DNA from: Sphyrna mokarran
Taxonomy: Eukaryota
Length of the DNA: 64,000 nucleotides
Direction of reading: 5' to 3'
Assembly (NCBI GenBank): GCA_024679065.1
Contig: JAGIQG010000008.1
Location: 50,096,001 to 50,160,000, forward strand
Of this stretch, positions 1-64,000 are shown one piece after another. A program made the translations under genes and the position numbers. Every line of letters begins with the position of its first letter. The first letter of the stretch is position 1. The notes under the pieces are model-generated. The model was not told the origin of the DNA. It saw only the letters and a list, made by a program, of their open reading frames with translations, and made no database searches.

Positions 1-569
1 GACTTTTAGACCCGTTCTCAGGTACCCCCATACACACTCTGCAGGCAAAAAGATCAGCGATTCCAAATCGCATTATACAAGCCTGTGGGTGAGGCTTAAT
101 GCGCCTGAAATCCCGCAGCTCCGATCGGCACCTCCAACTGCATATGCGCGAAAGAAAAATGTCAGAATTATGCCTTCTTGCTACATCTCTCCCGGGCCAG
201 ATGTTGCCTCTCCTGGCCCCCAGAGACATTGCCCCAGCCCCACAACATTTAACGACCTCTTTATTCCCATTGCCATGCAGAGCTATTGTGGGCCCCTCCA
301 CCTTTACCCCCCCCAGCACTGATCTCAGGCTGTGAGGCAGCGGACACCTCCCACCCGCCACCCTCCACCCTCCACCCGCCCCACAATCAGCACACCTACA
401 AGTGTTCACTCAGTGCTGGCAAACAAACTGCATGGAACTTGCTGGAATGCTCTGCTAAACTGCCTGCAGCTGCTTTGCCCTAACAAGGAGCAGCTCCATT
501 TAAAAACTCAAGAATGAACAGGCAAGCAGGCATTCCTTCATAAACTGTGTGCAAAACCAGCCCATTCCC

Positions 570-2530
570 CACCCTCCCGATTTTTACTGAGGGCAATCTG
601 GGGAGGTGCTGGATGTAGCAGAGGTGAGGCAGGACACCCTCTTTCCCCCCTCCTAAGATTTCCTGTGATGGAAATATAGCCTGGGAGAAATCACAACTTT
701 GGTTAGTGCCAAGGTACTGACCCCCTCTCTCGAATGGGGAAGCAATGCTGGAAAAAGTCAATGACCTTACCCGTGTAGCAAGGGTGAGTGCTGAACCCCG
801 TCTTGCATTTTCCCCCAAATCATACTCAGATCCTCCCATCCCCAGCAACCTGCATGTTTCCAGCTCCTGACCCTCAAGGAGCTCCTTCCTATCCTTCCTG
901 AGAGCCCCACTGCTGGGGCCACTGTCTGATACTCTGCAGGAGTCACACCATCATTTCTTTCATGACTCTTTCTGTCTCCAAAAGAGAAGATTGACCATTA
1001 CAGACGACCGGGGGTGGTTTGCCCAACATCTGGGCCTTCACCCCTTCTTGAGGAGTGGGTGCTGAAGCTTTCAAGAGAAAGGGAGATGTAGGCTGTCAGC
1101 AACAGCATGGTCAGGCTGCTGTCAAGATGAGCACTTGTCATTCTTCCACTCACTTTGAGGCAACATCTCGGGGGCATGAGTTTCAGATGTGAGGGGCACG
1201 CTTTAAAGGAAAAGTATAAGGCATGTTTATTTACATTGAGAGGGTAGTGGGTGTGTGGAATTCGCTGCTGTGGAAAGTGGCAGATACAGATAAGATAGTG
1301 AACTTTAAGGGGCCTGTTTATAGCTTTGTGATTGGGATTGAAATAGAGGCATATGGTCCCCGGAAGGGAAGGAGGTTACAAATCAGATGAGCAGCTTGGT
1401 CGCTACAGGCTTGAAGGGTCTGTTCCAGTGACGTAATTTTCTTGGTCTTTTGTTCTATGCTCAATGGAGAAATGTGAATCACATGCTTGGCATCACAATT
1501 CCTCTCCCTGCCTTGCACTTAACCTGTGTCTTGTGTTGCAGGGACACAATTGAATGCCCCAGAGCCATCTGGATTCCAGGCCAGTACTGCTGCTCCTGCC
1601 CATCCTGATCCAGATGGTTTGGACGAGTCCTCGGAAGATATGGGTGAAGAGACATCCAAGAGTGGCACTGAATAGGTGTCAGCTGCCACCTCACAACTCA
1701 TCATCCCAGAGTCTGACACATCGTTGGGTCCAGTTAGTGGCGAGGCTTCTCGGTCACTCTCTGGTGATCATTGGCACATCTGATAGTGTACAACGTGTGG
1801 AGGAGGGAACATTCATGACTCTGGAATGTGGGGTCCTGCCGGAGGCGAGGACTCAGCTGTCCCAGGTTGCATGCTGATCCTTTGAGATCACTTCTCCCTC
1901 AGATGCTCGAGATGCCAAAGAGGCTGAGAACTACATTGGACCATCTATGAGACTATAGGGAGGTGTCCCAAAGCTTTTAGACGGACCATCTGGTGCCTGT
2001 CTTGCGTTCTTCCCAGGCCAACACTGCAAGAGTGGCAGCTGCAGTGGAAAGCCTGGGGCAGGGGATCTCATCTTGAGTGATAGGCTCCAAGTGATGGCCG
2101 AGTCACAGCAGGCCGCAGCTAAGGGACTGAACAGCATTCTTGAGATTCTGCAGCTCGTGGCTGACAGAATTGAGAGCTTGCAGGAGACCCAGCGGGCCAG
2201 TGCTGGGACAAAGTGGGCTATGGCAGCAGCTCTTGAGAACATGGACCAGTCTCAGAGGGCACACTGCAGCCATTGAGAGGTAACCCCGACTTAATGGTCA
2301 TTGCAGAGGGCTCAACCATCAAGGATAGAACACAGGCGGTCCTCCAGGACTTGCAGTGCAAGGTGACGCTGGAGTTTCTGGAGCTCACTGCAGAAGCACT
2401 GCCATCACGTGGAGTGACCCAGGAACCCCAAGGGAGAAGGAAGGGCTCGAGCCTACACCGGGGTGTTCCAACCAGGAGGCTGTGGCTGTGGCTACATTCC
2501 TGACTCGCCTCCCACCCACCCTGGACGAGT
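570..2530 (+). pseudogene. Harbinger Myb/SANT-like DNA-binding partner gene, spliced and decayed
   Basis: ~570-783 translates with frameshifts as ..RF.EGNL..LDVAEVRQDTLFP..AWE..TLVSA..RMGKQCWKKVNDLTRVAR, then donor AGG|GTGAGT. ~985-1070 reads EKIDHYRR..GGLPNIWAFTP.EEWVL. A coiled-coil-like ORF follows at 2073-2276. Confidence 0.7.
1168..1456 (+). mobile_element. CR1 LINE 3' fragment inside Harbinger #1
   Basis: Degenerate GH.F..RG..FT.RVVGVWNSL-type coding remnant followed by a CR1-type tail. Confidence 0.75.
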
Positions 2531-2899
2531 GAATCTCTCCCACCCCAGGGCCCTGTATGGGGATTTCAGATCCCTTGCCCACTACACAGACGTGGGCCCA
2601 GATGCCAGCGTGTATGCGGAGCTCAGGTAGGAGAGTCAGATTCGTTTGCATTAGGGCACCATCATCATGGTGCTCAGTGAATTGTTATCACCCTCTTGCC
2701 TGCCAAAAAGCTCAGTAACAGAGTACCCAGGTCCACCACTCTGGTGTGACAATGTTGCAGGATATAGAAGGAATTTTGCAGTTGGGAGGGGATGGAACCA
2801 ACAGACACAAATCCCTAGCGAGTGAACTGCTTGGTGATCAGAGCCTCCCTTCCCGCCCTTGCATGCCTCATTTGGGCTGCCAGCCCTTCAGTTGGTGTT

Positions 2900-3895
2900 C
2901 CTTGACATGCGCTTCCTCTTCTTCTTCCTCCTTGTCCTGCTGGTCACCCTTCCCAGTGACTCCTGGCTGGTCAGCCTCCACATCCTCCTCCCCCTCCAAT
3001 AGATCATCTCTCTGTCAAGCCAGATTGTGCAAGGCACAGCGCACAACCACTATGCAGGAGGAGATCACAAGGTTGTATTGGAGAGCTCTGTCAGATTAGT
3101 CCAGGCACTGGAATTGCATTTTGAAGAGCCCAATGCACTCTCCACTATCGCACAGCTGGCTACATGGCCTTTATTATAGTGGGTCTTTGCTTCAGACATC
3201 GGCCCTACACAGGCATCATCAGCCATTCCTGAAGTGGGTAACCAATATCACCATGAGCCACTCCCCAGCCTGGACTGCTCCTCAAATGCCTCTGGGATGT
3301 CTGAGCTCCTGATAATGAAGCTGTTGTGCACACTACTGGATGTTTTGCGCAGACATACATAATATTCATCTTATGATTGCACATGAGTTGCACGTTCAGG
3401 GAGTGGAACGCTTTTCTGTTGATGGATTCTGTAGGGGGGCTGTGATTGTGCGGAGCATGTGGCTGGGGGAGTTGGGAGGGGGGCTGTGATGGTGGAGAGT
3501 ATGTGCCTGAGAGAACTGGTTTGATGTGAGTTTGACTGTATGTTTAGTCAATGGTCCCCAGCACATTAGGCATCCCCATAATGGCTGCAAACCCTGCAGA
3601 CCAGGTTTCCTGATGGACCAGGTCCAGGTTAAATTTGATATACTGTCCAGTCTAGGCATACAAGGCTTCTATGAGCTACTTGATACAGGGGTGCACAGCT
3701 CACCAGAGTTGGCATCTCTGCTAGGGATCTGTAAGGAGCTAATCATACAAAAGTTCAGAGCAGCCGTCAATTTGACAACCATTGAGAATGGGTGCCCCCT
3801 CCCACCTCTAGGTGCCAGGTCCTGCAACAGATTGCACAGGTATTGCACCGTCTCCTTTTGGAAGTGGAGACATCCACGTCATATGGTGTTCAACA
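2900..3895 (-). pseudogene. Harbinger (HARBI1-like, DDE_Tnp_4) transposase, decayed
   Basis: Minus-strand translation: LHFQKETVQYLCNLLQDL..VKLTAALNF..GFAAIMGMPNVLGTID; INRKAFHSLNVQLMCNHKMNIMYVCAKHP; GDIGYPLQEWLMMPV (ORF 3205-3393); IGLFKMQFQCLD..CALHNLA. Contains stops and frameshifts. Confidence 0.9.
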
Positions 3896-6800
3896 GGATT
3901 CAGGGTAAGCCCTCTTAGAGTGAAAGGCAAGATTGGCAAAAGTAGGGAACCCTGGATGACTCGGGATATTGAGGCCCTGGTTAAGAAGAAGAAAGAGGCA
4001 CACAACATGCATTGGCAGCTGGGGTCAAGTGAATCCCTTGAAGAGTACAGGAAGTGTAGGGGTAGAGTTAAGAGAGAAATCAAGAGGGCAAATAGGAGAC
4101 ACAAGATTGTTTTGGCAGATTAAGCAAAGGAGAATCTAAAGAGCTTCTATAAATACATTAAGGACAAAAGAGTAACAAGGAAGAGTAGGGCCTCTTAAGG
4201 ATCAACAAAGGCATCTATGTGCGGATTCACAAGAGTTGAATGAGATCTTAAATTAATATTTCTCATTGGTATTTACTGTCAGGGAATTGGGGAAATAAAT
4301 AGTGATGTCTTGAGAAACATACATATTACAGAGAAAGAGGTGTTGGAAATCTTAAAGCCCATCAAGGTAAATAAATCCCTAGGATCTGATGAAGTTTATC
4401 CTCGGACATTGTGGGAGGCTAGGGAGGAAATTGCAGGTCCCCTAGCAGAGATATTTGAATCATCAATAGTCACTGTGAGGTGCCTGAATATTGGAAGATA
4501 GCAAATGTGTTTTTCTTTAAAAAGGGCTACAAGAAAAAGCCTGGGAACTACTCACATCTCACAGATGAGTCTCACATCTGTAGTAGATAAGTTGTTGGAA
4601 GTATTTTGAGAGACAGGATTTACAGGATATTTAGAGATATAAGAACTGACTAGGGACAGTCAGCATGGTATCGAGTGGAAAATCATGTCTCACAAATTTG
4701 ATTGAGTTTTTGAAGGGGTAACTAAGAAAGTAGATGAGGGCAATGTAGTTGTTGTCTACATCAACTTTAACAAGACCTTTGACAAAGTACCATATGGTAG
4801 GTTGTTGCATAAGGTTAAATCTCACAGGATCCAGAGTGAGGTATTTAAATGGATACAAAATTGGCTTCTTGACAGAAGCCAGAGGGTGGTTATAGACGTT
4901 TGTTTTTCAAACTGGAGATCTGTGATTAGCAGTGTGCCTCAGGGATCAGTCCTGGTTGTCATTTATATTAACAATTTGGATGAGAGTATAGGAGGTATGG
5001 TTAGTAAGTTTGTAGATGACACCAAGATTAGTGGCAGAGTGGATAGTGAAGAAAGTTATCTTCGATTGAAATGGGATCTTGATCAGTTGGCTAGTGGGCT
5101 AATGAATAGAAGATGAAGTTTAAATTTAGATAAATGTGACGTGATGCATTTTGGTAGATTGAACAAAGGCAGGACTGGATTGAACTAAGGTACGATGCTG
5201 GGTAGAGTTACAGAACAAAGAGATCTAGGGGAAAATGTTCATAGCTTCTTGAAAATAGAGTCACAGGTGGACAGAGTGGGGAAGAAGGCATTCAACATGC
5301 TTGGTTTCATCGATCAGGACATTGAATACAGGAGTTGGAACATTTTGTTAAAAGATATCGGTAAGGCCACACTTGGAATAGAGTGTGCAATTCTGGTCAC
5401 CGTATAATAGAAAGGATATTAGTAAACTAGAAAGAGTGCAGAAAAGATTTATTAGGATCCTACCAGCACTTGATGGATTGAGTTATAAGGATATGCTGAA
5501 TAGACTAGACTTTTTTTTACTGGAGTGTAGGAGGCTGAGGGGTGATAGAACATAGAACATAGAACATAGAACAATACAGCACAGAACAGGCCCTTCGGCC
5601 TTCGATGTTGTGCCGACCAAAATAAAAAGCAATGCCCCTCCTAACTAAACCATTCCCTTCTCATCCATAGACTTATCAACTAACCTCTTAAACGCCACCA
5701 AACTTGGCGCATCTACAACAGCTGCAGGCAGGGCATTCCACTCCCTAATCACTCTTTGAGTAAAGAACCGACCTCTGATATCCGTCCTATAACTCATACC
5801 CCTTAATTTAAAGCTGTGTCCCCCCGTGCTAGCTTTCTCCATCCTAGGAAAAAGGCTATCACTGTCCACCCTATCTAAACCTCTAATCATCTTATATGCT
5901 TCAATAAGATCCCCTCTTAGCCGCCTCCTTTCTAACGAAAACAACTCAAATCCTTCAACCTCTCTTCATAGGACCTGCCCTCCATACCAGGCAACATCCT
6001 GGTAAACCTCCTCTGTACCCTCTCCAATGCCTCCACATCTTTCTTATAATGTGGCGACCAGAACTGCACACAATACTCCAAGTGCGGCCGCACTAGAGTT
6101 TTGTACATCTGCAACATGATGCTGCGGCTCCTAAATTCAATCCCCCTACCAATAAAAGCTAAGACTCCATAAGCCTTCTTAACAACTTTATCCACTTGAC
6201 TGCCTACTGTCAGGGATCTATTGACACATACACCAAGATCCTTCTGTTCCTCAACACGATTAAGAGCCCTACCATTAGCCCTATACTCTACACATTTATT
6301 GTTCCTGCCAAAGTGCATTACCTCACACTTTTCCACATTAAACTCCATTTGCCACCTCTCGGCCCAGCTCTGCAACTTGTCCAAGTCACTCTGTAAACTA
6401 AAACACCCCTCTTCACTATCTACCACACCACCAACTTTAGTATCATCTGCAATTTTACTGATCCATCCCTCAATACCCTCATCCAGATCATTTATAAAAA
6501 TTACAAACAGCAGGGGCCCCACAACAGACCCCTGAGGCACACCACTCGTCACCGAACTCCACGAAGAAAATCTCCCATCAACCACCACCCTCTGTCTTCT
6601 ATCTGCCAGCCAATTTCTAATCCAATTAGCTTAATCACCCTCTATTCCACACATCTGCATTTTCTGTAGAAGTCTTCCATGGGCCACCTTATCAAAAGCC
6701 TTACTAAAGTCCATATATACTACATCAACCGCATTACCCCCATCCACCTCTCTGGTCACTTTCTCAAAAAACTCAATGAGGTTAGTCAGGCATGACCTAC

Positions 6801-7503
6801 CCTTCACGAAACCATGCTGACTATCCCCAATCAATTCATTTCTCTCTAAATAACTATAAATCCTATCCCTAATCATTCTCTCCAATACTTTGCCCACAAC
6901 AGAAGTAAGACTCACTGGCCTATAATTCCCTGGAAGGTCTCTCTTCCCCTTCTTGAACAACGGGACCACATTCGCTATCCTCCAGTCCTCCGGAACCACA
7001 CCCGTAACCAACGAGGACCTGAAGATCAGAGCCAGAGGCCCTGCAATCTCCTCTCTTGCCTCCCAGAGAATCCTAGGGTAAATCCCGTCTGGCCCAGGGG
7101 ACTTATCCAACTTCAAACCCTCATCTTATAAACTGATCTTATAGAGATCTATAAAATAATAAGGGGCACAAATCAGCTAGATAGTCAGTGTTTTCCCAAA
7201 GGTAGGGGAATCTAAAACTAGAAGACATAGGCTTAAGGTGAGAGGGGAGAGTTACAAAAGTGTCCATAGAGGCAATTTTTTCACACAAAGGGTGGTGAGT
7301 GTCTGGAACAAGCTGCTGGAGGTAGTAGTGGAGGCAAGTAAAATTTTATCTTTTATAAAGCATTTAGATAGTTACATGGGTACAGTGGGTATAGAGGGAT
7401 GTGGGCAATTGGGATTAGCTTAGGGGCTTTTTAAAAAAAAAGTGGCTTGGATATGTTGGGCTGAAGAGCCTGTTTCCATGCTGTAAACCTCCATGACTCT
7501 AAG
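3896..7503 (+). mobile_element. CR1 LINE, 5'-truncated and decayed, split by a nested CR1 (pieces 3896-5546 and 7134-7503)
   Basis: ORF2 remnants EPWMTRDIE, SSVPQGSVL, KFVDDTK, FFTQRVVSVWNKL. RRLRGD|LIEIYK joins across the insertion. Tail GGGCTGAAGAGCCTGTTTCCATGCTGT. Confidence 0.92.
5547..7122 (-). mobile_element. Young CR1 LINE, 5'-truncated, reverse-transcriptase region
   Basis: ORFs 6631-7116, 5932-6588 and 5645-5944 (KSPGPDG, NYRPVSLTS, DFSKAFDKV, GVPQGS, IADDTK), broken by one stop and one frameshift. (ATAGAAC)n tail at 5545-5572. Confidence 0.97.
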
Positions 7504-8224
7504 TCTTTAAAGTGACAAAGCATTATGAAAACTTTGCAAGGAGCTGTGATTGTGGGGAGCATATGGCTAGGGAATTGGGGGGCTGTGATTGTGGGGAGCA
7601 TATGCCTGGGGGAATTGGGGTGGGGCTGTGACTGTTGAGAGGCTGCAGCAGTGCAATTTGCAAGGGCTTTGTGCACATCCTTCAGCTGGAAGTGAGTTGA
7701 GTACACTAGAACACAGCAGCACTGCAGGACCCAAGGTCAGTGCTGAGACCTGGGTCTGTGCTGTAAGTCACATGCTCCACACAATCACAGCCCCCACCCA
7801 CCCCCTACACACTTGCAGAGTGACCATTGACCCAAGAAATAAAAGGACACCCATGAGCAACGGAGAACCATCGGATACTAGGCACTTACCTCCACACTAA
7901 CCTTCACTGATGGAGCACCTAATCGGACTTTGATGGAGCACATCTGTTTTGCGCCAATTCGGCATTGGTGAACGCGGTGGAAAAGAGGGAAGTGTCAGTA
8001 AAGTTGGTTGATAAAATTCAAATGCATTTAAATGACCATTGTGCTCATTTTGGGCATGGTCCTGATCAAGTCTATTTTCAGGCCTTGGTAAAAGGGGAAC
8101 CAGCGCGGAGGTAGGCATGGATCATTCTAATTGCCACATGCCTGACTTTATCAAGTTTTCGGGCTCAAAAATGGGCACAACTTGATGTTAAGATCGGGCT
8201 TATAGACTCTGATCTGTAGAATTC

Positions 8225-8400
8225 AGCTCTTTTCTCCATGTTTGGACCAAGGCTGTAATGAAGCCTGGAGTTGAACCCAATTAGAGCATCAATGAGCAGA
8301 TCATTGCTGATTAAATGTGTCTTGCTAGCACTTGACCACACCTTCCATTATTTTGCTTATGATTGAGAACAGACTGATGAGACAACAACTGGCCAATTGA
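8225..8400 (-). mobile_element. Old CR1/L2-clade LINE RT fragment
   Basis: LASCCLISLFSIISKIMEGVV resembles the RT motif ANYRPISLLSIISKVMEGV. Confidence 0.65.
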
Positions 8401-8419
8401 AATTGACTGGACAGAACAT

Positions 8420-8565
8420 TCCTGTGCTCTGACGAAAGGTTACTACTGACCTGAAACATTAATAGTGTTTCTCTGCCACAGTTGCTGTCAGATCTGTTGA
8501 GTATTTCCAGCATTTTCTGTTTCTATTTCATGTTTTCAGCATCTGTAGCATTTTGCATTTGTTGT
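8420..8565 (+). mobile_element. Penelope-type repeat with degenerate hammerhead motif
   Basis: CTGACGA (8429-8435), stem AGGTTA/TGACCT, GAAA (8453-8456), then the TTTCCAGCATTTTCTGTTT tail also seen at 37400 and 51665. Confidence 0.65.
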
Positions 8566-8604
8566 TTTGGTAGATGTGTCAGCATCACACAGTAACACTG
8601 TTTA

Positions 8605-9035
8605 GTGTTAGTCAGAGTCAATGGTAGGACTCTTGCCTCTGATTCGGAAGGTTGTAAACTCAAGTTCCACTCCAGAGGTGTGCGTCATTAAGTTATTAGT
8701 GCAACACTGTATCCATATTTCATTGATTTATTAAAGGTATCTTAGATGAGATATTAAACTGTGCCCCTCCCAAGTGGGCATAAAAGATCCCACAGCATTA
8801 TTTGAGGAAAGTCAGGGTACTTGTTAAGATTTTTCCCCTCAACTAAAAAACAATAAAATGGAATATCTGGTCAATAACACATTTTTGATTTGAGATCTTG
8901 CTCTGCTTAAATTGACTACCAATTAATTGCTACATTATAGTAACAACTACATTTGAAACAACTTCATTGCTTTTAAACATTCCGGTACATTCTGGTTTCA
9001 TGAAAGGTGCTATATAAATACATCTCTTTCTTTCA
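8605..9035 (+). mobile_element. DeuSINE (SacSINE1-like)
   Basis: tRNA-like head, Deu-domain block GAGATATTAAAC..GTGGGCATAAAAGATCCCACAGCATTATTTG, tail GAAAGGTGCTATATAAAT. Confidence 0.75.
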
Positions 9036-9099
9036 GTACAAAATATTATGAGGATTTTGAGAGTAAAATCCAGAAAATAATCTGTAATCTGCTCCAAAA

Positions 9100-9420
9100 C
9101 AGCATGGTGGCATAGTAGTTAGCACTGTTGCCTCAGTGCCAGAGGCCTGGATTCAATTCTGGCCTTGGGTGACTGTCTTGTGGAATTTGCATGTTCTCCC
9201 CAACTTTGCGTGGGTTTCCTCTGGGTGCTCCAGTTTCTTCCCACAGTCCAAAGATGTGTGGGTTAGGAAGATTGTCTATGCTAAATTGACCCTTAGTGTC
9301 AGGGAGATTAGCAGGATAAATAAATCGGGTTATGAGAAAAGAGCCTGCGTGGGATTATTGTTGGTGCAGGCTTGATGGGCTGAATGGCTTACTTCTGCAT
9401 TTAGGGGATTCTGTGATGCA
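9100..9420 (+). mobile_element. HE1-type V-SINE
   Basis: tRNA head (TGGTGGCATAGTAGTTAGCACTG, B-box-like GGATTCAATTC), V-domain TTTGCATGTTCTCCCC..GCGTGGGTTTCCTCTGGGTGCTCC, CR1-type tail GATGGGCTGAATGGC. Confidence 0.92.
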
Positions 9421-10019
9421 AGAAGCTTATTAAATTTCTGAATATCAAGCAACTTGGACCATCCTATAAAGGCCTGAAATAGCAGAATGCCAAAACAATG
9501 TCTAAATATCTACTTCAAAAAGATCTTCATGGAGGTCGCTTCGTAAATTTCCCCAATGCAGTCATGGGTTTCTCTGGGCTCAAGGGCAGTGAGTATCTCG
9601 CAGCAAATCCAATTTCAGTTTTCGATGGTCATGAAGGATTGTGCTGCCAACTTTTCATTTTTCTTTGTTAGAGGTAATCACCAATTCAGCTGGTGATATT
9701 TTAGATGTGGTATGGTTATTAATAAGAACGATTAGCTGCAAAATCCAAAAACGTCTGAAAGGGGCGTGGGGATCATGAAATGTAATTAACCTACTTCCAC
9801 TGTTCCTGATGCATACTTCACGTTGCCTGTTAATTTAAATAATGTAACCTGCATCTAACATTAAGCATGACTGCAGTTGGGTGTCTGTGAAGGGGGCACA
9901 AAATTGTAACAGCTTAGTATGAGTTCAAGCCAGCCTGCACTACTTAAAGGGGGGATGCATTTTGGCTGGAGCAGAAGCTGATTTTGACATGGGAAAGACT
10001 CGCAGACAACATAACGTGA

Positions 10020-10640
10020 TAGAGAGTAGCCTCTATGATTTTCGAATGACGTACTTTAGGTAAGACGAGGACAGATTGTCAGCTATCTCTCAGACGCCCT
10101 GCAAACAAACTTTGTGAAGGCAGTAGACCAAATAGTACGGATAGTCAGTGCCAGCATTTCACCCTAAGAAGCTGGATTTAATAACACACAAAGTTTAATG
10201 ACTGCAGAATAATCAGTGACAATGGGAAATGTGATATCGCACCAACTGCACCATTGGCTTCACAGACTGCTCCTCGCACCACACTCCCATCGCTTATCTA
10301 CCAACAATCTTATCAGTCTAATAACAATAGATGGTCATGCATAGCTTCACCTCATCCTCACATTCAGCACTGCTGCAAGTCTCATATTTGTTTCTCATTG
10401 CCAGATAATTCAACTACGACAGCTATATCACCTAAACAGGCTATACCACATTCACTGATACACTTCCTTTTCTCTTGCAGGACAAACTTGTTTCTTATTG
10501 GAAGGAGCAGCATCAAACCAGTAGGAGGGAGGTAGGGCTGCAATTCCTCATCCTGATGGAAGAGTTGGGCCTGGCAATCATTGGAGTGGCCATGACTGAG
10601 GTTGTGGCCAAAGGCAGAGTTGAAAGCTTTGGAGATTTTG
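10020..10640 (+). pseudogene. Harbinger Myb/SANT-like partner gene remnant
   Basis: Degenerate exon ending ..RSWI..KFND. Second exon after TTTCTCTTGCAG (starts 10481): DKLVSYWKEQHQTSRREVGLQFLILMEELGLAIIG. Confidence 0.6.
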
Positions 10641-11279
10641 GCATTCTCCTGTCTAAGCCTCCTCCTGACATTCCACTCACCTCTCATCCCAAAATCTCTT
10701 CTGTTTTAAAAGCCGCAGATGGTGTTAGCAGGCATTTCTTACTTTCCCTCTCTCTTTCATCGTAACCTTACCCTTGGATATCTGAAAGGAGAACCACAAC
10801 CTGACCAAGCAGTGGTGGAAGAGCAAGAAGATAAAAACGTTCATCCTCCCATCCCTGGTGCATATGCCATGGTGGTGTAGTCCTTCAAGATCATTCAAGG
10901 GTCTTTCTCACTGAAAGTCAACAACTGTGCTATAGTCATTGGGGTAGCTAAGCACGGACAAAGACACATGGAAGATGGACACTAAGGGAATGTGCAAGAA
11001 TGGATATTGATTTATTATAGTCACATGTATTGGGATACAGCGAAAAGTAATGTTTCTTGAGACATTCATTTATGGTTATTTATGTATATCATAAGTTTAG
11101 AAATTTGGTTTGGAATGTTTATTTTGGAGTGGCTTTTGTTTTTACACTGTAGCCAAATGGATCCTATGTTGTCTAGACTGAGGGCTAGTCAGAACTGGAC
11201 TGTTGGCGAGTGGGGAAATGGGCTTGTGTCACTGGTATCTCAGTTAGATGGGTCTGTCATGCAAAGTCCTTTTCGTGAA

Positions 11280-12130
11280 GGGCTGTGTTGGTTCCTTCTC
11301 TTCTTCCTCCTGCTTCTCAGATAATCGCTGTATAGCTGGTATCACATGACAGTGAAACAGTGCAGCATGTAGCTGACCACCACAGATTGTGCGAGGCATT
11401 CTGCAGGATTCCTCCAGAGTGGTGCAGACAATGGAAGCATTGTGGTCTGCTCTATCACATTAAATGCAACTTTTGTTGTATGCACGTTGCCCACATGTGT
11501 TTGGGTTATACACAAGAGTCGTGTTGCCAAAGGATAGTCTTTATTGTCCAATAGCCAGTCTTTACTTTGTTGTGATGACTCAAATGCAGATGGCACAGCG
11601 GATTACTGCAGAATGAAGGCAATATGACTGCTACCCGATACAGTGCCTTGGTTTCCATATTATGCTGTACATGGTCACTTGCCAGCTAAGTGATAAGGGA
11701 ATGATATCCTTTCTGATTATGGAATATCTGAGTTGACATGCACCATCCGCAAAATGACATGTATGTAGTAAATGGCACTGTGCACCACAAGGATGACTCC
11801 AACACCTCCAAAGCTGTGTATTCACATTGTCTGCTTCTCAGATGAGAGAATTAAATATATTCAGTTTTCTTGTTTGACAGAGCCTCAGTGACTTCTTTTA
11901 TCCAAAGTGGATGCAAAGTGGGAAATGTTGCAGATGTTGCCTACTCCAGCTTGGAATGCACCGGGTGAAAAATCTTCACCATTCCCAAGCGCCTCAGCGA
12001 TTGCTGAGGCTATGGTTGAGATTCCAGCCGTTGGCAACTTTCAGTGAAGACAACCTTAGTGAAATGTAAATGTCTCATGCTGAGGTTCATATCAGATAAT
12101 TGTCTCCTGAACATCCTGAGAGGTACAATT
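11280..12130 (-). pseudogene. Harbinger transposase remnant
   Basis: WLLDNKDYPLA (GDxGYPL motif), NVIEQT, VVVSYMLH (ORF 11342-11596); RHLHFTK, GAFQAGVGNICNIS, KEVTEAL. Confidence 0.8.
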
Positions 12131-12389
12131 TCCTGCTGAGAACCTTTCTGTCCTTCCTCTTCCTGTAGCTTGCCCTGCTCTGTGTGGCCTCTGCTCACTC
12201 TCTCTGAAATGCTATAGTCCCAGAGGATTGCAAACAGCTGCACGTAAAAGATGATCCCTTTAAATAGCACTAATGGTGGTGCTGAATGCATGTTCAGCTG
12301 TGCATGTATAGAAACAACTGGACCATTGGTCTCCAAAATCACGACTTTAGTGTTAAATCAGTGTTAATTGTACTAACACTGTCAAGTAA

Positions 12390-12722
12390 GGGGAGGTAAT
12401 GGCCTAGTGATATTATCGTTAGATGATTAATCCAGAAACTCAGTTAATGTTCTGGGGACCCCTGTTTGAATTCCGCTGTGGCAGATGGTGGAATTTAAAT
12501 TCCATAAAAAATATTTGAAATTAAGAATCTATCGATAACCATGAAACCATTGCTGACTGTCGGGAAAAACCCATCTGGTTCACTAATGTCCCTTAACTGG
12601 TCTGGCCTACACGTGACTCCAGGATCAGAGCAATGTGGTTGACTTTTAACTGCCTTCAGACAACCAAGGGCAGGTAATAATTGCTGGCTGGTTAGTGATG
12701 CCCATGTCCCATGAAAAAAAAA
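12390..12722 (+). mobile_element. tRNA-derived SINE with LINE-like tail
   Basis: A-box TGGCCTAGTG, B-box-like GTTTGAATTCC, poly-A end. Tail CAAGGGCA..TGCTGGC..GATGCCCATGTCCCATG resembles LINE tails at ~20700 and ~38670. Second decayed copy at ~27240-27520. Confidence 0.75.
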
Positions 12723-14212
12723 CTTAGTGACTTCACAATCTACCCACTCTACGTACTTACATTGCACACCCTTCAGTGTATGTGCGAATGTCTTTGTCAA
12801 GGATGTACAGTGCAGCTAGCACCAGAAGTGTGTGCTTATGCCGTAGATACCACTTTGGAGGTACAACAGTACTTGCAGTCCTGAAATACCAAGCACAAGG
12901 AAGCCAAATATTGTAGCTCTTATTTTGTACCGAAAAAGTTAAAGTTTCTCAATCAAAATTGCCCTTGGATAACTTTGCATTGTATTTGAATGAATTAAAA
13001 TATTCTCTGTCAGTTTTGCCCTTTTGCAATATGTTTGATTTTGTTAATCATTCTTTTCTCATGGATGAATCGATATCTAGTAAAACACTAACACTGCAGA
13101 CGGAAACTGTAGTGACATTTTTATAAATGTTTACTTGCATTGGAAAGACAATAATAAAACTGTCCTCTTGTTTTGTCTGTATCTTGTTGGTTTACTGTTT
13201 GCTGATTGATTAAGATATTTCAATCTTTAAGTCAACTCAACTCTACCAAGTGTAGTGCCATCTAATGTTTCTGTCAGTTGCAATGACAACAGAAATGATG
13301 CTTTAAATTATGGTGTGTTAGTATTTAATAAAAACTTGTATTGATAATTGTGTCATAAAATGGTTCAAAAAAATGGCACTTCACAAGAACGTAATCAGAT
13401 AAAGTAAAAAGTCACCATGGAGACATTAGACCAGTTGAACAAAACATGGTTAAAAGAGATTGGTTTTAAGGTGTGTGTCAAAAGACGAGTGAAGGAATTG
13501 CAAATTTTGAGGTTAAGATAGATCACAATAAGCAGGATATGTGTGAGAAGCAGCCTGCTAATCTCAAGATGTTAAATGTTTGATTCCAAAAAGCTCAGGT
13601 TAAGGTTTAAATCACAATTTATTTTCATTTCTGCAAAAATGAAATCAGGGTGGAATGGCAGGATTGCATATTTACATATTAAGTAGAAAGAAAATTAAGA
13701 AAAGTTTCAATTAAAAAAGATGTCAGGCTTTGGTTTTTGCAAATCATTCCCCTGGATATCAACACAGACTGGGAAAAGGAAGCCATTTCAGACAGGTTTG
13801 GAAATGAATGATTGATGCTTGTCACTCTATTAGTCAGCTACAGGGATTCTGCTTATCAACATCACACACCTGTATGGTTTGATTTTACTTTGCTGTCCAA
13901 GAAACATCAAAGGATTGATCTTGCTCTTGCTGGATTATTTGTCAATGAACATGTGATAATTTTCACAGATACTGGCGGAAATGCCATTGACATATTGACA
14001 TTAATCTGGAATTATCAGTGGAACAAAGCCTGGAGGATAGTTTTTGATAAACTTAACCATTTTCAGATTTTGTGCTCTATCTAGCAGTATTATTTTGCAG
14101 TGCCACACAGAAAGATTGGAGAATTGCTCAGAGGGTAAAAAAGTTTCAGATTTGATCATGAAAAACACAACAAAACAGTGCTTGCATTTTTTAAAAAATC
14201 CTTTTCATTTTA

Positions 14213-17200
14213 CCATAGAAACTGTAGAAAATTTACAGCTCAGAAACAGGCCTTTTGGCCCTTCTTGTCTGAGGAATCATTTTTGCCCAGTCTCACTGAC
14301 CTGCACTTGGACCACATCTCTCCATACCCCTCTCATCTATGTACCTGTCCAAGTTTTCCTTAAATGTTAAAAATGACTCTGCATACACCGCTTTATCCAG
14401 CAGCTCATTCACACTCCCACCACTCTCTGTGTAAAGAAGCCCCCCCAATATTCCCTTTAAACTTTTCTCTTTTCACCCTTAATCCATGCCCTTTGGTTTT
14501 TTCCTCCCCTAGCCTCAGTGGAAAAAGCCTGCTTGCATTCACTCTGTATCCATCAAAATCTTATACACCGCTATGAAATCTCCCCTCGTTCTTCTACGCT
14601 CCAGGGAATAAAGTCCTGAATAAAGTTCAATCTCTCTCTGTAACTCAGCTTCTCAAGTCCCGGCAACATCCTTATGAACCTTCTCTGCACTCTTTCAATC
14701 TTATTTACATCCTTCCTGTAACTAGGTGACCAAAACTGTACACAATACTCTAAATTCGACTTTACCATAGCCTTATACAACCTTACCATAACATTCTTAC
14801 TTTTATACTCGATACTCCAGTTTATAAAGTTTACCAAAAGCATCTTTGTGACCCTGTCCACCTGTGAAGTCATTTTTAGGGAATTCTGTACCTGTATTCC
14901 CAGATCTCTCTGTTCATCTGCATTCTTCAGAGTTCTACCATTTATCTGATACATTCTACTTTGGTTTGTCCTTCCAAAATGCAATACCTCGCATTTGTCT
15001 GCATTAAATTCCATTTGCCATTTTCCAACCCATTTTTCTAGTTGGTCCAAATCAAACAAAGTACAAAGAACAAAGAACAAAATAGCACGGGAAACAGGCC
15101 CTTCGGCCCAACGAGCCCGCACCGCCACCCCGATGTTCCCATCTCTACCTGCGATCCCTGTCCATGTTTATAGATCTATGGATTAAAAAACAAATTTGAG
15201 ACAATTTAGGAAGAATTTGTTTTGCCAATTAGCCTAAAAGCACATCTTTGGGATGTGGGAGGAAACCGGAGCTCCCGGAGAAAACCCACGCAAGCACGGG
15301 GAGAATGCGCAAACTCCCACAGACACACGCCCAAATCCATGTATCTGCACAGCACAGCAATAGTCACTGAGCTGTCGTGTTGCCCATCAGATGGTCCAGG
15401 TCAAGCATACACTAACAACGTGAAACAGTAGGATACTCTCGAAAAAGTTCCAAGAGCAGCCCTCTCATGACCCATCGCGTGTATGCCCCTCGTTAGACAA
15501 GGTGGACCAAAGCACCTGTAGGATAAAAACAACTACATCAATATCATCATCTATTTACACACTTCCCAGGGACTCCCAAGGCTCATGATCCCTATTTTAA
15601 ATCAGTTTTCTATACCCCTCCATTCCCATTCTGTTCATGTGCCCATCTAAGTATTTCTTAAATAACTCCAGAGTACCTGCCTCCACCACTTTACTTGGCA
15701 GCGCATTCCATACCCCCACCACCCTCTGTGTGAAAAAACTTCCTCTAGCATCCAAATTATACCTTACCCCCCTCACCCTAAGCCCGTGACCCCTCGTGCT
15801 ATTCGAGTCCATCCTAGGAAAAAGCTTAACCCTGTTTACTCTATCAATGCCCTTCAAAATCTTGTACACCTCTATCAGATCTCCTCTAAGTCTATGTCTT
15901 TCTAAGGAAAACAGTCCCAATTTGCCTAATATCTCCTCATAACTCAGACCTTCCATACCAGGCAGCATCCTGGTAAACCTCCTCTGCACTCTCTCCAGAG
16001 TCTCCACATCCTTCCAGTAGTAAGGCGATCAGAACTGGACGCAGTATTCCAAATGAGGTCTAACCAGCGTTTTATACAACTGCAACATTAAAGGCCAGCT
16101 CTTGTACTCTATACCCCTTCCTATAAAGGCTAACATGCTATATGCTTTCTTCACAACCTTCTCCACTTGCTCTGCCACCTTCAGAGACTTGTTCACCTTC
16201 ACCCCCTGGTCCCTCTGCATCTCTATACTCTTAATAGGCCTACCCTTTATCATATACCTCCCCTCTACATTCTTTCTCCCGAAATGCATCACCTCACATT
16301 TATCAGGATTGGATTCCATCTGCCATCTATCTACCCAAGCTACCAGCCTATCTATGTCCTGCTGCATCTCCTGACAATGCTCCCACTATCTGCAAGTCCA
16401 GTCATCTTTGTATCATCTGCAAACTTGCTGATCATTCCACTTACTCCCTCTTCCAAGTCATTTATATATATTACAAATGGAAGAGGTCCCAGCACCGAGC
16501 CCTGCGGTACACCACTAGTGACCGACCTCCAGCTAGAGCAACACCCTTCCACTATTACTCTCTGTCTCCTATTACCAAGCCAGTTACTTATCCATCTAGC
16601 TACCTGTCCTTGTATCCCATTTGCCTTGACCTTCTCGACTAACCTCCCATGAGGGACTTTGTCAAACGCCTTACTAAAATCCAAATAGACAACATCAACG
16701 GCTCGCCCTTCGTCCACTGATTTCGTCACCTCCTCAAAAAATTCTACCAGATTTGTAAGGCACGACCTCCCCTTAACAAATCCATGCTGCGTATCCCTAA
16801 TCAGATCGCAACGCTCTAAGTGCCTATACATCCTATCTCTAAGAATCCCCTCCAACAGCTTCCCTACCACTGATGTCAAACTCACCGGCCTATAATTTTC
16901 AGGGTTATCCCTACTACCCTTTTTAAATAACGATACAACATTAGCTATTCTCCAGTCCTCTGGGACCTCACCTGTGTCCAAGGAAGAGACAAAGATTTGC
17001 GTCAGAGGCCCAGCAATTTCACCTCGCACCTCCCTAAGCAGTCTGGGATAAATGCTATCAGACCCAGGAGAGTTATCAGTTTTAATGCTACCTAGGAGCT
17101 CTAACACTTCTTCCCTCGGTATGGATATTTCCCTCAACTGGTCCACAGCTCCCTCAGAGACAAGAGCTGTCAACAAGCCCCTCTCCTTCGTGAATACCGA

Positions 17201-17270
17201 CGCAAAGTATTCATTCAGGATCTCTGCCATTCCCTCGGGCTCTAATCCTTCTGAAAGCTTTGAAAACCTA
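14213..17270 (-). mobile_element. CR1 LINE split by a nested CR1 (pieces 14213-15053 and 17244-17270)
   Basis: ORF 14571-15128 (WQMEFNADKCEVLHFG, LEYCVQFWSP). GGTCCAAATC resumes as AATCCTTCTGAAAGCTTTGAAAACC after the insertion. Confidence 0.88.
15054..17243 (-). mobile_element. Young CR1 LINE, subfamily A, with long V-SINE-containing 3' UTR
   Basis: RT ORFs 16352-17230 (FADDTK), 16029-16367 and 15597-16007; ~540-bp 3' UTR; (ACAAAGA)n tail; AATC duplicated at 15050-15053 and 17244-17247. Confidence 0.96.
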
Positions 17271-17319
17271 TATTATTTTAAATGTTCTGGATGAATTTGA
17301 TAACATTGCTACACACATA

Positions 17320-17800
17320 GGTTTGCAGAATTCTCCCAACCAAAAACGGGAATAACAGAATCATCCATGCCAGTCTCTCAGCTGTGTTCTGCACCACAAT
17401 CCTCCCACACTCAGTCTCCTTCTTGGACAGTGGTGAGTTGCGCGCCAGTCCTGAAGCAACAGAGCCTAAAACATGTTGGTGAGCACTTGCATGCCATTTC
17501 AAAAGGGCGCCCAAACTCACAGTGCGCTGGAACATTGCTCTGTCTACAGAGTGTTTCCCCACCCTCTCCCCTACATGGGTACTGACATTAGGGTTCTCCC
17601 ACTCTATTTTTCTTGCTATTATGACACTTATGATACCAGAAAATGCGAGAGTTGGGAGAAGAGGATGTCTAGTGCGATCTTAACTGCAGTTCACACCACG
17701 CTCCCGCTGTAGTGAAGTTGGAGAATTAGGCAGCTCATTAAATCTCCATTCACTGTGGCAAGATGGGAAAATCCCTCCGCAGTGGTAAGATTCTGGCCAG
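17320..17800. mobile_element. Putative MITE, Harbinger-like ends
   Basis: Begins GCAGAATTCTCCCAACC and ends GGTAAGATTCTGGCC (imperfect inverted termini). Confidence 0.5.
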
Positions 17801-20509
17801 TGTTTTATCCTTTTGTAGATTTATCATGTTCAGAGTCTGATAGTTCTGCAGATAAGGTAGGGAACTTTTCAAAACAGAATCATGAACTGTGCCTGCTGAC
17901 ACACTCCATTATCTTTGCAATATTTCTAGGCTTTTAATGGAGCAGAGCATGGCTCCAGAACAACTGCAAGAAAGTATTGTTTTAGTGGCCTTTGTGCTGC
18001 AGCTGGTTTTCCTGGATTGTTTTATTGAGCCACATCAAGTCCTGGACCTGATCTTCTCTTCAGTGCCCTTATACTGTATACCTACATTTTGCGCTCTCCC
18101 ACTAGTGGTTATGTAAAAAAATAATTTTCTATTTTCAGCATGTTGGAATGAAGTACTCTCACGGTGGATTTCAAAGAAAATAAGGCAGTGAGGCATTGCT
18201 TGCATGTGTTGAATACTGTCCAAATATCTTTAAGGAGGAAAATCTGGATCTGAACAAACTCCTTTTAATAAGCATCTTCGGACAAAGTGACAATGACCAT
18301 AAATTGTTTACCTATGAAGTTCATCTAAGTAAACAGCAAAGCATCAAATCCAGCTCATTTGCTTGGAGTTAATGTTCCTTTTCTGCCTTGCCAGTAATCA
18401 GGCTCCAGTTAATGTGCAGTTTTTAAGAACTTACACTTGCTGGTCACTGTCTAGATTTCCAGGCTAAGATGCCCATTGAATCATTGGTAAAACATGGAAA
18501 TAATTGCCAAAGAGAGGAGACAATTACAGTCAGGCACAACCCATGTTTCTCAAGAAAACTACAAGAATATCATGTAGAAAATCTTAACAATGACCAGAAA
18601 GCAAGGCAAGAATTGTCAGGATATTTGATTTAATTGCAGAAATCAATGTCTGCATAAAACAAAGGTTAGCAACTGCAAACAGCTGTCAAATCTGTAATGC
18701 AGAAGATTTGCTGAAATGACAGAAATGTTTTCGTGTTTGCTGCTTGACTGCTGCTCTAACATCTTAATTATGCAAATGATCAATTGAATCACTAATGTAG
18801 ATTTATAAATTCACTTGTTTTCACAAATACAATTTTCAATCGCATCAGCGAGTATCCTAACACCATTGGTTCTCAACTAACATTACTGTTTATTAAATAA
18901 TTTTGTTTAGTCATGGGTTTCTGATGTCTACGCACAATAATTTCCTGATGGTGATAAACAAACTCTCATTGTAAGTGGCCAAAATTAAAAACTGACGATT
19001 GGAGAAAGCTCTGCTGGTCTGTTATTTCATTTTACCCCCTTAGCAAATAGATACATGAGAAAGGTCATTTGGCATCACTAAGATCTCCTAGCCAAATGGA
19101 TCCAGCAGTTGCCTCCTCATAGCAATGTTATTCTTAAATGGTTGCAAGGATTTGTCTCTGTTGTCAACCTCCAGCTGATCATGTTCATTAAATGAGAAAA
19201 ACCTTCCTGATATCTATTTTAAATTTACTCCTTGCTACTTGATCCTGTGCATCTTTGTCCTGTTTTTGTGGATTAGCTGGAAGCAATGATGTCCTGAATT
19301 TACCTTTGCCACCGCATCTGTCTTTTTAATCAGTTCTGTGACAGCTCCTCTTAATCCCTTGTCTTTTTTTTTGGGCAAATTGCTCAAATTCATTCACGTT
19401 TTTCTCATGATTCTGTCCTCCAGTGTCATTCAGTCTGCCTATTTTTGACACACTGACGCCAAGCCATCTTCCTTGCCAAATTGGATGCAGAAAGTCCAGA
19501 TGTACTGTTGCTTTGAACAGGGACCAGACTGTGTTAACACAGGTTTTGCATGTGGTTCATTTCTACCCACTCTGGATTAAGTGACCTCTTCCAATTACAT
19601 TCTGAGCTCTCACATCTGTCCAAATATCAAATATTTCTAACTTGTCATGCACAAGCTATCAATTTGTACCATTATATTGGACCTTAAAGAAAGTTGCCTT
19701 GAGTTATTTGGAATCGATTTAGTCATAAGTACAGAGTTCCAAGTGTTTTTATTTAACACGTGTAATGTGTCACTTTCAGGTATATGGACATGAAGGGCCC
19801 TTTGACATTCACGTAACTTAATGAAAGATGTGATTTGAAAAGACCTTGGATACTTCAGGAAAGGGGAGAAACCATTTGATATTCCACAGTTGGGAATCAT
19901 ATGTCTCAAATTAATACTTTCCTTTGAAAAGATGAAAAAAGAAACACATTTGTTTTAACATTTATTCTTTTTAGGCTATGGCCATGTATCCAAAATCAAT
20001 TGGAGTAACAATGTAAATTGCTTTGGAGTCAGGCATGTGAGACTATTCATTGCAGATGAGAAAAAAAAACTCCATTGTAAATTATTTCAAAAAGATATTT
20101 CTCTCAAAATATTTGCAGTATCTAAATTGGCACTCTACTAGGTATGATGATCTAGGTAAGAATTCCCCTTTTCGCATTATTTTTAAAATGGAAATACATC
20201 TTGATAATTAAGGTGGGTAGGGGGAGGGGGAGGGGGAGTGGGGGGACATTTTCATTTATTTCTGTCAAGAGTCACCTCTGGACTTTTCCCTGGTTTCTGA
20301 TGTAGACCCATTTTGCAGGTCAGTTTGCAGATGGAACAATTGCCCCAAATGAGGTTGGCAGAGATTTTCTTTCCTTCCTTACGAATGAAATGACTACTGA
20401 AGATTGGACTAAACATGTGTAAGCATCCTTCATTATGTTTTTAAACTTGGATAGATGATACATTTCTCTAACAACACTCACAAACACCACACTGAATGGT
20501 TTAGGAGAA

Positions 20510-20735
20510 TAAGGGCAGCAGGAACTTGGACTTCCAACATCCTGCTAATTACTCTCTAAGCCCCACACCATCCTGACTTGGAGCTATATTGCCATTCGTT
20601 GGATCATAATCCTGGACCTCCATGTTTAATAGCACCGTGGGTGTACCAACACCATATGAACTGCAGTGGCTCAAGAAGATGCTCGCCACCACCTTTTCAA
20701 GGGAAATAAATATTGGTCTTGCCGGCAACCATTAA
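20510..20735 (+). mobile_element. CR1/L2-clade LINE 3' end
   Basis: CACACCATCCTGACTTGG..ATCCTGGA..GCAGTGGCTCAAGAAG..CACCACCTTTTCAAGGG. Related fragments at 38650-38730, 39620-39860 and 40850-42180. Confidence 0.7.
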
Positions 20736-21374
20736 TAGTATATATATCTGCACAACTCAAATTAGTACTGAGATGCAATATGTATTCTTGAATCAGGTCA
20801 GCTATAATAACACTGAGGAAGTTTAACATGATTCAGGTCAGAACACACTTGGTCCTATGATGGTTATTGCATGTACGATTCACTGCAGCTTCTCACCAAT
20901 TTTATCAATATATCATTTTGTTAATAATTAAATGATGGCATTTTACCTGCCTGGGAGTGAAGTGTTTAACCACAAACACTGCTAAGCTGCTTATATTTGT
21001 GCTTGTTATTTTTTAAATGGTGCGAAATGAGTGACAGTCTGTTGATGCCCATCAGTGATGATACAATTTGATAACATGCAAAATTAATCCCTTGTGTTAG
21101 ATAGATTGTGTTATGAGAAAGGTCTGGAGAGAATAGGGTTATCCTTCCTCTGACAGATGGACAAGAAAGGGTACCTGATAGGTAATATTATTTATATGGA
21201 AGTGAGCAGGTGAAAACTGGATAGTGGAACATGGCAAAGCAGAAAAGAGTAACATATCTGAAACTTTTAAACAATCCTAATCTGAGGGAGGAAGATAGAA
21301 AAGCATTGATGTTTTCCAGCAAATTGTAAATTAAAGATTGATATCAGGAAGTTTTATTCCACACTAAGAGCAGA

Positions 21375-22095
21375 TAATGTACAGAATAGACTTTGGAATA
21401 GACTAGCACAAGAATGATAAGAGCGGTCATGGGGAATATGTTTCCATTAGTAAGTAAGACTAGGATCTGAGGACACAGCCTCAGAATAAAGAGACGATCT
21501 TTTAAAACCAAGATGGGGAAGAATTTCTTCAACCAAAGCATGCTGAATCTGTGGAATTCATTGCCATAGAACACTGTGGTAGCCAGGTCATCCAATATAT
21601 TTAAGACAAAGATAGACAGGTTCTTGATTTGTAAGGAGATCAAAGGTTATAGGGAAAAGGTGGAGAACAAAGAACAAAGTACAAATCAGCATGGGAAACA
21701 GGCCCTTTGGCCCATGTCGCCACCCCGATGTTCCCACCTCTACCTGTGATCCCTGTCTATGTTTATAGATTTATGGATTGAAACCAAATTTAAGACAATT
21801 TAGGGAGAATTTGTTCTGCCAATTAGCCTAAGAGCACATTTTTGGGATGTGGGAGGAAACCAGAGGACCCAAAGAAAACCCACGCAAGCATGGGGAGAAT
21901 GCGCAAACTCCCACAGACACAGCCCAAATCCATGTATCTGCACAGCACAGCGGTAGTCACTGAGCTGTCGTGTTGCCCATCAAATGGTCAACTGTGGTTG
22001 AGAAACTTATCAGCCAAGATAGAATGGTGGAGCAGATGTAATGAGCTACATGGTCTAATTCTGCTCCTATATGTTATAGTCTTATGGTCTTAGCA
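21375..22095 (+). mobile_element. CR1 3' fragment split by an insertion at 21666-21990
   Basis: RI*GHSLRIK..FFNQSMLNLWNSLP remnant; tail resumes GTTGAGAAACTTATCAGCC and ends in (TCTTATGG)-like repeats. Confidence 0.85.
21666..21990 (-). mobile_element. 3'-UTR-only copy of CR1 subfamily A (V-SINE-like unit)
   Basis: Aligns by eye with 15058-15396, including the tail and V-domain. Confidence 0.92.
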
Positions 22096-23079
22096 GATGA
22101 AAAAGATGCATTAGAATTATTTACGGAGAGTTGGATGCTGGAGTGTGGTGACTGTGGGTTATTTTTGGATTGGAAGCAATGGATGTCCATCCTTAGCCCC
22201 ATCAATCTTGTAATTTCTCTAAATGATTCAAATTTATCAAGTTAAATTCCACATAAACCTGCCACTCCAAGCAGGTTTATTCAAACCTGCACTGCATAGA
22301 AACTCAATAAGCAACAAACATACTGTGGCATATCTTATGATCAAGTGAGAAAATGAACATATGAGCCAAGCAAGAAACTTCCCTGGAGCACTCCAGGATG
22401 AAACCCTGATGTAGAAAGAATCAGGAATTTTTTTTTATCCGCAGGTTGAAATAAAGCTGGGCCCATTTATAACTCTCAAGGACAGAGTGGCATACATGCC
22501 TGAAATAAATTCAAATTTGATTGAAAGAAATCGTTCCAATCCAATGTAATCTTGTTCCCAAATCTATACCACAAACCTTGAGAAGTAATGTCCGTTAATT
22601 TTTGGTTGTTACACACTTCATTTTTATTACTGATGCTTTGAAGTATCACCTTGTAGAACAAAATACCAATGGCTTACTGAGTATATGGACATCATCAATA
22701 ATAAAAAAGGTAGGAAAACAGAGCATTATGATTTGAACATTTTATCTGAAGGTACTTGATAAACAGATTCTACAATATAGACACACACTTGTAACATGTA
22801 GTTATCAAGGATTCAAGTTTCAATATGGCACATGTCAAATGCCAAGAGCAAACTTTTGGGCATGATATTTTTGCCCATTGGGAACACATTCAGCAAGCCT
22901 GGAAGCGGGTGAGAAATATGCGTCTGGCATGTTCTGTCTCCGAAGATGATTTCATATTGGTGACCAACTAAAAGGCAGCCAATGCTGGGAAAAGCTAGAT
23001 GGTATCTACAGTGCTGCTGGTGGAAGGCTGTCTGCTTCACTGGGGGAGACTAAAGATGGCCTTGCAGATGGCCTTGCAG

Positions 23080-23479
23080 GGATTCTTCTCCCTGGAGAGA
23101 CGTAGGTTGAGAGGCGACCTGATAGAGGTTTATAAAATGTTGAGAGGAATAGATAGGGTGGATTCTCAGAGGCTATTTCCCTGGGCTGAAATGGTCGCTA
23201 CGAGAGGACACAGATTTAAGGTGCAGGGAAGAAAATACAGAGGGATGTTAGGGGTAAGTTTTTCACTCAGAGGGTGGTGAGTGAATGGAATCGGCTGCCG
23301 TAGCGGGTGGTAGAGGCAAACTCGCTAAGGTCTTTTAAAAGACTTCTGGATGAATATATGGAACTAACAGGATAGGGGGTTATAGATGGGTCTGTGGCTT
23401 GGTAGGTATAGATGTGATCGGCACAACTTGTGGGCCGAAGGGCCTGTTTGTGCTGTAGTGTTCTATGTTCTATGTTCTA
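23080..23479 (+). mobile_element. CR1 3' end
   Basis: FSLERRRLRGDLIEVYKMLRGIDRVD; (GTTCTAT)n tail. Confidence 0.93.
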
Positions 23480-23489
23480 AGAGCTTTAA

Positions 23490-24495
23490 GATTTTAGGTA
23501 TCCAGATCACCAACAACCTGTCCTGACCCCCCCCCCCATGATGACACTATAATTAAGAAAGCCAACCAATGCCTCTACTTTCTCAGAAAACTAAGGAAAT
23601 TTGGCATGTCAGGTAAGACTCTCACCAACTTTTATAGACGCACTGTTAGTGTTCTCTTGCGTAATAGTAATCTAAAGGCACACTCATCGACTCTTGACAC
23701 AAACAGCGCTGGACGCCATGCATCTAATGCAAAGTCTTTAATTACTTGCACACAAGGAGAACCTCTATGGGCAACACGGAATGACCAGAACAGTTCTGAG
23801 GTTACAGAGGAACAACTCAGCAGTAATAATCAATTACAGCAAATTAACCTGGATTGCAGTGTTTCTGGAACAAGGTTTTAAATATACTCATTTATCCTGC
23901 ATATGTCAGTGTTGGCCTGACTGAACGCCATGTTTGGTTAACAATAATTTTCCATTACTTGACAGTTTTTTTTGACAATTATGAAATTTCAATTTCACAA
24001 TTGTTGTAACCTAACTTCCGCAGCATCATCGAAAGCATTCTTTCTGGTTGTATCACAGCTTGGTATGGCTCTTGCTCTGACCAAGACCGCAAGGAACTAT
24101 ACAAAAGGTCATGAATGTAGCCCAATCCATCACGCAAACCAGCATCCCATCTATTGACTGTCTACACTTCCTGCTGCCTTGGAAAGCAGCCAGCATAATT
24201 AAGGACCCCAAGCACTCTGGACATTATTGTTCCATCTTCTTCCATCGGGAAAAAGATACAAAAGTCTGAGGTCATGTAACAACTGATTCAAGAACAGCTT
24301 CTTCCCTGCTGCTGTCAAACGTTTGAAAGGACTTACCTTTCATTAAGTTGATCTTTCTCTACATTCTGGCTATAACACTATATTCTGCAATCTCTCGTTT
24401 CCTTCTCTATGAACGGTATGCTTTGTCTGTGTAGCGCAGCAAACAATATTTTTCAATGTATGTTAATTCTTGTGACAATAATAAATCAAATCAAA
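23490..24495 (+). mobile_element. Rex1/Babar-type LINE 3' part, split by a solo LTR
   Basis: LYFLRKLRKFGMSGKTLTNFYR...ESILSGCITAWYG; tail TGTGACAATAATAAATCAAATCAAA. Confidence 0.85.
23644..24022 (-). mobile_element. Solo LTR (TG...CA, 379 bp)
   Basis: Starts TG at 23644, ends CA at 24022, flanked by GCAC (23640-23643) and GCAT (24023-24026). Removing it restores the Rex1 frame. ATTAAA on the - strand near 23740. Confidence 0.75.
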
Positions 24496-25334
24496 CCAAA
24501 GGTCACAGACTTAGTTTAATGGGATGTGATTGGTTGAAGGAAATATGTTTAAACTATTAGGAAACATTAAATCGGAGGGACGGAGGTTTTCAAGAGCCAT
24601 TGGATCCAGGATTAATGAGATTGCCAAAATCGCGTGCCTTGTCTCATCTTTTAAATATAGACCAGCTTGCGACCGAACTGAGGAGCTCTCCAGAGACAGG
24701 AAGGCCTGGTCCATTTGAACCTTTGATGATTTCCCAAAGATTTGTCTGGATACCCTTTTCATGTAAGAGCCTGTATTGTATCTACTAATGATGTTCTTAG
24801 TTTCTCCACAATGTATTCAACCTTCCATGTCCTTATCCATTCATTCGTCCTGCCCAAGTCCTGCTGCAGCCTTTTTACATCATCCTTGCCGCTTACTTGA
24901 CCAAATTTGATCATATTGCAGCCAAGTCTTCATAATGCTTATTAGTTCAAACCCATTAATTCTACCTTTGCCATTAATTTGTCTCTTTCTTTATGAATGC
25001 TCCACTGGCAATTGAAGATACATGCACTGACTTTACTCATGTGGGGTCATTAATCTTCTTGTCACATTGCACTCCATTCAAATGCTGGCTGTCCACTACA
25101 ATCATTTACATTAGCAGCATTAATTTTGAGTGTTGCTTGCATTTGAAGCTTTGGACAAAGAAATGTAAAGCTGGATATTTTTTTAAAGGCTGGGATATAT
25201 TAGCATTTAGAAGGATTTGGATATCCTTGTACATAAATCACAAAATTAGCATGCAGGTACAACAAAATTTGGAAAACAATGGATGTCATAGCCTTTATTG
25301 CAAATGTGATCCCAGTGTCCTTTTTTAGAAAGTT

Positions 25335-25965
25335 ATTTTGTGGCCTATCCGTTCATGAATTGCCTGGAAAGTCACAACTTCTCATGGGCAATTCCCAGGA
25401 CTCTTCAGGAATGTCTCTGATTCTGTACTAGAGTCAAAGTCTTGGCACAGTTCCAATCTACTTACCTGGGCAAGTATCAGGAAATGTTAGTTAAATTAAA
25501 ACCTGATCTAACTTCTGGGGTACTACACAACAAAACACCTAATTACTCATGACTATCCCTGGACTAACCACTCCAAACTGACCATATTACTCCCCTTACC
25601 ACTGACCCACCAGTCACTCTGACTTAACTACGCCGCTAACCTGACTTAAGTACCCCCCTGACTTGAGTATCATGTACGTTGTGCCCACTTATCCGGCTCA
25701 CCCACTTGCCCATTTATGCACCTTACTCACTTATCAATCTTACCCATCTATCCCTCCACCCACCACACCCTCTTCCCACCTGCCCACCTCTACCATCTTA
25801 CCGATCCTTTTTACAAGTCTCTGTGTGGGTTCCTGTGCTGAGCCAGTTCATCTGCTGCATTGGTAGTCAGACCCTTTTAAACAAATCAGGGAACTAAAGC
25901 AATTATCTGACTTCAGGGTCAGCTAGATGCAATAGTTCCAAAGCTGCTGAGAAGAATTGGACCAT
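25335..25965. mobile_element. Putative non-autonomous DNA element with C-rich low-complexity interior
   Basis: CCCAC/CTGAC-rich interior similar to 56700-57310 and 59000-59150; ends GAAGAATTGGACC. Confidence 0.4.
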
Positions 25966-28059
25966 GGCTCTTAATACATTAGGCAAACTATTTGTTGTGG
26001 CTGCTTTGAGCAGATGCCAGTTACTTTTTTTAATGCGCAGCTCTATTGATGCAATCATTTATTGCATTTCCCTAATTACCCAAGGAAGGTTTGTGGTGGG
26101 TCTCCTTCTTTCCCACTGCACTCTTTGTGCTGATGTTGTAGTAGTGTTAGACAAGGAATGACAGATTATTGGCTGTTGATATATATCCTAATTGAGATGT
26201 ATTTGCTGAACATTTATGTTGAAGACCTGACATTGAATAGATGAGTATACAATGAGAGAACTCTGATCCTGAAAAAGTAAAATTAATGAATAAGTTTGAT
26301 CAATGTTTCAGTATCACTCACACTCTGTGGCACATATAGGCCAGAGTAAGCTACATTTCTTATGTCTAGATCCATTGGACTCTATTCCTGACATTGTAAC
26401 ATTCAATTGCCTTTGATAGGCTGTAGTAACTTTTTGCCATTGTTGTGAACAAGTTTAGTGAGTAGTAGATGATTTTCAAAAGACAAGGGCAACTTAATGA
26501 AAGAATATGTTTGAAAGTATGGCAGTTTGAAAGTGAGGCAGAAAATAGTCTTTCAGTTTTGCATTCACTTCACATTACTGTACAGTTGGGTGAGACATTT
26601 TGATCAGTTACATCCAACTATCACGAATGAAATGACAAATTGGATCAGTAAAATGGGAGGCAATCTGTTAGCATCTGACCCAGCTTTTCATTAGATTACC
26701 CATTGTTATTGGAAATGCCAACTAGTTTACAGTTAATTACATTGCAATTAGCCCTGATTATGTTATTTAGATATTCAGACAATTCCTTGATGCTTATGAC
26801 AGTATGATATTCAGTATTTCAACACAGCCATCTGAAATAATTGTCCAAAGTTTGAGTTTTTGTTGTATATAGACGGGTATTTAAAGAACCCAAAGTTGAG
26901 AGTGAGATTTCCAACAGCACACCAGTTCACCTAAATACTTCCTTTTGATTTAATTCCTCTTTCTACATATTCATCAAAAGACTTTTATCAAATACTGCCA
27001 TTGTTTTGGTCCATCCACAACATCAGAAATCCACAACGTCTCCCAATTGGAATCTCCTTGTTTGTATGTTTTTTTTGGGGGGGGGGGGGGCAGAGAAGAG
27101 GAACAAGGGAGGATGGCAGACAGGTTAGGTTGTGTCAATGAAAGATACTGCCCATCTTCAACTGCCCTAGCAGCCATATTTACATGCAGAGGTGGATCAA
27201 CCTAACTGGAACAGCACTGCGATTGATTCAAATCAATCTCAAAATAAAAATTTGAATCAGTAAAATTGACCATCAAACTAAATGGAATTGTTGTAAAAAT
27301 CTAAATGGTTAACACATTTCCTTAAGGGAAGGAAACCTACCATCTGACTGCAGTCCTACTCTTAATTGACTTTTGAAATGATCCACAAGTCATTCAGTTC
27401 CATTAAACCAATACCTGTGGTTTAAGAAAATGGACCATTTCCACTTCTTCAATTCAATGAGACATGAGTGATAAATATTTGCTTTGCCAGCACCAGTCAC
27501 ATCCAGAGAATTATATTTTTAAAAACTTGAGCAGGAAACATTGCATTATTTATTGGGTAGCTGTATCATTTTTCAAGCAACTTAAATGGCCACAGTATAG
27601 ATTATTATAAATACTGTACGATACGTGTACTAAATTTTATTTTGCTGTGCTGTGACCTGTGAACCTAATTGGGCTATTATGAAAGCACTATTGAACTAAA
27701 ATACTGATGGTACAGAGATTGGAAATTGTGATGTATTGTGATCAGGGGCCTGGTCTTTTTTTAACAATTGTTCAAATCACTTGTATCAGATTTCACATTG
27801 TCCTGATCCTTTAGGCAAACAATGGTTGCAATCAATGGATGGATTAATTAGCACAATGAATCTGATGGGATTATGGATGAAACTCTCCCATGGCTGAAGT
27901 GTTAATGTTACATGAACTAATCATTTAGTTAGTGCTTTCATTGAATATGTGAGGTTTTTAAACAAGAGGGTTCGTGGCAAACCAAACAGGCCACTGCTAG
28001 AATTTCATCTACCAACTCCAACTCCAGCCATTTTGTCACTTTCCTCATGCTAAGACATT

Positions 28060-28240
28060 ATATGATGTAGAGATGCTGGTGTTGGACTGGGATGGGCACA
28101 GTAAGAAGTCTCACAATACCAGGTTAAAACCCAACAGGTTTATTTGAAGGAGTCACCTGATGAAGGAGCAGTGCTCGGAAAGTTTGTGATTCCAAATAAA
28201 CCTGTTTTGCTTTAACTTGGTGCTGTGAAATTTTTCACTA
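28060..28240 (+). mobile_element. Penelope-type inverted repeat with minimal hammerhead motif
   Basis: ~50-bp inverted arms 28100-28148 and 28190-28239 enclosing TCAC-CTGATGA-AGGAGCAGTGCTCG-GAAA-GTTT-GTGA. Confidence 0.8.
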
Positions 28241-28299
28241 AGAAGTTATATGTTTAACCTCTGACATGGTTAGTGGAATTAAAGACACATTGCAAAATA

Positions 28300-28975
28300 A
28301 TGGTGGAATTCTCCCAAATGTGAGACTAAGTATTGTGGCAGGGGTGGGAACAGCGAATACCGGGAATAACACCAAATTTTCTGGCCTGACTGCAGTAATT
28401 TTGTACCTGAGTGTCTCACACTATATTCAGTGACAAGACAGGCCTAAATGGTATGTAGTCCACCAGCAAGCCCTGTGCCAGCTTGTCTGGGTGCCATATT
28501 GAAAAGGCGCCTGACATCATGGATCCACTATTGAAGACAGCGTGGACCTCTTGAAAATGAGGATGGATCTCTGAGATTGGAAGACGGACCTCCTTGAGAA
28601 TGAAGATGAATCTCCAGAAAGATTTGGAGGCTGGACAATGAACCTCCTCCAGGAGACTTGATCCGGAAAGTCCACCTGCAGATGCTCTCCCAACCCACTG
28701 CTATGATCCAAACTCCATCCCATACTTCAGAGGCAGCCCCAAGCATTGTTCAGTTGAGTCGCAACATCTGTGAAACACATGTTGCAAGCATGTTTCATGA
28801 AGGCGTTGTGGAACAACTGACATGTGAGGCAAATGAAGTTCATGGCGTTCTCTGGTGGGTTTTCTGATCTGCCATGGTGGGCAGCATCAGAGGATCCTGC
28901 ACATCTATGTTCTATGTTCTAAACATGCCAGAAACTTGGCAGAAGTCCACCCTATGTCATCAATTAGCACAGGAA
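28300..28975. mobile_element. Putative MITE
   Basis: Starts GGTGGAATTCTCCC; contains GGGTGCCATATTGAAAAGGCGCC and a short internal duplication (GAAGAC..GGACCTC..TTGA.AATGA.GATG.ATCTC twice). Confidence 0.4.
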
Positions 28976-29894
28976 TTAAGAGACATTCTTATCTATAGAA
29001 ACCAATTTCCAATTCAGTTTTTGAATTATGCCACTAGTCTGCAGTATCTACATATGTTGGCATTCCTTTCATTTCTGCTACTTTAAACTGCACAATCGAG
29101 AAAAGCCACTGGCTTATAATTTGTACAGTAATCCATGCTGTTACTCCATTTGGGGTCTTTTCTGGGTCCAGAATGCTAGAGCTAAGGATACCGAGTTAAC
29201 AACATCGAGGTTGAATGCAAATTGCATGATGGCAAGTTTTAAATTTGAATTCATAGTTGATGACAATGCAGTGAAAAGGACTCCAAGAGGCTGCAGTGAC
29301 TGGGGGACGAGATGTGATTTAAACAAGAGGATATAGAAGCATTGGCAGCCTAAAAGCAGTGTACATCAGTGAGTACAAGTATTCGTACATGGAAAAAGAT
29401 CAGAATCTTTTTAACCTGTACCAGTTACTTCTTTTGTTTAGCGCAGCTGACACCAGTTGATGAAGTTTACTACTAATGCTCACTCAATTCTCTTAGTTCT
29501 TTTAAATGTGTTATAACCTGACTGCACACCAGATGGTGCTATTTGTCAATCCCACCTACCTCAGACTATATTCTGAAGATCTCTATATTTGAATTATACC
29601 TTGGAGCCCTGTGAATTTCCCATTTGGTTATTGACCACATTCTTAACAACAGCATCAGTCAGAAGGAAGCAATAATGTCTCCAGATGATATAATAAAAAT
29701 GCTGAAAATGATTTTCCCCATGATTACTGCCTTGCCTCACATTACAATAATATAAAACATAATAGTGGATTCTCAGTCAAAACTCCTAGAGTGGTCTGTA
29801 TCCTGGATGTTTTCCAATGTTGTTTCAATATGAAAGTGGTGTCCCATGAAGTGAAAAAAAATGATATTGGTGCATTTAGATTGTCAACCAGACG

Positions 29895-30105
29895 ACAGTG
29901 TGCAATTTCTGTTGCCACATTAAAGGAAGCATGCAATAGAGAGAGTGCAGAGGAGATTCACCAGGATGTTGCCTGGGCTGGAGTGCTTCAACTATGAAGA
30001 GAAGCTGATTGGGCTGGGCTTATTTCCTTAGAGTAGAGAAGGCCGAGGGAGGGCATGATCGAGGTACAAAATTATGAAGGATATAGATAGGGTAGATAGG
30101 AAGTT
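29895..30105 (+). mobile_element. CR1 fragment
   Basis: RVQRRFTRMLPGLE..YEE remnant. Confidence 0.8.
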
Positions 30106-30139
30106 GGATACAAGTTGTCTGTGCAACTCTATTGCCAGT

Positions 30140-30700
30140 AACATTTGATTTTCTTTTGATTTATTATTCTCACATGTATTGGCATGCAGTGAAAAGTATT
30201 ATTTCTTGCAGACTAAGCATACCATTCATAGAGAAGGAAAGGAAAAGGTGCGGAATGTAGTGTTACAATCATAGTTTGGGTGTAGAGGAAGATCAACTTA
30301 ATATAAGATAAGTCCATTCAAAAGTCTGATGGCAGCAAGGGAGAAACTGCCTTGAGTCGATTGGTGCATGGCCTCAGACTTTTGAATCATTTTCGTGGTG
30401 GAAGAGAGTGTGTTGGATGTCCGTAGAGTCTTTGATTATGCTGGCTGCTTTTCCGAGGCTATGGGATGTCAACTGATGGAAAGCTGGTTTGAGTGATGGA
30501 TACTTTGTTTCCGATCCTTTGTAGTTTCTTGCTGTCTTGGTCAGAGCAGGAGCCACACCAAGTTGTGATACATGCAAAAAGGATGCTTCCTATGGTGCAT
30601 CCGTAAAAGTTGGTGAGAGTCAGAGCAGATATGGCAAATATCCTTTGGCTCTTGAGAAAGTAGAAGTGTTGGTGGGCTTTCTTAACTATAGCGTCATAAG
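30140..30700 (-). mobile_element. Rex1/Babar LINE 3' part
   Basis: TTTGATTT tail; reverse-complement match to 23490-24495. Confidence 0.85.
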
Positions 30701-31704
30701 ACTTATTGAGCGGGCAAAGTGGTGCAGATGTTTTTCAGTTTAAGTTTCACTTGTAAATATTTCACATTTCATTAGTTTCATTTTATTTATGGGAGTGCTT
30801 CATCATTATTTGTTGAGACCAGCGGAGTCAGAGAGTTAATGTACTGGCAGGCTTCATGGCTGGCACACATTGACGGTCATAGGAGCACTAGAGACATTTC
30901 TTCATTGTGGTAGAAATAACAATGTGTTTTTGTATTCACTCTTTATTGCATGTTCACGTTAGTGTCCAGTGCTTTATTTGTCATTCTGTGGAGGATGGTT
31001 GACCCTGCAGGCTCAGTTGACACTCTCAATGGTAAAGGATATTGTTCGAGATCATTCTCACTGGAATAAGTGAAATGCGGTAGGTGAATTCAAAGTGCTG
31101 TAATGGCTCTGCTGGCCTTTGGACCCTGATGTGTACAGTACTGAGACTGTCTTGCCAGCTCCTCACTTTCTTATCTTGACTGAGTGTTCCCACCACCCAG
31201 GATGCCAGGCTCTCCCTACTTCATTCTTTCATAACAGCCCTCATCCCCACCACTGACTCAGCCTGGCAGTGCCAAGCCTCCATACAATCTCTCGTTTTCT
31301 TCCCGTTTGCCGCAGAGGTCAACAAGGAAAACTGCTGTCCTTAGACATACCCACATAAAGCCAATCATTGCATGAACCTTTAAATGAATGTGAACCGGAT
31401 GGCATGAGCTTAGAGTGCGCTACTCACATTATCGTGCAGGTATAAAGCTTTATTATAATGAGGATTAATTGCATACAGGTAGGAAGCCAGCACACAACAG
31501 TGAGACCTAACTTGCAACAAACATGATGCTAAGTTAATCTCTAAATTTGGACAGGCTGTTGGGAAAGCTAAATTTTAGCTTCCCGCTGATTAAGTCTGTC
31601 ATCCATCCATCACATTTCTGTTTATTCAGCTCCCATTAAATCTACCCTCCCATGTCTCCCCTCCCACTGCATATTAATAGAAAACATCCCCTGATTAGAA
31701 AGAT

Positions 31705-32690
31705 CAGAGCTGGAAGTCTCCCCAGAAATTCTCAGTATCAAATTTGCATGAAAACTTCAGTAAATCACACTGGGTTTTTTAGTGGGAGTTTCAAAATGTA
31801 CCTCCCACATTCTGCACGCTAACATGATTGATTCCAGAATTCAGGGGTTGGGGCTTATCCCTGCCTGAGAAGCCAGCAACATTGTGTTAAGCAGGGCTGC
31901 TGCACATGCGCCAATCTGTCAGTGCCAAGATCAGAGCATGTGCACAGTTCCTGTTTTCCAATCACTGGCCAGCCCTGCAAAGCCAGCCCTCCTCCCCGCA
32001 CTCCCCCATGGCCCATTCACTAACTCCCTGTCACACCCCACCGCCCTCTGCCCCTGTAGGCCTGATTTTCCATGCCCTCCCCACCCCTTTATCCCATCCC
32101 CGCCCATCCCAATGGCCAGCCCTGATTGCTGGTCTCCTTTCCTCCCCCTCCAATCCCTACGTAGAGTGGCACTGATTGCCTCACGAGGCCTTTCCCCATC
32201 AAGCCCCACCCCATCAGGCCCCTCCCCTTTAGTACTGCCTATCCTGGGCATTGGCACTTTGCACCTTGGAGCAGTGCCAAGTCAAATAGGCAGGTGCTGC
32301 CAAGGTGCCAATGTCCAAGGGGTACCATTCCCCCACTGCCCCACCCTCTGGAGGGTCCCAATTGTCCCTTCTTCACTTCAGTTGGTTCAGGCTGCTAGCT
32401 GCCTGAAAATGGGCAGCTATAATAAACCACTCTGGAAAGAGGGCAGAGGCTAGTGGGCCTGGGCCCGCTAATCACATTTAAAATTTACAGTAGTGAGAAT
32501 TACCACAATTTATGTGCCTCCCCGTCAATTTATTGACGCTGATGTGACACTGCTGAAAATCCTGTGCTGGAAATGCTGGCAGGCTGCAACATCCAGTGCG
32601 GGTCCAGTGCATCGGGCGCCACTAGAATCTCTCGGCATGCTGTGCTAAAACATTAGCGCAGTGGGACGAGAGAATACTGCCGCCCCCCTC
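31705..32690. mobile_element. Non-autonomous DNA transposon / long MITE
   Basis: GC-rich island with imperfect termini (CAGAAATTCTC..GAGAATACTG) and an internal ~19-bp inverted repeat GGCATTGGCAC../..GTGCCAATGTCC at ~32246-32320. Confidence 0.55.
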
Positions 32691-32739
32691 CCATCTTAGC
32701 CAATCACGTGTTCCTTTTAATGTTGAAGGATAAAATGAC

Positions 32740-33657
32740 ACGGAGATGAGTGGAAAAGCAAACTGCGTGGAGGATGCGGAAAGTCTGCAGAGAGATCTGG
32801 ATAGGCTGAGTGAGTGGGCGAGGACCTGGCAGATGGAGTATAACGTTAGCAAATGTGAGGTTATCCACTTTGGTAGAAATAATACTAGGAAGGAATATTA
32901 TTTAAAGGGTGAAAAGCTGCAGTATGCTACTGTGCAGAGGGACCTGGGGGTCCTTGTGCACAAACCGCAAAAACTCAGTCTGCAGGTGCAGCAGGTGATC
33001 AAGAAGGTGAACGGAATGTTGGCCTTTATCACGAGGGGGGTAGAATATAAAAGCAGGGAGATCTTGCTGCAACTGTACAGGGTACTGGTGAGGCCGCACT
33101 GGAGTACTGTGTGCGGTTTTGGTCCCCTTATTTGCGAAGGGATATATTGGTCTTGGAGGGAGTACAGAGAAGGTTCACCAGGCTGATATCGGAGATGAGG
33201 GAATTAGCTTATGAGGGGAGATTAAATAGACTGGGTCTGTACTCATTGGAGTTTAGAAAGCTGAGGGGGGATTTTATAGAGACTTACAAGATAATGAAGG
33301 GGCTAGATAGGGGAGAGGTAGAGAGATTCTTTCTGCTTAGAAAGGAAAACAGAACTAGAGGACACAGCCTCAAAATAAGGAGGGGGGGGTTCAGTTTAGA
33401 ATGGAAATTCTTCACTCAGAGGGTGGTGAATCTCTGGAATTCTCTGCCCATTGAAATGGTGGAAACTACCTCGTTGAATATATTTAAGACACGGATAGAA
33501 AGATTCCTGATAGACAAGGGAATTAAGAGTTTGGGGAGAAAGTAGGAAAGTGGAACTGATCCACTGCGGATCAGCCATGATCTTATTGAATGGCAGGGCA
33601 GGCTTGAGGGGCTGGATGCCCTACTCCTATTTCTATTTCTTATGTTCTTATGTTCTT
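32740..33657 (+). mobile_element. CR1 LINE 3' region
   Basis: ORFs 32746-33186 and 33111-33545 (LQRDLDRLSEWARTWQMEYN, FFTQRVVNLWNSLP); (TTCTTATG)n tail. Confidence 0.95.
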
Positions 33658-33699
33658 AAATATTGGACGGGACACCAGGCAGAATTCTTCCTTTGCTCT

Positions 33700-33900
33700 T
33701 TTTCAAAATAGTGGCACAGGATCTTTTACATAAATGAAAGAGATTAGACTCCAGATTGACTCAGAATTTAGGAGTTGGGGCTTATCCCTGTTTATCCCCA
33801 TAGACATGGATAATGTTCTCATCATAATAATGGCACTCTTGTGAGTGTGGCTTGCCTCAGTATCGTGTTCAAGTGTCAGCCTTGCTTTGGAGTTGTAGAG
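33700..33900 (-). mobile_element. DeuSINE fragment
   Basis: Reverse complement of the Deu block (AAATAGTGGCACAGGATCTTTTACAT). Confidence 0.55.
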
Positions 33901-33924
33901 TAGGAAAAACTCACAACCTATTAT

Positions 33925-34205
33925 TTTAGTTTTTAGTTTATTTATTAGTGTCACAAATAGGCTTACATTAATTCTGCAATGAAAATCCCAAGTCGCTACA
34001 CTCTGACACCTGTTTGGGTACACTGAGAGAGAATTTAGCATGGCTAACGCACCTAACCAGCATATCTTTTGGACAGTGGGAGGAAACCGCAGCATCCAGA
34101 GGAAACCCACACAGACACAGGCAGTGGCCCAAGCTGGGAATTGAAGCTGGGTCCCTGGCACTGTGAAGCAGCAGTGCTAACCACTGTGCCATTGTACTGC
34201 CCAAC
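33925..34205 (-). mobile_element. V-SINE variant with non-CR1 (Rex1-like) tail
   Basis: HE1-like head and V-domain; tail TTCATTGCAG..TTAATGTAAGCCTATTTGTGACACTAATAAATAAAC. Confidence 0.88.
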
Positions 34206-35104
34206 AACTCAGCGGGGGGACAGTTGTGCCTCCCACTGCACAACTTCTGACATCTTTAAAAAGGTACACATACAAGAGAGTGGCATCATTGGCAGTACTC
34301 TAGCCTATTCTAGGCAGCAAGCTCTCAGTGAGTAACGAGTGTGCTGCCAGTCCAACAAGGAAGACTTGGGCATGGATCTGGTTCTGGGTAACAAGGGAGA
34401 ACAACTGAATGGCTGGAAAGGCAGACATCCGGAAAGTAATGAACATAATAAAAAAAATTTGGAATAAAAATAGTTGAGGGAGGTGAAAACAGTTTGCTTT
34501 GGAAAATAGGCAGGTTGAGTGGGCTCAGAAGGGGCACTATGTCCAGATTAATGACTTGGGAAAAATTGTGACAGACTAACCAGCAGGTCAACCTCTCAAC
34601 TTCAACTTTAACTCAGGAGCTGAACTGTTGCTGCGAGGAGAATTTTAAGTAGTTGTGAGCTCACTTTAATTTAAAACTTATTATCTAAATGTAATTCATT
34701 TTCAAATGCTTTCAGCAGAAAAAGAGAATTATTAAAGAGTGTGGAGAAGCAAGCAAGGAGGATTAGAATCAGTAGCTCATATGGAGTAAAATAATACTTG
34801 CATGCTTGAACAGAATGACTTATTCCTGCAGTGTAATACTTTATGAGACTTCCCATCGCAGGGGTCTGATGTTCATTTTGAAAACCTGTGTTCACTTGTT
34901 ATTAGTATTTTACCAGAAATGTTCTGTTACTTTGGGAACACTCATCACTCTAATGTGCTTTAGTGTGTAAAATATTTCTCTGATTGCACAGCAAGAGAAT
35001 TTGGAGTTACACCTAATTCACGCTTGACATATCCGTTCTTGAGATGAAGCAATTATATTAAATTGATCAGCCCTTGTACAAAGACAAATTTCTCGGGCTG
35101 TAAA

Positions 35105-35390
35105 GTTTAACGTTTATTCATTAGTACAAATAGGCTTACATTAACACTGCAATGAAGTTACTGTGAAATTCTCATAGTTGCCACAATCTGGCACCTATTC
35201 AGGTCAATGCATTTAACTGGCATGTCTTTCAGAATATGGGAGAAAACCAGAGCAGTTGGAGGAAACCCACACAGACACTTAGAGGACATGTACAGTCCAC
35301 ACTGATAGTGACCCAAGCCGGGAATCAAACCTGGAGTCCCTGGTGCTGTGAAGCAGCAGTGCCAACCACTGTGCCACCGTGCCACTCCAG
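35105..35390 (-). mobile_element. V-SINE variant, same family as 33925-34205
   Basis: Same head, V-domain and tail. Confidence 0.88.
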
Positions 35391-35819
35391 GCATATAGGA
35401 ATTCCTATACACTCATAATAGTTGCTTTTCATGACAAACTGTCCACTTGACACAAACTAATTGTGTTGTTAGATAAATGGGCCAGGAATTCCTTCTGCTT
35501 TAAATAGATCAAAATGAAAAAAGGTTTGCCACCTATTCATCAATAGAATGGTCCATTCAAAAGATGAGGCTGCCTCATCCAATCACCTTGGCCAGACCTT
35601 GTCCTCATGACATGAGGAAAGACAAATCATTCCTACCATGTTCTGCCTTTAAGCAAGTACCCCTTTGTGATTATTTCTGAATGCATTTGTAAACATTCAG
35701 TGGTAAAGGAAGCAAAAGAAAGCAGGAAAACTTACATATATGGTAAGCCCTTGGCAGGTCAATCTTTATGCTAAAACTAATGCATTTCAGATGCTTGCCC
35801 CATCATACCACATAGCATC

Positions 35820-36262
35820 AACTGCAGACCAATCGTAACACTTTTGCATCTGAGTCAGAAGGCTATGAGGTCAAGCCCAACTCTTGAAACCCATGTACAT
35901 TCCAAGGTGACGTTTTAGAACGTTACTGAGGAAACCATACACTTCAGACATGTTGATGACTTGTTGAACTGAGGCCTTGTTTACTCTTTCTGATTGGATG
36001 TTAAAGGTTTCATTCAGTGATTTCAAAACAACCAGAAGAATTCTTCCTGGTGTCTGGGCCAATATTCATTCTTCAACCAAAATCACTAAAAACAAGTCAT
36101 TCAGTTGTTTATCTCATCAGTGTTTGCTGATGTTTTTCTGTGCAAATTGGCTACTGCATTTTCATACATTACAGCAATGATTGCATATATGTGATCACTG
36201 TAAAGCATTTTGGGACGTACTGAGTCATTAAAGGTGTTATATAAATGCAACATCCTTTCTCT
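35820..36262 (+). mobile_element. DeuSINE (SacSINE1-like)
   Basis: TCTGAGTCAGAAGG head; CCTGGTGTCTGGGCCAATATT..CTGTGCAAATTGGCT; AAAGGTGTTATATAAATGCAA tail. Confidence 0.8.
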
Positions 36263-36699
36263 CCATCACACTTAACATAATAAACAGGGCATGCAACAAA
36301 ATATCGTTGAAATGTGTATTTTTAAACTTTAGATAGAGAGAGATTAGCTTGTTATCCTAAGACATTTCAGTGTAGTAATCTTAATATTGCAGATTGGTAG
36401 CAGATTTGAGTCTTCTGGCATCCTAGAAATATCCTTGTGTTATCAATAAAATATCCATGCTAGAAATACACAATGGGATGAGTAAGCAACTGTATTTCGA
36501 TAAAACACAGCTTCTGGTGTGTATACTTAATCAGAAATATGTTAAATATTATGGTTTTTTTTCTTTGCAGATACTGGCTAACTTATTTTAGATATTCAAC
36601 ACTAAACATTTTCTCCCTTTTCCCTCTGTATTGTGTCGAATACATTCTTGAAGGGGTGTGAATTATGGCACAGAATTTCCAGTCACTAGCAATTTATAC

Positions 36700-37185
36700 C
36701 CTTTGATTTGATTTGATCTATTATTGTTACATGTATTAGTATAAAGTGTGAAGTATTGTCTCTTGCACACAGACAAAGCATACCATTCATAGAGTATGTA
36801 GGAGAAAAGGAAAGGAGAGGGTGCAGGATGTAGTGTTTCAGTCAAAGCCAGAGTGTAGAGAAAGAGCAACTTAACATAAAGTAGGTCAATTCAAAAGTCT
36901 GATGGTAGCAGGGAAGCAGCTCCTCTTCAGCCTATTGGTATGTGATCTCAAACTTTTGTATCTTTTTCCCGACACAAGAAGTTGGAAGAGAAAATGTCCA
37001 GGGTATGAGAGGTCCTTAATTATGCTGACTGCTTTTCTGAAGCAGCAAGAAGTGTAGAAGGAATCAATGGATGGAAAGCTGGTTTGCGTGTTGGACAGGC
37101 TACCTTTACCACCCTTTGTAGTTTCTTGCAGTCTTGGTCAGAGCATGAGCCAAACCACACTGTGATTATCTAGAAAGGTGCTTCC
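36700..37185 (-). mobile_element. Rex1/Babar LINE 3' part
   Basis: (TTTGA)n tail; matches the other Rex1 copies. Confidence 0.87.
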
Positions 37186-37307
37186 TCCCCTTGGCCATCT
37201 TGACCACCCCCTTCTGACAACCTGGCCCCCTCCCACCAGCTTAACACTCACCCACTTACCTTCTCCTTTGCTTCTCAAAGTGGCTGAGACCTTTAAACTT
37301 AGTAGGT

Positions 37308-37475
37308 TTTACAGCATCTGTGGAAAAAGAGAATATAGAGCCAATGTTTCAGTCCCAAGTTCCATTCCCTCCACAGATGTTGTTGGTATCTGCTGAAGAT
37401 TTTCTAGCATTTTCTGTTTTCATTTCAGATTCCATTCCATTCAGATTCCAGCACGGTGATATTTTTGCTTTTGCC
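37308..37475 (+). mobile_element. Penelope-type hairpin remnant, centre deleted
   Basis: CAGCATCTGTGGA..TCCACAGATGTTG inverted arms plus the same tail as 8480-8565. Confidence 0.6.
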
Positions 37476-38899
37476 ATTGAAGTTACTTGATTTATGGCAG
37501 CTAATGCTGTAAATTAAGGCGTGGTTTCATTTTTCCCTATGTTGCTGTCCCGCACCCGAAGGATTCCGGAACTGCTATGCTGCACATTTCTTACCAGACC
37601 TAGAATGGATGATTGGGTGAAAAATGTGCAGTTCTCAACTTGGCGATGTGAAAAGGAGCACAATGCAATCTGACAGTGACTGCTATTCATGGATACCCGG
37701 AATCAATTATCATTCATTGGGTCACTAGTCTTTGTCAAATCAACATCTGCCATTTTTACCTCTGTATCTGTTAGGATCTGAGTGTAAAGTTATACTGGAA
37801 CAATGAAAACTTAATGTGCAATCCTTCCATGGCTCCTGGTGAATGTAGGATCAAACTCAATAATGGCTTTGAGCTGTGTCAAGTTAGATATTCCATTAAG
37901 ACTCAAGGAGTATCTGTAATAATTGTATATTGTTGTTGCTCCTTGACTTAAGAAGTCTCAGTGAAATAGAATAAGCTCTGGGGATTTTAATTTGCATGTG
38001 CTTTGATTAGTCTGAAGATTTGCAGAATGTGTACAATGTACAAGTGTCTCGATGTCTCATGACTTTAAGCAGCAATTATTCAAAGATTCTTTAGACACAT
38101 CAAAAGAACTTATATTTATTATAACGATTTTCAAAATCTCAGGATCCCGAAGTGCTTTATAGTTAATTAAGGAAATGTTTGAACTAAGTACAATTGCTGA
38201 ACCTGCTGCCAAACTCATACTGGAAATGTTGCCTCTTCAGATACCATCTATTCAACTTGAAGGGAATAAAAGTAGAAGCTGACATCTGCTGTTGGTCGCA
38301 GTTTCTATATCTTCATATTTTTTCCTATTAAGAATAGTGTGAATTGGTGGAGTGGACAGATTTGACAGACTGCAGTGTGGAAGCTTCTTCCATAAGTGTA
38401 ATCATTTTTCTTCTAGCCGGTGAGTTGGTCAGTCCCATAATGAGGAGAGGCTTACTGATTCCAATAATAAATATAATATCTTGGAATGCTTTCCAAACAC
38501 TTCCTCTTCGCACATTCCATGTCAAGCCAGAACTCAGAATGTGTAATAATGTATATACTCATCAGATTTGTTTGGATTAGGGTTTGATCACTGCACTTCC
38601 TGATTCAGAAGTGGCAATATCTTCATTAAGCAAAAGGCCCACTTTGTCTGCACCACTGTCAACTACCATTAGGGAAGGGCAATAAATGCTGGTCAGCCAG
38701 CGAGTCATGTCCCACACATGAACAGGAAAAACTGAAACAGTGCTGACAACGAGGGCAGGGGTAACAAGCTTTCTTCTACCCTTCCATTAACCAATGGAAT
38801 TGCCCATTCTTTCATTCACTTATATGGTGTATCTACCTTCACTTGAGAAACTGCAGAGAGGAAACAAAACATTTTTCACCAACCATTTTTCATTTTTCC

Positions 38900-39058
38900 A
38901 GTTGTAGATGCGCCAAGTTTGGTGACATTTAAGAGGTTAGTAGATAAGTTTATGGACGAAAAGGGAATGGTTTAGGTTAGAGGGTCATTGCTTTCTCCTA
39001 ATTGGTCGGCGCAACGTCGAGGGCCGAAGGGCGCTGTAATATTCTATTTCTATTTCTA
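38900..39058 (+). mobile_element. CR1 3' end, same subfamily as 5547-7122
   Basis: VVDAPSLVTFKRLVDKFMDEKGMV* matches the end of ORF 5645-5944. Confidence 0.9.
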
Positions 39059-41189
39059 ACCTTTTCAAAAGTAAATGCCCCGGTCATGTCTGCTGCTAAA
39101 TTGTAGCAGAGTCTCCATCACAGAACCTGTGGGAATTTATACATCATACAATATAAATCTATGAAAATCTATATCCAGTATCCCATGGGACTTATCTTGC
39201 TTCATTCATGGAGCCATTCTTTGGCATTATATTTGGTTCTTGGTAGTGGCTGCTGTGTAAGGTGGTGAAATGTTGCTGCTAATATTAATCCTACCCTTGA
39301 GGAGGAATACACCATGCCTCCTCCCCTACCCTCCACTACGATATGCAGAAGTGGTGTCCCTGGTCCAGCATCAAGAAGGGATCGGCACGGATCAGCAACT
39401 AGAGGTTGAACTGGGGGAGAGGGGGGATAGGAGAAGGATGGGATAAGTGTCTGTATGGGAAAGGGATATCAGCATAGTATAGACTGTAAGGGCAGAAGAG
39501 TAATTCAATGCAGTAGGAAGGATAAGGAATTGTAAATAATTTAGCAATCTGATTTTGACAAGAGACTTATCTACAATCATGCACAATTTCTGCGAGAAAT
39601 TAGGAAACTTCCCACAGATTTGTCATCATGGCTTCTTTAGCGGCACTTCTCAAACCTGTCAGAAGGACAAGGGTAGAAGGTACATGGAAGCACTATCAGA
39701 TCCATTTTTCTGGGTCAAAACGCTGAAACATGTAACAACATGTGGGCTAACCTTATCTATACCAAATGCAGCTTTTCAGGAAAAATGTTGACCGCCACTG
39801 AGGGTCAGTTGAGATAGCCAATACATGCCAGCAATGCCCACTTCCCAAGATTGAATTTTTAACAATCTTACCCAAGTCACAATGATGCTGCACATGGACA
39901 CACACATACTGAGCTTGTAAATAGATGTTAATAAATTAAGGATCTGGAATTCAAAAGGTACTGTAAAAGGACTATAAGGTTTGAATAAACATGCAAATAA
40001 AGCATCCAGCACAGTTGCTTACAGTTCTATACATTGCAAAAATGCTAAATGTTTACCTCTGTGACCCCATGCTATTGCAATGCCCTGACAACCACACTCT
40101 TCTCCGTGCAGTCTCGGTGCATCAGTAACGAGATAGAAAAAAAAAGTTTCTCCCAAAACGCAAGGCAGAATTTCTCATCTTTTATTCCATTACTGAGCAG
40201 TGTCACAAACCATTCGCTCAATTTGTATTTTCTTTGACAGTACAACCTGTCATGTGCTGTCAGTGGAACCCAGTTAGAGATTACTGTAATTTGAAAGTTC
40301 ACTGAGAACACAAAGGGGAAGTGAACCAATTCACAGTCTGTGCTGTAGGCGAAAAGAACTGCAAAATTCATTTTTTTTTTACATATACTAGGTTGTGTGG
40401 AGAATTTATCTCACTGCAGTTCTAGTGAGCTGTGACTGAGGTTTTGTTTTTACTAAGTATATTGTACTGGCAATCAATCTAATTATAAGTCAGAACGATT
40501 AAAACAGATATTGGATAGATAGAACATGTTTAACCAAATCCCGCAGCTTTGGGAAAACAGTAGATTTTAATTGTTCAAAAAAGGGAGTGATTTCAAAACA
40601 GTAAGATTCTAAAATGGGCACATAACTAATTACTTCCCAAAGAGTCAATTAAATGACTTATTGAGTAGACAAGACAGCAAGAAATCTTCATGTGTCGTGC
40701 AGGGAATAAGGAGCCAATTAGAGCTCTTTTCTGGTTACTGATATGTCTTCAGGCACTATTATCTCGCTCCAGTCTTTCAACACTTCGGAGAAATAGAGAG
40801 CAGGATTCTCCACTCACACCAGAGGTGGGAATCGGGGCACAACATTTGGCATGATGGCAGAAACTGTTTCCTGTGAGCAGGAAATTAGTTTGTAACATCA
40901 ACATTCTGGGGGCTACCATTGACCAGAACTGAATTTTACCAGCCATTTCAATACTGTGGCTACAAGAGCAGGTCAAGAGGCTGGGAACTTTGTGGCAAGT
41001 AACTCACCTCCAGACTCCCCAAAGCTTGTCCACCACCTACAGGGCACAAGTCAGAAGTTTGATGGAATACTCTCCATTTGCCTGGATGAATGCAGCTCCA
41101 ACAATAAGAAGCTCAACACCATCCAGGATAAAGCAAACTGCTTGATTTGTGTCCCATCCACAAATATTCACTCCCTCCACCATCAATGA

Positions 41190-41612
41190 TTTGATTTGAT
41201 TTATTATTGTCACATGTACTAATATACAGTAAAAAGTATTGTTTCTTGCATGCTATACAAACAAAGCTTACTGTTCATAAAGAAGGAAAGGAGAGAGTGC
41301 AGAATGTACTGTCACAGTCATTGCTGGGGTGGAGACAAAAATCAACTTAGCACAAGGTAGATCCATTCCAAAGTTTGATGGCAGGAGGGAAGAAGCTGTT
41401 CTTGAATTGGTTTGTACGTGATCTTAGGCTTTTCTATGAAAGAAGATAGAAGAGAAAATGTCCGGGGTGCATGGGGTCTTTAATTATGCTGGCTGCTTTT
41501 TTGAGGCAGCATGACAGAGTCAATGGATGGAAGGCTGGTTTGCATGATGCTACATTCATGACCCTTTGGTTTTGGGCAGAGCAGGAGCCATACCAAGCTG
41601 TGCTACTACCAA
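41190..41612 (-). mobile_element. Rex1/Babar LINE 3' part
   Basis: (TTTGA)n tail; AATGA on both flanks. Confidence 0.87.
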
Positions 41613-41783
41613 AATGAATGAACATTGGCAACTGTGTGCACCATCTTAGGATCACAGAATCATACAGTACCCATTGAATCTGCACTGAAACACGAAAAGC
41701 ACCTGATCTCCCACCTATTCCCATTTACCAGCACTTGGCCCAATAGAATGCACTGCAGTAACTCAGTGAAGCTGCTTTGACAG

Positions 41784-42122
41784 ATGTTGAGAGGTATTGA
41801 GCGAGTGGATTCTCAGAGGTTTTTTTTCCAGGGCTGAAATGGCTGCCACAAGAGGACACAGATTTAGGATGCTGGGGAGTAGGTACAGAAGAGATGTCGG
41901 GGGTAAGTTTTTTGCTCAAAGGGTGCTGGGTGTGTGGAATCGGCTGCCGGCAGTGGTAGTGGAGGTGGATTTGATAGGGTCTTTTGAGAGACTTTTGAAT
42001 AAGTACATGGGATTTAGTAAGACAGAGGTTATAGATAGGCTTTGTAGGTAGAGACATCTTCGGTACAACTTGTGGGCTGAAGGGGCTGTTTGTGCTGTAG
42101 TTTTTCTATGTTTTATGTTCCA
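41784..42122 (+). mobile_element. CR1 3' end, same subfamily as 23080-23479
   Basis: AEMAATRGHRFR..FFAQRVLGVWNRLP; CR1 tail. Confidence 0.92.
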
Positions 42123-42321
42123 TCTCAGCACATTCCAAACCACTGACCATTGCCACCTAGAAGGACAAGGGTAGCAGACACAAAATGTTCAGTTAAATAT
42201 TCATCTAACCTGTGACCCAGGAAGCTAATCCAGAATGTTTGAACCAGGTACGCAGAGAGCTCTCATGACTCTTACATCTTGATTCACTTACAGTGTTCAA
42301 TAGAGTGGAATTATTTCCTCT

Positions 42322-43235
42322 AGCAGAGTACAAGAGCTGGCCTTTAATGTTGCAGTTGTATAAAACGCTGGTTAGATCTCATTTGGAATACTGCGTCCAG
42401 TTCTGGTCGCCTTACTATCGGAATGATGTGGAGACTCTGGAGAGAGTGCAGAGGAGGTTTACCAGGATGCTGCCTGGTATGGAAGGTCTGAGTTACGAGG
42501 AGAGATTAGGCAAATTGGGACTGTTTTCCTTAGAAAGATGTAGACTTAGATGAGATCTGATAGAGGTGTACAAGAGAGTGGTGGGGGTATGGAATGCGCT
42601 GCCAAGTAAAGTGGTGGAGGCAGGTACTCTGGAGTTATTTAAGAAATACTTAAATGGGCTCATGAACAGAATGGGAATGGAGGGGTATAGAAAACGGATT
42701 TAAAATAGGGGTCATGAGCCTTGGGAGTCCCTAGGAAGTGTGTAAATAGATGATGATATTGATGTACTTGTTTTTATCCTACAGGTGCTTTGGTCCACCT
42801 TGTTGTCTAATGAGGGGCAAAAACGCGATGGGTCGTGAGAGGGCTGTTCTTGGATCTTTTTTGAGAGTATCCTACTGCTTCACGTTGTTAGTGTATGCTT
42901 GACCTGGACCATCTGGTGGGCAACACGACAGCTCAGTGACTATTGCTGTGCTGTGCAGATACATGGATTTGGGCCTGTGTCTGTGGGAGTTTGCGCATTC
43001 TCCCCGTGCTTGCGTGGGTTTTCTCCGGGTGCTCCGGTTTCCTCCCCCATCCCAAAGATGTGCTCTTAGGCTAATTGGCAAAACAAATTCTCCCTAAATT
43101 GTCTCAAATTTGGTTTTAATCCATAGATCTATAAACATGGACAGGGATCGCGGGTAGAGGTGGGAACATCGGGGTGGCAGCGTGGGCTCGTTGGGCCGAA
43201 AGGCCTGTTTCCCGTGCTGTTTTGTTCTTTGTTCG
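42322..43235 (+). mobile_element. CR1 subfamily A copy with internal deletion and long 3' UTR
   Basis: Near-identical reverse complement of 15054-16110; deletion at ~42574 (TACAAG|AGAGTGGTGG). Confidence 0.95.
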
Positions 43236-43399
43236 AAACAAAGAAGAAAAAAATTAAAAATTACTCCTGAAATGAAGAAGCACTTCTGTATAAAAAGGGT
43301 CACAGAAACCAGAGCCTTCTCCCAAACATAGCTGTGGTTATATCAATGGAAAATTTCAAAACTGATTAACATATTTTTGTTATGCAGGGATATTGAAGG

Positions 43400-44460
43400 T
43401 TATCATAGATCGGGTACAAAACAGAAGGAAGCAATATGGTCCATCAAGTTCCATATACCTCTCTGAAAGAGTATTCCAGCTAATTCTGTTCTTCTATCCT
43501 TTCAATACAGAGAATCATGAATCCCTACACTGCAGAAGGAGATCATTTGGCCCACCTAAGCCCTATCCTGGTAATCCCACATATTTATCTCACTAATCCC
43601 TCTAACCTACGCATGTCAGAACAGTAAGGGGCAATTTACCATGGCCGTCCACCCAACCTGCACATCTTCAGACTGTGGCAGGAAACTGGAGCACCTAGAA
43701 AAACCCACACAGACACGGGCAAAATGTACAAACTCCACACAGACAGTGACCCAAAGTTGGAATAGAACCCAAATCTCTGGAGTTGTGAGGCAGCAGTTCT
43801 AATCACTGTTCCATCGTGCCTCCCTCTGGAATCTGAAATATTTCTGCTTCTTATACACACCGATTTCCCTTCTGGAAACTCAGTTCAAATCTGCTTCCGC
43901 CATCTTTACGGGTATTCTGGATCATAACCGCTTGGATTGTAAAAACGTTTTTCTTCATATTACCTTTGCTCCTTAAGCCTTAATTCTTAAGTGTTCTCAA
44001 GCCTTCCTACATAGGAACAATTTCTCTCTATCCACTCTACGTAGACCCATCCTAATTTTGAACACCTCTATCAAATCTCCTCTTAATCTGCTCTTCAAAG
44101 AAAAAAATCCCAGCTTCAGTAATCTATTCAAATGAAGACCTCATCCTTGGGACCTTTCTAGTAAATCTTTGATGCAATTTTTCCAATACCTTCATATATT
44201 TCTGAAAGTACTGTGTTGTATTAGGACACAACATTCTAGCTGTAGACAAGCATTTTTTAATGCTTCATAATTGCTTTCTTGCATTTGTGCTCAATGCCTC
44301 TATCTATAAAGCCCAGAATCCTATATGCATTTCCAACTACTTTCCAACCTGTTCTGTCCTACAGTTTTTAATGGTTTTGTGCACATATGGCTCTTGATCT
44401 TATTGTTCATATCCTCCCTTTAAAATTATATTCTTTAGTTCATATTCCCTCTCCTCAGGT
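43400..44460 (-). mobile_element. Old CR1, decayed, with HE1 insertion
   Basis: CACCTCTATCAAATCTCCTCTTAA (LRGDLIEV on -) and neighbouring CR1 motifs. Confidence 0.7.
43505..43825 (-). mobile_element. HE1-type V-SINE
   Basis: Head, V-domain and CR1-type tail on the - strand. Confidence 0.9.
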
Positions 44461-44655
44461 ATCAGCTGTAGTGCAGTTAAAATACTCTTGCCTTGACCCA
44501 AATGATATTGAGTTTAAGTCCCACTTAAGGATTTAAGACCAAATAAATCAAGGCTGACTATCTATTGAGATGTTAAACCAAGATCCTTTCTCCAATAGAT
44601 GTAAAAAAGTCCCATGGCACTATGTTGAAGAAAGGCAGGGAGTTCATCACCGGCT
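44460..44655 (+). mobile_element. DeuSINE 5' part
   Basis: GAGATGTTAAACC..GATGTAAAAAAGTCCCATGGCACTATGTTGAAGAA. Confidence 0.7.
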
Positions 44656-45434
44656 GTAGTATTGTGGCCTTCTGAGGGCCACATGCCCGTTGAAGACATA
44701 GCTCCAGTGGGAAGCTGAGTCAATCGTCTGGTCGAGAAGGGACTCGCCGTTGAAGTATGGGAGTCCAGAAGAATGATCACACTTATAGTCTAATCTTACC
44801 TTGTTGTACGTGCATATAAATACTCTGCTGACAATAAAGCCTTTATAATTAAAGCTGCATTGAGTCACCCTCCATCTATTTCCTATGATAAAGAGAGAGG
44901 GTCCAGGCAGTTTTCTTGTCTGCCCTGTGCTGGAGAGAGACTTATTGTGGGAGGGGAAATTTCCAGTGGAGAAGGCATTGAATAAATAAAAGGGTGTTGA
45001 ATCAAGGTTAGGTGGATGCAACAAATCAAGATATTCAGTCACGGCAGGAGAACAAAATAATAATTTGGGAAATTAAGGTCAGAGCATGGCAGGAAACCCA
45101 GAAGTCATAGACCTTGCTAGGAAGATTGCAGCTTCTGATTGGCGGGTGATGTTATCAAGTTCATGCACAGACCTGCTGAATCCACACCCAATGGGCAAAA
45201 AAATTCAGGCCCAAAAGTTTGCTCTTGTTACATGACATATACCATATTAAAACCTCAATCCCTGTTAACTACATGTTGCAAATGGACATCTATATTGTAG
45301 AATCTGTTTACCCAATATCTCAAGATGGAATATTCAAATCATAGTGCTCCTGTTTTCATACCTTTTTATTATTGATTATCCCCATTTTCCCAGTAACTGC
45401 TAATATTCTGTTCTACAAAATTATATATTTTTTT

Positions 45435-47055
45435 TTAAGAGCAACACAGCACGGGAAACAGGCCCTTCGGCCCAACGAGCCCGCGCCGCCGTCATAACTA
45501 TATAGTAGCAAATCCATTATCCTATTTTATTATTCCTATATAATAATATATATATTATTCCTAATATGGAAAATTCTCACCATAGGGACAATTTGTTTCC
45601 CAATCAGCCTAAGAGCGAATTTTTGGGTTGTGGGAGGAAACCGAGTGCCAGAGAAAACCCACGCAACCACAGGGAGAACGCGCAAACTCCCGCAGACACC
45701 GGCCCAATTCCAAGTGTCTGCACAGCCACATCGATAGTCTCTGAGCTGTCATGGTGCCCTTCAGATGGTCCACATAAAGCACTCATTTACGACATGAGGT
45801 ACCAGGCAACCCATGAATCAACATCCAAGAGCTGTACCCGCACCACCTGCCGAATGCATGCTCAATGTTGGTCAAGTATGGACCGAATTACCTGTGGAAA
45901 AAAGCCGTAGTTAAACAGTCCTAATATATCCCTCTATCTGCATACCGCTCATGTGGCTGTCCAAGAGACCCTTAAACAGCCCCAGCGTGCCTGCTCCCAC
46001 CACCTTACTCGGCAGTGCATTCCACACCCCCACTACCCTTTGTGTGAAAAACTGCCCTCTAATATTCGTCTATACATAGCCCCCCTCACCCTATGGCCAT
46101 GACCCCTCGTCCTATCCATTTCTAAGGTGGAAAAAGTTTACCTCCATTTACTCTATCTATACCCCTTATAATCTTATACACCTCTATGAGATCCCCTCTA
46201 AGCCGACGTCTTTCAAGGGAAAACAACCCCAGTCTATCTAATCGTTCCTCATAAGACAGTCCTTCCATACCAGGCAGCATCCTGGTAAACCTCCTCTGCA
46301 CTCTCTCCAAGGACTCCACATCCTTCCGATAGTACGGCGACCAGAACTGGACGCAGTATTCCAAGTGAGGCCTAACCAAAGTTCTATACAACTGCAACAT
46401 CAAACTCCTACTCTTGTATTCTATACCCTTTTCTATGAAAGCTAACATACTATACGCCTTCTTTATCACCTTCTCCACCTGTGAGGACACCTTCAGAGAC
46501 TTGTGAACCTGCACCCCCAAGTCTCTCTGCGTCTCTATGCTCCGTATAGTTTTACCTTTTATCCTATAACTCTCTTCTACATTTTTCCGGCCAAAATGCA
46601 TCACCTCGCATTTATCCGGATTAAATTCCATTTGCCATCTATCTGCCCAGTCTACCAACCTGTCTATGTCCTGTTGTATTGCCTGACACTGCTCTTCTGT
46701 ACCCGCCAATCCAAGCATCTTGGTGTCATCAGCAAATTTGCTGATCTCACCACCTACCCCTACTTCCAAGTCGTTTATGTAGACCACAAATAGAAGAGGA
46801 CCTAGTACTGAGCCTTGTGGCACTCCACTAGTGACAGGCTTCCAGCCGGAAAAAGAGCCTTCCACTACTACCCTCTGTCTCCTCCTCCCGAGCCAGTTCT
46901 CGACCCATCTACATACCCGACCCTGTATCCCATGCGCCTTCACCTTCTCTATCAGTCTACCATGAGGAACCTTGTCAAACGCCTTACTGAAATCCATGTA
47001 GACAACATCAACAGCCTGTCCTTCATCAACTGTTTTTGTCACTTCTTCAAAAGCA
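45435..47055 (-). mobile_element. Young CR1 LINE, subfamily B, with long V-SINE-containing 3' UTR
   Basis: ORF 46122-47096 (DFSKAFDKVPHGRL, GVPQGSVLGP, FADDTK); terminal stop at 45911-45913; ~480-bp 3' UTR. Confidence 0.96.
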
Positions 47056-47147
47056 TTAATTTCCAATTCCAATATTCCAATAATATTCCAAAGCATTAAT
47101 AATTAGAAATGAAATGTGTAGCAACCAAAATAAATGGCATCAAACTT

Positions 47148-47430
47148 GGAGTGGCACTGTGGTGCTGTAGATAGCTCTGCTGCCTCATAGCACTAGGGTT
47201 CGATTCCCGGCTTGTGTCATTGTGTTGAGTCTGCACGTTCTCCCTGTGTCTACGTGGCTCCCCTCCAGGTGCTCCGGTTTCTTCCAACAGTCCGAAAAAC
47301 CTGCTGGTGCAGTGGTCATGCTAAATTCTCCACATGTACTTTATCAGGCACTAGTGGCACCTCGGGGATTTTCAAAGTAACTTCATTGTAATACGAATGT
47401 AAGCCTATCTGTGACCCATAAATAGATTTT
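47148..47430 (+). mobile_element. V-SINE variant with Rex1-like tail
   Basis: B-box GGTTCGATTCC, V-domain, tail GTAACTTCATTG..GTAAGCCTATCTGTGAC. Confidence 0.85.
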
Positions 47431-48459
47431 TCCCAAGATTCTTGTTGTAGATTTCGGAACAGGATGGCAGTGGATTGGAATCTTTTTTTCACTCAGTTTT
47501 GAAACTAATTCAGGCACACATAATACTCCTCTCTCCTTGATTACTGAGAGCTATAAATGGACCCTGCTTTGTTTTGACCTGTAGATAAGAAACATTCCTG
47601 ACTCATTCCAAATGAGGGCTTCATCCTGGGGTGGCCCAGGAAAGTTTCTTGCTTGGCTTATAAGTTCTGACTTTTTTCATTTGATCATATTGTGTTTATT
47701 TTTCATTATGAGTTTAGTCTGTCGTGCGTGGATTGAACTTGCATGTAGAATAGACCTGGTTGGGGTGACAGATTTATGTGGTATTTAACTTGGGTGATTC
47801 TCCAGCGCAGCAGGCCAGGAAACAGCAGCAGAGGTTGTTTTGCAGGTCTGTGCATGTCTCTCAGCCTAAGATTTGCAGAATAGTGAGGTCCGTGCTGGAG
47901 ATTGGCATGAAGCTGATTACCACATGGAAATCGGCAATTAAATTTGATCAGCAGGTCCAGGACTGAGGATTCTGGGCCTGTTAGCATTTCTCCTCCCTGC
48001 TGGAAGTGGTTCACTCCAGCGGGGTTCACAACTGCTTCTCACTAATGAAAAACAGGTGGATCCCGCTGGAGAAAACAGAGTCCATTGAGGCTGCCCCTCC
48101 CCTTCCCCCCCACTACTGCCCCCCAGGAGGCCAAGGGTAAGAGAGAATGCCCCCTGTCAGAGAGTCGGTACGGACTCAATGGGTCGAGTGGCCTCCTTCT
48201 GCACTGTAGGTATTGTATATCCAGGTGGCTAGTATTTACCTGCCCAGATTATTGGAAGGCTATTCTACCACGAGGCATCAGCATCAAGTCACACCCTGAA
48301 CTCACCTGAAACTCTATACATGTTCTTTTGCCAGGGATACTTGGACAACAACCAGGACTGGAAATCTGGGCTATTTTCCACTTCCTTACCCTGCTTAGAT
48401 TGATTGTAGCTTCTCTACTGTTGGCCCAGCTGAAGCGAATAAGGTCAGCACAGATTGAT

Positions 48460-49960
48460 GAAGCTACTCACATAGGCAGAATTTACAGCACAGAAACAGG
48501 CCAAACAACCCAATTACCTCATTTCTGTTCTATATGAGACTTGTCACACTCTGCCTCATTTAACCCTAGTTTTTCCTTCCTCTTATCCTAGTGTGAAGCT
48601 TATCAGGGGTAGTTGGGAATGTGGAGCTGTGGTAACAATAAGATCAGCTACAATCTTACTGTATGGCAGAACAGGCTTGAGAGGCTCAGTGGCCCAATCC
48701 TAACCTGTATGTTTGTACGTTCATATGAAGTGTTTATTCTATTCACCTCAATTATTCCACGTGGTAGTGAGTTCCACATTCTTCCTACTTCTCTAGATAA
48801 AGATATTACTCCTGAATGCCTTATTCGTGACTATCATATTTATAGTCCCTAGTTTTGAAATTTTTACAAGCAGATGCATTTTCTCAATATATATGCTATC
48901 AAATACATCTGTAATTTTAATGACCTTCCCTTTTTTAAAACAAACAGCTTGTTCAGTATTTCTTGATAGTTATGACATGGATATCTGCCTTGTAATACTT
49001 TTTGCACCTTTTTATTCTTTTTATAACATGGAGATTGGAGCTGCTCTTCTATGCCAATTAACCTCTTATATTCCAAAAGGGATGTGGCCTCTTTATTTTT
49101 CTTACCAAAATGCACCACAGCATATTTATATTGAAATTAATGTGATTTTTCCACAAGTCTTCTTGTATTTTGTTGCAGTCTTTCTCAATTTTATCCATAC
49201 CCCTCAATTTGTTGCCTACTGCAAACTTTGAAATTATATTTTCAATTTATGAATCCAAATTGTTTATAAAAACAAGTGCGATCCCAGGACTGATCTATGT
49301 CAGTTCCCATCCTCCTCCAACCTGAGCATATATTTTTAATACTTCCTGTTTTCGCTGTGAAGCACCGTGGGATGTTTCATTATGTTGAAGATGTTATGTA
49401 AGTATTATCGTTCTTATTATTTTCTGTTTTGTAGCCAGCTTGCTATTCATTACATTACTTATCCCCGAGTCCACTTACTCTGATTTTAGAAAAACTTGTT
49501 ATGTTAAGAAAATCTCATATAATTACACCTAATGCATTAATATTTTCTACGCTATTGGTTCTTCAAAGATTTCAATAAGGTTAGTCAAGTGTGACCTCCT
49601 TGCCTTTTGACACCTGCTCTAAGCTTTAAAAGTTAAATTTCCTAAATGTTTTTCTTTTTCAGATTTGAGTGAAGATTCAATTATCTTCCCTACCACAAAC
49701 ATTAAAATAACTGGTCTAGATTTTCCTGGACCTGGTCTGTAGTTCCCTGACCTGCTCTATCTCCTTTTTTAAAACATGTGTAGAGTATTGACTGTCCTCT
49801 GGCACTCTACTGTTAAGTAATGTGATTTTTAAAATGCAAAATAGTGGTGCGATAACCTCTTTTTTAGTTTCTTTTTGTGTACAAGATATAAGATTTTAAA
49901 CTCTCTAAGCTTAGCTAGTTTACCTCCCTCTTTTATAACTTAACAGGTATTTCTGGGAAC
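48460..49960 (-). mobile_element. Very old CR1 fragments
   Basis: VHFGKKN remnant (ORF 48864-49118) and other degenerate RT motifs. Confidence 0.6.
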
Positions 49961-50340
49961 CCCCAAATCTGGATAACTCACTGGCCAAACTTGAGGAGAC
50001 AATTAGTTATTGTAATAGTGAAAAGGGAGGTGAGCGATCTAAGTAGAATTCCAAGAAGAGAAGGAAGCCAGAAGGGTTTGAGATTTTCTAATCATGTACC
50101 ATAATTGAATAGTGATGAAAGCTGATTGTGTGAACCGTGGAGTCGTTGCCTGATTCAGGAGGCGGAATGGTTTACAAGTGATTCCACAAGCTATTTATTC
50201 AGTGTTTCTGTTTATCTCAGACAGACTACTTAACTGATGTACTCACCACTGGTCGTTGTTTGTCTTTGTCCAATTTAAATTATGCATGAAAACCAGAACA
50301 GGCAGTGGAGAATTGATAGCGCGTTGTTTCAAATGCTTAC

Positions 50341-50355
50341 TTTGACAGCCGTGGA
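50341..50355 (-). other. Candidate 15-nt microexon
   Basis: Minus strand: CTCTCTCTGTCGCTTCAG|TCCACGGCTGTCAAA|GTAAGC, in non-repetitive CpG-retaining DNA. Confidence 0.35.
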
Positions 50356-50969
50356 CTGAAGCGACAGAGAGAGTCTGCCTTTCGTGGCGGAAGATTATAA
50401 ATAATATTGCGCTCAGTAATATGGAACAGCCGTTGTTTTTTTTAAACAAGAATCTGCTGGTGAAGCTGATAAGAAGCTCATTCTATTAATTTCCTTATCA
50501 AATCGGGAGAAGAACAAGACACCCCTCCCAAATTAACAACTTTGATTTATGTTGCCATTTGGAGCTGGGGAAAGATTCCACAGCAACTTGTAATTGTGGT
50601 CCATATAAAAGGTGCTGTATCGGGTAACCAGTTTTTAATTCAATCTGACAATTAGATTCACAAAAGTAGAGGTCAGTCTGGTTTTTGTGAGATGCAGTGG
50701 CCTCATTTATCTCAAAGTGACCCCTTGAAAAAAAATGTAACTTTGTACCGGAGCTCAGATACAGCATTATTTGGATCTTTATTAACCCATCTTGGCCTGT
50801 AAAGCGTAAGTCCAGATAATGAACACTTGTCCAATCTAACAAACACTTTTACACGCCCTGAAAAACTGTTTCTTTCCTTACAGGATGAGACGTCCTATTT
50901 TTGGATGCCATAGGAATGTACATTAATTGACATGGAAAAGAGCAATTCCTGGACACAACTTCAAATTAA

Positions 50970-51150
50970 ATTAGAATCATAGAATCCCATCAGTGCAGAA
51001 AGAGGCCATTCGATTCACCGAGCCTGAACTGACAACAATTCAACCCAGGGCCTATCCCTGTAACCTCACATACTTACCCTACTAGTCCCCCTGACACGGA
51101 AGCAATTTAGCATGACCAATCAACCTAACCTGCTCATCTTTGTGACTATA
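50970..51150 (-). mobile_element. HE1 V-SINE 3' half
   Basis: TAGAATCATAGAATCCC..CAACCTAACCTGC on +. Confidence 0.8.
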
Positions 51151-51554
51151 GGTAAAACAGTACAGGGTCAAATCTCACAAAAATATGCAATAAATTGGCA
51201 ACAGAACTGAGATGAAATAAAGAGAATTTGTCACTTTACACACTGAGCTGTTAAGATCCGCAATGCAGTGTCTGAAAGAGTGGTGTAACGTTCAGAAGAA
51301 AATTGGTTGCTTGCTTAAAGAGGAGAACATTACAGGGTTAGGGACAAAGAGGGTGGGAATGGAACAATTTAGATGGCTCCCTTCTGAGTTTCACAGCTCA
51401 GTTGTTTCTGGCTGATTGAGGTAAAAATAATTCTGGAATCTAAATATGGTTGACTTGAGGGGGTGTGATGAGAGGTTGCTACTGTAAATTTGTGCTGGAA
51501 GGATAAGTTAGAGTTGGCTGAATCATTTTCAGTTGTACCCAAGCTTGTGATGGT

Positions 51555-51725
51555 TCTGACAGCATCTGTGAAGGAAGAATAGAGCCAAAGTTTCAAGTTA
51601 GGATTATGAAAGGTCATCCTGAATTGAAATGTTGGCTCTATTCTCTCTCCATAGATACTGATTCCTCCAGCATTTTTCATTTTTGTTTCTGATTCCAGCA
51701 TTCACAGTATTTTGCCTTTATCTTG
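51555..51725 (+). mobile_element. Penelope-type inverted repeat
   Basis: ~45-bp arms 51560-51604 and 51616-51660, plus the shared tail; residual ATGAAAGGTCATC..GAAATGTT core. Confidence 0.7.
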
Positions 51726-53217
51726 TGATAGTTCTATTCTTTTCCCCATCTTGGGTAATTCCTGGAGGCAACGGGCCAATGATCTGAAATCAGCCTTGAG
51801 AAAAGGGGGTTACAGCAATTGGATTAACTCTCTGACTAATTCCTTTTACTTTTTTTTAGGAAGTTTTTAATCTTGGCTCAGTATCTGATGCAGTTCGGGT
51901 AGGGATCAAAGAGTGGAGTTTTGTGTTGGAGAATGCACCCCATTCCATGAACAACTAAGTGTGTTAAACACTAGCTGATGTGAGCCACAAATCGTAGACC
52001 CTGGTTCTCATTTGTTGTTTTATTAGTTAATATTCATAGGCTGTGCTTTCTCTTCTCCATTCATCAAAGTCAATGACATGAGATGTCCACAGCTACAGGA
52101 CAGGGAACATATGCAGCTGTCCTGCACAGATGACCCAGACTCCATCTGTTTTCTTCCAGATTCAGTCCTGTGCTCAACTCCCCTACTTCTGGAATCTTAA
52201 CTCCTGACTGAGTAGATTATCAAAGCTCTTTAAAGTGCTGAAAGGCTTTGGTGATGTGGATATCAGCAGCTACAATAGAGTACCAGTACACAAAACCGCC
52301 AAGTACCAGGAAAGATTAGGGATTAGAGATACAAAAAAACCTTCTACGAAACTCTGTGCAATATATCTCAGAGTACAGCCAAGTCATCTTAAAAGGAAGC
52401 TTGAAGAATATTTGGTCAACAATTTGATTGAAATTTTAAGTGTAGATCATCAGATATGTTGTGGACATTGTGGCTTCAGCTCTGTTGGGATCAAGGAAAG
52501 GTTATTTATTGAAGACAACCAGACAGGGTTGAATAATACCATCTGTAGTGTTAAATTCCATAGCCTGAGCTCTTGCTCAATTACATTCAGGTCAAGGAGA
52601 AATTTTAGAGTTTTGTCATTTTGACATTATTGCCTTTAAAGTTTTATCTGTGCTTATCCAGCTGCCTCAGGAGATTAAATATATGGATATATGGCTTGAT
52701 TCACCATTCAAGTCACATACAGTTTGCGAGAAGAAGTAGAATAATGGACTAGTGACGCCTTTTCATTCCTTACATTGTATTGTTAATAAATGAAAAGATA
52801 AACAAAGGATATAGAATGTAGATTAGCTATAAGATCAGATTTGCCCGACATCTTTACTAATTTATGGTGATCCTTTAGTTCACTTGTTAGGTTACAGCAG
52901 CAGTGACTTTGATTCCATTCTGCAGTGACCATTTTCTCTCTCTCCTAGTTAAAACTTCACTGATGATTCTTTCTTTGTCAGTCTATACTGTTAGCATGTG
53001 TCCACCTTCCCTGCTCACATCTGCACGAAGGTAAGAGCAAACCAGTGAGTTTGTTCCCACTAGCACCTTCTCAAAAACAATGGAATGTCTGCTCTGTTAT
53101 GCATCTCGCTACATGTACCAACATAATCAAGTCAATTTAACTTTGATTAGGGATTGAATTTGGGACTCTTCTGGCCTGTATGTCTTGGTACTCACTGCAT
53201 AATACATGTCAGAGATA

Positions 53218-53375
53218 CACGGGTTAGGTTGATTGGCCGTACTAAATTGCCCCTAGTGTCAGGGGGACTGGCAGGGTAAATACGTGGAGTTGCAGGATTG
53301 GGACCTAGATGGAATTGTTGTTAGTATGGGCTTGATGGGCCGAAATGACCTCCCACTGCACTGTAGGGATTATAT
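53218..53375 (+). mobile_element. HE1 V-SINE 3' half
   Basis: GGTTAGGTTGATTGGCC..GATGGGCCGAAATGACCTCC..CACTGTAGGGATT. Confidence 0.8.
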
Positions 53376-55409
53376 GATTTACAGTAAGCTAGGAGGGAAT
53401 TGGCAAGTTTCTGTGACTTCCGTGAAATTGACAGTATAAAGAAACACACGAGAGCATAAAATACAGAATTCTGCTTATGAGATTTCAGCTGCAAAAGAAT
53501 AGCAGTGTGCTGTAACTTGAATTGTTCCTTGTGCACACTACTATTACACGATTAGCTTTCAGTGATGTGAACCCTCTGTCCGTAAATTGTTTGTCTCTAT
53601 GTTTACACAGCTTTTACTCAGACTCAATTATAGGCAAAGGATTCTTTCAGAAAATAGGAGGGATCAAGAACTGTAACCGAAACAATGAAGCCGGCATCTT
53701 TGACTAAGGCTTAATTATATATTCATAAAGCATTGAGAGTAGCTGGTTACTGCAACTGACATGGAGTAATCTGATTTTGCAGTTCATCTAAGGGCCTGTA
53801 TGTCTTTGAAGTCTAAACTAATTGTAAATGGATGTCATTTTCACCCTGGAAAAAGGAGCTATTGTGATTTAAAGGGAAGTTGTTTTCACTTGGCGTTATT
53901 AGATTCAGACACATCTCAAATTGAAACATAGCCGCACTTACAGAAAAGCAATGAATGAGTGAAGGGGGACATTACATTGCTTTAAGACATTTTTCATTAA
54001 AATATCTTATGGGATGTACAATGTGTTTTGCAGCATCAAGTAGAATTAGTTAATACCCATAGGTCCTGTGCTAGTTTGTTAAAGGTAGATTCAACTTTAC
54101 TTTTGCTCATGAACATCTTATCCTACAGCAAATATAGATCAGCCCTAATTTTAGCAAGCAGTGAATTGTTTAGCAAAATGTTTCTGGAATGGCCAATCCC
54201 ATTATGAACCATAAAATTCATTTACTGTCTACTCTGAATATTAATCACTTACAGCATTCCAAGTCATTTACTGACAAAATTCCTCAGTAAAACCATTCCT
54301 CATGTAAAAATTAAGGTGGTTTCCTTCGGAAATTATTCGTCACAAAGAAATGGCCCTTCAGTCAAACATCTTTATTTTGTAATGTATTTTATAATCTGCT
54401 GAAGGTTAATTGGTCTTTCAACTATTCCCTGAGGAACACAAAGTAACCTTACAGTCAGAAGCAACTACTTATATTGAAGTTGAGGACAGCGGAGAATGCA
54501 TCACCATGAATCCATTAATTGGCATCAAGTTAGACTAGCAAAGCTGTTTTTCAAAACTTAGGTAGAATTTTAAAGATGCCCAAAAATTGAGACTTGGCAA
54601 GAAATGGCATTTAAGTGAACACTGATAGATGAAAGAGTGGGTTTCCCACACAAAGCCCAGCATCCCTCCCTCCCCTACTCCCAACATATACCTCAGAACC
54701 TGCCTTTGAGGGATTGTAAAGTTCTGCGCTTAAGCAATGGCCCATAAACTCCAGGTTCCAGCCATCATACGAGGGTTTGGGGGCTGGATAGTTGCAGGGG
54801 AAGGGGGAGGACATAAAAGATCTGTTGTGGAACAATCCTCCATCCCAGAACCCAGAATACCCCAGGGTAAGGATTCCATGGCAATTACCCAATAAGTTTA
54901 TTGAACAAATCCCCAGCACTGGTAACCAGCTGAAATTATGACTTAAATCACAGGCTTTGGATGGCTCTGATTGTCTTCCAGCAATAATTGCCCAGAAAAA
55001 TTTAGACTACTTTTAGGTTCTAGCTAACTAAAGCACTGACCCACCACCTTGACTGCCCATGTGACGTCCCTCTCTCAGCCCCAGATGCTCCATATGGCCC
55101 CTGACTACTCACCCTACCCGATTTAAACTACCACCGTAACCTCCAAATAGGGCCCCCTCCCCCTTCTCGAACCTCCACAGGATCCCCTGCATATTACACA
55201 CATTCCCAACCTATTAGTCCTGAAAGCGCCTGCAGGATTCCCCCATGCCTCCAACCCTCACAGAATGCCTGCTCCCCCAAAAGGTTTCCACTCACCCTCC
55301 ACAGAAACTTCCCCTCCACCTGCACCTGCCACAAACTCCTCCTGTCCCACTGAATCCTCCTCAGACCCCTGTGATCCCTCCATGGTCTCCCAGACATCAC
55401 CTCATCTGT

Positions 55410-56703
55410 CTGAGGCATTCAAGTCAGATGACATTGACCTATACAAGAAAGCCAGATACCATCTAAGGAGAGCCACCAAAGATGCCAAAAGACAATACCA
55501 GACCAAGCTAGAGTCCCAGACTAACCACACCAACCACTGCTGACTATGGTAATATCTGCAACACATAACAGGATACAAGATGAAGGCATATAAAATCAGC
55601 TCCAACATGCCCTCCCTGATGAGCTCATTGCATTCTACACCTATTTTGAGCAAGAGGTCAGTGAGAGCATGCCCTCCACCCTGGAAGCCCTGGATGAACC
55701 GGCATCTAGAGTCACCATTGCAGATATCAGAGCAGCTTTCTTGAAGGTCAACCCATGGAAAGCAACTGGCCCGGATGGGGGTACTCGGACGTGCACTCTG
55801 ATCCTGTGTGGATCAGCTAGCGGAGGTATTCACAGACATCTTCAACCTCTCTTTATAATAATCTGACATCCCTACCTGCTTCAAGAAGATGACCATCATC
55901 CTGATATCTAAGAAAAACCAAACAGTGTGCCTTAATGTCTATCAACCAGTAGCTATCCATCATTATGAAGTGCTTCTAAAGGTTAGTCATGGCATCAATT
56001 AATTCCAGCCTCCTGGACTACGTGGATCCATTACAGTTTGGCTAGTGCCACAATAGATCCACAGCAAATGCCATTTCCCTGGCCCTGGCCCAGTGTAATT
56101 AAGGACTCCATACACCCTGGACATTCTTTCTTCTATCTTCTTCCTTCAGAAAAAGATAAAAAAGTTTCTCAGAAGACTAAGGAAATTTGGCATGTCAACT
56201 ATGACTCTCACTAATTTTTACAGAAGCACCATAGAAAGCATTCTCTCTAGTTGTATCACAGCTTGGTATGGCTCCTGCTTTGCCCAAGGAACTACAAAAG
56301 ATTGTGAATGTAGCCCAATTCATCACACAAACCAGCCACCCATTCACTAACTCTTTCTACACTTTCCGCTGCCTCAGCAAAGCGGTCAGCGTAATTAAGG
56401 ACCCCATGCACCCTGGACATTCTCTCTTCTACCTTCTTCCTTCAGAAAATGATATAAAAGTCTGAGGTCATATATCAACAGACTCAGAAACAACTTCTGC
56501 CCTGCTGTGTCAGACTTTTGAATGGATTAACCTAGCATTAAGTTGATTTTCCTCTTCACCCTAGCTTATAACCGGAATACTACATTCTGCATTCTCTCAT
56601 TTCTTTGCCTATGAAGTGTATGTTTTATCTGTATAGAGCGCAAGAAACAATACCTTTCATTGTATGTTAATACATGTGACTATAATAAATCAATTCAAAT
56701 CAA
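55410..56703 (+). mobile_element. Rex1/Babar LINE with internal deletion
   Basis: LYKKARYHLRRATKDAKRQYQTKLE, KVNPWKATGPDG, CFKKMTIILI, LDPLQF-like motif, FLRRLRKFGM; AATAAATCAATTCAAATC tail. Confidence 0.92.
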
Positions 56704-56704
56704 A

Positions 56705-57310
56705 ACCTCCTTGCCTACCCTCATAACCTCATTATAAGATCAGCACCCTCCCTTCATCCCCGCTGACTGTATGATCCATCCCCACTGGCCATAATCCCCA
56801 TTGAGTGCCCAAACCCCCAAAATGATCCCTGATTGACTACCAACTCCCTGAAAATGATTACCCCACCCAACCATACCATTGATCACAACCCCATTATTAC
56901 TTCTTGATTCCCCCCACTGACAAATGCCGCCAATAACCACCTGACCACTCCCCACTGATTACCCATCTCACTGACCACAACCCCATTATTACTTCTTGAT
57001 CCCCACTATTGAACAACCACCCACTGACCACATCCCCATTGACTCCCCATTGCCCCACTGACCACCCATCTCATGACCACATCCCCATCTTTACATCTGG
57101 ACCCCACCACAGATCAACCACGCACTGACCACCTGACCCCTCCACTGACCATATCCCCTCTGACCACCCAGCCCCACTGACCAGCCCTCACTGACCACTC
57201 AATCACCCAGCAACAATTCATACTGACTACTCAATCCCCATTAACAACTCTCCATCTCTGACCCATCCTTCCTCTCAACACCTCCTGACCCACCCTGCAC
57301 CTATCCCTCA
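56705..57310. repeat. Degenerate CCCCACTGACCAC-type minisatellite / low-complexity tract
   Basis: Recurrent CCACTGACCAC; ~35-bp direct duplication CACAACCCCATTATTACTTCTTGAT at ~56884 and ~56975. Confidence 0.75.
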
Positions 57311-57321
57311 CCCCCAGTTGG

Positions 57322-57462
57322 ACAGTCATAGAGGTTTACAGCATGGAAACATGCCCTTCAGCCAAACTTACCCATGCTGCCTTTTTTTTAAAACTTCTAA
57401 GGTAATCCCAATTGCCCACATTTGGCCCATATCCTCTATATCCATTGTACCCATGTAACTAA
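57322..57462 (-). mobile_element. CR1 3' tail, same family as 7380-7503
   Basis: Reverse complement of the 7380-7503 tail. Confidence 0.85.
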
Positions 57463-57859
57463 TAGAGTCATAGAATCCTGCCAGCTTACCTTCTCCTCAG
57501 CTGCCTGACTTGGCTGGATCTTAAATCTACCAGCAGGTACTGTAAAAAAGAGAGCATGGCTTCCTTATCTCTAACTCTTCTGCCCTTGACCTAGGGTCAC
57601 AGCAAACCACTACACTGCATTGTTCCTGCCTAACTTGAGAAGGAAAGTCAGGTGAGAAAGGAGCAGCTTCATTTTTGGGTTAGTGCAAAGATCTTGTGCC
57701 TTTATTTTATACCTTCTTTCTGGTGAAGGGTGATTTATATTCAATTCTGATTATGATGCTAAATTGTCTACCACCAGCAATCCACCCATTGATTCTGCAG
57801 AAGATTCTCTTAATTATTAATTCTCCTAATAATTAAAAGTTTTAATCTGGGCTAATGCC

Positions 57860-58583
57860 CAGATTATTGATATTCTTAGAGTTTTTCTCTGGAGTCTTTA
57901 GTGTAGGGTTTGATTAGGTTGATTGGCAAGAAGAAATTCATGAGAGGGTGGAGCTAGGCTTAGAGAGAAAACAAGCAGGCATTTGCAGTTGGAATTTGAA
58001 AAGAGCAGTAGCTCATCTCTCTCTCTCTCTCTCTCTCTAGACATTGAATTCTGGGGACCTACTAGAAAATAAGTATTTCTGCAGAAGTCTGCAAAAAATA
58101 AGAGATGTTTTTCCCTCTCTTGCATTGGAGTTCTGCTGTGTGAAGACAGATTTTCCTCTGAAGGCCACTGTTTGGGAGTCAGAAGATGGATGTCTCTCTG
58201 TATCTCTGTCCAGAGAGGTTAATAGGCTGGAAGACTAGGAATTCAAATAAGCCTGTGTGTCTTGCTAACTGATTTGGAAGAGAGGTTTACATCTGTAAGA
58301 TATTGCTTGAAATAGAACTCGTAGAACTAGCCAGCAGTTAAGAATTATACCTTGTTTTATTTAAGTATTTAAATTGGTGAAAGATATGCTTATTATTTTT
58401 TGTTATATTTTAAGTCTATTGTTAAATAAAGTTTGTTTTAATAATAGCTTCCTGGCAGATCAAAAGAATCATATCTGAAGCAGAGGACATTTTGCTCTCA
58501 ATAATGCCAAAATCAAAAAAAAAAATGGGGGTCTAGGCCAACTTCATAATATGTTTTGGAGTTTCTGGTCTGGTCCCTTATAT
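57860..58583 (+). mobile_element. Putative solo LTR (Gypsy-like)
   Basis: GGGTGGAGCT and ATTGG promoter-like motifs, (CT)n at ~58016-58038, AATAAA at ~58425, end GGAGTTTCTGGTCTGGTCCCTTATA. No clear TG..CA termini or TSD seen. Confidence 0.45.
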
Positions 58584-59849
58584 TTAACTAGAAGTAGAGT
58601 GGCAATCTGATTTGGACCCCATACCATGGAAATTACAGCCCAATGATTTTCAGCATAACATTAACCTTTGCCCTCTGTGTTGTGTGGCAGAGGAAAAGAA
58701 GCAACAATGAGCTGTAACTTCCTGGCTCCCCAGCGATGGATTTGGTGGGGGCGGGGGGGGGGGCAGGGGATGTATCCCAAAATTGTGATGAAGAATCCTT
58801 CTGGGAAGTTCCCAAATAAGGTTTTACCTGGCAATTGTACAGAAACATGCACTTCTCTTAGCCAATTGTGCTGCACTGGGAATCATCTGACAAAATGATT
58901 TAAGTCACTAACTTTGGATGGTTCTGCCAGTTTTATGCTGATAGTTGCTCTTAAAAAAAAAATAAAATCACTATGTTTGACACCCGTACCACCTCCGATG
59001 TCCAAACCCACAACCCACCTCCCTTAATATCTGACTGTCCCCCAGCTCAATGTCCAAAACTCCTCCCTCCTGAGTAGAACTGCTCACACCCCACAGTCTG
59101 AACTCCCTACCACTCCCCAACCTCCAAATCCTATCCACTTACTGAAGACAGTCACCTTCTTACTGGCCTGTTGCTTTCAGTGGGTCTCCTGCACTCACCT
59201 AATTCCATAAGAAACAGGAATGGGAGTAGACTGTTCGGCCTCTCGAGCCGGCTGCACCGTTTAGTGGGATTCTGGCTGATCCTGCCTTTTGGAGGCCAGC
59301 ACTATAAAAATGGGACATGTCCTCCTTCACTGTGATTCTTTTGAACTCTGAAGCAGGATCCTGGGACTGGCTGTGCTGCCTGAATCGCATCCTCCAGGAA
59401 TGTTGGTGAGATGGACACTGAAGAAATTTAGTGCAGCTAAGTAGGTATAGAATGGTAGTCTGAAGCTGATTGCCATTCTGAGGAAGTTATGGCCGAACAT
59501 CTTCCTCTGGACATTGCACCTTGAATTGTGATTACCTTCAGATCATCAAAGCTGCCTAGTTGACAGGGAGATGGAGATAGTTAAAGAGATTAAGGGCTGA
59601 CTTTGATGTTTTGATTTACTTACCACATAAGTATTCAGCAATGGGCCAAGAGTTCAGAACTTTAAGCAATGGGTTTCTCAGTGGCTTTGTAACTAAGCCA
59701 CAGCATTAATTTTCCACTTCTTCACCAAGTAAGTCAAGTGGATATGATGATGATCCAGAGCTGACTGCTGGAAGGGACCCAGTGTGTGTCAGAATGGGAG
59801 TGTCAGTTTAGCTGGAACCAGCCTGAATGAATGTGTTCTGGGTCACCCT

Positions 59850-60600
59850 GGCCGCCCTGCTCCACCTGCAATAATCAGCCTCATCTCCTCTGGGTTCTAC
59901 TCCTCTCGGCTGTGCTTTCTTGTGCAAGGTGCATTGCACCCGTATCACTGTTTCTGTTGGATACTTTTAGGGGCCCCAGATCTGTCTAGCCATCCAAATG
60001 TCATCTTTTTGTTCAATGATCACTCTCGTGCTCATGTGACATTGGCTTGGGAATCAGTGATAGGGTTTCTATCCAATATCATTAACCATCATTACTTGTA
60101 GTCATTGTTGCTATGAAGCCATTCAGACTCTGCCTGGAGATACGAATATTTGTGCGTGTGGGATACTTGCCTGATATAAGACAAAAATAGCTTCCCAGAT
60201 ATCTGGTCTATTTTGAAGACGGTTTTCTTCCCAGAGGCTGCATACATCAACAACTCCCTGGTGGGAAAGTGTGAACCTTCCAAGATACTGGAGCTCAGTC
60301 ATGTCAAGAAAGATGATTCACGGCCTGTACACCCAGTGTTAAGGGGGATTGCCTCCTGTGTTCAGTCCCTCTGTATGGTGGGGCAGAAGGTTCTTGCGAC
60401 AGTGTTGCAGGCCATTGGTGTTACTCATGTTACTCCCCTTGTTCCGTAACAGAGCTCCAAGACAGAGCTGCAGCAGCTGTTAAGAAATCTGACAGCTGGG
60501 AAGTGACAATAAAAGGCAGAAAAACTCCAAAAGAGTGAAAATGACTTCAAATCTTTAAATTCACTCCTATAATAGTGAAAGCACACTCAAAACAAATCCT
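59850..60600 (-). pseudogene. Harbinger #3 transposase remnant, internally deleted
   Basis: Minus-strand translation HWVYRP*IIFLDMTELQYLGRFTLSHQGVVDVCSLWEE (~60230-60340) and HMSTRVIIEQ..KMTFGWLDRSGG..CTLH (~59920-60040). Confidence 0.8.
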
Positions 60601-60794
60601 GTGAGCAGAAGTCCTTCACTTAAGCAAATAAACTGTTTCCATATCTTAATATTTGTGAATTTTCCAGTCATAAGCTCAGGCCCATTCATCCCCACTGTCT
60701 TCCTGACTTGTTCCAGGAAACCAATAGAAACACATCAGCTGACAGTTAACCAGATTTAAATGTACACAGTTTCCTATTAACATGTATGAATACA

Positions 60795-61670
60795 CGACAT
60801 AGGAGCAGGAGTAGGCCACTTGGCCCCTCAAGCCTACCCTACTATTCCATAACATCATGACTGATCTGATTGTAACCTCAACTCCACATTCCTATCTACC
60901 CCATATAACCTTTCACCCACTTGTTAATCAAGACCCTGTCTAGCTCTCCCTTAAAATATTCAAAGACTCTGCTTCCACTGCTTTTTGAGGAAGTGAACTC
61001 CAAAGACTCACAGCCCTCTGAGTGAAAAGATTCTCTCTCTTAAGCAAACCGTCCCTACTTTTAATAAATTACCTCTTGTTCTAGATTTTCCGACAAGACA
61101 TTTGTCAATATCCCTCATGTTTTTAAAGGTTTCAAATCAAGTTGCCTTTTACTCTTCTGAACTCTAGTGGATACAAACCCACTCTTTCCAACCTTTCCCC
61201 ATAAGATGTCCAAAGATGTGGAGGTTAGATCAATTGGCCATGTTAAATTGACCCTAGTGTCAGGGATTAATGGGGTAAATGTGTGGTGTTATGTGAATAG
61301 GTCTGGGTGAGATTGTGGTCAGTGCAGATTTGATGGGCTGAATGGCCTCCTTCTGCACTGTAGGGATTCTATGATTCTAAGACAACAATCCATTCCTGGA
61401 ATTAATCCAGTAAACCTTCTCTGAACTGCTTCTAACATTTACATCTTTCCTTAAATAAGGAGACCAATACTGTACACAATATTGCATTTGGAATAGCCAG
61501 TGCCCTGTAAAGAATGTCCTCTCTATATTTGTAATCAATCCCTTTCACAATAAATGATAACATTCCATGCACTTTCCTAATCACTTGTTTTACCTGCATA
61601 TTAACCCTCTGTAATTCACACACTAGCACATCTAGATCCCTCCGCACTTCAGGGCTCTCTCACCATTTTG
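60795..61670 (-). mobile_element. Old CR1 with HE1 3' half inserted (61207-61380, +)
   Basis: RDLDVLV..QVKQVIRKVHGML remnant; CATAGGAGCAGGAGTAGGCC tail; TAAGA on both sides of the SINE piece. Confidence 0.85.
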
Positions 61671-62104
61671 ATAATGAGTTAACAGCAAACCTACCAGTTC
61701 CACTGGGTTTCCCTCCCACTACCAAATGCACACCATTTATCTGCCGGGATGGGGGTTTCCTGCTGGTTTCTGCCATATGCTGGAGTACATTACTTTTTCA
61801 ATATATCACCTACACCAAAACCTGCTCACATGAGCAGGTTAAAACTCTGTCCCCCCCTCCCACCTGAAGCACATTGGGTGGAATTTTGTGACAGTGGAAA
61901 TTTGTAATCCTATCGAATTCAATGAACTTTTGAGCAGCTTGTTGTATTTTGATGCCTCGCCCCTGACATAACAATCCTGGCTGTTAATTTTTCAGCTAGG
62001 TTGTACGTATGGTTCAAAAAAAAAAATGTGCCAATCCTGATATTAGGTAGACTTCACTTGCTTTCAAAAATCCCAAGTGGTTGCTCAGTAGTTTGCAGAC
62101 CTGT

Positions 62105-62242
62105 AAGCTGGGATTCTCTGATCTTGCACACCCCACAACCGGTGACAGCAAGAATGGAAAATTTGATTCTCAGCCAAATCTCCATTCACTGAAGCGGGAC
62201 AGGAGAATTCCAGCTGTGGCGTGGGGTTGGAGAATTTGGCCA
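62105..62242. mobile_element. Short MITE
   Basis: GCTGGGATTCTC..GGAGAATTCCAGC..GGAGAATTTGGCC; shares AAATCTCCATTCACTG with 17740-17755. Confidence 0.55.
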
Positions 62243-63299
62243 TGAGCATTAATTGAAGTGTGAATTGAATTGTGCATTTAATTCAGCTTGAATGAATTTT
62301 AAAAGGTATCAGTATATATCACAATTCTTATTGCAGAAGCTGTAAACGTTGAAGCAAAACAAGATTTTAGATACTGTGCATTTGCCTGCACATTAGTATT
62401 CCACTCAACCTTCTGCGTGACATTGTACTTTAATCTGGAGAAATTTGAACAGGACTTTTACTCTGTCATGTGTGTCAAATAATATTGTTGCTTTGTTCAT
62501 GGTTGGTCAACAAGAGATATTGTTAATGTTTCTGTTTTTCTTTAACTCAACTTTCTCCTTAGGTTCAGCTTCATAAATCACTCTTTAAGTGACCTCACAT
62601 GGCCTATGATGCGAAGTATGACTATAACTCTCCAATATCTAGGTGTCTGATACTCAGATCCAGAAATTGAGCAGAGAAATTTGCTATTGTACTCCAGCTT
62701 TTTGGTATGTAACATGCGCCAAATTATAGCTCATGGGGTAGGTATCAAAATGCACTCAGTCCTAAACTCAGACTACAGAATAATGGAGTATATATTTTAA
62801 CACAGGGCACGTAAAAGACGGAGCTTGGCACAAAACAATTTATAGTAATTTATAATCTTGTCTATCTTTTGCAGAATAGCAAAAGAAAAAAAAGTGACTA
62901 TTCTCCTGAGCTACCTATCAGTCTGACCTGACCCTCAAAATTCCAAAACATGATTGCAGATTCAAGTAAGATGAAAAAGATTGCAGGTTCACTTTATGAG
63001 CTCAGGAAGCTCAAGGTATAGCCACAATTAGAAGCCCAGGACATAAGATGTCCATCTAAGGACCACTGCCAATTACTGATCCTGCTCCTTCTGGCATGTT
63101 CGCAACACAGCCATCAATCAAAGTTACAATCCCATGGTGATCTGTGACAGAACCTGGTCAAAAACCACTGAAAACAAGTCAAAGGAAATTATGTTGAACT
63201 AGAATTGTGAAAATAAAGAAGTTGGGATCAGGAGTGGTAGCTGAATGCACTTAGCAAGAAGTTAGATGCATCCATGAGGGAGAGAATGGAGGGCTATGA

Positions 63300-63632
63300 G
63301 CAGCACATTGGCACAGGGGCTAGCACTGCTGCCTCACAGCATCAGGGACTTGGGTTCAACTCCAACTTTGGGTGAAAGTCTCCTTGCGTGGAGTTTGCAC
63401 ATTCTCTCTGTTCCTGCGTAGTTTTTTCCAGGTGCTCTAATTTCCTCCCACAGTCCAAAGATGTATGAGTTAGGTGGATTGGCCATGTTAATTTGTCCTT
63501 TAACGTCAGAGGAACTAGCAGGGTAAATACATGGGGTTACAAGGATAGGTCTCGGGTTGCATAATTGTTGGTGCACGCTCAATAGGCTGAACGGCTTCCT
63601 CCTGCACTGTAGGGATTCTACGATTCTATATT
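63300..63632 (+). mobile_element. HE1-type V-SINE
   Basis: TAGCACTGCTGCCTCACAGC head, GGTTCAACTCC B-box, V-domain, CR1-type tail. Confidence 0.92.
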
Positions 63633-64000
63633 GGAGAAGGGTGGAATTAAATTGAGTGGAGGGCTCATATGAAACATGAACATTGGCAAAGACCAGTTAG
63701 GTAACTTGCTTCTGTGCCACAGTTTCTATGTAATTCCGTAACCACATAGATTTGAATACCTTTGCCAGCTGGATTAATATACTAGACAGCCAACTTTCAG
63801 AGATTAGTTGACAGAATGTCGCCAATGGGTCTGATATCAATCCACAATGGTATATTAAACTTTTCTGTGTTTGACAGAAACGAAGCTTCAAATAATTTTG
63901 ATGGTCAGATCAAAATGTATATTTTGTGCCATGCTGCATCAAGCCATTGAAACAAGGAATTTGGAAAAAATATTAACAAAGAAGGAAAATGCTTTTTTGT

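What the first reader, a model, noticed from the sequence alone, without database searches (positions are those of the whole stretch)
42701..43235. CR1 LINEs carrying a degenerate V-SINE in their 3' UTR: an amplifying LINE-SINE chimera
Seen: after the ORF2 stop (TAA 42701-42703) the element runs ~530 bp, compared with roughly 100 bp in the other CR1s here. The UTR contains a SINE-head-like block GGGCAACACGACAGCTCAGTG (42918-42938, resembling the HE1 start but with no clear B-box), the V-domain (~42977-43085) and then the normal CR1 tail. The same architecture occurs at 15054-15596 (-), 21666-21990 (-) and, in a clearly diverged subfamily, 45435-45910 (-). It is therefore part of the element, not a local SINE insertion. 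Known: HE1 V-SINEs borrow the 3' tail of the HER1/CR1 LINE, and the V-domain's function is unresolved. Inference: an autonomous LINE captured a V-SINE and kept the domain through subfamily divergence, or LINE UTRs are a source of the V-domain. I cannot tell whether this has been described.
Basis: partly seen in the sequence, partly recalled or inferred. Interest (0 to 1): 0.75.

Follow-up and report, generated by a model that had tools for sequence, protein, structure and literature searches.

The report
LINE that kept a SINE's fold
A self-copying mobile element, probably from a shark or ray, carries a captured piece of its own small parasite element whose promoter is destroyed but whose folded RNA shape appears kept, which offers a direct way to test why this ancient parasite sequence is so conserved.

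Summary
Real. Three CR1-like LINE copies (42.3-43.2 kb, 15.1-17.2 kb, diverged 45.4-47.1 kb) join ORF2 to a 474-541 nt 3' UTR holding a V-SINE head and V domain; eight other CR1 UTRs measure about 66-174 nt where measurable. The fourth locus (21.7-22.0 kb) lacks ORF2, so the junction count is 3 of 4. The block has one origin (100/100; shared B-box deletion), and one copy moved as a single insertion. 'Degenerate' is misleading: between subfamilies head plus V is 83% identical, against 61% for upstream UTR and 53% at synonymous sites. The Pol III promoter is dead, but the head hairpin keeps and gains base pairs relative to free V-SINEs (P 0.0003 and 0.019). Best reading: an autonomous CR1 captured a V-SINE, lost its promoter and kept its RNA fold as a cis element. 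A structure test between the subfamilies alone was not significant (P 0.06-0.21), so module swapping remains a rival. LINE-as-source is unlikely. A 2016 paper states that such domains had not been found in LINEs; nine searches found no description. Repbase, Dfam and the rest of the genome were not available.

The parts
42325..42703 (+). 5'-truncated ORF2 end of copy C42 (subfamily 1), with an internal deletion of about 135 nt near 42573-42575; stop TAA 42701-42703
   Evidence: 96% and 95% to C15 on the two sides of the gap; tblastn; deletion size
42704..42905 (+). Upstream part of the 3' UTR, origin unknown; homologous between the two subfamilies; holds an acceptor-like block near 42755-42785
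   Evidence: local score 83 against shuffle mean 20.6, 0 of 2000 shuffles as high; no match to short CR1 tails; acceptor-like pattern
42906..42917 (+). Conserved 12-nt lead-in before the head; predicted to pair with the 3' part of the V domain in subfamily 1
   Evidence: 11/12 identical C15 vs C45; folds
42918..42968 (+). V-SINE-derived tRNA-type head: A-box remnant 42929-42939 (2 mismatches), hairpin H1 42928-42954, B box/T arm deleted between 42968 and 42969
   Evidence: alignment A1; box scan; pairing tests
42969..43100 (+). V domain (core about 42977-43062, extension to about 43095)
   Evidence: by-eye match to published V_HCD; 96/119 to free V-SINE majority; 75/90 and 29/37 between subfamilies
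43101..43177 (+). Spacer, not conserved between subfamilies
   Evidence: C15 vs C45 local score 16, 1578 of 2000 shuffles as high
43178..43234 (+). CR1-type 3' stem-loop and short T-rich terminal repeats
   Evidence: nhmmer against a profile of 9 short CR1 ends, E 6e-10; fold; 39/42 between subfamilies
15054..17243 (-). Copy C15 (subfamily 1): broken ORF2 with RT domain, stop 15597-15599, 541-nt UTR; one insertion nested in an older CR1 with a 4-nt duplication at 17244-17247 and 15050-15053
45437..47052 (-). Copy C45 (subfamily 2): RT frame, stop 45911-45913, about 474-nt UTR with the same head, B-box deletion, V domain and tail
21664..21990 (-). Copy C21: head + V + spacer + tail only, no ORF2; antisense inside the 3' UTR of an older short-UTR CR1, with a 3-nt flanking repeat

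Best explanation
An autonomous CR1-type LINE lineage acquired, once, a sense-oriented V-SINE (tRNA-type head plus V domain) in its 3' UTR, upstream of a working CR1 tail, before it split into at least two subfamilies. SHOWN: the architecture, its single origin, retrotransposition of ORF2 plus long UTR as one unit, coding constraint on ORF2 between subfamilies, loss of the Pol III promoter (B box deleted, A box changed at its first and last consensus positions), and higher conservation of the roughly 195-nt head+V block than of its flanks. INFERRED: capture came from a template switch during target-primed reverse transcription or from a SINE insertion into a source element (not separable here); the LINE's Pol II transcript carries the block; the promoter was lost because an internal Pol III unit would make a competing SINE RNA from every copy; and the block is kept for its RNA fold (a multi-stem domain in which the head pairs with the V domain). 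I commit to a cis role in the LINE RNA, most likely RNA stability or ORF2p loading next to the tail stem-loop. Capture and retention about 0.85; RNA-fold function about 0.55.
For: Three ORF2-joined loci. C15 lies between the two halves of an older CR1 frame with a 4-nt duplication; the left flank scores as that frame (6 of 20000 random 9-mers as high). ORF2 C15 vs C45, 307 codons: identity 0.87/0.88/0.64 by codon position, 44/83 at four-fold sites; the two group at 99/99 among 6 long CR1 copies over 1.1 kb. The four LINE-borne blocks form one side of a 100/100 branch against 6 free V-SINEs and share 36 states absent from all six. Block 160/192 vs upstream UTR 82/134, Fisher P 1e-5; vs spacer P 7e-10. 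B-box best match has 4-5 mismatches in 4 of 4 LINE-borne copies, 0-2 in 6 of 6 free copies. Folds predicted separately from SINE and LINE copies share 24 of 33 SINE pairs. Hairpin H1: 14 differences from the SINE majority leave 11 of 11 pairs in subfamily 1 (null mean 6.1, P 0.0003) and 9 of 11 in subfamily 2 (P 0.019); the two A-box-breaking changes turn U.U and G.G mismatches into C-G and A-U. On A1, 18 cells with changes on both sides, 1 of 500 shuffles as high.
Against: Subfamily 1 vs subfamily 2 alone: pair retention not significant (P 0.059-0.082 with random positions, 0.11-0.21 with fixed positions), and differences are not depleted in stems (16 in 104 paired columns, 15 in 85 unpaired). 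C45 block folds no better than shuffles (z -0.22; C15 z -2.39). The second helix is defined on the LINE copies themselves. The free SINEs in the window are old, of two tail types, and need not be the donor, so some compensations may predate capture; the printed anuran V-SINE heads share at least two of the LINE states. In one search two of five measures were not above shuffles (116 and 429 of 500) and relatedness inflates the others. A 251-nt ORF2 tree did not resolve the three long-UTR copies (28% of bootstraps). Only 4 copies, one from subfamily 2; no outside copy was found. No expression or activity data. A-box, B-box and splice-site consensus patterns are recalled, not from a call.
Confidence: 0.6

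Rival explanations
1. Neutral passenger plus module swap: the SINE was captured once and rides along without a role; head+V looks conserved because subfamily 2 took that segment from subfamily 1 later than their ORF2s split, and its AT-rich spacer then turned over quickly.
For: Structure test between subfamilies not significant and no stem/loop contrast; C45 spacer is AT-rich; module exchange at conserved domains is a published hypothesis (PMC5804259 passages).
Against: Needs a crossover before the head and a complete spacer replacement between two conserved blocks; does not explain why promoter-breaking changes come with partner changes that restore pairing.
Confidence: 0.17
2. The block is kept as a DNA-level regulatory element (factor binding site, enhancer, or antisense promoter) or for splicing/3' processing of the LINE transcript rather than for its fold.
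For: Loops are as conserved as stems between subfamilies; an acceptor-like site sits upstream in 3 of 3 ORF2-joined copies; regulatory roles for SINE conserved domains are proposed in PMC4824008 and PMC5786205.
Against: Double changes that keep pairing in H1 and between head and V domain are expected of RNA structure, not of a DNA site; the acceptor-like pattern occurs 26 times in 128 kb of both strands.
Confidence: 0.1
3. The block plus tail is itself a mobile SINE-like unit without a B box (C21 being a free copy), made by processing of the LINE RNA or by another promoter, and it exchanges with the LINE.
For: C21 begins within 1-2 nt of the start of the conserved block and just before the predicted closing stem, and has SINE size; it shows a double change that keeps one closing-stem pair.
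Against: One copy only; CR1 fragments of 0.15-0.4 kb are common in the window, so ordinary 5' truncation suffices; no B box.
Confidence: 0.1
4. LINE 3' UTRs are the ancestral source of the V domain, and V-SINEs took it from such a LINE.
For: RTE LINE UTRs did supply SINE bodies in other cases (PMC5786205); the tree has no root.
Against: The LINE block includes a tRNA-type head with a broken A box and the flanks of a deleted B box, which must come from a Pol III unit; ten other CR1 3' ends here lack it; V-SINEs occur in cnidarians and bivalves.
Confidence: 0.03

Closest known systems
HE1 V-SINE / HER1 LINE pair of sharks and rays (listed in PMC3747384 table; Ogiwara papers not held)
   Same: tRNA-type head, V domain and CR1-type tail in the same order; LINE and SINE share a tail type.
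   Different: Sequence flow is reversed: head and V domain lie inside the autonomous LINE, behind ORF2, with the Pol III promoter destroyed. Sequence identity to HE1/HER1 themselves was not testable.
MER6/MER6A MITE with a captured V domain (PMC6887750, parts 1-2 of 5 and supplement passages)
   Same: A V domain spread by riding in another transposon.
   Different: MER6 is a non-autonomous DNA transposon, took body and tail but not the head, and has no RNA intermediate; here the carrier is a coding retrotransposon and the head is kept and refolded.
RTE/Vingi-derived SINE bodies (Kojima 2018, PMC5786205)
   Same: Shared sequence between LINE UTRs and SINE middles.
   Different: LINE to SINE, 5' UTR, RTE and Vingi clades; that Repbase screen reports no match to conserved bodies such as V.
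Vertebrate canonical CR1 (PMC13343379 passages)
   Same: RT-bearing ORF2, 3' stem-loop and short terminal repeats, heavy 5' truncation.
   Different: 3' UTR about three to eight times longer than in other CR1s of this window and carrying a SINE module; the passages seen do not discuss 3' UTRs.
L1 chimeras with small RNAs and SINEs (PMC13174262 passages)
   Same: Fusion of LINE and other RNA by template switch or ligation.
   Different: The passages seen describe chimeric insertions and speculate on 5' UTR swaps; here the fusion is 3', heritable and present in two subfamilies.

Membership tests
CR1 LINE | ORF2 with reverse transcriptase domain | tested here: met
   Pfam RVT_1, E 1e-22 (C45) and 1e-25 (C15)
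CR1 LINE | RT phylogeny places it in the CR1 clade | tested here: inconclusive
   No reference tree built. Best named relatives of the ORF2 end are hypothetical proteins of Chiloscyllium punctatum (57%) and birds (48-54%); calling these CR1 is my own knowledge
CR1 LINE | 3' stem-loop followed by short tandem repeats, no long poly(A) | tested here: met
   nhmmer E 6e-10 to 6e-8 for 4 of 4 copies against 9 short ends; folds
CR1 LINE | Endonuclease domain, ORF1 and 5' UTR | not testable with these tools
   All copies in the window are 5'-truncated; the longest is 2.2 kb
CR1 LINE | Autonomy (ORF2 under coding constraint while linked to this UTR) | tested here: met
   Codon-position identities 0.87/0.88/0.64 between subfamilies; no intact copy here
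V-SINE | V highly conserved domain | tested here: met
   By-eye match to published V_HCD; 96/119 and 89/116 to free V-SINE majority
V-SINE | tRNA-derived head with working A and B boxes | tested here: not met
   Head homologous (30/51 and 27/52) but B box deleted and A box with 2 mismatches in 4 of 4 copies; ARAGORN and Rfam find nothing in the window, free SINEs included
V-SINE | LINE-derived 3' tail | tested here: met
V-SINE | Free-standing non-coding unit | tested here: not met
   3 of 4 copies are joined to ORF2; C21 alone is free-standing and fits 5' truncation
HE1/HER1 (named elasmobranch families) | Sequence identity to the HE1 and HER1 consensus | not testable with these tools
   Original paper not held; no HE1 sequence in the three SINE-paper supplements searched

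The most novel reading that the evidence does not exclude
An autonomous LINE lineage has domesticated the folded core of its own parasite: the V-SINE head and V domain form one RNA structure that boosts retrotransposition in cis and is separable from Pol III transcription. That would be the first SINE highly conserved domain recognised under selection inside a LINE, would identify RNA-level function as the reason for V-domain conservation, and the LINE may in turn release a promoter-less SINE-like unit by processing at the base of the fold.
Probability: 0.35. Interest if true: 0.85.

Novelty: new variant of a known kind. Interest (0 to 1): 0.64.

Why it matters
Why SINE conserved domains persist across animals is stated as unresolved (PMC4824008 abstract and discussion passage). 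[quoted passage not shown] This family is a counter-example. It also separates the candidates for function: the promoter is gone, the fold seems kept, and the carrier is autonomous, so a single-construct reporter can test the domain without a helper LINE. Practically, such copies would be split into CR1 plus SINE by annotation and inflate V-SINE counts. In this window the LINE-borne subfamily-1 blocks are 93-97% alike while free V-SINEs are 64-77% alike, so the LINE may be the domain's more recent vehicle here.

Tried and rejected
Decayed first CR1 tail upstream of the head (read-through capture): rejected; best nhmmer E 0.24 and z at most 1.5 in 27 pairwise tests. Spacer as a remnant of a CR1 ORF2 end carried by the SINE: marginal (z 2.1-2.8 for 4 of 9 short ends with C15, weaker with C42; none with 3 SINE tails), not used. 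Structure conservation between subfamilies: not significant. tRNA and Rfam scans: nothing (five chance-level hits). Short ORF2 tree: unresolved, repeated on 1.1 kb with the 6 of 17 hits of at least 600 nt (C42 too short). Outside copies: antisense-frame protein search, none; sense-frame HMMER search, 27 hits that by their coordinates mostly cover only the V core or are long low-identity proteins, not examined further; head pattern in bacterial and archaeal genomes, 0; ORF2 scan there gave 5 loci, none with the block. Published elasmobranch CR1 consensus sequences: only the first 400 characters of each are held, so their 3' UTRs were unseen. One supplement file of PMC4824008 was not searched. 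The 'all helices' count of 6 double changes includes one that probably reflects CpG decay in the SINE majority; I rely on H1. The viral and metagenome contig collections, Repbase, Dfam and the host genome stayed unchecked.

Full report
Setting. The window is repeat-rich DNA, 42% G+C, with many CR1-like fragments and six near-complete free V-SINE copies. The best named protein relative of the ORF2 end is from the bamboo shark Chiloscyllium punctatum at 57%, ahead of bird proteins at 48-54%, so a cartilaginous fish is likely but not shown. The names CR1 and HE1 for these repeats rest partly on my own knowledge.

Observation. At 42701-42703 a TAA ends an ORF2 C-terminal frame and is followed by 531 nt ending in a CR1-type tail. 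The same UTR follows ORF2 at 15056-15596 (95% identical) and, at about 71%, at 45437-45910. Of eight other CR1 ends, seven gave UTRs of about 66-174 nt and one could not be measured. The 21.7-22.0 kb copy has no ORF2 and begins 11 nt before the head; it lies antisense inside an older short-UTR CR1 whose two halves both match other short CR1 ends. So 3 of 4 loci show the junction. The 42 kb copy also lacks about 135 nt of ORF2. The V domain matches the published V_HCD by eye (PMC6887750 supplement passages).

It moves as one unit. C15 spans 17243-15054 and interrupts an older CR1: the 27 nt on its 5' side read as the continuation of the frame that resumes on its 3' side (6 of 20000 random 9-mers score as well), with a 4-nt duplication. 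Between C15 and C45, ORF2 identity by codon position is 0.87, 0.88 and 0.64, amino-acid identity 247/306, four-fold identity 44/83: both lineages were coding while they carried this UTR. They group at 99/99 among six long CR1 copies; a 251-nt tree was unresolved.

One capture. The four LINE-borne blocks sit on one side of a 100/100 branch against the six free SINEs and share 36 states absent from all six, 15 of them columns of the B-box deletion. The UTR upstream of the head is also homologous between subfamilies (0 of 2000 shuffles), so the fusion predates their split. Direction: the block has a tRNA-type head (30/51 and 27/52 identical to the SINE majority) with an A-box remnant and a gap where the B box was. 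That points from SINE to LINE. No decayed first tail was found upstream, so simple read-through into a neighbouring SINE has no support; template switch and insertion upstream of the LINE's own tail both remain possible.

Not degenerate but remodelled. Between subfamilies identity is 11/12 in the lead-in, 45/53 in the head, 75/90 in the V core, 29/37 in the V extension and 39/42 in the tail, against 82/134 upstream and a spacer no better than shuffles. The block (160/192) exceeds upstream UTR at P 1e-5. Folds predicted separately for free SINEs and LINE copies share 24 of the 33 SINE pairs: a stem joining the head's start to the V domain, head hairpin H1, and V-domain hairpins. In H1, taken from the SINE-only prediction and extended in register, 14 differences from the SINE majority leave 11 of 11 pairs in subfamily 1 (null mean 6.1, P 0.0003; four double changes, P 0.003) and 9 of 11 in subfamily 2 (P 0.019). 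Two G-C pairs become A-U in both subfamilies, and the two changes that break the A box convert U.U and G.G mismatches into C-G and A-U (A-U in 3 of 4 copies). Where the B-box arm was lost, a 9-pair stem is predicted in both subfamilies, and three differences between them keep its pairing; this stem is defined on the LINE copies, so it is only suggestive.

Limits. The direct test of selection after the subfamily split is not significant (P 0.059-0.082 and 0.11-0.21), stems are not depleted of differences, and C45 alone folds like its shuffles. C45 is a single decayed copy, so power is low. The donor SINE is unknown, and printed anuran V-SINE heads share some LINE states, so part of the compensation may be older than the capture. 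The promoter-breaking changes, however, are unlikely to have been fixed in a working Pol III SINE (inference).

Mechanism. I favour: Pol II transcript of the LINE, ORF2 translated, folded head+V domain in the 3' UTR acting in cis on RNA stability or ORF2p loading, tail stem-loop and repeats used for priming. The promoter was removed because it served only a competing SINE RNA. Steps from transcription on are inferred from general LINE biology and the pattern above; none was observed. Rivals are neutral carriage with module swap (0.17), a DNA-level or splicing role (0.10), a promoter-less SINE-like unit represented by C21 (0.10), and LINE as source (0.03).

What is known. HE1/HER1 is the listed elasmobranch V-SINE/LINE pair (PMC3747384 table passage). 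A V domain captured by another transposon has a precedent in MER6 (PMC6887750, parts 1-2 of 5). LINE-to-SINE body transfer is known for RTE and Vingi (PMC5786205, parts 1-3 of 5 and section 24). PMC5804259 (passages) says such domains had not been found in LINE sequences. PMC4824008 (abstract, passages), PMC11481361, PMC7245038, PMC13174262 and PMC13343379 were seen as passages only and do not describe this arrangement in those passages. Nine full-text searches listed no paper on it. The library lacks most subscription papers, including Ogiwara 2002, and Repbase and Dfam could not be checked. Published elasmobranch CR1 consensus sequences exist but were visible only for their first 400 characters; I think it likely that the family sequence is catalogued somewhere without the SINE origin being noted (judgement). 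From recall, not from a call: mammalian L1 3' UTRs are known to pick up foreign sequence, so SINE capture as such is not unprecedented.

Verdict. A real, heritable LINE-SINE chimera; CR1-like by RT and tail, not a V-SINE by promoter or independence. New variant of a known kind; interest 0.64, higher if the fold proves functional.

Noticed in passing
window 42755-42805 (+), 15500-15545 (-), 45870-45915 (-): Branch-point-like, pyrimidine-rich, CAG|G splice-acceptor-like site shortly after the ORF2 stop in 3 of 3 ORF2-joined copies; such sites occur 26 times in 128 kb of both strands, and the block (26/39) is not clearly more conserved than the rest of the upstream UTR.
   Followed up: partly
window 21664-21990 (-): C21's 5' end coincides with the start of the conserved block and the predicted closing stem; it also shares a few states with subfamily 2, so it may be a third subfamily.
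   Followed up: partly
window 45735-45745 (-): In C45 two adjacent H1 pairs become G.A and A.G, a possible tandem sheared pair rather than a broken stem (motif knowledge recalled).
   Followed up: no
window 33920-34200 (-), 35100-35385 (-), 47150-47425 (+) versus 9100-9420 (+), 43500-43822 (-), 63298-63630 (+): Two free V-SINE types with the same head and V domain but different tails: one CR1-like, one AT-rich and not CR1-like.
   Followed up: no
window 50972-51157 (-), 53200-53400 (+), 61208-61382 (+): Three V-SINE 3' fragments that all start near the end of the V core; possibly a separate short element or a preferred truncation point.
   Followed up: no
window 14215-15053 and 17244-17272 (-); 21438-21663 and 21991-22085 (+): Both C15 and C21 are nested inside older CR1 copies; C42 lies about 200 nt after another CR1 tail (41782-42124).
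   Followed up: partly
window 41187-41620, 24036-24498, 30155-30585, 36704-37164, 56239-56702: Another repeat family of about 450 nt with five copies at 70-74% identity, not identified.
   Followed up: no
L003:81-512: A CR1-like ORF2 end (58%) with a short UTR and CR1-type tail fills most of a 547-nt contig of a bacterial isolate assembly; probably vertebrate DNA contamination. L001 and L002 also hold ORF2-like matches.
   Followed up: no
window 43014-43023 (+) and equivalents: All four LINE-borne V domains have a run of four T in the V core, terminator-like for Pol III; two of six free copies also have T runs there, so it is not diagnostic.
   Followed up: partly
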